Shown one piece after another: positions 1 through 34,005 of a stretch of 34,005 nt of DNA (within the stretch, counting starts at the first letter, position 1; the number at the start of each line of letters is the position of its first letter). Source of the DNA: Candidatus Woesearchaeota archaeon. GTDB lineage: Archaea > Nanobdellota > Nanobdellia > Pacearchaeales > CAZSMI01. The stretch spans positions 1 to 34,005 of the forward strand of contig CAZSMI010000002.1 of assembly GCA_964607815.1 (NCBI GenBank), written 5' to 3'. A program made the translations under genes and the position numbers. Under the pieces are notes generated by a model, which worked only from the letters and a program-made list of their open reading frames with translations, was not told the origin of the DNA and searched no databases.

Positions 1-66
1 TCAAGTAACCCCTCTTTTTTAAATTTTTGATAAGTTATCTGACAGTCTTATACTCAAATTAGTGAA

Positions 67-1221
67 CTACTCTTCCCTTACGGAAGGAGCTTCTTGCTTC
101 TTTGACAAAACTTGCCCTGACAAGGGTAGAGGTTTCATCTCCACAAGCTCTTCGGGCAGTCCCTGCCCTGAAGCTAAATTTAATATATTTATTGCAGAAT
201 TGTAATCTCTGTCTATCTTTAGATGGCAATAAGGACACTTATGTATCCTATTCCATATTTTCTTTGGTACGAGTTTGTTACATCTGCTACATTTTTGTGT
301 TGTGTTTTTTGGGTTTACTTTTATAACTTGACACCCAGCGCTTTCAGCCTTGTAGTCAAGCATTAGCATGAACTTGCCCCAAGAGGCATCAACAATATTT
401 TTCCCACTATAACATCCTCTTATAATCCCTTTGATATTTAAGTCCTCTATGACGAGGATTTTACACTTTTTGATATAATCAGTAGAAACCTTATGCAGAA
501 AATCATCCCTTGAATTATTAACCTTCTCATGTATTTTTGCTATCTTCAATCTTGCCTTTATCCTATTCTTGCTTCCTTTCTCTTTTCTAAACAAATCTTG
601 CTGTGCTTTCTTCAATTTGAAAGCATACTTATCAAAGTTATGAGGATGCTCTACAAAGTTGCCTTCGCTATCTGCTATGAAATGTTCTATGCCCAAATCA
701 ATTCCTATCTTTTTAGTTCCGCATTCCATCTTTCTTACAGCATCAGTTTGGATTATAACAAACCATTTTCCAGAAGGCATTTTCTTTATTACTACCTGCT
801 TTATGTTGCCTTCTACTTGCCTATGCTTTACTATCTTTATCTCACCAATTTTGCTTAACTGTAGTTTTTCTCTAAGTTTGAAGCCAGATTGATTGAAAGT
901 CATAGTTTTGAACCACCCTTTCCCTTTGAACCTCAAAACTCCAACTTTCTTACCTTTCCTTTTCAAATGAGCCAAAGCACTTAAGTTAGAAAATAAGCGA
1001 TAACATTCATACTGTAAGACCTTACTGTAAACTTGCTTGAATTTTGGTTCACAGATTTTCAAGTCAGGAAGTATTGCCTGAATTTGTGCTTTGTCTGTAA
1101 CTATTTGCTTTCGCAATTCCCCAAGTAGAATATTATATGCTTGTCTGCACATTTCAAGAGAGAGCTCTAACTTTTCTTCTTGTTCTTTATTTGGATACAT
1201 TCTAAATCGATAACTTATCAT
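67..1221 (-). CDS. tnpB: TnpB (IS605 OrfB-type RNA-guided endonuclease)
   Basis: 384 aa. N-terminus MISYRFRMYPNKEQEEKL is typical of OrfB. RuvC-like motifs IGIDLGIEHF (D), LVIEDLNIKG (E) and KIDRDYNSAINI (D) are present, as is the zinc finger CSRCNK...HKCPYCH. All look intact. Confidence 0.9.
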   Translation of the reverse strand: MISYRFRMYPNKEQEEKLELSLEMCRQAYNILLGELRKQIVTDKAQIQAILPDLKICEPKFKQVYSKVLQYECYRLFSNLSALAHLKRKGKKVGVLRFKGKGWFKTMTFNQSGFKLREKLQLSKIGEIKIVKHRQVEGNIKQVVIKKMPSGKWFVIIQTDAVRKMECGTKKIGIDLGIEHFIADSEGNFVEHPHNFDKYAFKLKKAQQDLFRKEKGSKNRIKARLKIAKIHEKVNNSRDDFLHKVSTDYIKKCKILVIEDLNIKGIIRGCYSGKNIVDASWGKFMLMLDYKAESAGCQVIKVNPKNTTQKCSRCNKLVPKKIWNRIHKCPYCHLKIDRDYNSAINILNLASGQGLPEELVEMKPLPLSGQVLSKKQEAPSVREE

Positions 1222-1634
1222 TTTCCTTGACTTTCCACATATTTTTTTAGTTCATCAAGAGTTACTTGACCTGTTGTTGCCAAAAAATAAGACCTTGACC
1301 AAAACATATCTTTCCAAAGCTTCTTTTTTATCTCTGGAAATTTTCTTCTTACTTCCCTAGAAGTTATTGTTTTTATAGCATTTAGATATTTTGGAATATC
1401 TAAGGTTGGTTTAGCTTTGAATAGCATGTGAAAATGGTCTTTATCACATTCCATATTTATGACTCCCACATCAAAAGTTTGGCTTATCTCATTTATTTTC
1501 ATTCTTAACAAATCCATAATTTTTTCATCACCCAAGACTTTCTTCCTATATTTTATACACTGAACGAGATGATATTGTAATGCATATACTGAATGACTTC
1601 CTTTATCTAGCCTGTATTTCATAGTTATTATCAA
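1218..1634 (-). CDS. tnpA: IS200-type Y1 (HUH) transposase TnpA
   Basis: 138 aa. HUH motif in DHFHMLFKAKP and catalytic Tyr region WSRSYFLATTGQVTLDELKKYVESQ. Overlaps the tnpB start by 4 nt. Confidence 0.9.
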   Translation of the reverse strand: MIITMKYRLDKGSHSVYALQYHLVQCIKYRKKVLGDEKIMDLLRMKINEISQTFDVGVINMECDKDHFHMLFKAKPTLDIPKYLNAIKTITSREVRRKFPEIKKKLWKDMFWSRSYFLATTGQVTLDELKKYVESQGK

Positions 1635-1661
1635 AACATCATAACTATATCAACCTTTTGG

Positions 1662-1706
1662 TCAGCCTTTCATCCCCCATCTTGCGAAAAGGGACTTCTC
1701 GGCTGA
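1662..1706. repeat. Imperfect palindrome / hairpin in the IS left end
   Basis: Outer arms tcagcc (1662-1667) and ggctga (1701-1706), with inner ccttt/aaagg and tccc/ggga pairings. The position upstream of tnpA fits the subterminal hairpins recognised by TnpA in this family. Confidence 0.5.
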
Positions 1707-1744
1707 TAAGTTAAATTGTATTCTAGATATAGTAAGTCAGCAAG

Positions 1745-1754
1745 TTTTAAAAAG
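1745..1754 (+). promoter_or_regulatory. TATA-like box for ftsY
   Basis: ttttaaaaag lies 21-30 nt upstream of the ATG at 1775. Confidence 0.4.
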
Positions 1755-1774
1755 TTAATGTTTCTCGCATTAAT

Positions 1775-2788
1775 ATGTTCAGATTTTTGAGAAAAAAGCT
1801 AAGGACCTTTTTTAAAAAAAGTTCTGCTAAAATAGCAGAAGCTGGAAAAAAAGAAAAACCAGAAGAAAAAAAGCCAGAAAAGCTGGAAAAGCCAAAAAAA
1901 GTCGGGGAAGCTAAAAAAGGTATCATAAGGAAAATAAAAGAAAAAATAACAACAATAAAACTGGACAAGAAAAATTTTAATTCTTTCTGGACTCAGCTCG
2001 AGTTTTTGTTTATAGAGAACAATGTCGCCCTTAGTGTAACAGACAAGATAAGAGAAAAGTTAGAGGAAGAACTCGTAAATAAAGAAATGAAAAAAAATGA
2101 AATTGAGAAAGAAATAAAAAATGCTCTCAGAAAAGCACTTTCAACCTTGCTTCTAAAACCTTTCTCTTTGATAGAAAAAATCAAGAAAAGTTCTGGGCCT
2201 TATGTCATAGTTTTTTTTGGTATAAATGGGAGTGGAAAGACAACAACAATAGCAAAAATTTGCAGACTTTTACAAAAAAATAATCTTGGCTGTGTAATGG
2301 CAGCTTCTGATACTTTCAGGGCAGCCAGCATCGAGCAGCTAGGAAAACATGCTTCTAAACTCGGGGTGAAAGTGATAAAACATGGATATGGTGCTGATCC
2401 TGCAGCTGTGGCTTATGATGCTGTCGCATACGCAAAAAGTCATGGTATAGATGTTGTGCTTATAGACACGGCAGGAAGAATGCATACGCAAGAAAATCTG
2501 ATGCGAGAAATGGAAAAAATTTGTAGGGTGAATAGGCCTAATTTGAAAATTTTTGTTGGTGAGGCGACAACAGGAAATGATGCTGTCATACAAGCAGAGG
2601 CCTTCAACAAAGCTGTGGGTATAGACGTTATAATTCTTGCAAAACAGGATGTTGATGAAAGGGGAGGAACAGCGATAAGTATAAGTTATACGACTGGAAA
2701 GCCAATTTTGTTTTTGGGAATTGGACAAAAGCTAACAGACCTGGAGAAATTTGATAAAGAAAAGTTATTAAGACAACTTGGTTTATGA
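1775..2788 (+). CDS. ftsY: Signal recognition particle receptor FtsY
   Basis: 337 aa. K/E-rich N-terminus followed by an SRP GTPase NG domain: GINGSGKTTTIAK (G1), DTAGR (G3), AKQDVDERGG (G4 region). Confidence 0.9.
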   Translation: MFRFLRKKLRTFFKKSSAKIAEAGKKEKPEEKKPEKLEKPKKVGEAKKGIIRKIKEKITTIKLDKKNFNSFWTQLEFLFIENNVALSVTDKIREKLEEELVNKEMKKNEIEKEIKNALRKALSTLLLKPFSLIEKIKKSSGPYVIVFFGINGSGKTTTIAKICRLLQKNNLGCVMAASDTFRAASIEQLGKHASKLGVKVIKHGYGADPAAVAYDAVAYAKSHGIDVVLIDTAGRMHTQENLMREMEKICRVNRPNLKIFVGEATTGNDAVIQAEAFNKAVGIDVIILAKQDVDERGGTAISISYTTGKPILFLGIGQKLTDLEKFDKEKLLRQLGL

Positions 2789-2822
2789 TTAGTTTTATAA
2801 ATCCTTTTTTCTTTCTTGTAGT

Positions 2823-4193
2823 ATGTTAGAAAAACTAGGAAATGCACTAAAAAGTATTACGCATAGAATAGCGAAAGCTGTTTTTCTTGATAAACGCGAA
2901 GTAGAAGAAATAACCGCAGAGCTAAAAAGAGCTTTGCTTGAAGCAGATGTTGATATAGCTCTTGTAAATGAGTTATGTGAAAAAATAAAAACAGAGGCAA
3001 AAAAGAAAATAAGAGGAATAGAAAAAAAAGAGCACCTTGTTAAGCTGCTGCATGACGAGATTATAGAGCTTATAGGAAAGGAAAAACACGAGCTGAAAAT
3101 AAAAAAGCCATGCAAGATAATGTTTCTCGGCCTCTTTGGGTGTGGAAAAACGACAACTTTAGCAAAGCTTGCTCTCTACTATAGCAAAAGAGGCTACAAA
3201 ACTTGTATGCTTGGTTTAGATGTTCATAGGCCGGCTGCTCCAGAACAACTTGAGCAACTAGGAAAAAAAGCAAAAATACCTGTATTTATAAACAAAAAAG
3301 AAAAAAATCCTCTAGCAATATATAAACAATTTAGTAAAGAAATAAGCAAATATGACCTTTGTCTAATAGATACTGCAGGAAGAAGTGCCCTTGACAAAAA
3401 ACTAAAAGAGGAAATAAAAAGCCTTGAAAGAACAATAAAGCCAGAACAAGTAATACTTGTTGTGCCTGCAGATCTTGGAAAGGCAGCAAAAAAACAAGCT
3501 GCAGAATTCCAAAAAACATGTGCTATTAAGGGTGTTATAGTAACTAGAATGGATGGTACAGCAAAAGCTGGAGGAGCATTAACAGCATGTTCTGAAACAA
3601 AAGCAAAAATTCTTTTTCTTGGCACAGGAGAAAAGTTGCATGATATCGAAACATTCTCGCCAGTAAGTTTTGTTGGCAGAATGCTTGGCATGGGAGATTT
3701 ACAAGCATTGATAGAAAAAATAAAACTTGCAGAAATACCAAAAAAGAGAGTAAAAGAAATAGAAGAAGGAAAATTTACTCTTCTTGATTTTTATGAGCAA
3801 ATAAAAAGCATGCAGAAAATGGGTCCTCTTGGAAAAATAGCAGAACTTATTCCTGGCCTAGGAAAAATAAAATTGCCTGAAGGAATGCTAGAAGGACAAG
3901 AAGAAAAGATAAAGAGATGGGAATATTGTATAAGTAGCATGACAGCAGGAGAGATAAACAATCCAGAAATAATAACTGGAAGCAGAGTAGAGAGGATTGC
4001 AAAAGGCTCGAATGTTTCAGCAGCAGACGTTAGAGAAATGCTTAAGCAGTACAAGTTAATAAAAGGTTTTGTTGCAAGTGGCAAGCAATTTGATATGTCA
4101 AGCCTAGAAAGTTTGCAAAAAGGAAAGCTGCCTGCTGGCCTAAGCCAAAAACAGCTAAGAAAACTTGCAAAAAAATACAAAAAGGTTTTCTGA
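2823..4193 (+). CDS. srp54: Signal recognition particle protein SRP54
   Basis: 456 aa. GLFGCGKTTTLAKLA, DTAGR and TRMDGTAKAGGAL, then a Met-rich M-domain (MQKMGPLGKIAELIPGLG). Confidence 0.9.
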   Translation: MLEKLGNALKSITHRIAKAVFLDKREVEEITAELKRALLEADVDIALVNELCEKIKTEAKKKIRGIEKKEHLVKLLHDEIIELIGKEKHELKIKKPCKIMFLGLFGCGKTTTLAKLALYYSKRGYKTCMLGLDVHRPAAPEQLEQLGKKAKIPVFINKKEKNPLAIYKQFSKEISKYDLCLIDTAGRSALDKKLKEEIKSLERTIKPEQVILVVPADLGKAAKKQAAEFQKTCAIKGVIVTRMDGTAKAGGALTACSETKAKILFLGTGEKLHDIETFSPVSFVGRMLGMGDLQALIEKIKLAEIPKKRVKEIEEGKFTLLDFYEQIKSMQKMGPLGKIAELIPGLGKIKLPEGMLEGQEEKIKRWEYCISSMTAGEINNPEIITGSRVERIAKGSNVSAADVREMLKQYKLIKGFVASGKQFDMSSLESLQKGKLPAGLSQKQLRKLAKKYKKVF

Positions 4194-4245
4194 GTTGGCG
4201 AGCAAAAACAAAGATTTAATAATTATTCAAATCTTTTATTCTAAT

Positions 4246-5247
4246 ATGAAAGAACTTATCAAGAAGGTAAAAAGTAAAAAAGATCTGTCTAGAGACGAAG
4301 CTTATAATGCTATGTTAAGTATTCTTGAAGAGGCTAATGATAATGATATTTATGATTTCTTAATTGCGATGAATGAGAAAGAAATAGCAGTTGATGAATT
4401 AGTTGGTTTTATAAATGGAATGAAAGAAAGAGCTATATTTATTAAACCAAATGTTGGAACATTAGTTGATACATGCGGAACAGGTGGCGATTGTAAAGGA
4501 ACTATTAATATTAGTACAGGAGCAGCAATAATAACCTCTTCTGTAGGGGTACCAGTCGCAAAACATGGTAACTATTCTGTATCATCAAAAAGTGGGAGTG
4601 CAAATGTTTTGGAAGCATTGGGATATAATATAAATATGACTCCTAAAGATTGTCAAGAGATGATAGAAAAAACAGATTTTGGTTTCCTTTTCGCTCCTAG
4701 ATTCTATCCTACTATGAAAAAAGTAGCTACCATAAGAAAAAGAATTGGAAAGAAGACTATATTTAATCTGCTAGGTCCACTTTGTAACCCAGCAAATGCG
4801 CAAGCACAATTAATTGGTGTTTATGAAAAAAATCTTTGTGAAAAGTTTTGCTATGTACTCAGAGAAGTGGGTTCAGAACATGCGTTAGTAGTTTATGGTT
4901 CAGGTTTAGATGAAATATCAAATATGGGCGAAACAGTTGTTTATGAATTAAATAACAAGAAAGTAAAAAATTATAAAATTAGACCTGAGGATTTTGGATT
5001 TAAAAGATATCAATTAAAAAATATTTTGGGCTCCTCCCCCAAAGAAAATGCAAAATATTTGAAAGACATTTTAAATGGCCAAGGGGGAGCGAAAAGAGAT
5101 ATTATCATATTAAATGCTGGGGCCAGCATTTATTTAGGTAATGGTGCTAATTCTTTAGATAATGGTATTGAGAGAGCTAAAGATGCATTAAATTCTGGGG
5201 CCTCTTCAAAAAAGTTATTAGAAATTATCAAATATTCTAAGAGATAA
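4246..5247 (+). CDS. trpD: Anthranilate phosphoribosyltransferase-family protein (TrpD-like, glycosyltransferase family 3)
   Basis: DTCGTGGDCKGTINISTGAAIITSSVGVPVAKHGNYSVSSKSGSANVLEALG matches the TrpD signature (GTGGD ... KHGN ... S.SGSA). The start is placed at ATG 4246; the ORF-track start at 4165 overlaps the srp54 3' end. Confidence 0.75.
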   Translation: MKELIKKVKSKKDLSRDEAYNAMLSILEEANDNDIYDFLIAMNEKEIAVDELVGFINGMKERAIFIKPNVGTLVDTCGTGGDCKGTINISTGAAIITSSVGVPVAKHGNYSVSSKSGSANVLEALGYNINMTPKDCQEMIEKTDFGFLFAPRFYPTMKKVATIRKRIGKKTIFNLLGPLCNPANAQAQLIGVYEKNLCEKFCYVLREVGSEHALVVYGSGLDEISNMGETVVYELNNKKVKNYKIRPEDFGFKRYQLKNILGSSPKENAKYLKDILNGQGGAKRDIIILNAGASIYLGNGANSLDNGIERAKDALNSGASSKKLLEIIKYSKR

Positions 5248-5331
5248 AGCAATTTTTATTTTGGTGTTTTGGCGAGGACTCGATTTCACTTTACTATTTC
5301 TATTATAGCAAAATATTAAAAACTAGTATAA

Positions 5332-5985
5332 ATGTCTTATGTTATGATGTCAAAGATTGTAGCACAAGGTGCAGAAGCCTTGCTAAGAAAACAGGGCAAG
5401 AATTTGATAAAAGATAGAATAAAAAAATCTTATAGATTACCAATTATAGATGAAAAACTGAGGAAAAGAAGAACAAAAGCAGAAGCAAAGCTGCTTGACA
5501 AAGTTGGCAATATAATAAATGTGCCTCTTGTCGAAAAAGTAACAAAATATGAAATTGTTATGCAATTTATTGATGGTAAACTCTTGAGTGAAAATCTAGA
5601 TAGCTTTCCTCTTACAAAGGCATTAGAGATATACAAAGAAGTTGGTAAAGAAATTGCCTTGTTGCATTCTCATGACATAATACACGCTGACTTGACAACA
5701 AGTAATATGATTTTGCATGCTGATAAAGTTTATTTTATTGATTTTGGTCTTTCTTATTTCTCGAGTAGAATCGAGGACAAGGCAGTTGACTTGCATTTAC
5801 TAAAACAAGCCTTAGAAGCAAAGCACTTCAAGCACGCAAAAAAATATTTTCAATCAGTTCTGCAAGCATACAAAAAATATGAAAAAAGTAAGGAGGTTCT
5901 TGTCAGACTAGAAAAGGTTGAAAAAAGAGGAAGATATAAAAGAAAAGGCAAGAGAAAAAAAGATAAGGGAAAGGGAGAAAAATGA
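5332..5985 (+). CDS. bud32: KEOPS kinase/ATPase Bud32 (Kae1-associated kinase)
   Basis: 217 aa RIO-like small kinase: GAEA glycine loop, HSHDIIHADLTTSNMIL catalytic loop, YFIDFGLS, and a basic C-terminal tail VEKRGRYKRKGK. Confidence 0.8.
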   Translation: MSYVMMSKIVAQGAEALLRKQGKNLIKDRIKKSYRLPIIDEKLRKRRTKAEAKLLDKVGNIINVPLVEKVTKYEIVMQFIDGKLLSENLDSFPLTKALEIYKEVGKEIALLHSHDIIHADLTTSNMILHADKVYFIDFGLSYFSSRIEDKAVDLHLLKQALEAKHFKHAKKYFQSVLQAYKKYEKSKEVLVRLEKVEKRGRYKRKGKRKKDKGKGEK

Positions 5986-6563
5986 ATCTGGAGACAGAAG
6001 TCTTGTTTTATAGAATAAAAAAGAATTATAGAAAAACTAAGAAAAAGTATGATAAATTAAAAGAATCTTTTGCGCAGAAATGGGACGAGGTTGATGGCTT
6101 GTATAGAGTTTATCATCACTCATGGAAAATGTATAATGAGCTACAGTCAGCAATCAGTAGCTATCTTCAAGTCTTTCTTGAGCTTATCAGAGAAAAGAAA
6201 GGCAAAAAAGAAACTCTAAAATGGGAGATTAAAAAGCTAGGCCTTGACCCTTTTTTTTCACTTACAATACAAGAAGCTCTTGAGCTAGATTTTTCTAGAA
6301 ATGAAGAAAAGATATGGCATAAGGATCAGAAGACACTAACATCTGCTCTATATCATGCAAAAACAGCTATAAACTCTATAATGAGTGTGGCTGAAAAATA
6401 TGTTAAGAGGGGGGAATTGCCTGGAGAAGAAGGCTTATTGGATATAGACGAGTCTGTTTTTGTTGAGATGCTAGATCTTAGAGATTACAGATGGACCCCT
6501 ATAAAAGATACCAAGAAAAGGATTAAAGAGTATGAAACAAAACAAAAAAGAAGGAAAAAATAA
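5982..6563 (+). CDS. Hypothetical protein, translationally coupled to bud32
   Basis: 193-aa ORF whose ATG overlaps the bud32 stop (ATGA at 5982-5985). No motif recognised. Confidence 0.5.
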   Translation: MNLETEVLFYRIKKNYRKTKKKYDKLKESFAQKWDEVDGLYRVYHHSWKMYNELQSAISSYLQVFLELIREKKGKKETLKWEIKKLGLDPFFSLTIQEALELDFSRNEEKIWHKDQKTLTSALYHAKTAINSIMSVAEKYVKRGELPGEEGLLDIDESVFVEMLDLRDYRWTPIKDTKKRIKEYETKQKRRKK

Positions 6564-6570
6564 AGAAATC

Positions 6571-6580
6571 TTTTTAAATT
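6571..6580 (+). promoter_or_regulatory. TATA-like box for tRNA-Gln
   Basis: tttttaaatt lies 22-31 nt upstream of tRNA position 1 (6602). Confidence 0.4.
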
Positions 6581-6601
6581 AACTTGTTCTTAACAAGATA
6601 T

Positions 6602-6674
6602 AGCCCTGTAGTGTAGCGGTCAAGCATGAAGCCCCTTGGAGGCTTCGACCCAGGTTCGAATCCTGGCAGGGCTA
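6602..6674 (+). tRNA. tRNA-Gln (anticodon UUG), no intron, CCA not encoded
   Basis: Hand fold: acceptor AGCCCTG/CAGGGCT (A1-U72, as in archaeal tRNA-Gln), D arm GTGT-AGCGGTCAA-GCAT, anticodon arm AAGCC-CCTTGGA-GGCTT (TTG at 6636-6638), T arm CCAGG-TTCGAAT-CCTGG, discriminator A. Confidence 0.85.
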
Positions 6675-6687
6675 TTTTTCAGCAAGG

Positions 6688-6695
6688 TTTTTAAA
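6688..6695 (+). promoter_or_regulatory. TATA-like box for rps15
   Basis: ttttaaat lies 22-29 nt upstream of ATG 6717. This supports 6717 rather than 6699 as the start of a leaderless transcript. Confidence 0.4.
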
Positions 6696-6716
6696 TGAAT
6701 GCAACTCAAAAATAAG

Positions 6717-7142
6717 ATGGTAAGAAAAAAAACAGAAAAGGAAGTAAAAAAGCAAAAGAAGGAAGAGAAAGAAGAAAGAGAGAAACCTGTATGGCTAAAA
6801 AGAAGCAAAGAAGAAATTGAAGAGATAATAAAAAAACTTGCAAAACAAGGCATGGAACCAGCAAAAATTGGTCTTGTCTTACGTGACAGCTATGGAATTC
6901 CTTCTGTAAGACTTGTAACAGAAAAAATATCAAAAGTTTTGAAAACTGACAAAGAAAAACAATTGCCCTATGACTTAAAAAACCTTATAGAGAAAGCTCT
7001 TGCTATCAAAAAACATATTACAAAAAGCAGGCAAGATAAAGTTGCAAAAAGAGGCTTACAACTTGCAGAATCAAAAATAAACAAACTGGCAAGATATTAC
7101 AAAAAGAAAGGTCTTCTACCTCCAAAATGGAAGTATAGGTAG
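6717..7142 (+). CDS. rps15: 30S ribosomal protein uS15 (S15P/S13e)
   Basis: PVWLKRSKEEIEEIIKKLAKQGMEPAKIGLVLRDSYGIPSV and DKVAKRGLQLAESKINKLARYYKKKGLLPPKWKY match archaeal S15P/S13e. The ORF-track start at 6699 is also possible. Confidence 0.85.
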   Translation: MVRKKTEKEVKKQKKEEKEEREKPVWLKRSKEEIEEIIKKLAKQGMEPAKIGLVLRDSYGIPSVRLVTEKISKVLKTDKEKQLPYDLKNLIEKALAIKKHITKSRQDKVAKRGLQLAESKINKLARYYKKKGLLPPKWKYR

Positions 7143-7269
7143 GATAGTTAGTTTAATAGTTATTTATTTTAATAGTTATTGTTCTAACATAACAATACAA
7201 AATATGTTGTGAAGTAGAGAAAAATTTAATAATAAGTTTGTTCTTTTTATCTCACTTGTTTTACAAAAA

Positions 7270-8661
7270 ATGCTCAACGTAATAAAAAAATATGGTGATG
7301 AATTCAAAAATATTTTGCAGAAAACAGATTTTGTTAATATAATCGTACATTTCGATACTGATGGTATTACAAGTGCTGCTATTCTCACAAAAGCTTTGCA
7401 AAAAGAAGACAAAAAGTTTAGGGTAAGGATAGTAAAGCAACTTAGTAATGAGGTTATAAAAGAAATTGAGAATGAAAAAATTGTTCTGTTTCTTGATCTT
7501 GGCTCGAGTTTTTTGAAAGAACTCGAAAAAGTTAAGGGAGATGTCTTTGTCTTGGATCATCACGAGCTTGCAGGAGATATAAAAGATATGAAAAATATGG
7601 GAGATGGGGCAAACTTACCAAGCAAGATAAGGCTTGTTAATCCCCATCTTTTTGATGAGGAAGATATAAGTGGTGCCGGACTTGCTTATTTGTTTGTTAG
7701 ATCTTTGCAAGGACCATCAGCAGAACTTGCAGATCTTGCAATTGTTGGCATGGTAGGGGATATGCTAGAGCAGAATCTGAGCAAATTGAACAACTTAATA
7801 CTCAGAGATACAGATAATATCACAATAAAAAAAAGCTTGTTGATTTTTTCTGCTACAAGACCCTTACAAAAAGCACTTGAGTTTAGTTCAGATTTTTTTA
7901 TTCCTAGTGTTACTGGTTCTTCATATGGTGTCTCACAGCTTTTGAGAGAAGCAAACATAAAGTCAATAGAGGGTAAGGGATATAGGACTTTGCTTGACCT
8001 AAACGAAGAAGAGGTCTCAAGACTTATTACAGCAATTCTTTTGAGAAGTGGAGATAAAAAAGGTATTATTGGCAATATCTACCTGCTAAAATTTTTCGAC
8101 CATTTAGAAGATGTTAGAGAATTAAGCACTCTGATAAATGCTTGCTCGAGACTTGGCCATCCTGATATTTCTCTAGCTTTGTGTCTTGGCAGCAGCAAGG
8201 CAAAAACAAAAGCAGAAAGAATTTATAATACTTACAAGCACTCTCTTATCGGGGCCCTGAAATGGGTAAGTAATACAAAAAAAATTGAGGGAAAGAGATT
8301 TGTTATAATAAATGCCAAAGACAAAATAAGAGATACTATTATAGGTACGATAATGAGTATTCTTGCAAAATCTTTTTTGTATGCTGAAGGAACAATTATA
8401 ATTGGCATGGCATATGCTAATGACAATTCCTATAACAATAAAAATAATGAAAAAATAAAAGTCAGTGCAAGAGTTGTAGGAAAGAGTGATGTAAATTTAA
8501 AATTACTTCTCGAAAAAGCATGTAAAAATATGGGAGAAACAGAGTATGGAGGTCATGCAAAAGCAGCTGGCTGCTCTTTACCAAAAAGCAAGGAGCAAGA
8601 GTTTATAGAAAATTTGAGAAAAGAACTTGAGACAGAAAGCATAAAAATAAAGATAAGATAA
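7270..8661 (+). CDS. recJ: DHH/DHHA1 phosphoesterase, archaeal RecJ/GAN (Cdc45-like) family
   Basis: 463 aa. DHH motifs IIVHFDTDGITSAAIL and VLDHHE, GAGLAYL, and the DHHA1 motif GGHAKAAGCSL near the C-terminus. Confidence 0.75.
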   Translation: MLNVIKKYGDEFKNILQKTDFVNIIVHFDTDGITSAAILTKALQKEDKKFRVRIVKQLSNEVIKEIENEKIVLFLDLGSSFLKELEKVKGDVFVLDHHELAGDIKDMKNMGDGANLPSKIRLVNPHLFDEEDISGAGLAYLFVRSLQGPSAELADLAIVGMVGDMLEQNLSKLNNLILRDTDNITIKKSLLIFSATRPLQKALEFSSDFFIPSVTGSSYGVSQLLREANIKSIEGKGYRTLLDLNEEEVSRLITAILLRSGDKKGIIGNIYLLKFFDHLEDVRELSTLINACSRLGHPDISLALCLGSSKAKTKAERIYNTYKHSLIGALKWVSNTKKIEGKRFVIINAKDKIRDTIIGTIMSILAKSFLYAEGTIIIGMAYANDNSYNNKNNEKIKVSARVVGKSDVNLKLLLEKACKNMGETEYGGHAKAAGCSLPKSKEQEFIENLRKELETESIKIKIR

Positions 8662-8718
8662 TTCTAAAGAGCAAGTGAAAGTAAATAAATTTAAATATCC
8701 TCTTTCTTATGCTAGAAA

Positions 8719-8892
8719 ATGGAAAAGAAAGGAAAGTTTGTAAGGGTAAGATGCCCAGAATGCAAGAATGAGCAAATAATTTTTGGTAAGGCGAGTACAA
8801 AAATAAAATGCCTTATCTGTGGTAGGGTACTTGCAGAGCCAACTGGCGGCAAGGTGAAGATTAAAGCATTAGTACTTGAGGTCTTGAAATAA
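8719..8892 (+). CDS. rps27e: 30S ribosomal protein S27e (eS27)
   Basis: 57-aa ORF absent from the ORF track: [57 protein letters not shown]. It has the C4 zinc ribbon (CPEC...CLIC) and the S27e pattern, and sits directly upstream of aIF2-alpha as in many archaea. Confidence 0.8.
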
Positions 8893-9004
8893 AAAATTGG
8901 TAATGAGATAAGAAGTTAACAAAAGCTAAGATAATATTAAAATCTTACAAAAAATCTAAAAAGTATTATTAACAAAAAGTAAAGAAATAATAAGAAATAA
9001 TAAG

Positions 9005-9727
9005 ATGGCAAAAAAATTTCCAGAAGAAAATGAGATTGTCTTGTGCATAGTAAAGAATGTTCTCCCGACATCAGTATTTGTTGAGCTCTTGGACTATAAA
9101 AAGGGGGGTGTTATACAAGTAAACGAAATAGCACCTGGAAGAATCAGGAATATAAGAGATTATGTTGTACCAAAAAAGAAAATTGCCTGCAAGGTTTTGA
9201 GGATTGATAAAGAAAGAGAGCATATAGACCTATCCTTGAGGAGAGTAACTATAAAAGAAAAAAAAGAGTTGCTCGAAAAGCACGAAAAAGAAAAAAAAGC
9301 TCTTGCCCTGTTGCGCATTGTTACTCCAGAAGCAGAAAAGATAGCAGTGCAGATAAAAAAACAACAAAGCCTGGCAGACTTTTTGCAAGAAGCAAAAAAA
9401 AGCCAGCTCGAGAAATTTTTGAATAAAGAGCAGATAGAAAAGCTTGCGCTATTATTGAAAAAAACTGAAAAAAAAGTTAGGGTAAAGAAAAAAATTTCGT
9501 TGAGCAGCCAAGCAGAAAATGGAATAGAATTAATAAAAAAAGTTCTGAGAGCAGGAAAATTAGAAAAGATAAATGTAAGATATATAGCAGCCCCTTTTTA
9601 TTCTGTTGAGGTAGAAGCTGCTAGTTATAAAGAAGCGAATAGCTTGCTCGAGCAAGCAACAAAAAGAATTCTCGAGGAGGCAAAAAAACTTAGCTGCAAG
9701 GCAGAAATTGTAGAAAAAGCAGAATAA
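9005..9727 (+). CDS. eif2a: Translation initiation factor aIF2 alpha subunit
   Basis: 240 aa. N-terminal S1/OB domain PEENEIVLCIVKNVLPTSVFVELLDYKKGGVIQVNEIAPGRIRNIRDYV...IDLSLRRV, followed by helical and alpha-beta domains. Confidence 0.85.
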   Translation: MAKKFPEENEIVLCIVKNVLPTSVFVELLDYKKGGVIQVNEIAPGRIRNIRDYVVPKKKIACKVLRIDKEREHIDLSLRRVTIKEKKELLEKHEKEKKALALLRIVTPEAEKIAVQIKKQQSLADFLQEAKKSQLEKFLNKEQIEKLALLLKKTEKKVRVKKKISLSSQAENGIELIKKVLRAGKLEKINVRYIAAPFYSVEVEAASYKEANSLLEQATKRILEEAKKLSCKAEIVEKAE

Positions 9728-9773
9728 AATGGGGGAAAGAATAAGATTATTCTTGATGCTTATCAAATAAAAA

Positions 9774-9902
9774 ATGCTAAGATGTTGCAAAAAATGTCAT
9801 CTCTACACCTTGAAAGAAATTTGTCCTAAATGCAAACAAAAAACAGTAAAGGTAGGTTATAAATTCAAGCAAAAATATGCTAAAGTAAAAAAATTAAAAT
9901 AA
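9774..9902 (+). CDS. nop10: H/ACA RNP protein Nop10-like (divergent C-terminus)
   Basis: 42-aa ORF absent from the ORF track: MLRCCKKCHLYTLKEICPKCKQKTVKVGYKFKQKYAKVKKLK. It has the zinc ribbon C..C..YTLKE.CP.C...T typical of Nop10 and the conserved position after aIF2-alpha. Confidence 0.6.
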   Translation: MLRCCKKCHLYTLKEICPKCKQKTVKVGYKFKQKYAKVKKLK

Positions 9903-9939
9903 TTTTTTCTGGACTTCTGAAAACAAAGCTTGACCATAA

Positions 9940-11166
9940 TCAGAAATCAACAATTGTTTTTTGTTTTGGTTTTTTTGCTTCTTTTGGAGCCAGAAGTTTT
10001 CCATAAACACCAGCTCCTCCTGGAATATATTTTATCTTATCTTCTCTGAAGTATTTAATAAATTTTGCAACTTCCTCGTTGATTATCGCCAGCCTTGTAA
10101 TATCTATATCTAATAGCACTTTAATTTCATTACCAAATTTTTCTATATAATTTCTCCATAAATTTTGCACTCTTTTGGAATACGCCGCTTCGATATTCAA
10201 TGCCAGAGCTATTATTTCACTCAAAGGAATGATATGCTTATATTCTGGTCTATATTCTGGATGTTTGCCTCCGGGCAAATCAGCAAGTTCTGCTATCCTA
10301 TCAGCCACCCCTTTTTTTATTAGCCTACCACATTTATCACATTTCCAGTTAAGCTTTTCTGCTTCTTCCAAAGAAAAAAATTTCAAACAGCTAAAACATC
10401 TTGTTTTATGATATTTTCCTTCTAAAGGATTAAAACCAACATTCAAAATTATCTTATTATTATTTTGTCTTTTCAAGGCTTTCACAATAGCATCATAACT
10501 TAATTCACTTAGAGAAAACTTGTTAAATTCTCTTCCTAGCTTGTTTGGCCATGGTGAATGTCCATCTGAATTACTTAAAAATGTTAGTCTATGTAGTTTA
10601 GAAATTCTATCAGCCATGTTTGTGTCTGCACTCAAGCCAAGTTCTAAAAAATAAATCTGGTTAGCATATTTCCCATAGCATTCTTTTATACTATTATACT
10701 CTTTGAAGATCGCTGTCCATGGTGTAAAAGCATGAGCAGGCCCAATCAAGCAGCCTGCTTCTATACAAATTTCTGCTAATTCTTCTCCATTTAACCAAAT
10801 TTTTGGTCTGCCATCCATATCAATATCCTTACATTTATTTTTGAGCTTTTCTCTTGCCTCTTCTACCTTAGAAAAATTAGGGAAAAAGATAATATGATGT
10901 ACTCTTTTATTATCTTCAACTTCTGTTTGTAAAATGAATTTAGTTCCATTTTCGTGCTCTAATAATCCTATATTTCTATTTTCCCTAAGTTGTTCTTTTA
11001 TTAATTTTAACCATTTAGAATTCAAAATATCTGCTGTACCAAGTAGCTGGAGTCCTTTGAGTGGTGCTTGTTCTGCTATAACTTTTGGAATCATCTTGGT
11101 GCTAGTAGCACCAGAATAAAGTCCATGCAAATGCAAATCAGCATTTATAGTTATATCCTCTTTCAT
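9940..11166 (-). CDS. endoQ: Endonuclease Q (EndoQ; PHP-domain phosphoesterase with Zn ribbon)
   Basis: 408 aa. ADLHLHGLYSGATS, EVEDNKRVHHIIFFP, GPAHAFTPWT, FLELGLSADT, LSNSDGHSP, Zn ribbon CFSC...WKCDKCGRLIKKGVADRI, and a C-terminal PIP-box-like KQKTIVDF. Matches EndoQ as I recall the Pyrococcus protein. Confidence 0.75.
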   Translation of the reverse strand: MKEDITINADLHLHGLYSGATSTKMIPKVIAEQAPLKGLQLLGTADILNSKWLKLIKEQLRENRNIGLLEHENGTKFILQTEVEDNKRVHHIIFFPNFSKVEEAREKLKNKCKDIDMDGRPKIWLNGEELAEICIEAGCLIGPAHAFTPWTAIFKEYNSIKECYGKYANQIYFLELGLSADTNMADRISKLHRLTFLSNSDGHSPWPNKLGREFNKFSLSELSYDAIVKALKRQNNNKIILNVGFNPLEGKYHKTRCFSCLKFFSLEEAEKLNWKCDKCGRLIKKGVADRIAELADLPGGKHPEYRPEYKHIIPLSEIIALALNIEAAYSKRVQNLWRNYIEKFGNEIKVLLDIDITRLAIINEEVAKFIKYFREDKIKYIPGGAGVYGKLLAPKEAKKPKQKTIVDF

Positions 11167-12332
11167 TTTGTACGATATCTTGCAGGATAAAAAGTTAAGC
11201 CATCAGACTTTACCTCTCGAATTTGATAAATTAAATTTTTAAGATAATATTTATGTATCATATTTTGTACATGCCCAAGATTCCTATTTAGTTTCCTGGA
11301 AAGATCTCTAGAAGTAAAAGATCCTTTCCTCTTTTCTATAGATCTCATTGTAGAAAGATAAATTTTAGTGCATTTCTTTTTAGGAAAATGTATCTGCCGA
11401 TTTAAGTCTAACAACTTTTTGAATTTTTTCTTTTTATTTCTATGTTTCAAATTCAATAGCCGATATAATTTTTTAAATTGGATAAAGGAGTGGATTTCAA
11501 GTTGCCATTTTTTTCTATCTTCTCCTTTAGAAGAAGGATATTTTTCGTATTGGTAGATTACAGAATCTATGCCTAAGCTAAGTAACAATTTTTTGATGCC
11601 ATCTAATAAATTAGAATTTTTGTGTGTTTTTTCAAGTGCAAAATCAACCTTCAAATGCCTAGATAGAAAATTTATGCTTCCTTCATCGTCTATAATCTGA
11701 GATATAAATTCTGCCATTTTATCTTTTTCTAAGTTAAAAATAAATTGCGGTATACTTGGGTTGATTTTAACTTTGCTTCCGGGTGATAAGCCTAGCAAAG
11801 AAACAATTTTTCCACACACTGGCGGAAAAGAGACTATTTTAACATCTTTATTATCACTTTTTTCTCTTAGATCATATTCTACATCACCTAAAACCTCCCT
11901 AGAATTTTTGAGAAATTCTTTTATAAGAGTTTCTTGGGAATTAGCATAAAATATGCGATATTTTTTATCTAGACACCCGTCACCAAAAATAGCTGCTATA
12001 AATCTTACTCCTGCTTTTGTTCTAAAATTAAAAGGAATTTTTGGATTTTTTATACAGAAGCCGTCTTTTCCCCTGATAGTCCTAATATTTTTCCTGATTT
12101 CACTATCGCTTATACCTAGAAATTTAGATATTTTTTTAAGAACATCTAGTCTTATTAAACTACTCTCATCTAGCCAATGTCCAACTATTCTATCTACTTT
12201 TGTTTCTTTGAAAAATTGTCTGATTGTAGCTTTTTCTTTAATAATTCTCTTGAGATATTCATAAAATGCTGGTTTGATATCAATAAAAACTCCTTTAGCT
12301 GATAAATCCTCCAATGTTATAATACCCCTCAT
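11163..12332 (-). CDS. Free-standing double-motif LAGLIDADG homing-endonuclease-like protein with HTH-like N- and C-terminal regions
   Basis: 389 aa. Two LAGLIDADG-type motifs, FIAAIFGDGCL and FISQIIDDEGSI, both keeping the acidic residue. 4-nt overlaps with both neighbours. Confidence 0.65.
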   Translation of the reverse strand: MRGIITLEDLSAKGVFIDIKPAFYEYLKRIIKEKATIRQFFKETKVDRIVGHWLDESSLIRLDVLKKISKFLGISDSEIRKNIRTIRGKDGFCIKNPKIPFNFRTKAGVRFIAAIFGDGCLDKKYRIFYANSQETLIKEFLKNSREVLGDVEYDLREKSDNKDVKIVSFPPVCGKIVSLLGLSPGSKVKINPSIPQFIFNLEKDKMAEFISQIIDDEGSINFLSRHLKVDFALEKTHKNSNLLDGIKKLLLSLGIDSVIYQYEKYPSSKGEDRKKWQLEIHSFIQFKKLYRLLNLKHRNKKKKFKKLLDLNRQIHFPKKKCTKIYLSTMRSIEKRKGSFTSRDLSRKLNRNLGHVQNMIHKYYLKNLIYQIREVKSDGLTFYPARYRTK

Positions 12333-12589
12333 TTTCTTAACCTCACTATCCTAATAAAGTTTCCTTTCCCCCTCATTATTTCTTCTATTTCCTTCTTCAT
12401 ATATGTATTAATATATTTGTGAACTGTTGATTTGGATAATTTAGCTTTTCTAGCGATCTCTCTAATCCAAAGACCTTTAGGGTTCTTTTTTAGAACATTT
12501 CTAATCTTCCTTATTTTGATCAAATCCGGTCCCACTTTCGGCATATTATAAATAGACACCTGTCCTATATAAATATTTCTATCCTCCAT
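12329..12589 (-). CDS. Small winged-helix/HTH DNA-binding protein
   Basis: 86 aa. KKNPKGLWIREIARKAKLSKSTVHKYINTYM reads as a helix-turn-helix. Overlaps the downstream LAGLIDADG gene by 4 nt. Confidence 0.55.
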   Translation of the reverse strand: MEDRNIYIGQVSIYNMPKVGPDLIKIRKIRNVLKKNPKGLWIREIARKAKLSKSTVHKYINTYMKKEIEEIMRGKGNFIRIVRLRK

Positions 12590-12634
12590 TATCTAGATTC
12601 TGATATAACATCAAATAATTTAAAGTCATGGCGC

Positions 12635-12650
12635 AAAAAAAGAAAAAGAC
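12635..12650 (-). terminator. Oligo-T tract after the 167-aa gene
   Basis: The minus strand reads CTTTTTCTTTTTTTGCGC immediately after the stop at 12654-12656. Archaeal terminators are typically T-runs. Confidence 0.35.
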
Positions 12651-12653
12651 TTT

Positions 12654-13157
12654 TTATAATTTTGGTTTTTGTGTTAATTCTTTTAGCTCCAAATATGCTT
12701 TTTCCATCTTTTCTTCTTCTTCTTTAGGAAGCCTTGCTTTTTCCTTTAACTCTTTTAATACATTTTTCAGTCCTTCTTGGCTATTCATTGCTTCTTTATT
12801 TTTCTCTACAGCATCCATCATCTCATAGGCTCTTTTTACTATCTCCTCTTCACTTTTATGTCTAAAATTTGATTCAATTTCATCCTTACTAATCCTATAT
12901 CCCAAGAGGAATTTATATGAGATACTATGAGATTTATAACCCCCCCTCACGTAAATCTCAGCATTTTCCTGAGTAATTTTGATTTCCCACTCTGTCCATT
13001 CATGCATTACTCTCTCTTTTTTGACATACCATTTACCAATTTTTCCGCCAGCAAAAGGATTATCATCTCTGACAAGATCTTCTAGTTTTGTTTCTGGCAA
13101 CTTTTCAAAATCTGATGGTATAGAATATGCCATTTTCTGTGTAGAAAGCGCTATCAA
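12654..13157 (-). CDS. Hypothetical protein
   Basis: 167-aa ORF starting 2 nt after the stop of the upstream 381-aa gene. E/K-rich C-terminal helix. No motif recognised. Confidence 0.5.
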   Translation of the reverse strand: MIALSTQKMAYSIPSDFEKLPETKLEDLVRDDNPFAGGKIGKWYVKKERVMHEWTEWEIKITQENAEIYVRGGYKSHSISYKFLLGYRISKDEIESNFRHKSEEEIVKRAYEMMDAVEKNKEAMNSQEGLKNVLKELKEKARLPKEEEEKMEKAYLELKELTQKPKL

Positions 13158-13159
13158 TG

Positions 13160-14305
13160 CTATTCAAGATAAATGTCAAGAGAAACTATTTCAACTTCTG
13201 TTACTGGCATAAGCTTAAGACTATTTTGTCCTTCTAGTAGATACCTATTTATAGCTGTTTTCCATTCTATTTGGTCTGTTTCTATAGTAATTAAGTTACC
13301 ATTAACATATGCTTTTAGCTCTTTTTCCTCTTCTGAGGAAAACCTAAACTTTAACATTGCAAGTTTTTTTCCTTGTTCTATTTTTTCATAATCTTCTTTT
13401 TCAATAGAAAAATAATAAATAGGATATTGTTTTGTTCCAGTAGTTATTGTCAAAATAATGTCATACAAGAAATAATTTCCATCAGAACTGAAAACAAGAC
13501 TATTATCCTCTTTTATCTCATCAGTTACTCTCTGACTGAAATCTCCACATATAACTTCTTTTGTTATTGTTTTGTCATTTAGTACAATTTTCAAAGGTTC
13601 TTTTGAATAGCAGTCTGACTCAAAGCTAAGAACAGCTTTTCTTATATCTTCCATGTCTTCTATTGAAATTTTTCTTTCAATAGATGGCTGTGTTAGCTCA
13701 TATACTCCTTTTAAAACTAGCATACTTAGTTCGTATTTGTTTGTTTGCCAAGGAAAAACTGGCGCAGAAGCTTTCAAAGAAATTTTTTTTGTATCTAAAG
13801 GCAGGTCAATAATAGAGGTACCGTTTTCATTCAAAACTGCTATTTTCTTGTCATTTGCTATTACAGCTAGTTTTCCCCTTGCTTCTTTTATTACAATAAA
13901 AAGTTTTGCTCTTATAGTATTTTCATGCAAATATATTTTTTGTTCTATTTCTTTTGAGCTAAACCATCTCCTGGTTATTGTATACTCTTCAAGAGAAAAA
14001 GGAAATTCAGATTCTTCTTTGTTGAATAATTCTATATTGCTTATTGTATACTCAATTTCTTCTCTTGGCTTAAGCAGGCCAGGAGTTTTGCTGAGCAAGC
14101 TAATCGCAACTTCTTCTTCCTCTGCTTCTTCTGTTATGTTCTTACATCCTGGCAGGTCTGAAAGGATCTTGCATCTTTGCTCAAGAGGCAAAGCGAACAA
14201 GTAAATCAGCATAAAAACTGCGATTGCTGCTATGATCAAGACTACTAACCCACCTTGCGCTTTTCTTGAAAGTTTTGACATCTTTAACATCTTCAGCATC
14301 TTCAT
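13160..14305 (-). CDS. Hypothetical exported protein with class III (prepilin-type) signal-like N-terminus
   Basis: 381 aa. N-terminus MKMLKMLKMSKLSRKAQGGLVVLIIAAIAVFMLIYLF has basic residues, then A/G-Q, then a hydrophobic helix, like the pilin-like proteins at 22380-27614. Confidence 0.55.
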   Translation of the reverse strand: MKMLKMLKMSKLSRKAQGGLVVLIIAAIAVFMLIYLFALPLEQRCKILSDLPGCKNITEEAEEEEVAISLLSKTPGLLKPREEIEYTISNIELFNKEESEFPFSLEEYTITRRWFSSKEIEQKIYLHENTIRAKLFIVIKEARGKLAVIANDKKIAVLNENGTSIIDLPLDTKKISLKASAPVFPWQTNKYELSMLVLKGVYELTQPSIERKISIEDMEDIRKAVLSFESDCYSKEPLKIVLNDKTITKEVICGDFSQRVTDEIKEDNSLVFSSDGNYFLYDIILTITTGTKQYPIYYFSIEKEDYEKIEQGKKLAMLKFRFSSEEEKELKAYVNGNLITIETDQIEWKTAINRYLLEGQNSLKLMPVTEVEIVSLDIYLE

Positions 14306-14324
14306 TTACAAAAGACAACACAAA

Positions 14325-14334
14325 CTTTTAAACC
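14325..14334 (-). promoter_or_regulatory. TATA-like box for the 381-aa gene
   Basis: The minus strand reads GGTTTAAAAG 21-29 nt upstream of ATG 14305. Confidence 0.35.
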
Positions 14335-14350
14335 TTTTGTTTCCAATTTT

Positions 14351-15463
14351 TCAAAACAAAAATCTTGTATAAAGCAAAAATCTTGGTTGCGCAAGAAACA
14401 AGCGAAAAGCCCCTCTTGTAAGCACATCTCTTGAAGCTATTACTTTCTTGACTTTATGGTTGCAAAGTTCAAGCAAATTATCTAACTGGTTGTCATCAAG
14501 TTTTACCATAACTTTTCTGATAAAATAATGAGTTATTAGTTCTCTCTTTAGTCTTTTCATTTTATCATATTTTTTATCTATTATAATCTTTTTCAGGGCA
14601 ATTGCAGATTGTAAAGCTTGAATTATCCCTCCACCAGTCGCTTTTGTCATGCAAGCAGCATCTCCGCATATAAAGATATTTTCTTTTTTGTAATGCAAAG
14701 AGGGATAATAAAGAGGTATCAAAGCTTTTTTTTCTGCTTTTCCTTCTTGCTCTGCTCCAAGTAAAGACAGAAATTTTTTGAAAAGAAGACCTGAAATCTT
14801 GTTAGGATAGCTTAACATTCCAATCCTAAAGCCATTGTTTCTTTTTCCAATTGGGATAAGATAAGAATAATAAGCATAAGGTGAGCCAAGAAAAACATAA
14901 TATGCCTTACTTTCTATATCAAAAGAAATTTTTTTTGTTTCTACTTGTCTTGCAATTAGAAAACTTCTTTTTTGCCATAACCCTGATTTTCTCGCTACAA
15001 TACTAGTTGCTCCATCAGCACCTACAAGGATATCTGTATTTCTCTTTACCTTTCCATTATCCTTTTCAAAAAATAGCTTGTATTTCTGTTTTTCTTTTTC
15101 TTGCTTTTCAAAATCAACAAGTTTTGTTTTGAAAAAAATGTTTGCACCAGCTTTTTCAGCCTTTTTTATTAATTGCTTTACAAGCTCCTTTCTTGATATA
15201 GCATAGTCTTCTATTTCAAAGCCTACTTGTTTTTTCGGAGAAGAAACTATAGCTCTATCAAATTTTTTTTCTATAATTTTTTCTGTGTCTAACTGCAAGA
15301 CTTTTGCTATTTCAAGAAAATTTTTTGTAACAATTTCTGCACATGGTTTTTCTCCGACATCAGCAACACTTTTTTGCTCATATAATGCTACTTTAACTTT
15401 TTCTCTTGCAAGCAAATATGCTAAAGCAGAACCGGCAATACTGCTTCCGATTATTGTTATCAT
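14351..15463 (-). CDS. Geranylgeranyl reductase family FAD-dependent oxidoreductase
   Basis: 370 aa. N-terminal dinucleotide-binding ITIIGSSIAGSALAYLLAREKVKVALYE, LVGADGATS, and ICGDAACMTKATGGGI, typical of digeranylgeranylglycerophospholipid reductases. Confidence 0.7.
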   Translation of the reverse strand: MITIIGSSIAGSALAYLLAREKVKVALYEQKSVADVGEKPCAEIVTKNFLEIAKVLQLDTEKIIEKKFDRAIVSSPKKQVGFEIEDYAISRKELVKQLIKKAEKAGANIFFKTKLVDFEKQEKEKQKYKLFFEKDNGKVKRNTDILVGADGATSIVARKSGLWQKRSFLIARQVETKKISFDIESKAYYVFLGSPYAYYSYLIPIGKRNNGFRIGMLSYPNKISGLLFKKFLSLLGAEQEGKAEKKALIPLYYPSLHYKKENIFICGDAACMTKATGGGIIQALQSAIALKKIIIDKKYDKMKRLKRELITHYFIRKVMVKLDDNQLDNLLELCNHKVKKVIASRDVLTRGAFRLFLAQPRFLLYTRFLF

Positions 15464-15489
15464 ATCAGAAAAGAAGTAAAAAGACTTAT

Positions 15490-15521
15490 AAATTTATCTT
15501 TCTTTTTGAAAAGATAAATTT
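15490..15521. promoter_or_regulatory. Perfect 12-bp inverted repeat (aaatttatcttt N8 aaagataaattt) in a divergent intergenic region
   Basis: Arms at 15490-15501 and 15510-15521 are exact reverse complements. The left arm overlaps the TATA-like box 21-32 nt upstream of the reductase ATG (15463). Confidence 0.45.
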
Positions 15522-15590
15522 GAGGCAGTTAATATAAACAGTTAATTAACAATTCATTAGAAAGATTATAGAAAGGAGAAGATAGGAAAA

Positions 15591-16457
15591 ATGTTAATAG
15601 CAGATTTTTTGCTTGTAATAATAACCATAGTGTGGCTCATAGCAGCTAGTGTGCAAGATATCAGGAAAAGAGAGGTTGCTAACTGGCTTTGTTTTTCTTT
15701 GCTTTCTATAGCCCTAGCTGTAAGAGCCATAGCAGCAATAATTTTTTCTTCTCCTTTTTATTTTTTGTATGGTCTTGCTGGCTTTGCAGCTTTTTTTTGT
15801 CTTGCTAATTTGCTTTATTATGGAAGACTATTTGCAGGAGGAGACGCAAAGCTTTTCATGGCTTTAGGAGCAGCACTGGCAACATATCCTGTTTTTGCTA
15901 AAACAGGAGGAATAATAATAACACCTTTTTTGCTTATTTTTCTGGTTAATTCCTTGTTTATAGGCTCGGTTTATGGAATCTTTTTTAGTATATTTCTTGC
16001 AACAAAAAACAGAAAAAAATTTGCTAAAGAAATAAAGGGGAAATGGAAAATTGGGTACTCCTGGTTTTTTGTCCTTTTTGTATTATTAGTTTTTTTTGCG
16101 TTCACAAGCAAAATTTTCTTTCTTAATTTTCTTGCATTTCTTTTCCTTGTTCCATATCTTTTTTTATTTGTAAAGGCAGTTGAAAATTCATGTATGGTAA
16201 GAATGTTGAGACCAGAACAAATAACAGAAGGAGACTGGCTTGTCAATACGCTAAGAATAAGAACCAAGAAAAAAATCATTACAATAAAACCAACTTGGGA
16301 AGGGCTGAGCAAGAAAGAAATTGCCTTGATAAAAAAAGCAAAAATAAAAAAAATAAAAATAAAATATGGTGTGCCTTTTGTTCCTGTTTTTCTTTTTGCC
16401 CTAATTGCTAGCTTCTTTAGCAATATACTTTTTTGGCTTGTTAGTTTGATCGCTTAA
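15591..16457 (+). CDS. A24-family prepilin/preflagellin peptidase (PibD/FlaK-like)
   Basis: 288-aa polytopic membrane protein with the two aspartyl motifs of the family: AASVQDIRKREVANWL and LFAGGDAKLFMALGA. Confidence 0.7.
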   Translation: MLIADFLLVIITIVWLIAASVQDIRKREVANWLCFSLLSIALAVRAIAAIIFSSPFYFLYGLAGFAAFFCLANLLYYGRLFAGGDAKLFMALGAALATYPVFAKTGGIIITPFLLIFLVNSLFIGSVYGIFFSIFLATKNRKKFAKEIKGKWKIGYSWFFVLFVLLVFFAFTSKIFFLNFLAFLFLVPYLFLFVKAVENSCMVRMLRPEQITEGDWLVNTLRIRTKKKIITIKPTWEGLSKKEIALIKKAKIKKIKIKYGVPFVPVFLFALIASFFSNILFWLVSLIA

Positions 16458-16465
16458 ATTACTGT

Positions 16466-17134
16466 TCAGGGAATTCTTTTTCCCGTCTGCTTTACCATAC
16501 TTTCTATTTCTTCTCCAACTTTTTTTTCTTCCTGCTCTTTTCTTTCCTTTTCTGCTTCAACTCTCTTGCTTATCTCTTGCGCAATTTTCTCTAACTCTTT
16601 TCTTTCAACTTTTTTTCTTTCCCACTCAAAGCTTAGCTTGTCGTCTGGAAATCTTGGAATCAAATTGAGGGCAATGTGGGGAACTTTTTGGTTAGCTCCT
16701 TGTGCTGCATAGATATCAAGACCAGCAGCTTTTGTAACATTAATGATAACTGGCACGAGCTTTTTTACAACAACTGAAAGTTTTGCAAGCAACTCATCTT
16801 GCAGTTGAAAAAGAAATTGTACATGCTGTTTTGGCATAACAAGTACATGACCTAATGCAGCTGGAGCAATATCTAAAATAGCAAGAACATCATCATCCTC
16901 ATACGCTTTTATAGTTTCTATCGTGCCTTGTATAATCTGACAAAAAATGCATTCTCCTGTTCCCCCAGTACCGGCTTTTGCAACTTTTGCTTGTTGCTTT
17001 ACAAAAGCTTCTAGTTCTGCTGGCGAAGCAGTTTTTATTTGCTCTTTTAGTTTGGCAGTTTGCTCTGCAGGAAGTTTTTCAAGCTCCTCAAGCAACTTTT
17101 TTCTTAGCTTTTCAGCTTGTTCTTCGCTTATCAT
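16466..17134 (-). CDS. HIT-superfamily-like protein with degenerate histidine triad
   Basis: 222 aa. Core CIFCQIIQG...AYEDDDVLAILDIAPAALGHVLVMPKQHV aligns to HIT proteins. The triad position reads VPHIALNLIPR (H-x-A-x-N) instead of H-x-H-x-H. Coiled-coil, K/E-rich N- and C-terminal extensions. Confidence 0.65.
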   Translation of the reverse strand: MISEEQAEKLRKKLLEELEKLPAEQTAKLKEQIKTASPAELEAFVKQQAKVAKAGTGGTGECIFCQIIQGTIETIKAYEDDDVLAILDIAPAALGHVLVMPKQHVQFLFQLQDELLAKLSVVVKKLVPVIINVTKAAGLDIYAAQGANQKVPHIALNLIPRFPDDKLSFEWERKKVERKELEKIAQEISKRVEAEKERKEQEEKKVGEEIESMVKQTGKRIP

Positions 17135-17154
17135 AACAAAAAAAGAGAAATGTG

Positions 17155-17162
17155 ATTTAAAT
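17155..17162 (-). promoter_or_regulatory. TATA-like box for the HIT-like gene
   Basis: atttaaat lies 21-28 nt upstream of ATG 17134. Confidence 0.35.
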
Positions 17163-17332
17163 ACCTTCTGTTTTTTAATAGGTATTTAGCCACTAGTAGT
17201 AAACTTTAAGGAAAATCAATAAAATATTGTCGGTAATTGATAAATAAGCCAAAATATCCCAAAAATTATGAAAAAATTTCATCGTCGGGCTCTACCAATA
17301 GCTAAACAAATACGTTTTTTAGATGGTAAGAG

Positions 17333-17743
17333 TTATAGTTGACCAATATAATAGATACTTACAAGTTCTTCTTTGCCAATTCCTCCATAAATTTTTTTCA
17401 AAACTTCCAGTAGCTCTTCTTTACTTTTGAAACCATCTATTTTTGCATCTTCATCTGTTAGCTCAGAAATAGTTTTTATAGTAATTGTTTCTAAGGTTAT
17501 TGTTCCTTTTATTCTCTTCATTTCTTTATCGTCTTGGGAAGTTTCAAAAAGAGGCAAGTGGCGTGAAGAGGGATATCTCAAAAAACCTTTTTTGTATCTT
17601 ATTGTTGTTTTCTTTTCTTCAAGAAAAACCCTGCTCAAAAATTCTTTGTACATTAACATCTCATTATCTACCTTGAGCAAAATATCTGGGAAATCTTTTT
17701 TTAAATTTTCTTCGAGTTTCTCATTAATCTCATAAATTCTCAT
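17333..17743 (-). CDS. ASCH (PUA-like) domain protein
   Basis: 136 aa. EEKKTTIRYKKG and ELTDEDAKIDGFKSKEELLEVLKKIYGG...VSIYYI resemble the ASCH domain pattern. Confidence 0.5.
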   Translation of the reverse strand: MRIYEINEKLEENLKKDFPDILLKVDNEMLMYKEFLSRVFLEEKKTTIRYKKGFLRYPSSRHLPLFETSQDDKEMKRIKGTITLETITIKTISELTDEDAKIDGFKSKEELLEVLKKIYGGIGKEELVSIYYIGQL

Positions 17744-17751
17744 TTCCTAAT

Positions 17752-18024
17752 TTATCCTATGGCTCTTCTAAAATCTATTACTTGTACAGAATTAACATTA
17801 GATATTTTTGACAAGGCATTTTCCATCTTGTCTGTGCCTTCTTCTTCTTCTAGCGTTATTGTTAAAATCAATGCCTTGAGACCGAAAGCTATTTCTTGCT
17901 CCTCAGAAGAATGAAGTTTTGCTCCTGTTTTTTCTATTACCTTGATCGCATCTTCTTTTATTTTTTTCAAGTCTGCCTGAGGAGAAGAGGGCATTATTTT
18001 TATTTTTGCTATTGCAATTGCCAT
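17752..18024 (-). CDS. ef1b: Translation elongation factor aEF-1 beta
   Basis: 90 aa. KIKIMPSSPQADLKKIKEDA...EEQEIAFGLKALILTITLEEEEGTDKMENALSKISNVNSVQVIDFRR matches archaeal EF-1beta. Confidence 0.85.
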   Translation of the reverse strand: MAIAIAKIKIMPSSPQADLKKIKEDAIKVIEKTGAKLHSSEEQEIAFGLKALILTITLEEEEGTDKMENALSKISNVNSVQVIDFRRAIG

Positions 18025-18033
18025 TTTTGTTTT

Positions 18034-18180
18034 TTATGGACCTTCAAAATTGCAAGAGCATTTATACTTAGCAGAAATTTTCTTGCATCTCAAACATCTT
18101 GCTATTGGCTTTCCACATTTAGGACAAGGAAAAACAACTCCCTGCTTGCCTATTTCCTTTCCACATGATGAGCATTTCAT
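18034..18180 (-). CDS. Small Zn-ribbon protein (the family usually encoded just upstream of aEF-1beta in archaea)
   Basis: 48-aa ORF absent from the ORF track: MKCSSCGKEIGKQGVVFPCPKCGKPIARCLRCKKISAKYKCSCNFEGP. Multiple CxxC pairs. Lies 9 nt upstream of ef1b. Confidence 0.6.
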   Translation of the reverse strand: MKCSSCGKEIGKQGVVFPCPKCGKPIARCLRCKKISAKYKCSCNFEGP

Positions 18181-18210
18181 ATTTCAAGTTTGTAAAGTAG
18201 ATTTATAAAA

Positions 18211-19680
18211 TTATCTTCTTCCAGTTAAAATTTCTTCTAAGTCCTTTATTGCAGGAGGAAATCCATATTTTCCAAATCCACACAAAGCAAGATTGTGAAT
18301 ATCATCAACCGCATTTTTATTTCCTTGTACAATAATATCTATCATCCTGATATTTTCATCTTTTTTCAAGGAGTTTCTAAGGCTGTCTAGTATTTTTGTA
18401 ATAAGTCCAGAATCATATTTTTTCCCATCAATAACAACTTCTGGATTTTCCTTTTTTATAGACTCTGTTATTGTATTGAGAGAAACAGAGATATCTGTTT
18501 GCATATCCTTGATTTCGAGAACATGACCAACAGCATCGAGAGTTTCGAGTATGTCACTTGCATTATATTTCTTGTTTCCTACTTCGAAAAAAACATTTCC
18601 ACCATGTTTTTCTACTATTTTTTTGATGAGAGTTGCAGGCCTTAAATGGATACCGTCAGCACCAACAGGAATTCTTAGTTTTTCACGGGCAATTCCAGCA
18701 TGGTCTCTCAACAGATCAGATGCAATATTTTTCATACGAAAAATATATTTTGTAGCATATTTCAGATTAAAGTTTTCTATGCTGTTCATAACATCAGAAG
18801 AATTTATCAATTTGGATATCCTTTCTCTTGTCTCATCATGTCTTATAGAAGATTCATGTCTCTCATAAAAATGTACTAAATCAGTGGCAGTTTCAAAAAG
18901 ATGTAGTGAAATCGAAATTTTTCCTCTTAGCCTAGAAAATCTCTTATCATCTTTTTCCATGAACGTATCTGTTATATATGTATCATACCTTGTTTGAAGG
19001 TCATGACAGCTTGTCACAAATTTATCAATTTTTTCTTCTTTTATCTCTTTTTTTTCTAGAAATTCCTCGAGAGAGTGACCAATCCTTATACAATCAACAA
19101 GAACATTCTCAATTTCTTCTTTTTCTGTTTCTGTTAGTTCTATATTATATGGCAACTTGCTAGTTATTGGCTCATCTAAAAACCCTCTTTCTTCTATTTT
19201 TTTTCTTGTTATATTAAAAAAATTTTTTGCTTCTTTCTCTGTCTCTTTGTACAATAGCCTTATGCTTTCGTCATAAAATTTAAGATTTTTTTCAAGGTCA
19301 TAAAAAAACTCCCTCTTCTCTTTTTCTTTATCACCTAAATTATAACTATCATATCTTTTTTCTATATGCATCATTGGAGTTATTGCTTTTGCTAGCCATC
19401 TTGTTGACGCAACAAGCTCACGGAAAAAAACAAATTTTTTGTTTTCTTTTGCTCCGTAATGGTCAAGAAAAGTTTTTAGGTTGTGGGATATTGCCCTGAG
19501 CTCAGAATAGAAAGCTCCGCTCAGCTTGCTGTAATCCTCTTCTTTCATAAAATTTCCTATTCTAAAAAATCTCTCACTTTTCTTTTCTAGTTTTCTTACA
19601 AATGCTTCTTCGTAAGGAGAAATTTTTTCTTCTTTTTTTCTCGAGAACATCTTTCCCAAATCTACCATGAGTTTTACCAT
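18211..19680 (-). CDS. Hypothetical protein with C-terminal HPr-like (phosphocarrier fold) domain
   Basis: 489 aa. Residues about 334-411 (nt 18448-18681) read KLRIPVGADGIHLRPATLIKKIVEKHGGNVFFEVGNKKYNASDILETLDAVGHVLEIK. This parallels HPr: GLH-ARPA with the active His, and an NA-S-x-I helix at the Ser46 position. The N-terminal ~330 aa are helical and unrecognised. Confidence 0.55.
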   Translation of the reverse strand: MVKLMVDLGKMFSRKKEEKISPYEEAFVRKLEKKSERFFRIGNFMKEEDYSKLSGAFYSELRAISHNLKTFLDHYGAKENKKFVFFRELVASTRWLAKAITPMMHIEKRYDSYNLGDKEKEKREFFYDLEKNLKFYDESIRLLYKETEKEAKNFFNITRKKIEERGFLDEPITSKLPYNIELTETEKEEIENVLVDCIRIGHSLEEFLEKKEIKEEKIDKFVTSCHDLQTRYDTYITDTFMEKDDKRFSRLRGKISISLHLFETATDLVHFYERHESSIRHDETRERISKLINSSDVMNSIENFNLKYATKYIFRMKNIASDLLRDHAGIAREKLRIPVGADGIHLRPATLIKKIVEKHGGNVFFEVGNKKYNASDILETLDAVGHVLEIKDMQTDISVSLNTITESIKKENPEVVIDGKKYDSGLITKILDSLRNSLKKDENIRMIDIIVQGNKNAVDDIHNLALCGFGKYGFPPAIKDLEEILTGRR

Positions 19681-19692
19681 TTTCCAATTTGA

Positions 19693-19786
19693 TGCCCCTA
19701 CCGAGATTTGAACTCGGGTTAGGACCTTTCTGCTTCTAATTTTTTATCCGCGGGGTCCTGTCTTATCCAAATTAGACCATAGGGGC
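19693..19786 (-). tRNA. tRNA-Arg (anticodon GCG) with a 20-nt intron at canonical position 37/38
   Basis: Hand fold of the minus strand: acceptor GCCCCTA/TAGGGGC, D arm GTCT-AATTTGGATA-AGAC, anticodon stem GGACC/GGTCC enclosing CCGCGG + intron ATAAAAAATTAGAAGCAGAA (plus-strand 19728-19747) + A, T arm CCGAG-TTCAAAT-CTCGG, discriminator A. 94 nt = 74 + 20. Confidence 0.8.
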
Positions 19787-19806
19787 TAACAAGAGAAAAA
19801 GAAAGA

Positions 19807-19818
19807 ATATATTTATAT
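19807..19818 (-). promoter_or_regulatory. TATA-like box for tRNA-Arg
   Basis: The minus strand reads ATATAAATATAT 21-32 nt upstream of tRNA position 1 (19786). Confidence 0.4.
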
Positions 19819-19881
19819 CTTGTGCTTCAGAAAATTTGTAAATCTAAAGAGGTTATCTTTTACATTAATATCTTATCAATT

Positions 19882-20856
19882 TTATTCCTTGTCTGACAAG
19901 CCTTCTTTTGTGATAAAGAAAAGTGCTTCTGATTCTGGCAAGTTAGGAGAGTCAATAAGTTTTGCAACTCTTGAGCCTTTTTTTCCTCTTCTCAAATACA
20001 GTCTGAATGTGCTGGCGTGTCCCAAAATATGGCCTCCAATTGCAGTAGTAGGATCACCAAACATTATAGCAGGATTTGCCATTACTTGATTTGTTACATA
20101 AACTGCTAGATTATATTTTTCAGCAAGTCTTCCAAGATCATGTAAATGTCTGTTTAACCTTTGCTGCCTGTCTGCTAGCATTCCTCTTCCTGTAAATTCT
20201 GCGCGAAAATGTGCAATCAAAGAATCAACAACAACAAGTTTGATTGGTTCTCCTTTTGTAATAAGGTCAGCAACTTTTTCTACAAGCAACATTTGATGAT
20301 CACTATTAAAAGCTCTAGCTATCATTATGTTTTTCAAAACTTTTTCTGGATTTGCTCCTATACCTTCTGCTATTTGCTTGATTCTTTCTGGCCTGAATGT
20401 GCCTTCTGTGTCTATGAAAACTGCCTTGCCAGCTGCACCACCTTTTTCTTTTGGTAACTGAACATTTACTGCCAAGGCAAAACCAAGCTGGCTTTTTCCA
20501 GAACCATAAGCACCAAAAGTTTCTGTTATTGCTTTTGTTTCTATTCCCTTTCCACCAAGAAGATTATCAAAATTTTTGCTTCCTGTTGTAATTGTCAAAA
20601 CTTCTCCTCTCTTTTTAAGATATTGAGAAGCATCCTGAAAACCTAAATCAAGCATTTTTCTTGCTGCTTGTATAGCTTTCCTTGCTACTGCCTCGCTTAT
20701 ACCACTTGTATTACTTAACTCAGCAGGAGCCAAGACAGCTATGCTCATCAAATCACTTATGCCAGCTGATTCTAGTTTAGCAGCCACAGTAGGGCCAATA
20801 CCTGGCAAATCAGTAATCTTGTATTCTTTCTTTCTTTCCTTTTCTTTTTCTACCAT
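19882..20856 (-). CDS. radA: DNA repair and recombination protein RadA
   Basis: 324 aa. N-terminal HhH region [20 protein letters not shown], Walker [11 protein letters not shown], Walker B LVVVDSL, and the C-terminal GGHILGHAS motif. Confidence 0.92.
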
Positions 20857-20877
20857 AATGAAAAGAAGTTTTGAGCA

Positions 20878-20886
20878 TTTATAAAG
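20878..20886 (-). promoter_or_regulatory. TATA-like box for radA
   Basis: The minus strand reads CTTTATAAA 22-30 nt upstream of ATG 20856. Confidence 0.4.
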
Positions 20887-20956
20887 ATTATTCTATTTTG
20901 TAATATGGTTTTGTTTATTCTCTAAAAAACATCCAATTTACTCTCACTTATAAATT

Positions 20957-21361
20957 TTATTTTACAAAAAGAAGGATAGAGAAAATTATAATCAATAGCA
21001 AAAGAAAATAAAATAAGATTGTTTCTTTGAAGCTTCCTGTTTTGAGCTTTCCTTTTATTTTCCATTGCAAAGGCCAAAAAGGCATTATTCCTTGAGGAGT
21101 AAAGCTGTCTGCAAGCAAATGCAAGGAGTAGCCTATCAAAAAAGGCAATGCTATATTCCAACTTGCAAGTGTCAAGAAAAAAGTCAAAAGAAGACAGAAA
21201 GTAAAGCTGTGTAAAAATTTTCTATGAAAAAAATGCAAATCGAGGTCTGGCAAGAGAGTTGCTATAAAAAGAATAAAAAGAAAAATTATTTTCTCATGCA
21301 AATATGGAAAAATTATTATGGCAAGTAAAATGGCAAGAGCAAGATGTGTCCTAAATAACAT
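20957..21361 (-). CDS. Membrane-bound metal-dependent hydrolase-like protein (YdjM/DUF457-type)
   Basis: 134 aa, about four TM helices. MLFRTHLALAIL, LLPDLD and HRKFLHS resemble the DUF457 family pattern. Confidence 0.5.
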   Translation of the reverse strand: MLFRTHLALAILLAIIIFPYLHEKIIFLFILFIATLLPDLDLHFFHRKFLHSFTFCLLLTFFLTLASWNIALPFLIGYSLHLLADSFTPQGIMPFWPLQWKIKGKLKTGSFKETILFYFLLLLIIIFSILLFVK

Positions 21362-21365
21362 TTGA

Positions 21366-22319
21366 CTATTGTTTTTGCATTTCTTCTATTAGTTTTTCTG
21401 GGTTCACTTTACTGATAGCGGAGACAATGAATTCTTTTCTTTCAAATAGCTTATTTTGCCTACATCTTCCAGAAAAGAAATATTCTTTTCCAAGTAAGTT
21501 TTCCTTTTTTTCGAGAAAAAAATCTGGATTTTTCAATTTCTCACTTTGGCCTTCACATTGCAAAATTTTGCTTGCTATATCACCAAAACATACTGCCCTT
21601 ATATTAGCCGAGCCATCATCAAGTGTCAAGGAAAATAAAAACCTGTGATTTGGAATAACATTTCCGTGTTTTACACAAAAAAACTTTTCTCCTTGCTTGT
21701 CTATTTTTATTCCACATTCAGGACAGACAGGAAAAAATCTTGGCTCAAATGTCTGCACAACAGATGCCCTAATTTTCATCCTCTCGTTAACATTCAATTC
21801 AGAAATTTTTTTTGTTGGTAAAATTTCTTCTTCTACTACATTTTCAATAACAGATTTGCTTAACTTGAGCTCTGATAAGCTTCCTAAATGTAATTCATTT
21901 CCCCTAACAGAAGCATTTTTTATTTCCACTACACTGCCTAATTTTATTTTTCCTTCTTCTATCAACTTTATGTGATTTGTGTCCCATAACACAACTCTTG
22001 TGCTGGCAGTATCATCTGCTAACAAGAAACTTGCTACCTTGCTTTCATTCTTTGCAGTTTTGTATTGCCTTATAGGATATAATTGCAAAATCTTGCCCTC
22101 AACTCCTGCTTTTCTCATCCCGCCAAGCAACTCAGCTATCTTAACTTTTTGCTTGTCAAAATCTATTCCAAGTTCGGCTGCTACTACTTGCGCAGCTCCT
22201 TCCTCACTTATTAAGCCAGATAATTTGGCTCTTTTTGCTTCTATTTTTCTCTTGACCTCAGCAAGAGAAAGGCCAGATCTTTGGGTTATTCTTTCAACAA
22301 GTCGTTCAAATTTATCCAT
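21366..22319 (-). CDS. rpa: Replication protein A-like ssDNA-binding protein (OB folds + Zn ribbon)
   Basis: 317 aa. N-terminal helical RITQRSGLSLAEVKRKIEAKRAKLSGLISEEGAAQVVAAELGI, OB-fold-like repeats, and the Zn ribbon FFPVCPECGIKIDKQGEKFFCVKHG, as in euryarchaeal-type RPA. Confidence 0.65.
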   Translation of the reverse strand: MDKFERLVERITQRSGLSLAEVKRKIEAKRAKLSGLISEEGAAQVVAAELGIDFDKQKVKIAELLGGMRKAGVEGKILQLYPIRQYKTAKNESKVASFLLADDTASTRVVLWDTNHIKLIEEGKIKLGSVVEIKNASVRGNELHLGSLSELKLSKSVIENVVEEEILPTKKISELNVNERMKIRASVVQTFEPRFFPVCPECGIKIDKQGEKFFCVKHGNVIPNHRFLFSLTLDDGSANIRAVCFGDIASKILQCEGQSEKLKNPDFFLEKKENLLGKEYFFSGRCRQNKLFERKEFIVSAISKVNPEKLIEEMQKQ

Positions 22320-22340
22320 GTAAGGAACAAGAAAAAAAGA

Positions 22341-22348
22341 TTTATAAG
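22341..22348 (-). promoter_or_regulatory. TATA-like box for rpa
   Basis: The minus strand reads CTTATAAA 22-29 nt upstream of ATG 22319. Confidence 0.4.
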
Positions 22349-22379
22349 CATTATGTTAGTACAAAATGTTAATACAAAA

Positions 22380-23138
22380 CTATTTTTCAAGTGCAAATTT
22401 TATTTCTATGGGAGCAAATTTCTCTTTCTCGTCAGTAAAAAAGAAGCTTTTTTTTGTTTTGATATCAAAAAACAAATAACCGTTTTTGGTAACAACAACA
22501 GAATAATTTTCATTTTCCATGCATTTTTCAAGTTCTGTCTCTGCCTTGCATCCCTTGGCTTTTTCATACAAAAAGATAAAGTCTTCTGGTTTCAATTCGA
22601 GTTCGAGCTCAAAAGAAAAATCCGGTCTGTATCTTGCAGAGTGGGGAAAATCTTTTCCTACTGGAGATAATATAACTTCTTTCTCTTCTGCTTTTGCAAC
22701 AAGATTATCGCCCTCAATTAAAAATTCATAATCTGTAACAAAATCTTTATCTGGATAGCTTTCTAAAAATTTAATAAAATTTTCGTTAATGTGAAAAAGA
22801 AATTTTTCTTCAAGTTCCTCTTTTGATAATATACATTCATCTTTTATAACCATATAACCAGAAAAAACTTGGCAATTGGCAAAATCTTGATTTTCTGCAA
22901 TTTCTTGAAAAGCTTGCTGGCTTGTAAGTTTTGTGCTCTGCTTAGCATAAAAAACAAACCGATCAGTTTCATCATAAAGTTCAATTAGTCCAGAAGGTGT
23001 TGTTATTAGAAGTGAAACTTTGTTCTCTACCGTAATAAAGGTGAATAAGGCATAGCCAACCAAAATAACGGTCGCTATTGCTATGAAAAATGCAAAAGCC
23101 TGGGCTTTTTTGTTTTTTCTCTGCATTGGTATTAACAT
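22380..23138 (-). CDS. Pilin-like protein (class III signal-like N-terminus), function unknown
   Basis: 252 aa. The N-terminus MQRKNKKAQAFAFFIAIATVILVGYALF is followed by a soluble domain with no recognised motif. Confidence 0.55.
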   Translation of the reverse strand: MLIPMQRKNKKAQAFAFFIAIATVILVGYALFTFITVENKVSLLITTPSGLIELYDETDRFVFYAKQSTKLTSQQAFQEIAENQDFANCQVFSGYMVIKDECILSKEELEEKFLFHINENFIKFLESYPDKDFVTDYEFLIEGDNLVAKAEEKEVILSPVGKDFPHSARYRPDFSFELELELKPEDFIFLYEKAKGCKAETELEKCMENENYSVVVTKNGYLFFDIKTKKSFFFTDEKEKFAPIEIKFALEK

Positions 23139-23161
23139 TTTTTTAATTTTTTCAGTTTATT

Positions 23162-23716
23162 TTATTTTAATTTTTTCGAGCATTCGCTGTCCAAAAGCAG
23201 TCTTGTTTTGATTATTCTTGCTCCTAGAACAGGGACTATCACTTCAGCATAATTCTTGAAAACGAGACCTGTGTTGCCTACTATAAGGTTGCCAGATTCT
23301 TTTATATCCGGATCATAGTAAGGATTTTTATAATCTCTATCTCGCATATAGTAAGGAATCCTAAATTGATAACAGTTTCCATAAATACCAAAAATTTTTT
23401 CTGTTTCTTCTTTTAGTATTGGTTCATAAGATCTATCTAAACCATACAAAAGAATAAGATCTGAAAAAGTTATCTCTTGTTCTTTTCCATCAATCATGAC
23501 AGTTACAGAACTTTGTAAATAAGTTTCAAGAACCTCAAGACTAGGAATTTTATCATACAAAATTTTTGCTTGTTTTGCAGAAGGCCTTATTTTTATAGCC
23601 TGAGTTGCAATAAAAAAAATTATCAATATAAGGCCTACAACTATTGTTGCTGCAATGATTGTAATTGTTGTCCCAATTGCCCTTTTATCTTTTATTTTTT
23701 TAAACATTTTTTTCAA
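23162..23716 (-). CDS. Pilin-like protein (class III signal-like N-terminus)
   Basis: 184 aa. N-terminus KIKDKRAIGTTITIIAATIVVGLILIIFF. The start could be 23716 or 23707. Confidence 0.55.
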   Translation of the reverse strand: MKKMFKKIKDKRAIGTTITIIAATIVVGLILIIFFIATQAIKIRPSAKQAKILYDKIPSLEVLETYLQSSVTVMIDGKEQEITFSDLILLYGLDRSYEPILKEETEKIFGIYGNCYQFRIPYYMRDRDYKNPYYDPDIKESGNLIVGNTGLVFKNYAEVIVPVLGARIIKTRLLLDSECSKKLK

Positions 23717-24236
23717 ATTTTCTTATTCCAATTAGCAATTCAAGCATGTTTTTTCCAGCAAGAAGATATTTTTGTTCCAGGCACTCAAGAGGATATTTCA
23801 TTTTTTTCTCTAGCTTGCAATAAACTTCAAAATCTTTGTTGCCAAGGACATCACTCTCTGCAACTTTTGTTTTATCTTCTTCAAAAAGAGTTGCACTAAT
23901 GTAATACTCTTTCTTATCAATTCTCAGATTGCATTTTTCAATATCTAATTCATGCAAAACACCATTTTTTATCAAGCATTCACTTACTTGTTTTGCAAGT
24001 AACTGTGCTTCTGCTTTTCTTATATCACACTCTTTTGAGTAAAAGCTTGCAACAGTTCCTGCTATAACCAAAACTATGATTATAAGGAGAAAAAAACGAG
24101 CAAGCATCAAGGGAATCTCTTTTCCTATCAATTGTGCTTTTTTATTTTTTAAATTATCTAAATATCGATAAAACGACATAACCCTCTTTTTTTCATTATC
24201 AATTTTGTTTCCTATTTTCATTTTTATTTTTATCAA
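23700..24236 (-). CDS. Pilin-like protein (class III signal-like N-terminus)
   Basis: 178-aa ORF. The motif LKNKKAQLIGKEIPLMLARFFLLIIIVLVIAG lies 30 residues in, so the true start is probably the internal ATG at 24179 (MSFYRYLDNLKNKKAQ...). Confidence 0.5.
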   Translation of the reverse strand: MIKIKMKIGNKIDNEKKRVMSFYRYLDNLKNKKAQLIGKEIPLMLARFFLLIIIVLVIAGTVASFYSKECDIRKAEAQLLAKQVSECLIKNGVLHELDIEKCNLRIDKKEYYISATLFEEDKTKVAESDVLGNKDFEVYCKLEKKMKYPLECLEQKYLLAGKNMLELLIGIRKFEKNV

Positions 24237-24583
24237 CTTATTTTTATCAAAACACGAGCATCTTTTTTTTCTATTTCAATATGATAAGGAGAAAAAAAAT
24301 CATAAGAATATCCTGTTTTTTCTTTCTCACTTACTTTTACATTGTTTCCTTCTATAACAAGAGAAAAATTTCCCGTGTAGAGGGTTATTTCTGTTTTTGG
24401 TCTTGCAGCATCTATCAACAAAGCAGCTTGTTTTGCAAGCACTTGCTGTTCAAGTAATTTTCCAGAAGCTGCTGTTCTTATGAAAAGGAGCAATGACGCA
24501 AAAACTGCCAAGGCTATAACAAGAAAAATTATAAAGCTAAGCAAAGATTCTTGTGCCCTCTTCCCTTTTTCTCCTCTTTTCAT
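24233..24583 (-). CDS. Pilin-like protein (class III signal-like N-terminus)
   Basis: N-terminus MKRGEKGKRAQESLLSFIIFLVIALAVFASLLLF. The ORF-track start at 24592 is a TTG. ATG 24583 sits 21-28 nt downstream of a TATA-like box and is preferred. Confidence 0.6.
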   Translation of the reverse strand: MKRGEKGKRAQESLLSFIIFLVIALAVFASLLLFIRTAASGKLLEQQVLAKQAALLIDAARPKTEITLYTGNFSLVIEGNNVKVSEKEKTGYSYDFFSPYHIEIEKKDARVLIKIS

Positions 24584-24603
24584 TCTAAACAAAAGAAAAA
24601 GGA

Positions 24604-24611
24604 ATTAATAA
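24604..24611 (-). promoter_or_regulatory. TATA-like box (GATTTATTAATTCC) for the 116-aa pilin-like gene
   Basis: The minus strand reads TTTATTAA 21-28 nt upstream of ATG 24583. The longer GATTTATTAATTCC context overlaps the stop codon of the upstream gene. Confidence 0.4.
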
Positions 24612-24614
24612 ATC

Positions 24615-25415
24615 TTATGGGATGGTTTGAATATCTGTACAACCGATAGAATAAATTTGTTCTGGTTTAAATTCTATTATGTTGAGCAAAGCAGAAAACT
24701 CCGGTATTTCATAAAGCCCTTTTTCTCTAAAATAACCGTCAAGAGCTTCTTCTGATAAAGCACCAGCAACAGAAGCCAGAATTATCGGAATGCCTCCAGT
24801 ACATGCTGCCACTACCCCTACAGCAACTCCTGCAGCAGTCATTTTAAATAGACGATTGTGGATAAAGGTAGGTTCTCCTACTAATACTATAACAGCGTAG
24901 TTTTTGTCTGTATCAATAATTATTTTTTCTTTTGCTTCATTACTAAAGTACTCCATAAAAGTTATATCCTTGCCAGCAATTTTTGTTTTATTCAAAAAAT
25001 CAAACAAATCAACCTTTTTCCTTTTTGCTTTTTCTTCAAAATATATAGTTGAACAAATCATACAATGATTTTTTGTGAAAAATTCTCCTGGAAAAAAATC
25101 TAGCTTTCCCTCCCCTAACATCCACCAGCAATCATACATAGCATTTGCAATTTTTTTCTTTATTATTTCCTCGTCTTCATCATAAATCACAATCGATTCT
25201 GTTTTGCATTTCAAGGAAACTGTTTTTCTTAAAATGGTACCTAGAGGTCCTTTGATAGACCTTGACAAAACACTTTGATGACATGTTTCTTTGTCAATAA
25301 CCTCTGTCCATCCAATCTGGTTTATAAAAAGTATTATTATCCCAAAACAGATTACTGCAACAATAATGCCAATAAGCATTTTTGCTTCTATTCCTTTTTT
25401 GTCTTTTAGTTTCAT
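24615..25415 (-). CDS. Pilin-like membrane protein (class III signal-like N-terminus plus a C-proximal TM segment)
   Basis: 266 aa. N-terminus MKLKDKKGIEAKMLIGIIVAVICFGIIILF, with a second hydrophobic stretch AAGVAVGVVAACTGGIPIILASVAGAL. Confidence 0.55.
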   Translation of the reverse strand: MKLKDKKGIEAKMLIGIIVAVICFGIIILFINQIGWTEVIDKETCHQSVLSRSIKGPLGTILRKTVSLKCKTESIVIYDEDEEIIKKKIANAMYDCWWMLGEGKLDFFPGEFFTKNHCMICSTIYFEEKAKRKKVDLFDFLNKTKIAGKDITFMEYFSNEAKEKIIIDTDKNYAVIVLVGEPTFIHNRLFKMTAAGVAVGVVAACTGGIPIILASVAGALSEEALDGYFREKGLYEIPEFSALLNIIEFKPEQIYSIGCTDIQTIP

Positions 25416-25463
25416 TTTTTATTTGGTAAGAGGACTAACTAATAAGTTCTTTATCTTCTTTAT

Positions 25464-25500
25464 CTTATTTTTTATCAAGGCGTTTGAATTAATAAATTTA
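25464..25500 (-). promoter_or_regulatory. Conserved 37-nt promoter block, copy A (paralogue at 27702-27738)
   Basis: The minus strand reads TAAATTTATTAATTCAAACGCCTTGATAAAAAATAAG. By hand alignment, 30 of 37 positions match copy B. The TATA-like TTTATTAA lies 74-81 nt upstream of ATG 25415. Confidence 0.45.
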
Positions 25501-25556
25501 TCTTTTGGTAAATTAAAAGGATTTTATGATCTTTTATTCATCTTTATTTGTATGCT

Positions 25557-25601
25557 ATCCTTCCTCTTATCCTCTTCTTATCCTCTTCTTATCCTCTTCT
25601 T
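25557..25601. repeat. Tandem 11-bp repeat: atcctcttctt x3 perfect plus one degenerate 12-nt copy
   Basis: Perfect units at 25569-25579, 25580-25590 and 25591-25601, preceded by atccttcctctt (25557-25568). Intergenic, between the 42-aa ORF stop and promoter block A. Confidence 0.8.
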
Positions 25602-25606
25602 ATTGT

Positions 25607-25735
25607 TTACACTCCAAATTTTTTCAAAAGTCCTCTTACAGCAAAAAAAATTGCTACTGCAAAAATTATCCACAACAGGATTTTGATTAAGGTTGTTGGC
25701 ATAATTGCCTTCTTTCTTTTTTTTATTTTGAACAT
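25607..25735 (-). CDS. Mini pilin-like peptide (42 aa)
   Basis: Absent from the ORF track: MFKIKKRKKAIMPTTLIKILLWIIFAVAIFFAVRGLLKKFGV. Same basic + A/G + hydrophobic helix layout. Starts 9 nt after the stop of the 344-aa gene. Confidence 0.4.
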   Translation of the reverse strand: MFKIKKRKKAIMPTTLIKILLWIIFAVAIFFAVRGLLKKFGV

Positions 25736-25743
25736 TTTAACTT

Positions 25744-26778
25744 CTAAGTTTCTTGAAAAAACCCTTCATAAATTTTTTTGAACAAGGCATTTGCCTGTAT
25801 GTGTGGTGTATAAACATATAAAGCGCCAGTTGCTTTATTAGCGGGCCTTATCTCCTGATTATCAACCTTTATCGTATCCCCCACTACCCATTCATCAAAT
25901 CTATGTCTAAAAGTTTCTGTTGCACAGATTATTTGTTTTTCAAAACCACCATATCTCTCTTTTCTTTCTTCCTGTTCTTCTTTACTTACTTCAGATATAC
26001 CACAACCAGTAGCAATCTTTACTCTTTCATTAAATTCTTCTCTTGCTTTTTCATTTAGAACTATCAGGCCTTGCTCTTTTTGTATTGTTGCAATTATTAC
26101 TTTTGGATTTATTTCTTTTTCTTTACAATTCTCATAAATTATTTGTGAAGCAGATTTTTCTCCTACTTTGTAGTCTGCCAGCAAAGAATCTTTTTGTTCT
26201 AAGAAATCTTGGATTTCCTTTTTGTTCATGGAAAGCTCTTGAAATTCTTCATCGCTTATTATATTACTTATAGAAAAAACAAATTTTTCTTTTTCTGTTA
26301 TGTTATAAAATGCTGGCTCACTTGTTATAAAAAATTCACTAACTGTTATTTTCTTGAGAAAAAGCTGTTTATCTTGGACAATCGGCTTGTCTATGACTCT
26401 ACAATAACCAGCTTTTATGCAGTCTATTCTTATTCTATGCCTGCATATACAAACGCAATTTTTTCCCTTACAGATTGTAGGAACTTGGTCAGCATTGAAA
26501 TGTCTATTTCCATCTATATCAAAAGCGACAACATACCATCCTTTAGGAGCAAGTAGGAACAAAGGGCTGCTTCCTTCTTTTTTTGCCTCTTCTAAAGCGC
26601 GGATAATAGCATCTATCTGTCCTGATGCTTGTAATTTTTCCTGACCATAAAAAAACATTCCTGCAATAGAAACAAAAAAAAACAGCAAAACACCTGCAAG
26701 TATCAAGCCTACAATCAAATTGAAAACAAATTTCAATAAAGTCATACCTCTTTTGTTTCTACTAATCATACTAAGCAT
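25744..26778 (-). CDS. Pilin-signal protein with Cys-rich middle region and C-terminal lysozyme-like/cell-wall-hydrolase-like module (tentative)
   Basis: 344 aa. N-terminus SRNKRGMTLLKFVFNLIVGLILAGVLLFFF, then a Cys cluster TICKGKNCVCICRHRIRIDCIKAGYC. The C-terminal ~170 aa contain EIQDFLEQKDSLLADY, INPKVIIATIQKEQGLI and ATGALYVYTPH. Confidence 0.6.
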   Translation of the reverse strand: MLSMISRNKRGMTLLKFVFNLIVGLILAGVLLFFFVSIAGMFFYGQEKLQASGQIDAIIRALEEAKKEGSSPLFLLAPKGWYVVAFDIDGNRHFNADQVPTICKGKNCVCICRHRIRIDCIKAGYCRVIDKPIVQDKQLFLKKITVSEFFITSEPAFYNITEKEKFVFSISNIISDEEFQELSMNKKEIQDFLEQKDSLLADYKVGEKSASQIIYENCKEKEINPKVIIATIQKEQGLIVLNEKAREEFNERVKIATGCGISEVSKEEQEERKERYGGFEKQIICATETFRHRFDEWVVGDTIKVDNQEIRPANKATGALYVYTPHIQANALFKKIYEGFFQET

Positions 26779-26798
26779 GCTAAAAGAAATAATTTGAA

Positions 26799-26808
26799 TT
26801 ATTTAAAG
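26799..26808 (-). promoter_or_regulatory. TATA-like box for the 344-aa gene
   Basis: The minus strand reads CTTTAAATAA 21-30 nt upstream of ATG 26778. Confidence 0.4.
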
Positions 26809-26826
26809 TTTACTTGTTACTTATGT

Positions 26827-27174
26827 CTAGGTTTTGGGGCAGACATCTGTACAATCTATATCACAATCAAATAACGCTGTTCTGTTATCTAGTTCATCAC
26901 AGGTAAGCTCCTCTGGTTTTTTTGGGTCTGTTGGATCCAAGCCCCTTACTGTATGTTTTGTACAACAAAATTCAAATGTTGAAGCGGTTGTGCAGTGTAT
27001 TTTACACTGACTTACAATAGCATCAACATTTGTTGTTGTAAAAAAACCAGTTACTTTGCTCCACATTTGTTGCCAGCCCATAGCAAAACCTGCCACAAGT
27101 ATTACTAACACAATTACTGCAAGTATCACCAAAACAATTGTTGTTACACTTAATCCTTGTCCTTTTTTGTCCAT
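26827..27174 (-). CDS. Small Cys-rich pilin candidate (class III signal)
   Basis: 115 aa. MDKKGQGLSVTTIVLVILAVIVLVILVAGF is the closest match here to the archaeal K-G-Q prepilin motif. 8 Cys in the 70-aa C-terminal part. GAGG lies about 5-10 nt upstream of the ATG. Confidence 0.65.
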   Translation of the reverse strand: MDKKGQGLSVTTIVLVILAVIVLVILVAGFAMGWQQMWSKVTGFFTTTNVDAIVSQCKIHCTTASTFEFCCTKHTVRGLDPTDPKKPEELTCDELDNRTALFDCDIDCTDVCPKT

Positions 27175-27214
27175 TTTTCCTCTTTTTTCTGCTTTTACTA
27201 AGTCTTAGTTATTT

Positions 27215-27379
27215 TTAAAGTTTTCCATACAAAATTTTTATCAGAGGAATTACAGCAAGCCCTTCAATTTGTGGCTTTATGTAGTTGATCCATATTAGAA
27301 AAAGACTTCCAACAACAAGCGCAATAACTATTACTATGATAATAGCTCTTATCAAGGTATTTATTGTTAATTCTGCCAT
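27215..27379 (-). CDS. Small single-TM protein (54 aa)
   Basis: Absent from the ORF track: MAELTINTLIRAIIIVIVIALVVGSLFLIWINYIKPQIEGLAVIPLIKILYGKL. Lies directly upstream of the Cys-rich pilin. No clear basic-G/A motif. Confidence 0.35.
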   Translation of the reverse strand: MAELTINTLIRAIIIVIVIALVVGSLFLIWINYIKPQIEGLAVIPLIKILYGKL

Positions 27380-27455
27380 TTTATTTCTATATTTGTAAGC
27401 AGTAGCTCTTTAATAATTTCTATATTTTATGATCCTTTATCTAATTTTATTGATT

Positions 27456-27614
27456 TTAAATTTTATATTTGAACAAGTTGAGGAATCTTTCTATAAGGCT
27501 TTCTCCTTTCCCTCTCAGTATCATGATGGCTAGTAAAATTATAACAAGAACTGCAAGTGCAATTATCCATTTTGCTAGTGTATTTAGAGCAATTCCCCTC
27601 TTATCTTTTTTCAT
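27456..27614 (-). CDS. Mini pilin-like peptide (52 aa)
   Basis: Absent from the ORF track: MKKDKRGIALNTLAKWIIALAVLVIILLAIMILRGKGESLIERFLNLFKYKI. Carries a class III signal-like KDKRG plus a hydrophobic helix. Confidence 0.45.
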   Translation of the reverse strand: MKKDKRGIALNTLAKWIIALAVLVIILLAIMILRGKGESLIERFLNLFKYKI

Positions 27615-27670
27615 TTTTATTTTCATTTCTTTTGTAAGTTGATAGGCAATAAATTCCTGGTATTAATATA

Positions 27671-27692
27671 TTTTATCTCTGTTTTATCTCTG
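27671..27692. repeat. Tandem 11-bp repeat (ttttatctctg x2) in the leader downstream of promoter block B
   Basis: Exact copies at 27671-27681 and 27682-27692. The minus strand reads CAGAGATAAAA twice. Confidence 0.75.
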
Positions 27693-27701
27693 TTCCTTCT
27701 A

Positions 27702-27738
27702 CTTTATTTTTACCAAAGCGTCTGGATTAATAAACTTA
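27702..27738 (-). promoter_or_regulatory. Conserved 37-nt promoter block, copy B
   Basis: The minus strand reads TAAGTTTATTAATCCAGACGCTTTGGTAAAAATAAAG. It starts 2 nt after the stop of the 709-aa gene and matches copy A at 30 of 37 positions. TTTATTAA lies 113-120 nt upstream of ATG 27614. Confidence 0.45.
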
Positions 27739-27739
27739 A

Positions 27740-29869
27740 CTAGCCTGCGCCTATGCCACCAACTGCTATGTTTGCAAGCAAGCTTAGGGCAAGGGTTGCA
27801 AGCAAAGCCACTATAAAATAAAGGAAAATCCCTCCTCTCAAATTTCCTGAGATTTCTGATTTTTCGCTTAACTTGTCAACACCGCTTTCTACTATTACTA
27901 AGGTGCCTGTCAGAATAAAAACAATTTCTATCAAATAAATTCCTATTACTATCTGTAAAAAATAAGGGGGTATCATTTCTGTAATGTTGAACATTTCTGT
28001 TAGTGTTCCTATCGTGCCAAACATACCTACTTCTGTTTCTGCCCCTAGTTCAGGCAACATTGTTTGCAACTTTCCAAATATGCTTGTTATCATTGTTGAT
28101 AAGCCAACAACTATTCCTGTCAAAACAGGAGCAAGGAACGTCATATTACTTTTCATATCGCTTATTATATCTGCAAGCAAATCTCTAAGCCTTTCATTAA
28201 TTTTTCCTATGTTCTTTACATATTGCGAGATGCTCATCAGTGCTCTTGCAGCAACTTGCAATCCTCTCTTGACACTTTCAACAAGAATTTGCATGCTTGT
28301 TTTTACTAGTGTTGAAGGATAAAAAATAATTGCTCCCCTTCTTTTGTTGAATATTGCTTGTTCAACAGACATGCCTGCTTGTTGTATGTTGCTGTTAACT
28401 ATTTTGAAAAAACCAGCTGTTGCTGTTCCTCTTGTTGACTCAGCAACTCTTGCAAAAGCAATTTCTGCTGGCATTCCATCTCCTAAACGATTACCAAGTT
28501 GGAATATACTAGAAGAAAATTCTCTTTCAAAATCTTTTGTTTCTCTTCTTGTTTTTATAAGCTCTTTGGTTTTGAGCTGATATGATATGGAAAAAAACAA
28601 GGCTATACTTAAAGGTATGAGCAAACTCAGAAGTAATGCTAAAAGACCAAAAGGTCCTTTGCCATCACGAAAATCAAATGCTTGCATTTCTGCCCCAAAC
28701 AAAGAAAAACTAAAATCATTTTGCAAGCCGAGCATGGCAGGCAGTTGAGTTTGAAAAAGTAAGGGCAAAAGCCCTATAATAAAAATAGGCAAAGAAAATG
28801 CCAAAGCAATATAAAAGGGCTTTCTGCTGCTATATTTCACGTAATCTGGATTTTGTTCTAGTAACTCAGTCTCACCATAACCTCCCGGTCTTTTACTTAA
28901 TACTTGAGAAGTTAAATAAAAAACAAAAAAAGGAACTATCATATTAAAGAATATAGCAACATGAAACCAGTTTATTGCTCCTCCCAGTAAGGCAGAAGCT
29001 AAAGGTAGTATTGCAATTGCTAGAGTAGGAAGAACTATTCCCAACATGTAAAGATTTGTTAATGGTGCACGAACATCATGAACATAATGCAACATTTTGT
29101 CATGTACACCATCCAAAATAATCTCAAGTGATTTTTCAAGAACTTCTATTCTTCTTGCCTCACTTGGCTCATACAAACTGCTTTCTATAAGATGAAAAGA
29201 TTCTATAAATTCTGGACTATATCCTCTCCAATTTTCTAAATAAGAATCTAGACTTTCTTTTATTGTGCTATATTTGCCTATTTCAACATCATAAAAAATT
29301 TTTTTGAAATCTAGGGCAAGAGGCGCTTGTAAATGCATGCTTGCAAATTCTATTGCCTTTTCCAAGTTGCTCGTATGTCTCATATAAACAACCACATATA
29401 AAATGCATGGAACCATTTGAGAACTTGCTTTTAGACGCCATGACTGTGCAAGTCTTCCGGGCATGTTATTTGTGTAGTAAAACAAGAAGAGAGAAAAGAA
29501 GAACAACAAAAATAATAGAATAAAAGGAAAAATTCCTGTGATGAGGAAAACAGCAAATGGAATAAGAATGGAAACAACTAGAGACGACAGCAAGATAAGA
29601 ATAGAAAATGCTATTGTGTCTGAAGCACTCAACTCTAGATGTGCTGTTTTTAGCTGGCTACTAATTCTTTTTTCATCTTCTTTTTTCAGCCTTACTTTTA
29701 TTTTCTTGCCAATACCCTTACATAATCTTTCGTATCTTGTGAAAGAGGGCATTGTTTCTTCCCTGAAGCGTTGGTATTCCTTGCTAAAGCCTGTAGGAGT
29801 CACACTAGTTGTCTCTCTTTCTAGCTTTGCCTCAAATTTTTTGAGAATCTCTTCAACATCTCTTACCAT
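27740..29869 (-). CDS. Polytopic membrane protein, probable pilus/archaellum assembly platform (FlaJ/TadC/PilC-type, T2SS F-like)
   Basis: 709 aa with many hydrophobic helices in two clusters separated by soluble segments. Lies 36 nt downstream of the secretion ATPase, the usual archaeal arrangement. Family assigned by context, not by a recognised motif. Confidence 0.5.
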   Translation of the reverse strand: MVRDVEEILKKFEAKLERETTSVTPTGFSKEYQRFREETMPSFTRYERLCKGIGKKIKVRLKKEDEKRISSQLKTAHLELSASDTIAFSILILLSSLVVSILIPFAVFLITGIFPFILLFLLFFFSLFLFYYTNNMPGRLAQSWRLKASSQMVPCILYVVVYMRHTSNLEKAIEFASMHLQAPLALDFKKIFYDVEIGKYSTIKESLDSYLENWRGYSPEFIESFHLIESSLYEPSEARRIEVLEKSLEIILDGVHDKMLHYVHDVRAPLTNLYMLGIVLPTLAIAILPLASALLGGAINWFHVAIFFNMIVPFFVFYLTSQVLSKRPGGYGETELLEQNPDYVKYSSRKPFYIALAFSLPIFIIGLLPLLFQTQLPAMLGLQNDFSFSLFGAEMQAFDFRDGKGPFGLLALLLSLLIPLSIALFFSISYQLKTKELIKTRRETKDFEREFSSSIFQLGNRLGDGMPAEIAFARVAESTRGTATAGFFKIVNSNIQQAGMSVEQAIFNKRRGAIIFYPSTLVKTSMQILVESVKRGLQVAARALMSISQYVKNIGKINERLRDLLADIISDMKSNMTFLAPVLTGIVVGLSTMITSIFGKLQTMLPELGAETEVGMFGTIGTLTEMFNITEMIPPYFLQIVIGIYLIEIVFILTGTLVIVESGVDKLSEKSEISGNLRGGIFLYFIVALLATLALSLLANIAVGGIGAG

Positions 29870-29905
29870 ATTGATACCTCTTTTTCTTGTTATGCTTCTT
29901 GCTAG

Positions 29906-32197
29906 TTAAGTTTTTGCTCTCTTTACTTCTTCTTTGAGCCAGTCTTTCCATTCTCTCAGCACTCTTTCCCCTTCTGGCAGCCCAATTTCTTTACTTACCA
30001 TGTCAGATATTATATGAAACATGTTGTTGCTTTTTACTGTAAAAGGAGCTTCTAACAAAGAAGGCATTTTTGTTTTTCCTGCTACCTTTACAATTTCTTC
30101 TTTTATTTTTGCTCTCAACAAGATATTGTCCCAGACAGCATCCCAGTTGCCAGCCCATCCTTTTACATTAGCGGCAACTGCCTTGAGGGTTTCGCTTTCT
30201 CCATTAACTAAATCAGGTGTTGCTTCTAGCTCATCTTTTTGCACATTATATTTCAAGAGGTCAACAAAACCTTTTTCATCAAGAGGATCTTCTCTCCAAT
30301 GCTTTCTTACTTCTGTAATTTGCATAAGCCTTTTCCAGCTATGCAATCCATCTGGACTTTTGATAGGGTTTGTTACTGCTATAATATCAGTAGCTTTGAA
30401 ACTTGTGATTGGTACTTGTAAATCATTTACTACTCTATCAAAAACAGCATAAGGGCTTGCACCATGTATAGTACCGGCAACAACATTTGCTAAAGCTCCA
30501 ATTCTCATGGCCTCGTAAAGAGCTTTTGCTTCTAAAGAACGAATTTCTCCAATAATAAGACTACTGTCACCTAATCTCAAACTAACTCTGATAGCCTCGT
30601 CTGCTGGCACTTCTGTTGTTGTTTTCAGCAAGGCAGCTCTTGCTTTCATCCTCAATATATCATAATTTAATTTTCTCAAAGTATCTACTGGCAGCTCAAG
30701 AACATCTTCCAAAACAATAATGCGATATTTTGGCATTATTTCTAAAAGTAAAGATCCTAACAAAGAAGTTTTTCCAGATGAGCGAGTACCTGCCACGAGA
30801 AGGGTTCTTGCTCCTTCTATCAAAAAGCTAAATAAACCAGCAGCCAAAGGGTTCAACATTTTATTTTGTGCAAATAAGGCCAATGTCCAGGGCATTTCCC
30901 TGTGTCTTCTGAAAGCATAAGCAAGTCCATAAGGACTTAGTGGTTGCTGGATTATTGCTACTCTTGCCCTGATATTTTTGATGAGCAGGTCAGTATCAAG
31001 AACAGGATTTGCTTCATCTAATGGTCTGCCAGACAGCATTCTGAACTTTGCAGCCCATGAGTCAGCATCCTCAGTAGAAGGTACAATATTTGTAAAACAC
31101 TCATCATAACCCTGATGTCTTATGAAAATTGGTACTTGACTTACAGGAGAATTAACAACAATATCTTGCAGCCTTTCATCTTGCAATAGCACTTCTATCA
31201 GGCCAAAACCAATTGTATGCCTTACGAGAATTGTTGCAAGTTTATTGAGTTTTCTATAACTAATTTTTATTTTTTTGCTGTTTGCAAGTTCTTGTAACAA
31301 GTCTCTCGCAATATTAAAAAAAACCTGTCTTGTTCTTGCCGGGTCAGTAAATTCTTCTGCTCTTGGTCTATGTTCTAGTAAAACATTTCTTGCAAGATCC
31401 AGTAAAGAGTAATATTCTTCTTCTAGAGCATACTCTGGAGGCATCAGATGATAAAGGAACTTTGTTCTTCCTGGCAACTTCAGGATTGTAACATCACTTA
31501 TGTCTTGTTCCTCCCCTATAACATATCTGTCTATTATTTCTGCTTCTGATGGAATAGAAGATGCTAGCCTAGTAAAAGTAATATTTGGCAAAACATCTGG
31601 ACGAAAAATTCTTGCATAAATTTCTCTACTGCCTATTTTGTGTGCTTTTATGTAAGGCTGGGCTTGTTTTATCAACCCTGTTTTTTCTAGCAGCTCAACA
31701 ATCTTGCCAAGAAGTCTCAGGTAGATACCTTCACATGTGTTACATTGTTCTGGCAACTTCCTTGCATTAATTTTTTCTTCTCTCAACAAGCGTTTAGACT
31801 CAACATAACAGCCTATTGGGTCTTGTTTTAACAAAGTAAGGACAAGATATCTCATCGCATTATATCTTCCTGCCAAACATTTTTTACATTCAAAAGGTGT
31901 AAGTTTCTGCATGGACAAAACCTTTTCTTGTTTTACAAGATAATTGTAAAGTTGCGCAATTTCTACAAGCAATGCTGCTTGAGAAAAATCATAGCTATAG
32001 TTTCTTTGCTGAACAAAAACTATCCTGCTAACATCTGGCTGCTCTACAAGAGAATCTATTGTGCGAGACATGCACAAAGCAGAGTCTGCAAGACTTGGTA
32101 TACTTGTTGCTCCTAAATAGTTTATGAATATGACATTTTGTCCAGCTTCTCTTGTTACTTCATAACTATAAAGAGCAGTACCTTTTTTGAACAACAT
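29906..32197 (-). CDS. Type II/IV secretion-family ATPase (FlaI/PilB/VirB11-like) with extended N-terminus
   Basis: 763 aa. Walker A LVAGTRSSGKTSLLGSLL (around residue 470), Asp box/Walker B IIVLEDVLELP and SLIIGEIRSLEA, His box AGTIHG. The N-terminal extension carries CKKC...CNTC. Confidence 0.8.
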   Translation of the reverse strand: MLFKKGTALYSYEVTREAGQNVIFINYLGATSIPSLADSALCMSRTIDSLVEQPDVSRIVFVQQRNYSYDFSQAALLVEIAQLYNYLVKQEKVLSMQKLTPFECKKCLAGRYNAMRYLVLTLLKQDPIGCYVESKRLLREEKINARKLPEQCNTCEGIYLRLLGKIVELLEKTGLIKQAQPYIKAHKIGSREIYARIFRPDVLPNITFTRLASSIPSEAEIIDRYVIGEEQDISDVTILKLPGRTKFLYHLMPPEYALEEEYYSLLDLARNVLLEHRPRAEEFTDPARTRQVFFNIARDLLQELANSKKIKISYRKLNKLATILVRHTIGFGLIEVLLQDERLQDIVVNSPVSQVPIFIRHQGYDECFTNIVPSTEDADSWAAKFRMLSGRPLDEANPVLDTDLLIKNIRARVAIIQQPLSPYGLAYAFRRHREMPWTLALFAQNKMLNPLAAGLFSFLIEGARTLLVAGTRSSGKTSLLGSLLLEIMPKYRIIVLEDVLELPVDTLRKLNYDILRMKARAALLKTTTEVPADEAIRVSLRLGDSSLIIGEIRSLEAKALYEAMRIGALANVVAGTIHGASPYAVFDRVVNDLQVPITSFKATDIIAVTNPIKSPDGLHSWKRLMQITEVRKHWREDPLDEKGFVDLLKYNVQKDELEATPDLVNGESETLKAVAANVKGWAGNWDAVWDNILLRAKIKEEIVKVAGKTKMPSLLEAPFTVKSNNMFHIISDMVSKEIGLPEGERVLREWKDWLKEEVKRAKT

Positions 32198-32204
32198 TTT
32201 TTCT

Positions 32205-32399
32205 TTATTTGCTTTCTTTTTTTATAGTAAGGTAGATTATCTCTATTATGATTGTATGTACAAGAAAGAAAAACACAAACCATGCTTTTTCTTTTCTCCT
32301 TGCACTTCTCCATAATACCAATCCTGTTAAGGTTAACTGGATTACCGAAAGAATAACAAGGCATACAATTTGTACTGTAGTAAGTTCTACGAGCACCAT
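32205..32399 (-). CDS. Small two-TM membrane protein, possible first gene of the pilus operon
   Basis: 64 aa: MVLVELTTVQIVCLVILSVIQLTLTGLVLWRSARRKEKAWFVFFFLVHTIIIEIIYLTIKKESK. AGGTG lies about 13 nt upstream of the ATG. The stop is 7 nt before the ATPase ATG. Confidence 0.4.
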   Translation of the reverse strand: MVLVELTTVQIVCLVILSVIQLTLTGLVLWRSARRKEKAWFVFFFLVHTIIIEIIYLTIKKESK

Positions 32400-32454
32400 T
32401 TCTTTTTTTCACACCTTTTTTCTTTCTGGTTAGAAGAAAGGGTGATTAAAATAG

Positions 32455-32476
32455 TTTTCGCTTTTGAAAGCGAAAA
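32455..32476. promoter_or_regulatory. Perfect 10-bp inverted repeat (ttttcgcttt tg aaagcgaaaa)
   Basis: Arms at 32455-32464 and 32467-32476 are exact reverse complements. Located in the 311-nt divergent intergenic region upstream of the pilus operon. Confidence 0.45.
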
Positions 32477-32533
32477 GATTTTCTAAAATAGCAAGCGATA
32501 AAAAAGGTTGGATTTTTTTCTTGAAGGCAGATT

Positions 32534-32555
32534 AGATATGAATAAGATATGAATA
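32534..32555. repeat. Tandem 11-bp repeat (agatatgaata x2)
   Basis: Exact copies at 32534-32544 and 32545-32555, in the same intergenic region. Confidence 0.75.
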
Positions 32556-32680
32556 ACCGCCTGAAAAAGAGTGTAAAGGAGAAAAGATGGCAGACAAGCG
32601 GAATTTTTGAACATCCAAAACCTTGTCTTTATAAATCCAGTCAATTGTGAAACAAAAAACAAAATTTAGTTTTCAGTAAA

Positions 32681-32689
32681 TTTATTAAA
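32681..32689 (+). promoter_or_regulatory. TATA-like box (AAATTTATTAAAC) for the 126-aa coiled-coil gene
   Basis: tttattaaa lies 22-30 nt upstream of ATG 32711. Same TTTATTAA-type box as in the pilin genes. Confidence 0.4.
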
Positions 32690-32710
32690 CTCTTCCTTCC
32701 TTGTTTTAGC

Positions 32711-33091
32711 ATGCCAGAAATAGATGTTAATACGATGTCTGCGCTGCTTGCAGATTTCAATACAAAAATAAAAGATATAGAAGAAAGATCTGACTTGTTG
32801 AAAGAAAAACTTTCTCTTCTTGAGGGAAATTTTTTGGATTACAAGAATAGGACAAACAGGGAATTTTCTCTTTTGAAAGATTCATTGAGAGATATAAAAA
32901 ATTCTTTGGAGCAGCTAAAAGGAACATTACAACATATAATAAGAGAAACAGCAGGATTTGCGAGGAAGGAGGAGCTCATGATGCTTGAGAGGTACATGAA
33001 ATTATGGGAGCCACTAAAATTTGTTAGGGCTGATGAAGTTAAAGAAATGATAAAAGAAGCTTTGCGCAAGAAAAGTAGAGAAGAAAAATAA
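32711..33091 (+). CDS. Coiled-coil protein, function unknown
   Basis: 126 aa. Heptad-like K/E/L-rich sequence, then LERYMKLWEPLKFVRADEVKEMIKEAL. Confidence 0.55.
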   Translation: MPEIDVNTMSALLADFNTKIKDIEERSDLLKEKLSLLEGNFLDYKNRTNREFSLLKDSLRDIKNSLEQLKGTLQHIIRETAGFARKEELMMLERYMKLWEPLKFVRADEVKEMIKEALRKKSREEK

Positions 33092-33260
33092 GAGAAAACT
33101 TATAATAATTTAACAAGCTAGCATATAGTAAAAGTTAAAAAGAAAAATATTAAAACCACAAATACCTTGATATTTAAAAGAAAGTAATTTGAAAAAGGGG
33201 TAGGAATATAGATAAGTAATAAAAAGTTAGTGCTTATAAAAGAGGTTAAAAAGAGGAAAA

Positions 33261-34005
33261 ATGGCAGATGCATTACAAACTATTCTGCAGCTAGAAAAGC
33301 AAGGACTTTCTGATTCAGAGATAATAAAAAAGATGCAAGAGCAAGGCTTCTCTCCAAAAGAAATAAATGATGCCTTGAACCAGTCAAAAGTAAAATCTGC
33401 TGTTTCTGCTGGCGAAGAGTCAGCTGCTCCTGTCGCTGAAACTGAGGCTGGCGAGATGCAGCCTTCTGTTTTAGAGCCAGAAGAAGGAGAAGAAGAAATT
33501 GCAGTTCCAACACCAACCCCAAAACCAAGTAGGCTAGTCAAAGCAAAAAAAGCTGCTCCTGTACTAGCACCTATAGCACCTGAGGAAGAATTGCCTTATG
33601 CACTGCCTTATGCACCAGCTACTGAAGTTTCTGAAGCAGAAGCATATCCTTATGCTGCTCCACAAGCAGCTCCTGCTCCTGATATAGAAACAATAGAAGA
33701 AATTACAGAAGGGATAGTAGCAGAAAAATTTGATGAATTGAAAAGTAAAATAGGAGACATAACAGAATTCAAGGAAGACATACAAAGTAAAATTAATTCT
33801 CTTGGAGAAAGAACAAAAAGAATGGAAACAGTTATGGACAGTTTACAAGCAGCCTTGCTGGGCAAGGTACAAGAATATGGACAAAACATAAAAGATTTGG
33901 GAGCAGAAATGCGCAGCATGGAAGGAGCTTTTAGCAAAATTTTAAATCCGCTAATAGACAACATAAAAGAGTTAAGTAAAATAACCGCAAAACTAAAAGG
34001 AGAAA
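33261..34005 (+). CDS. Partial CDS (3' end outside the window): UBA-like N-terminal helices, P/A/E-rich linker, coiled-coil C-terminal part
   Basis: Open frame from ATG 33261 to the window end, translated by hand with no stop. MADALQTILQLEKQGLSDSEIIKKMQEQGFSPKEINDALNQ..., with GAGG and a TATA-like cttataaaag upstream. Absent from the ORF track, which lists only minus-strand shadow ORFs here. Confidence 0.6.
   Translation, partial: MADALQTILQLEKQGLSDSEIIKKMQEQGFSPKEINDALNQSKVKSAVSAGEESAAPVAETEAGEMQPSVLEPEEGEEEIAVPTPTPKPSRLVKAKKAAPVLAPIAPEEELPYALPYAPATEVSEAEAYPYAAPQAAPAPDIETIEEITEGIVAEKFDELKSKIGDITEFKEDIQSKINSLGERTKRMETVMDSLQAALLGKVQEYGQNIKDLGAEMRSMEGAFSKILNPLIDNIKELSKITAKLKGE

Follow-up and report, generated by a model that had tools for sequence, protein, structure and literature searches.

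The 34,005 nt stretch of DNA analysed here (the window) contains a locus for what is probably a divergent type IV filament machine of archaea, type IV pilus-like in character, which on sequence comparisons and structure models would be a new variant of such machines. The novel element is a lysozyme-like domain predicted at the C-terminus of a 344-aa pilin-like protein. According to the ORF listing of the window, positions 22380-32399 form a single gene array of 13 ORFs on the minus strand, as the initial annotation had described, with neighbouring genes overlapping by up to 17 nt or lying up to 191 nt apart. From 32399 downward, the first three genes are followed by 10 small ORFs, rather than the 11 counted initially after the 709-aa gene:

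32205..32399, minus strand: DUF5652 protein with two transmembrane segments, 64 aa (Pfam DUF5652, E 2.5e-11)
29906..32197, minus strand: assembly ATPase, 763 aa (Pfam T2SSE, E 6e-11; NCBIfam TadA, E 1e-33, and FlaI, E 1.8e-30)
27740..29869, minus strand: platform protein, divergent double-T2SSF (PilC/FlaJ/TadBC-like), 709 aa (fold and profile-profile matches)

The DUF5652 gene sits 7 nt upstream of the ATPase gene, and in 82 further loci BLAST, a weak tool for a protein this small, found no counterpart beside the ATPase; its membership of the machine is doubtful.

Sequence clearly places the ATPase in the T2SSE family, as a hexameric-type enzyme. Its T2SSE/FlaI/CpaF-type core (residues ~301-704, nt 30086-31297) carries GTRSSGKTS (Walker A, K476), IIVLED, GEIRS (E551) and TIHG, with Walker A, Walker B and His-box motifs all intact, and the catalytic motifs are also kept across orthologues. 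Comparison with secretion-ATPase families gave matches to the T2SSE, FlaI, TadA and CpaF models and to the corresponding structures (afGspE 2oap, E 2e-23; CpaF, E 4e-19; FlaI, E 7e-12), and the FlaI/PilB-family identity proposed initially was thus not refuted. The N-terminal extension (residues 1-300, nt 31298-32197) had no match in Pfam or PDB, is conserved in 58 full-length orthologues of 751-800 aa, and is specific to this ATPase family. Describing the ATPase as oversized was an overstatement, as 751-782 aa is usual for the family and PilB/PilC pairs in haloarchaea measure 989/679 and 833/701 aa.

The platform protein is polytopic, with two cytoplasmic helical-bundle domains (residues ~136-265 and ~440-575). 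The window's own copy had no sequence match in Pfam, NCBIfam or PDB, did not reach any curated T2SSF threshold and gave no match with narrow profiles, but four other comparisons link it to the family. Of 68 orthologues, three matched PF00482 (T2SSF), with a best E of 1e-4, and the AF2 model (pLDDT 85, pTM 0.82) was similar in Foldseek to the cytoplasmic domains of EpsF and OutF (probability 0.93-0.97, TM 0.65-0.70), these being partial matches with E >1. In hhalign against a diverse T2SSF profile, the second half scored 92.9% (E 3.8e-7) and the first half 77.3% (E 2e-5), with a reversed-profile control at E 0.03-0.05 and positive controls against a Tad-only profile at E 6e-8 and 4e-13. The pairing of ATPase and platform recurs in DPANN genomes and, among haloarchaea, on the Haloterrigena plasmid pHTUR04, with an ATPase 39% identical and a platform matching in hhalign at 99.6% (E 3e-24). 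Together, sequence profiles and the model support a platform composed of two T2SSF repeats that have diverged. Of the 83 loci, which include truncated contigs, 63 have the ATPase gene within 10 kb of the platform gene. The two genes are not adjacent in every locus.

Nine of the 10 small ORFs start with a basic leader, G or A, and then a hydrophobic helix, and all nine N-terminal strings quoted in the initial annotation are present. In the following lines a slash marks the predicted cleavage position, and prepilin-like assignments are based on motif and orthologues unless stated otherwise:

27456..27626, minus strand: slot 1, prepilin-like, 56 aa, KKDKRG/IALNTLAKWII...
27215..27379, minus strand: slot 2, single-helix membrane protein without leader, 54 aa, MAELTINTLIRAIIIV...
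26827..27174, minus strand: slot 3, prepilin-like, 115 aa, MDKKG/QGLSV...
25744..26778, minus strand: slot 4, modular pilin-like, 344 aa, SRNKRG/MTLL... (motif, orthologues and fold)
25607..25735, minus strand: slot 5, prepilin-like, helix-only, 42 aa, KKRKKA/IMPTTLIKILLWII... (motif and positional orthologues)
24615..25415, minus strand: slot 6, prepilin-like, 266 aa, KDKKG/IEAKM...
24233..24592, minus strand: slot 7, prepilin-like, 119 aa, GKRA/QESLL...
23700..24236, minus strand: slot 8, prepilin-like, 178-aa ORF, KNKKA/QLIGKE...
23162..23716, minus strand: slot 9, prepilin-like, 184 aa, KDKRA/IGTTITII...
22380..23138, minus strand: slot 10, prepilin-like, final array gene, 252 aa, KNKKA/QAFAFF...

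A strict rule ([KR][GA], then a 20-residue hydrophobic stretch) applied to filtered ORFs was positive for seven ORFs in 22380-27700, versus 1/36 elsewhere in the window. The leaderless 54-aa ORF is among these seven through an internal RA. Four small ORFs count as non-scoring: the 56- and 42-aa ORFs, dropped solely by the overlap filter, the 178-aa ORF, with its charged +5 region, and the 54-aa ORF. Orthologues from more than 80 related genomes keep N-K-[KR]-[GA] ahead of the helix. With slot orthologues defined by overall BLAST similarity alone and not by the motif, eight slots had G/A at -1 in 96-100%, K/R at -2 in ~97%, K at -3 in 84-100% and mostly N at -4. Virtually all loci that extend far enough have 5-10 such motif-positive ORFs beside the platform gene, in two gene arrangements, versus 0-2 on the opposite flank.

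These N-termini could in principle be ordinary uncleaved signal anchors of type II membrane proteins, with the basic residues merely following the positive-inside rule and the ATPase and polytopic protein serving an unrelated transport function. Pfam and NCBIfam models for the N-termini of archaeal pilins and archaellins matched none of the nine small proteins, and the 54-aa array member has no leader at all, as would suit such anchors. We nevertheless give this explanation almost no credence, since it does not account for a near-invariant G/A, K at -3 and N at -4 in eight unrelated families, for their exclusive clustering beside a T2SSE/T2SSF pair, or for the presence of an A24 peptidase. The strong conservation of the basic-G/A motif in orthologues supports the class III (prepilin) layout that had been read from the N-termini.

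Two features elsewhere in the window relate to these leaders:

15591..16457, plus strand: A24 aspartyl peptidase (prepilin/preflagellin-type), 288 aa (Pfam Peptidase_A24, E 7.9e-14; NCBIfam FlaK, E 4.6e-10)
13160..14305, minus strand: 381-aa protein, KLSRKA/QGGLVVLIIAAIAVF... (strict-rule motif)

The peptidase noted initially at this position was confirmed by both models, and its two catalytic aspartates, D23 and GGD85 (GxGD), can be read from the sequence. Its gene is 6 kb from the array on the opposite strand, and the enzyme is presumed to process the leaders of the array. The 381-aa protein is encoded 1.3 kb from the peptidase gene, has no Pfam match, and is the sole motif-positive ORF in the window outside the locus; its N-terminus makes it a possible tenth substrate.

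In the filament machine that we propose, the nine precursors would insert into the membrane, where the A24 peptidase would cut a basic leader of 4-14 residues off after the G/A. The ATPase would dock on the cytoplasmic domains of the platform and pull the mature subunits out of the membrane, allowing them to stack via their N-terminal helices into a surface filament. The shaft might consist of one or two small subunits, either the 115-aa protein or the helix-only 56/42-aa proteins, with the larger proteins as minor or tip subunits. Slot 3, a candidate major subunit, has a small Cys-rich globular part and among 46 orthologues has G (37) or A (8) at -1 and Q at +1 in 24. The mature part of slot 1 (~45 aa) would be almost helix alone, resembling Flp-sized pilins; its 36 orthologues have G (33) or A (3) at -1 and K at -3 in 34. 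Positional orthologues of slot 5 in two related loci, L001 (45 aa) and L003 (43 aa), have the same RKKA/NKKA motif, and the slot 2 orthologue in L001 (MEITIDTIIKVILIL) is likewise leaderless. Slot 6 has a glycine-zipper-like hydrophobic segment close to its C-terminus, with Pfam Gly-zipper matched by three large orthologues, and G (53) or A (13) at -1 among 66 orthologues; slot 7 has G (34) or A (18) among 53. For slot 8, the true start is probably M20 (nt 24179, 159 aa), giving a 14-residue leader; its 54 orthologues have K at -3 in 48 and G (23) or A (21) at -1.

The same parts could also build a short pseudopilus or membrane-anchored surface complex instead of a long pilus, like the T2SS pseudopilus or the Sulfolobus bindosome, with the class III signal installing varied surface proteins, hydrolase included, near the envelope. 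We regard this as unlikely. It would fit a set of nine differing substrates whose globular parts are unrelated and among which no abundant major pilin stands out, and related loci include class III-motif ORFs that encode large enzymes, such as a 1587-aa S8 subtilase with FG-GAP repeats (L067). The ATPase also matches the bindosome BasE model (E 3.6e-14), but its 52 bits are far under the 117 for TadA, the 106 for FlaI and the model's own cut-off of 1000. Moreover, the array conserves very small subunits (42, 56 and 115 aa) of the helix-only type usual in filament shafts, and Pfam and NCBIfam searches found no solute-binding domains.

Slot 4 has two parts: an N-module with class III-type leader and helix, which is conserved and contains Cys (residues ~1-165, nt 26284-26778), and a C-terminal domain (residues 176-344, nt 25747-26253). 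Homologues of the N-module are a 167-aa protein without C-terminal domain in L001 and a 359-aa protein with Pfam SLT (E 2e-22) in L003. The C-domain family comprises 991 representative clusters and has no Pfam model, and bacterial relatives co-occur with SH3, LysM and PcsB modules. Its AF2 model (pLDDT 96.1) was best matched in Foldseek by the GH73 autolysins AtlE and LytB (probability 1.0, with a weak E of 8.6e-3), lytic-transglycosylase folds were also among the matches, and the catalytic-Glu motif of MltC aligns with the invariant E235 in INPKV..IQKEQGL. Model and alignments thus predict a previously unannotated lysozyme-like peptidoglycan hydrolase domain. At the position of this domain, orthologues have SLT (four), Glucosaminidase (GH73, one), 3D (one) or no domain. 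Only ~16/68 slot 4 orthologues have a C-terminal extension, leaving ~three quarters of loci without a module, and the lytic function would therefore be accessory and not core.

Slot 4 may thus be a modular pilin, in which a conserved pilin-like carrier displays a peptidoglycan glycosidase. Dedicated lytic transglycosylases (VirB1/FlgJ-type) are commonly encoded with bacterial trans-envelope machines, and the module, encoded inside the assembly locus, might by analogy with VirB1-, FlgJ- and BfpH-type enzymes cut the archaeon's own envelope to make room for the machine. This seems very improbable, as Archaea are not known to make murein, absence from three quarters of orthologous loci would be odd for an assembly requirement, and the module is fused to a secreted pilin-like carrier instead of being a separate periplasmic enzyme. 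As murein is not known from archaea, the likely substrate is the cell wall of bacteria that serve as hosts or prey. The machine thus probably presents an exchangeable wall-cutting module to bacterial hosts, and the filament would serve for attachment and for opening the host wall locally; assembly of a filament, cleavage of the leaders and lytic activity are all putative. The host-interaction role suggested initially, which we also infer, is better founded now that the 344-aa subunit has a predicted lysozyme-like domain, replaced in orthologues by SLT, GH73 or 3D, and a wall-cutting pilin suggests that archaea of this very small size fasten onto the cell walls of bacteria and cut into them. 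The size fraction of host-attached cells is enriched in Pacearchaeota (10.1101/2020.05.14.094862), and bacteria present modular pilins at the tips of their pili (PMC8179133). PMC8204110 describes such wall-cutting enzymes as 'normally absent in Archaea' and proposes bacterial walls as the target of other extracellular SLT proteins of Pacearchaeota and Woesearchaeota.

The platform family, with ~4000 homologues found, is present in at least 577 GTDB species genomes, and all 10 small genes have orthologues in the same order in L001 and L003. Such clusters seem to be common to most Pacearchaeota/Woesearchaeota-type DPANN archaea, the cluster being complete yet highly divergent and overlooked by standard annotation. 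An RPA-like gene directly follows the array in the window, L001 and L003, with RadA further on, and matches to these occur in 38 and 25 of the 83 loci, respectively. A 'replication factor A' gene also adjoins an archaeal PilB/PilC pair on a Salinibaculum plasmid, and according to PMC8204110 Pacearchaeota probably live on scavenged nucleotides. A competence-type pilus is conceivable on these grounds, with wall cutting to reach or release host DNA and the RPA-like protein and RadA processing it, but we consider DNA or nucleic-acid uptake quite improbable: RPA and RadA are housekeeping genes whose adjacency may be inherited order among close relatives, about half of the loci are without RPA within 10 kb, and no DNA-binding or ComEA/ComEC-like component was found in the locus. 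Between the RPA-like and RadA genes, the window and L001 both have a small membrane-protein gene, which is YdjM in L001.

The array at 22380-32399 consists of 13 ORFs on the minus strand; neighbouring ORFs overlap by up to 17 nt or are separated by up to 191 nt. A 64-aa protein with two transmembrane segments comes first, followed by a 763-aa protein, then a 709-aa polytopic protein, and lastly ten small ORFs of 56, 54, 115, 344, 42, 266, 119, 178, 184 and 252 aa, where the initial annotation had counted eleven; all nine N-terminal strings quoted there were recovered in the translations. Outside the array, the window has ~32% G+C and holds common archaeal housekeeping genes (SRP54, FtsY, eIF2-alpha, S15, RadA, an RPA-like protein and tRNA-Gln). 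All four classes of component that make up a type IV filament system occur here and are conserved as a set, and the array is likely to encode a divergent archaeal type IV filament machine. The 64-aa protein (DUF5652) was considered as a conserved part of this machine, a role that is not supported, as no counterpart was found in the other loci. The longest gap is non-coding and lies between the 42-aa and 266-aa genes, and it may hold an internal promoter or terminator.

Features of the array and its candidate partners
29906-32197, minus strand, 763-aa ATPase
27740-29869, minus strand, 709-aa polytopic protein, candidate platform
27215-27379, minus strand, 54-aa leaderless ORF
25744-26778, minus strand, 344-aa pilin-like protein, fourth of the ten small ORFs (slot 4)
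25416-25606, 191-nt non-coding gap
24615-25415, minus strand, 266-aa subunit
15591-16457, A24 peptidase gene
13160-14305, minus strand, 381-aa ORF outside the array

The 763-aa protein matched the Pfam T2SSE family (PF00437; score 42 bits, cut-off 24.9, E = 6e-11), in keeping with its first assignment to the secretion ATPases, and residues ~301-704 matched the NCBIfam models for TadA (E = 1e-33) and FlaI (E = 1.8e-30). Among solved structures, the core matched A. fulgidus GspE (2oap, E = 2e-23), CpaF (E = 4e-19) and FlaI (E = 7e-12). The Walker A sequence GTRSSGKTS (K476) and the motifs IIVLED, GEIRS (E551) and TIHG were read in the translation, and these motif blocks are among the best-conserved of the family (84-94% conserved, n = 58 orthologues). 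The equivalog cut-offs were missed by a wide margin (106 bits versus 550 for FlaI, 117 bits versus 373 for TadA), which argues for a member of the superfamily outside the archaellum, Tad and bindosome subfamilies, and membership of the locus in any of these three was rejected since all scores were far under the equivalog cut-offs; no ORF of the locus or the window matched the FlaH, FlaF or FlaG families. The alternative that the genes build a short pseudopilus or a bindosome-like surface assembly appears unlikely. The first 300 residues of the ATPase are kept within the family, the members of which are 751-800 aa long, and gave no Pfam or PDB match and no detectable kinship with the N-terminus of the ATPase from the Haloterrigena plasmid pHTUR04. 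A Zn-ribbon suggested by CxxC...CxxC in the window ATPase was rejected, as the cysteines are not conserved in the 58 orthologues. The description of the ATPase as oversized holds only in a relative sense, as PilB/PilC pairs of 989/679 aa and 833/701 aa are known from haloarchaea.

The 709-aa protein had been proposed as the platform, a claim that failed in direct Pfam and NCBIfam searches and stood, for both halves of the protein, in profile-profile comparison. It did not match PF00482 (T2SSF) at E up to 10, and NCBIfam, PDB phmmer and PDB profile searches likewise gave no match, while 3/68 platform orthologues, which are ~60% identical to the window protein, did match PF00482 (best E = 1e-4). 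Its homologues comprise ~4000 proteins (58-67% identical) from metagenome-assembled genomes labelled Pacearchaeota, Woesearchaeota or Nanoarchaeota, none with a precomputed Pfam domain and a few named 'TadB' by JGI, and the family is present in at least 577 GTDB species-representative genomes. An AF2 model built with 68 sequences (pLDDT 85, pTM 0.82) was all-helical, with two cytoplasmic bundles between membrane helices. Its only high-probability Foldseek matches were the cytoplasmic domains of EpsF and OutF (probability 0.93-0.97, TM 0.65-0.70, rmsd 3.2-3.6 Å over ~120 columns), with E-values >1 that are poor because a 709-residue query was compared with 110-residue targets. Comparison of the DPANN platform family by hhalign with one Halobaculum PilC or with a narrow haloarchaeal PilC profile was negative, but the two repeats of genuine PilC also went undetected at narrow profile diversity (E = 0.15), and these negatives are therefore uninformative and without power. 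With a diverse T2SSF profile (10 annotated TadB/TadC proteins and 4 archaeal PilC halves) and the Haloterrigena homologue added to the query profile, alignment probabilities were 92.9% for the second half (E = 3.8e-7) and 77.3% for the first (E = 2e-5), against E = 0.03-0.05 for the reversed-profile control, all E-values being those of single comparisons. The ATPase and platform genes are 36 nt apart in the window, and the ATPase lies within 10 kb of the platform in 63/83 loci, usually at <500 nt. We conclude from these profiles that the 709-aa protein is a predicted double-T2SSF platform that has diverged.

A basic leader, G/A at position -1 and a hydrophobic helix of ~20 residues were found in nine of the ten small array ORFs. 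Under a strict motif rule, 7 filtered ORFs inside the array were positive versus 1/36 outside, one of the seven being the leaderless 54-aa ORF, which matched via an internal RA. In this ORF the hydrophobic helix runs from the very start (MAELTINTLI), with no basic leader or G/A site, and its 66-aa counterpart in the related locus L001 (14521-14721, starting with MEITIDTII) is likewise leaderless; judged by its N-terminus, this conserved array member looks like a 'leaderless pilin-like' protein. Synteny in relatives was confirmed, with ordered positional orthologues (28-55% identity) of all 10 small genes in L001 and L003, two Pacearchaeota-type loci. We collected 80 further loci, with ORF calling in the related loci being mechanical, and in practically all loci with sufficient flanking sequence the strict rule gave 5-10 positive ORFs to one side of the platform gene, versus 0-2 on the opposite side; the arrays were either co-directional, as in the window, or divergent. 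L001 and L003 also carry an opposite-strand gene with a Sec-like N-terminus between the platform gene and the pilin array (L001 12153-14189, minus strand, 678 aa; L003 12185-12940, minus strand, 251 aa), which is lacking in the window.

As the strict rule presupposes [KR][GA], the motif was tested again with orthologues of eight slots found by BLAST only (n = 8 to 66), where G/A occupied position -1 in 96-100%, K/R position -2 in ~97%, K position -3 in 84-100%, and mostly N position -4, so that the proposed conservation of the basic-G/A motif in orthologues held. A near-invariant N-K-[KR]-[GA] before the helix in eight unrelated families looks like a shared processing site and would not arise from the positive-inside rule; that the N-termini are plain signal anchors is thus extremely improbable, even with none of the curated archaeal pilin and archaellin N-terminal models of Pfam and NCBIfam matched by the ten ORFs at E up to 0.1-1, which is the reason that the small array proteins are unannotated. 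The commonest residue at +1 was Gln overall, and in this the locus proteins resemble the substrates of the Methanococcus maripaludis peptidase EppA, which often have Gln at +1. The A24 peptidase placed outside the array by the initial annotation scored 52 bits against the Pfam Peptidase_A24 cut-off of 26.5, with catalytic Asp residues at D23 and in G83-G84-D85 (GxGD), and reached 39.5 of the 330 bits needed for the FlaK equivalog.

The 381-aa ORF, 1.3 kb from the A24 peptidase gene, has a class III-like N-terminus reading MKMLKMLKMSKLSRKA and then QGGLVVLIIAAIAVF..., matched no Pfam family, and may be a further substrate. A 1587-aa ORF in the related locus L067 (4121-8884, plus strand) combines a class III-like N-terminus with an S8 subtilase, an I9 inhibitor domain and FG-GAP repeats; it is a possible substrate of this system that would bring along a protease. 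Near its C-terminus, the 266-aa subunit has a glycine-zipper-like hydrophobic stretch (residues ~190-225, AAGVAVGVVAACTGGIPIILASVAGAL), and three large orthologues matched Pfam Gly-zipper models; this stretch may form a second membrane-active segment.

Residues 1-165 of the 344-aa slot-4 protein consist of a leader, a helix and a module with conserved cysteines, and share homology with a 167-aa protein of L001 and with the N-terminal portion of a 359-aa protein of L003, the C-terminus of which matched Pfam SLT (E = 2e-22). A word-indexed homologue search with the 344-aa protein gave only the query itself, and its C-terminal 169 residues (176-344) matched no Pfam family, including PF01832 (Glucosaminidase) and PF01464 (SLT). 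An exhaustive HMMER search placed this C-domain in a family of 991 representative clusters, mostly bacterial secreted proteins in which it is joined to SH3, LysM, PcsB coiled-coil or endolysin wall-binding modules; one relative, P0122, has the same pilin-like N-module and is a true orthologue of the 344-aa protein. The family motif INPKV..LQKEQGL holds an invariant Glu (E60 in domain numbering and E235 in the full protein, unchanged in sets of 33 and 63 relatives), and this motif aligns with the catalytic-Glu motif of MltC, the only, weak PDB profile match of the domain (E = 0.15). An AF2 model of the C-domain (pLDDT 96.1) gave the GH73 autolysins AtlE and LytB as top Foldseek matches at probability 1.0, with a modest best E of 8.6e-3 and a TM of 0.6; AtlE, LytB, SagB and the C. 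perfringens autolysin Acp together had probabilities of 0.7-1.0, and were followed by MltF, Tse3, SltB1 and g-type lysozyme. Going by this modelled fold, the C-domain is a predicted lysozyme-superfamily peptidoglycan glycosidase of an undescribed family.

C-terminal extensions of >=100 aa were found in ~16/68 slot-4 orthologues. We scanned 20 extended slot-4 proteins (18 from the loci, the window protein and P0122), of which four had SLT, one Glucosaminidase (GH73) and one 3D, with the new lysozyme-like type in the window protein and P0122. Among 89 large motif-positive ORFs, muralytic modules were confined to the slot-4 proteins, and several matches in this set (MacB/FtsX, helicases) were false positives of the motif rule. 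One carrier with several alternative wall-cutting modules would, by analogy, parallel the 'modular pilin' principle of bacteria (PMC8179133), exemplified by PilB (vWA module) and PilC (lectin module) of Streptococcus sanguinis (Raynaud et al. 2021), and such pilins are proposed to sit at the pilus tip. As in those pilins, an N-terminal carrier is kept while the C-terminal functional module varies; in contrast, the slot-4 protein is archaeal and its grafts are predicted peptidoglycan glycosidases or lytic transglycosylases rather than adhesins; in its main text, the paper is silent on both peptidoglycan hydrolase modules and archaea. We put forward, tentatively and as a possibility rather than a probability, that the slot-4 protein is a tip-presented, interchangeable muralytic effector, with the unrelated SLT, GH73, 3D and new lysozyme-like folds carried on one pilin.

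In the proposed working of the machine, the A24 peptidase would cleave the leader after G/A, and the ATPase-platform pair would extract and stack the subunits in an ATP-driven manner, with the small subunits forming the shaft and the larger ones serving as minor or tip subunits. Because archaea are not known to make murein, the lytic module may act on a bacterial partner, and the other use of such a module, remodelling of the archaeon's own envelope, is very improbable. The filament might then serve as a tether and, at the same time, open the partner's wall locally. Such a tether-and-open-wall reading fits the enrichment of Pacearchaeota in the host-attached size fraction, where they are unusually firmly attached (10.1101/2020.05.14.094862), and the other extracellular SLT proteins encoded by Pacearchaeota and Woesearchaeota (Castelle et al. 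2021, PMC8204110). These include large extracellular SLT-domain proteins of both lineages (fam00969, up to 3000 aa) with bacterial murein as the inferred target. The slot-4 proteins share with fam00969 the lineages, the inferred target and the inference of bacterial hosts, but carry the lytic module on a small class III-signal protein inside a filament-assembly locus, whereas the fam00969 proteins were not linked to a pilus.

The predicted C-domain fold is shared with GH73 N-acetylglucosaminidases and family-1 lytic transglycosylases (S. aureus AtlE, S. pneumoniae LytB, E. coli MltC and P. aeruginosa MltF), and the invariant Glu stands at a helix end, in a motif aligned to the catalytic ES motif of MltC. 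Unlike these enzymes, the domain has only 12-16% identity to its structural matches (TM 0.5-0.6) and belongs to an unannotated family of ~1000 representative clusters with its own LYxYTPH motif.

The locus was compared with the archaeal type IV pili of M. maripaludis (Epd, with EppA), Haloferax volcanii (PilA/PilB/PilC) and Sulfolobus (Aap/Ups), which are covered in the survey of Makarova et al. 2016 (PMC4858521). It shares with them a VirB11/T2SSE-type ATPase beside a TadC/FlaJ-type platform, several class III-signal proteins with an A24 peptidase, and a pilin-gene array by the motor genes. It differs in a platform under the Pfam and NCBIfam T2SSF thresholds, pilin-like proteins that match no pilin model, a 300-aa N-terminal ATPase extension with no detectable relatives, the tight N-K-[KR]-[GA] leader motif, and a subunit with a predicted muralytic enzyme. 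The 2016 census reported that it was unable to assign cognate pilins to the nanoarchaeal ATPases (PMC4858521). The likeness to Tad/Flp systems lies in TadA as the best curated model for the ATPase, CpaF structures as second in the PDB search, the alignment of each platform half to TadB/TadC and the presence of very small helix-only subunits, whereas the platform is a single fused double-domain protein and the locus lacks TadZ, a secretin, an RcpC/CpaB-type gene and the Flp G/XXXXEY motif.

The closest relatives outside DPANN were the adjacent genes for WP_012945992 (ATPase) and WP_012945991 ('secretion system protein') on Haloterrigena turkmenica pHTUR04, with an ATPase core that is 39% identical and a platform aligned by hhalign at 99.6% (E = 3e-24, 486 columns) that, like the window protein, had no Pfam T2SSF match. 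Unlike the window, the pHTUR04 pair has no class III array alongside. In the plasmid locus (2855-14948), the pair lies among genes for an AAA ATPase, a DEAD/DEAH helicase, ParA and DUF87 (HerA/VirB4-like), and this setting hints that, in haloarchaea, the ATPase-platform clade may have another role, possibly in DNA transfer.

Pacearchaeota and Woesearchaeota are abundant lineages of uncultured archaea that have genomes of ~0.6-0.8 Mb. Archaeal type IV pili are established, as is the general notion that pili serve DPANN for attachment, and the machine as such is recognisable, while the platform, the ATPase extension, the subunit families and the enzymatic subunit are undescribed; no paper on the locus, the leader motif or an archaeal pilin-muralytic fusion was found in the searchable literature. 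In a groundwater study, CPR bacteria were separated from DPANN archaea by pili, as type IV pilus components were taken to be 'missing in DPANN genomes' (10.1101/2020.05.14.094862). Contrary to that assumption, at least 577 species-level genomes have pilus-type machinery, which was overlooked by annotation because the platform and all pilin-like proteins fall under model thresholds. The N-K-[KR]-[GA] motif can be used for surface-proteome prediction, the locus gives defined targets for proteomics and cryo-ET, and a large and mostly bacterial lysozyme-like family is added to those awaiting characterisation. From the predicted muralytic modular subunit comes a testable argument, at the molecular level, for the exploitation of bacteria by some of these archaea. 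If the slot-4 protein is indeed a tip effector, this would be the first archaeal type IV filament to physically breach bacterial walls, a cross-domain organelle of attachment and penetration, and many Pacearchaeota and Woesearchaeota would live as parasites or predators on bacteria, not on archaea.

The end of the array is adjoined by an RPA-like OB-fold gene in the window and in L001 and L003, with RadA further on, and RPA-like matches were found in 38/83 loci.

RPA-like, RadA or replication factor A neighbour genes
window, 19882-22319, minus strand
L001 and L003, at the array end
L089, 442-1422

A small membrane-protein gene lies between the RPA-like gene and RadA in the window and in L001 (YdjM in L001), and a 'replication factor A' gene stands beside an archaeal PilB/PilC pair on a Salinibaculum plasmid. 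The adjacency of the RPA-like gene could be inherited gene order or a functional tie to DNA handling. The RPA-like and RadA genes after the array are a hint of a role in DNA uptake, which we consider quite improbable beside assembly of a type IV filament.

Elsewhere in the window, a 408-aa ORF (9940-11166, minus strand) without a family match overlaps by 4 nt with a 389-aa ORF (11163-12332, minus strand) that has a LAGLIDADG_3 domain. At the contig end, an IS605-type OrfB/TnpB gene (67-1221, minus strand) encodes OrfB_IS605, Cas12f1-like TNB and HTH domains, and is preceded upstream by a 138-aa ORF at 1218-1634.

Follow-up and report, generated by a model that had tools for sequence, protein, structure and literature searches.

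Gene content and integrity of the locus

We analyzed a window of 34,005 nucleotides, positions 1 to 34,005 of contig CAZSMI010000002.1 from a Candidatus Woesearchaeota archaeon (assembly GCA_964607815.1). An ORF for a 344-aa protein is located on its reverse strand within a locus resembling those of type IV pili, and the window also contains a separate prepilin peptidase gene:

15591..16457 (+): gene for a prepilin peptidase of family Peptidase_A24 (PF01478 at 54.9 bits, exceeding the cut-off), ~9 kb from the 344-aa ORF
22380..25415 (-): five downstream pilin-like or other locus genes with products of 266, 119, 178, 184, and 252 aa; relatives share this synteny
25744..26778 (-): the whole ORF, with an ATG start and 344 aa plus stop; two-module protein with a pilus-locus N-terminal module (N-module) and a GH73-like, lysozyme-fold C-terminal module (C-module, or QKEQ domain)
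26827..27174 (-): pilin candidate of 115 aa, MDKKGQG-LSVTTIVLVIL..., immediately upstream of the 344-aa ORF (ORF list, synteny, and leader)
27740..29869 (-): polytopic membrane protein of 709 aa, platform candidate; its synteny with the ATPase extends to relatives (E as low as 1e-283), and Pfam gave no match
29906..32197 (-): secretion/pilus ATPase of 763 aa (Pfam T2SSE, E = 6.2e-11), syntenic in relatives

In relatives, the locus has the order ATPase, platform, p115, N-module protein, p266, p119, p178, p184, and p252, and the slot of the N-module protein is fixed. The N-module is a conserved component of the type IV pilus-like locus of this lineage.

An earlier note on this DNA described a protein of three parts: a prepilin-like N-terminus, a six-Cys cluster, and a C-terminal part resembling a hydrolase. 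The ORF was intact, and each of the quoted motifs was present on translation: NKRG-MTLLKFVFNLIVGLILAG at residues 8–28, the cluster CKGKNCVCICRHRIRIDCIKAGYC at 103–126, EIQDFLEQKDSLLADY at 188–203, INPKVIIATIQKEQGLI at 223–239, and ATGALYVYTPH at 316–326. A phmmer search of 1.8 billion representative proteins with the 344-aa query yielded 1250 matches at E<=1e-3, with 242 at E<=1e-10; the matches divided cleanly between the N-module (residues ~8–162) and the C-module (~165–342). Judged by sequence, the two-module ORF and its motifs are far beyond chance.

The exact pairing of the N-module with the QKEQ domain occurs in two representative proteins only, this one included, as might be expected of a chance or decaying fusion without a function. 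Such an origin is nevertheless extremely improbable: the frame is intact, every family-invariant residue is retained, the homologue of the same architecture has 42% identity (E = 7.9e-51), an intact 98%-identical copy is present in another metagenome, and the gene holds a conserved operon position. The 98% variant differs by only 8 substitutions, of which 2 are synonymous and 6 non-synonymous; most of them fall in the linker. A related-locus search with the 344-aa protein recovered near-identical metagenome copies only. The population is represented by contigs Ga0210051_1039936 and Ga0066637_10020430.

The N-module and its cargo

The following features were distinguished in the N-module:

26746..26778 (-): basic leader MLSMISRNKRG, residues 1–11, ending in K-R-G; predicted class III/prepilin-like signal, with RGMTLL at the junction
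26647..26745 (-): hydrophobic helix, residues 12–44, membrane anchor or N-terminal half of a pilin alpha-1 helix (Kyte-Doolittle, AF2)
26287..26646 (-): extracellular part, residues 45–164, with a QA.G helix, a P.GW strand, the Cys cluster, and a KP motif (conservation in the phylum)
26401..26472 (-): six-Cys cluster, residues 103–126, with Cys invariant in N-module alignments

The short basic leader passes directly into the hydrophobic helix (MLSMISRNKRG followed by MTLLKFVFNLIVGLILAGVLLFFFV). Residues K9, R10, and G11 were invariant in the six closest N-modules, and [KR]-G ahead of the helix is conserved. The sequence RGMTLL at the junction of leader and helix fits a FlaFind-type pattern. 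The hydrophobic segment reached a Kyte-Doolittle maximum of 2.92 (19 residues); Lys at +5 and Asn at +9 break it up. In the full-length AF2 model, a helix starting at residue 9 and reaching to residue 51 or 67 was followed by strands, with pLDDT of 81–90 at residues 11–40 and below 50 at 71–161. The input alignment for this model had only two other rows across the N-module, and because of such shallowness the model is uninformative for residues 71–161. The linker is located at residues ~150–176, where population variants concentrate.

The Cys cluster is a feature of the family: C110, C112, C120, and C126 were invariant across 20 N-modules, and C103 and C108 were also invariant among the six nearest ones. 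These cysteines may form disulfides or a metal site.

Of the 301 genomes of the phylum, 129 encoded the N-module, as did all 14 genomes of the same order. Searched against pilin Pfam models, 20 N-modules were not recognized (one reached E = 0.011 with T4SS_pilin, and one E = 0.71 with N_methyl). A PDB search with the N-module gave only N-terminal helices of geopilins at non-significant values (E = 0.34–0.47), and NCBIfam and PHROGs had no match for it either. A word-indexed protein search recovered the query alone, and the N-module profile retrieved one protein only.

At the level of sequence and context, the prepilin-like character of the N-terminus proposed earlier was borne out by RGMTLL, the hydrophobic helix, the fixed slot in the pilus locus, and the Peptidase_A24 gene in the window. 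The same enzyme could, however, be displayed in another way, by an uncleaved signal-anchor. As a membrane-fixed part of the assembly complex or as an ectoenzyme, it would then cut at the contact zone only and never within a filament. Such a display would agree with the failure of pilin models to match the N-module and its low model confidence (pLDDT <50), with the charged and polar residues within the hydrophobic segment, with the departure of several homologues from the cleavage-site pattern (KALLIR, RGKMLL, KGTEEL), and with the size of the N-module, which at about 150 aa with a Cys cluster exceeds the short pilins of the locus. Conservation of [KR]-G directly ahead of the helix, the nearby prepilin peptidase gene, the location of the gene within a set of pilin-like genes, immediately behind the candidate for the major pilin, and an architecture paralleling that of bacterial modular pilins (PMC8179133) all argue against it. 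We give the signal-anchor a minor, though appreciable, chance.

The architecture, called unusual in the earlier note, is no single case: the same N-module bears other murein hydrolases in relatives. The cargo of the slot protein is exchanged among them: SLT, SLT with Amidase_2, SLT with M23, Phage_lysozyme (GH24), GH73, and 3D were found. Some relatives' slot proteins had no recognizable cargo, many N-modules were stand-alone, and SLT was detected in only 1 of 36 further extended N-module proteins. With SLT so rare and stand-alone modules so numerous, we dropped the generalization that every N-module protein bears a murein hydrolase. As most N-module proteins have no recognizable one, the core role of the module must be something else.

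The C-module: a predicted lysozyme-like fold nearest to GH73

The features of the C-module were as follows:

25747..26286 (-): lysozyme-like C-module, residues 165–344, nearest to GH73 N-acetylglucosaminidases (AF2, Foldseek, hhalign)
26074..26076 (-): codon of E235 (in QKEQ), the Glu predicted to act as general acid in catalysis; invariant among 233 domains and aligned to the Glu of GH73 'HES'
25990..25992 (-): codon of E263, candidate second carboxylate; the family consensus is Asp (90%)
25801..25812 (-): YTPH, residues 323–326, near-invariant; tentative equivalent of the GH73 Y-A-T/P-D/S motif (conservation; low-confidence part of the alignment)

The C-module (residues 165–344) had no matches in Pfam, NCBIfam, or PHROG, and no PDB sequence match in single-protein and profile searches. 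Its homologues among representative proteins exceed 1000. The pattern 'I..FL..K.S.L..Y ... INP+vllatlQKEQ.L ... aT.aLY.YTP', on which the earlier note relied, turned out to be the true family signature: E235 and Q282 were 100% conserved in 233 aligned domains, and G258, T317, Y323, and P325 were each conserved at 99%. Position 263 is Asp in 90% of the family and Glu in this protein.

The AF2 model of the C-module had pLDDT of 94 and pTM of 0.90. Its 12 best Foldseek matches in the PDB were all GH73 peptidoglycan N-acetylglucosaminidases (AtlE, LytB, SagB, C. perfringens Acp, and Atl), headed by AtlE (4pi7_A, E = 2.9e-3, prob 1.00, TMq 0.55); GH23/GH103 transglycosylases and g-type lysozymes ranked after them. 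A viral structure library gave lysozyme-like matches only. The structural likeness to GH73 is moderate (TM of about 0.5–0.56, E >= 2.9e-3, ~15% identity). By hhalign, the C-module matched a GH73-like profile, which we built from 12 archaeal PF01832 sequences and one fusion protein, at 93% (E = 2.8e-7, with 47 columns in the confident part), while SLT and the negative control gave 3.6% and 0.2%, respectively. E235, the Glu of QKEQ, was set on the catalytic Glu of GH73. LYVYTPH aligned to GH73 LPVYAPS only where a permissive alignment was of low confidence.

The domain was recognized by no curated HMM. PF01832 gave zero matches at E<=1 for the 344-aa protein and likewise for 25 of 25 domain sequences, and was not found in this genome. 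SLT/GH23 membership was ruled out by the lack of a PF01464 match to the protein, the hhalign value of 3.6%, and the missing GLMQ motif; SLT_4 was matched by 2 of 25 family members at E of about 0.04 only.

By its model, the C-module would be a divergent lysozyme-fold glycosidase related to GH73, with catalysis as a predicted property. It resembles the GH73 enzymes (AtlE/SagB/Atl-GL of S. aureus, LytB of S. pneumoniae, and Acp of C. perfringens; PF01832) in its best structural matches, in the profile alignment, which spans the two helices leading up to the catalytic Glu, in the possible equivalence of YTPH to the Y-A-T/P motif, and in shared kinds of partner domains (SH3, LysM, M23). It differs in having its own signature, QKEQ instead of (H/L)ES-GWG together with the invariant Q282 and a WA.G.G..D loop, and in forming a separate large family centred on Patescibacteria. 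The earlier link to lysozyme annotations stood as far as fold, profile, and partner domains are concerned, but the domain itself was not annotated as lysozyme in any library.

The absolute conservation of the putative catalytic Glu, along with the conserved second acidic position, also bears on whether the C-module is a non-catalytic adhesin head, binding glycan or peptidoglycan, whose lysozyme-like cleft only grips the host wall. Binding modules are found on many modular pilins (PMC8179133), Castelle et al. suggest binding besides degradation for SLT proteins of DPANN archaea (PMC8204110), and one Bifidobacterium member of the family is annotated as 'hemagglutinin'. Against this, relatives fill the slot with bona fide enzyme families, amidase and M23 included, which together with the conserved residues makes a purely binding role improbable.

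The description of the module as bacterial-type agrees with its distribution: the domain is common in ultrasmall bacteria, with 119 of the 301 Patescibacteria genomes sampled having it, as against only 3 of 301 from the archaeal phylum of the window. Partner domains in homologues were Peptidase_S11, M23, SH3_3, PG_binding_1, LysM, and NlpC/P60. The three nearest relatives of the C-module look archaeal; an archaeal PEF-CTERM protein with M23 is among the nearest relatives, and M23 is paired with the QKEQ domain in a 1309-aa protein of one relative's genome. The clade of the 344-aa protein had moderate support (SH-aLRT 79–83) in the unrooted C-module tree. Both the direction and the number of transfers of the QKEQ domain are inferred.

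Proposed function, target, and significance

We failed to find a Mur ligase in the assembly, which is weak evidence given that the genome is only 81% complete. Genes with SLT (PF01464) and Amidase_2 were not found in this genome; two M23 endopeptidase genes are located elsewhere in it. Since no Mur ligase gene was found, the cell probably makes no murein, and the substrate would be a foreign bacterial wall; on the same ground, and with the same reservation on completeness, remodelling of its own wall was judged unlikely.

To our knowledge, the hosts of cultivated DPANN archaea are archaeal. This, the archaeal appearance of the three nearest C-module relatives, and the binding of GlcNAc polymers by GH73-like clefts (NAG-NAM complexes) would suit a target other than murein: the pseudomurein of a methanogen host, some other glycan of archaeal envelopes, chitin-like material, or, for passage of the pilus, the envelope of the cell itself. 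However, the family occurs overwhelmingly in murein-containing Patescibacteria and is fused there to DD-carboxypeptidase, M23, and PG_binding domains, the other cargoes of the slot (Amidase_2, M23, SLT) are murein-specific, and no Mur-type ligase for an own wall was found in the genome. We consider a non-murein target slightly less probable even than the adhesin head.

The explanation that we prefer, with a probability of roughly 55%, is that this archaeon, whose reduced genome is of DPANN type, encodes a modular, pilin-like muralytic glycosidase, displayed by the pilus system and aimed at bacterial walls. Its N-module would anchor the protein in the membrane, or the pilus machinery would take the protein up once the prepilin peptidase had cleaved it, in which case it would probably be a minor or tip subunit of the pilus. 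With E235 as a general acid, the C-module would hydrolyse glycan strands of peptidoglycan in the wall of bacteria that the pilus touches, be they host or prey. Local cutting of the wall may serve attachment, penetration, or nutrient access, possibly jointly with the two M23 endopeptidases.

Each part of this proposal has known counterparts. Bacterial trans-envelope machines have dedicated peptidoglycan hydrolases (FlgJ, VirB1, EtgA), which open the producer's own sacculus. They share with our case a muralytic domain encoded amid the genes for a filament or secretion apparatus; the target here should be foreign, unlike theirs, because no gene for murein synthesis was found. Extracellular SLT proteins are encoded by Woese- and Pacearchaeota, and action on bacterial walls has been proposed for them (PMC8204110, PMC9723730); one of these papers describes very large proteins that reach 3000 aa. 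These 'murein-like lytic transglycosylases' (SLT/GH23) are likewise bacterial-type domains cleaving glycan strands, encoded by small-genome archaea and interpreted as tools against bacterial walls, and SLT fills the same N-module slot in relatives; the catalytic domain of our protein is not SLT, and, judging by word searches, a link to pili seems unmentioned in both papers. Archaeal peptidoglycan hydrolases that kill bacteria, acquired across domains, were described in Halogranum salarium (PMC12352652). Those are soluble, secreted enzymes of recognized catalytic families from free-living haloarchaea, whereas the present domain has no annotation and is attached to a module of a pilus locus.

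Modular pilins such as PilB and PilC of Streptococcus sanguinis display grafted modules on type IV pili (PMC8179133). As here, where the N-module is a putative pilin, a short N-terminal module, a linker, and a functional module are encoded in a pilus locus, and many alternative modules occur on one carrier. The present carrier is archaeal and missed by pilin models, and its membership in a filament is a proposal; the cargo is a predicted wall-degrading enzyme rather than an adhesin, and word searches of PMC8179133 gave no mention of peptidoglycan, hydrolase, or archaea. Neither murein hydrolases in archaea nor modular pilins in bacteria are new, while their link in a pilus slot appears to be undescribed, as does the GH73-like QKEQ family.

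A broader and tentative idea, somewhat doubtful as a whole, is that the type IV pilus-like filament of a DPANN-type lineage is a wall-breaching tool, whose conserved minor or tip subunit has repeatedly received interchangeable murein hydrolases as grafts (GH73-like, SLT, GH24, GH73, 3D, amidase, M23), some of them from co-resident Patescibacteria. If true, the cargo-bearing members would live as episymbionts on bacteria, or prey on them, instead of on archaea, and the QKEQ domain would in addition represent a glycoside hydrolase family that is new and unclassified.

No archaeon of the very abundant Woese/Pacearchaeota type is known to have been cultivated with a bacterial host. A murein hydrolase in a pilus locus would join a contact organelle to an enzyme that is sensible only against bacterial walls. 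The loose hint that some DPANN archaea have SLT genes would thereby become a testable mechanism and a marker for lineages with bacterial hosts. The domain family delimited by this work is large, numbering over 1000 representatives and occurring in ~40% of the sampled Patescibacteria. As it has a lysozyme fold but no database model, the family is invisible to surveys of peptidoglycan hydrolases based on CAZy and Pfam; the QKEQ domain is a candidate for a glycoside hydrolase family of its own, and antibacterial enzymes might be derived from it.

Two-module organization of the protein

The open reading frame described in the earlier note, 25744-26778 (-), was present in the window; it had an ATG start and encoded a protein of 344 aa (P0001), and all of the motifs quoted there were found at their positions by translation. 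An exhaustive phmmer search with P0001 among 1.8 billion representative proteins yielded 1250 matches at E<=1e-3, which fell into two non-overlapping sets: residues ~8-162 (N-module) were matched by 22 of the 150 top proteins and residues ~165-342 (C-module) by about 130 of them. Both modules together were found only in P0001 and P0002 (42% identity, E = 7.9e-51). An intact, 98%-identical copy of the gene was present in public metagenomes (L138:503-1534, contig Ga0210051_1039936; Ga0210049_1109720 and Ga0066637_10020430 are further contigs listed with a 98%-identical copy). It differed from the window gene by 8 substitutions (2 synonymous and 6 non-synonymous), 6 of which were located within residues 151-176, the inter-module linker.

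Judging by its genes, the window is archaeal: markers included RadA (Rad51 family, E = 1.6e-92), an RPA-type OB-fold protein with archaeal DUF2240, and a geranylgeranyl-reductase-like flavoprotein. The assembly (G000; 84 contigs, 0.66 Mb, estimated completeness of 81%) is a DPANN-type reduced genome; genome sizes of its phylum-mates were 0.5-1.9 Mb. A homing-endonuclease-like ORF, adjoining a 408-aa ORF without Pfam matches, was also encoded:

11163-12332 (-), LAGLIDADG_3 ORF, 389 aa, E = 1.2e-6

Fold, family, and origin of the C-module

The C-module had no match in Pfam, NCBIfam, or PHROGs, nor among PDB sequences in single-sequence and profile searches. Its AlphaFold2 model, based on a 29-sequence alignment, had a pLDDT of 94 and a pTM of 0.90. 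The first 12 Foldseek matches of this model in the PDB were all GH73 N-acetylglucosaminidases; S. aureus AtlE 4pi7 was the best (E = 2.9e-3, prob 1.00, TMq 0.55), and pneumococcal LytB, SagB, C. perfringens Acp, and Atl glucosaminidase were also among them. Lytic transglycosylases, goose-type lysozymes, and Tse3 ranked after GH73. In the viral structure library, only SLT, glucosaminidase, and tail-lysin matches were obtained.

With hhalign, the family alignment of the C-module matched a small, self-selected GH73-like alignment (12 PF01832 matches from the same archaeal phylum and the GH73 tail of one N-module fusion) with 93% probability and E = 2.8e-7, while the controls gave 3.6% for SLT and 0.2% for the unrelated N-module. 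The stretch I-x-x-F-L ... I-N-P-x-x-x-x-A-x-x-Q-K-E-Q was placed on the GH73 helix pair ending in the catalytic 'HES' Glu, and LYVYTPH was opposite the GH73-like LPVYAPS in a permissive alignment of low confidence. Thus E235, the Glu of QKEQ, which the earlier note had proposed to check as a catalytic residue, coincided with the 'HES' Glu. E235 and Q282 were 100% conserved among 233 aligned domains, and G258, T317, Y323, and P325 were 99% conserved; position 263 was acidic, being Asp in 90% of the domains and Glu in P0001.

Full-length homologues combined the C-module with Peptidase_S11, Beta-lactamase2, SH3_3/SH3_4, Peptidase_M23, PG_binding_1, LysM, Peptidase_M15_4, and NlpC/P60 domains, which point to the cell wall. 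The sole functional name found for any member was 'hemagglutinin', the RefSeq name of a distant one, P0182 (WP_291760671.1, Bifidobacterium sp.). The structural and profile similarities to GH73 were moderate, and the module was not filed under GH73 because the PF01832 family HMM test failed. We conclude that the C-module represents an unmodelled, GH73-related family of the lysozyme-like superfamily that keeps the predicted catalytic Glu; the GH73-like fold, the profile match, and the invariant E235 support the lysozyme- or peptidoglycan-hydrolase-like module suggested in the earlier note. Its catalysis and bond specificity are predicted.

The domain occurred in 119 of 301 genomes of Patescibacteria (the phylum of a Kuenenbacteria genome) and in 3 of 301 genomes of the window's own archaeal phylum: G000, G140, and one weak partial match. 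When species-representative genomes were scanned with a sequence pattern, 571 stretches were confirmed for a single subgroup, and the best 80 of these were mostly from Kuenen-, Magasanik-, Uhr-, Falkow-, and Buchananbacteria or unclassified Patescibacteria. By its abundance, the module is therefore bacterial-type, as had been supposed, and it is sporadic among archaea. In a quick, unrooted maximum-likelihood tree, P0001 grouped with P0003 and P0004 (SH-aLRT 83), then with P0002 and P0175 (79); P0004 carried an archaeal PEF-CTERM sorting signal above the cut-off and an M23 domain. The copy of G140, an archaeon of the same class (L119:6298-10224, G140:C5), was a 1309-aa protein that combined Peptidase_M23 with the QKEQ domain; since this domain branched away from that of P0001 in the tree, a separate acquisition is suggested. 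The module was probably transferred more than once, in a direction that we infer only, the tree being unrooted.

The N-module and the pilus locus

The N-module signature comprised [KR]-G, a hydrophobic helix, a Q-A-x-G helix, a P-x-G-W strand, a C-x4-C-x-C-x-C ... C-x5-C cluster, and a K-P motif. The six-Cys cluster noticed earlier proved to be a family feature: four Cys were invariant in 20 sequences, and all six among the six nearest N-modules. The module was present, almost always in a single copy, in 129 of 301 genomes of the phylum, including 14/14 of the same order.

The P0001 gene was located in a one-strand cluster, together with a series of small proteins whose N-termini had the pattern basic-G/A-hydrophobic. 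Related features were as follows:

29906-32197 (-), T2SSE-family ATPase, cluster member
27740-29869 (-), polytopic protein of 709 aa, cluster member in the platform slot
15591-16457 (+), Peptidase_A24 prepilin peptidase, 288 aa, 54.9 bits (above cut-off), opposite strand, distance to the pilus locus about 9 kb
G000:C72:1559-1918, second, weaker A24-like frame

Among 20 N-module neighbourhoods, a gene order recurred in relatives that agreed with that of the window: ATPase, platform, p115 pilin-like, N-module, p266, p119, p178, p184, p252. The 709-aa protein had neither T2SSF nor another significant Pfam match; it was always found with the ATPase, showed strong conservation among relatives (E down to 1e-283), and may represent an unmodelled platform-protein family.

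The P0001 leader (MLSMISRNKRG, then MTLL) fits the FlaFind-type class III signal pattern. The main rival reading is a membrane-anchored protein outside any filament; it agrees with the lack of matches between the N-module and pilin family models and with the non-significant PDB matches to geopilin N-terminal helices (E = 0.34-0.47). The full-length AlphaFold model had a long helix followed by strands, with pLDDT <50 at residues 71-161; in the alignment behind it, just two rows besides P0001 covered the N-module. Against membrane anchoring alone stand the class III-type leader, the conserved K-R-G, the position in the pilus slot directly after the best major-pilin candidate, and Peptidase_A24 in the window. 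At the level of sequence and context, the prepilin-like N-terminus claimed earlier is therefore retained; the N-module is termed pilin-like here, its leader would be cleaved, and its location would be in the filament or at the tip.

Exchangeable cargo and proposed role

Several N-module proteins of 154-216 aa carried nothing after the module, and many had C-terminal extensions without a Pfam match, several of them Cys-rich.

Domains and long extensions after the N-module
G267, 363 aa: SLT
G153, 560 aa: SLT and Amidase_2
G033, 682 aa: SLT and Peptidase_M23
G056, 383 aa: Phage_lysozyme (GH24)
P0055: GH73
P0111: 3D domain
L114:8039-9307, L115:7388-8455, L121:8004-9704: long, no Pfam match
L152:640-2121, L174:661-2472, L170:588-3137: long, no Pfam match

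Some extensions, e.g., in L121, L152, L174, and L170, were extremely Cys-rich, with repeated C-x-x-C-rich units. The extensions without Pfam matches appear to be head domains outside the known families, borne on the N-module carrier. Murein hydrolases were the cargo in 9-10 of 11 fused proteins among the closest relatives of P0001's N-module. They are one recurrent cargo class, enriched near this N-module and not general, since SLT was found in just 1 of 36 further, more distant extended proteins. Stand-alone murein hydrolase genes may occur at the pilus locus as well, because a GH73-type gene was separated from the N-module gene by 2.4-4 kb in two genomes:

G084:C1:17442-17933 and 20330-20695, pair of N-module and GH73-type genes, GH73-type open frame 668 aa
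G232:C4:42749-43090 and 46796-47203, pair of N-module and GH73-type genes, GH73-type open frame 988 aa

SLT/GH23 genes of Woese- and Pacearchaeota have been read as tools binding or degrading bacterial walls (PMC8204110, PMC9723730), and killing of bacteria has been demonstrated for haloarchaeal peptidoglycan hydrolases (PMC12352652); a word search of these three papers found no mention of pili. The bacterial-wall reading is common to those SLT proteins and P0001; a link to the pilus seems to go unmentioned there. It is established that bacterial 'modular pilins' display modules grafted onto type IV pili (PMC8179133), and a like search of that paper found no mention of archaea, peptidoglycan, or hydrolase; P0001, in contrast, is an archaeal carrier with murein-hydrolase-like cargo. 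Three things look new: an archaeal carrier module of the pilus locus whose murein-hydrolase cargo is exchangeable, a large family of GH73-like domains absent from database models, and their joining in one gene, P0001.

No Mur-type ligase, SLT, or Amidase_2 was found in the G000 assembly at its completeness of 81%. Two M23 peptidoglycan endopeptidase-type enzymes encoded there could act jointly with P0001:

G000:C57:356-640 (-), Peptidase_M23 gene (L141/L142), open frame 329 aa, 108.5 bits
G000:C28:6314-6544 (-), Peptidase_M23 gene (L141/L142), open frame 418 aa, 62.5 bits

Because no murein synthesis gene was detected, a murein glycosidase would have no evident self use in this archaeon. Its tether to a conserved pilus-locus module and its replacement by other murein hydrolases in relatives point to a foreign bacterial wall as the target, which the C-module of P0001 would attack where the pilus makes contact.
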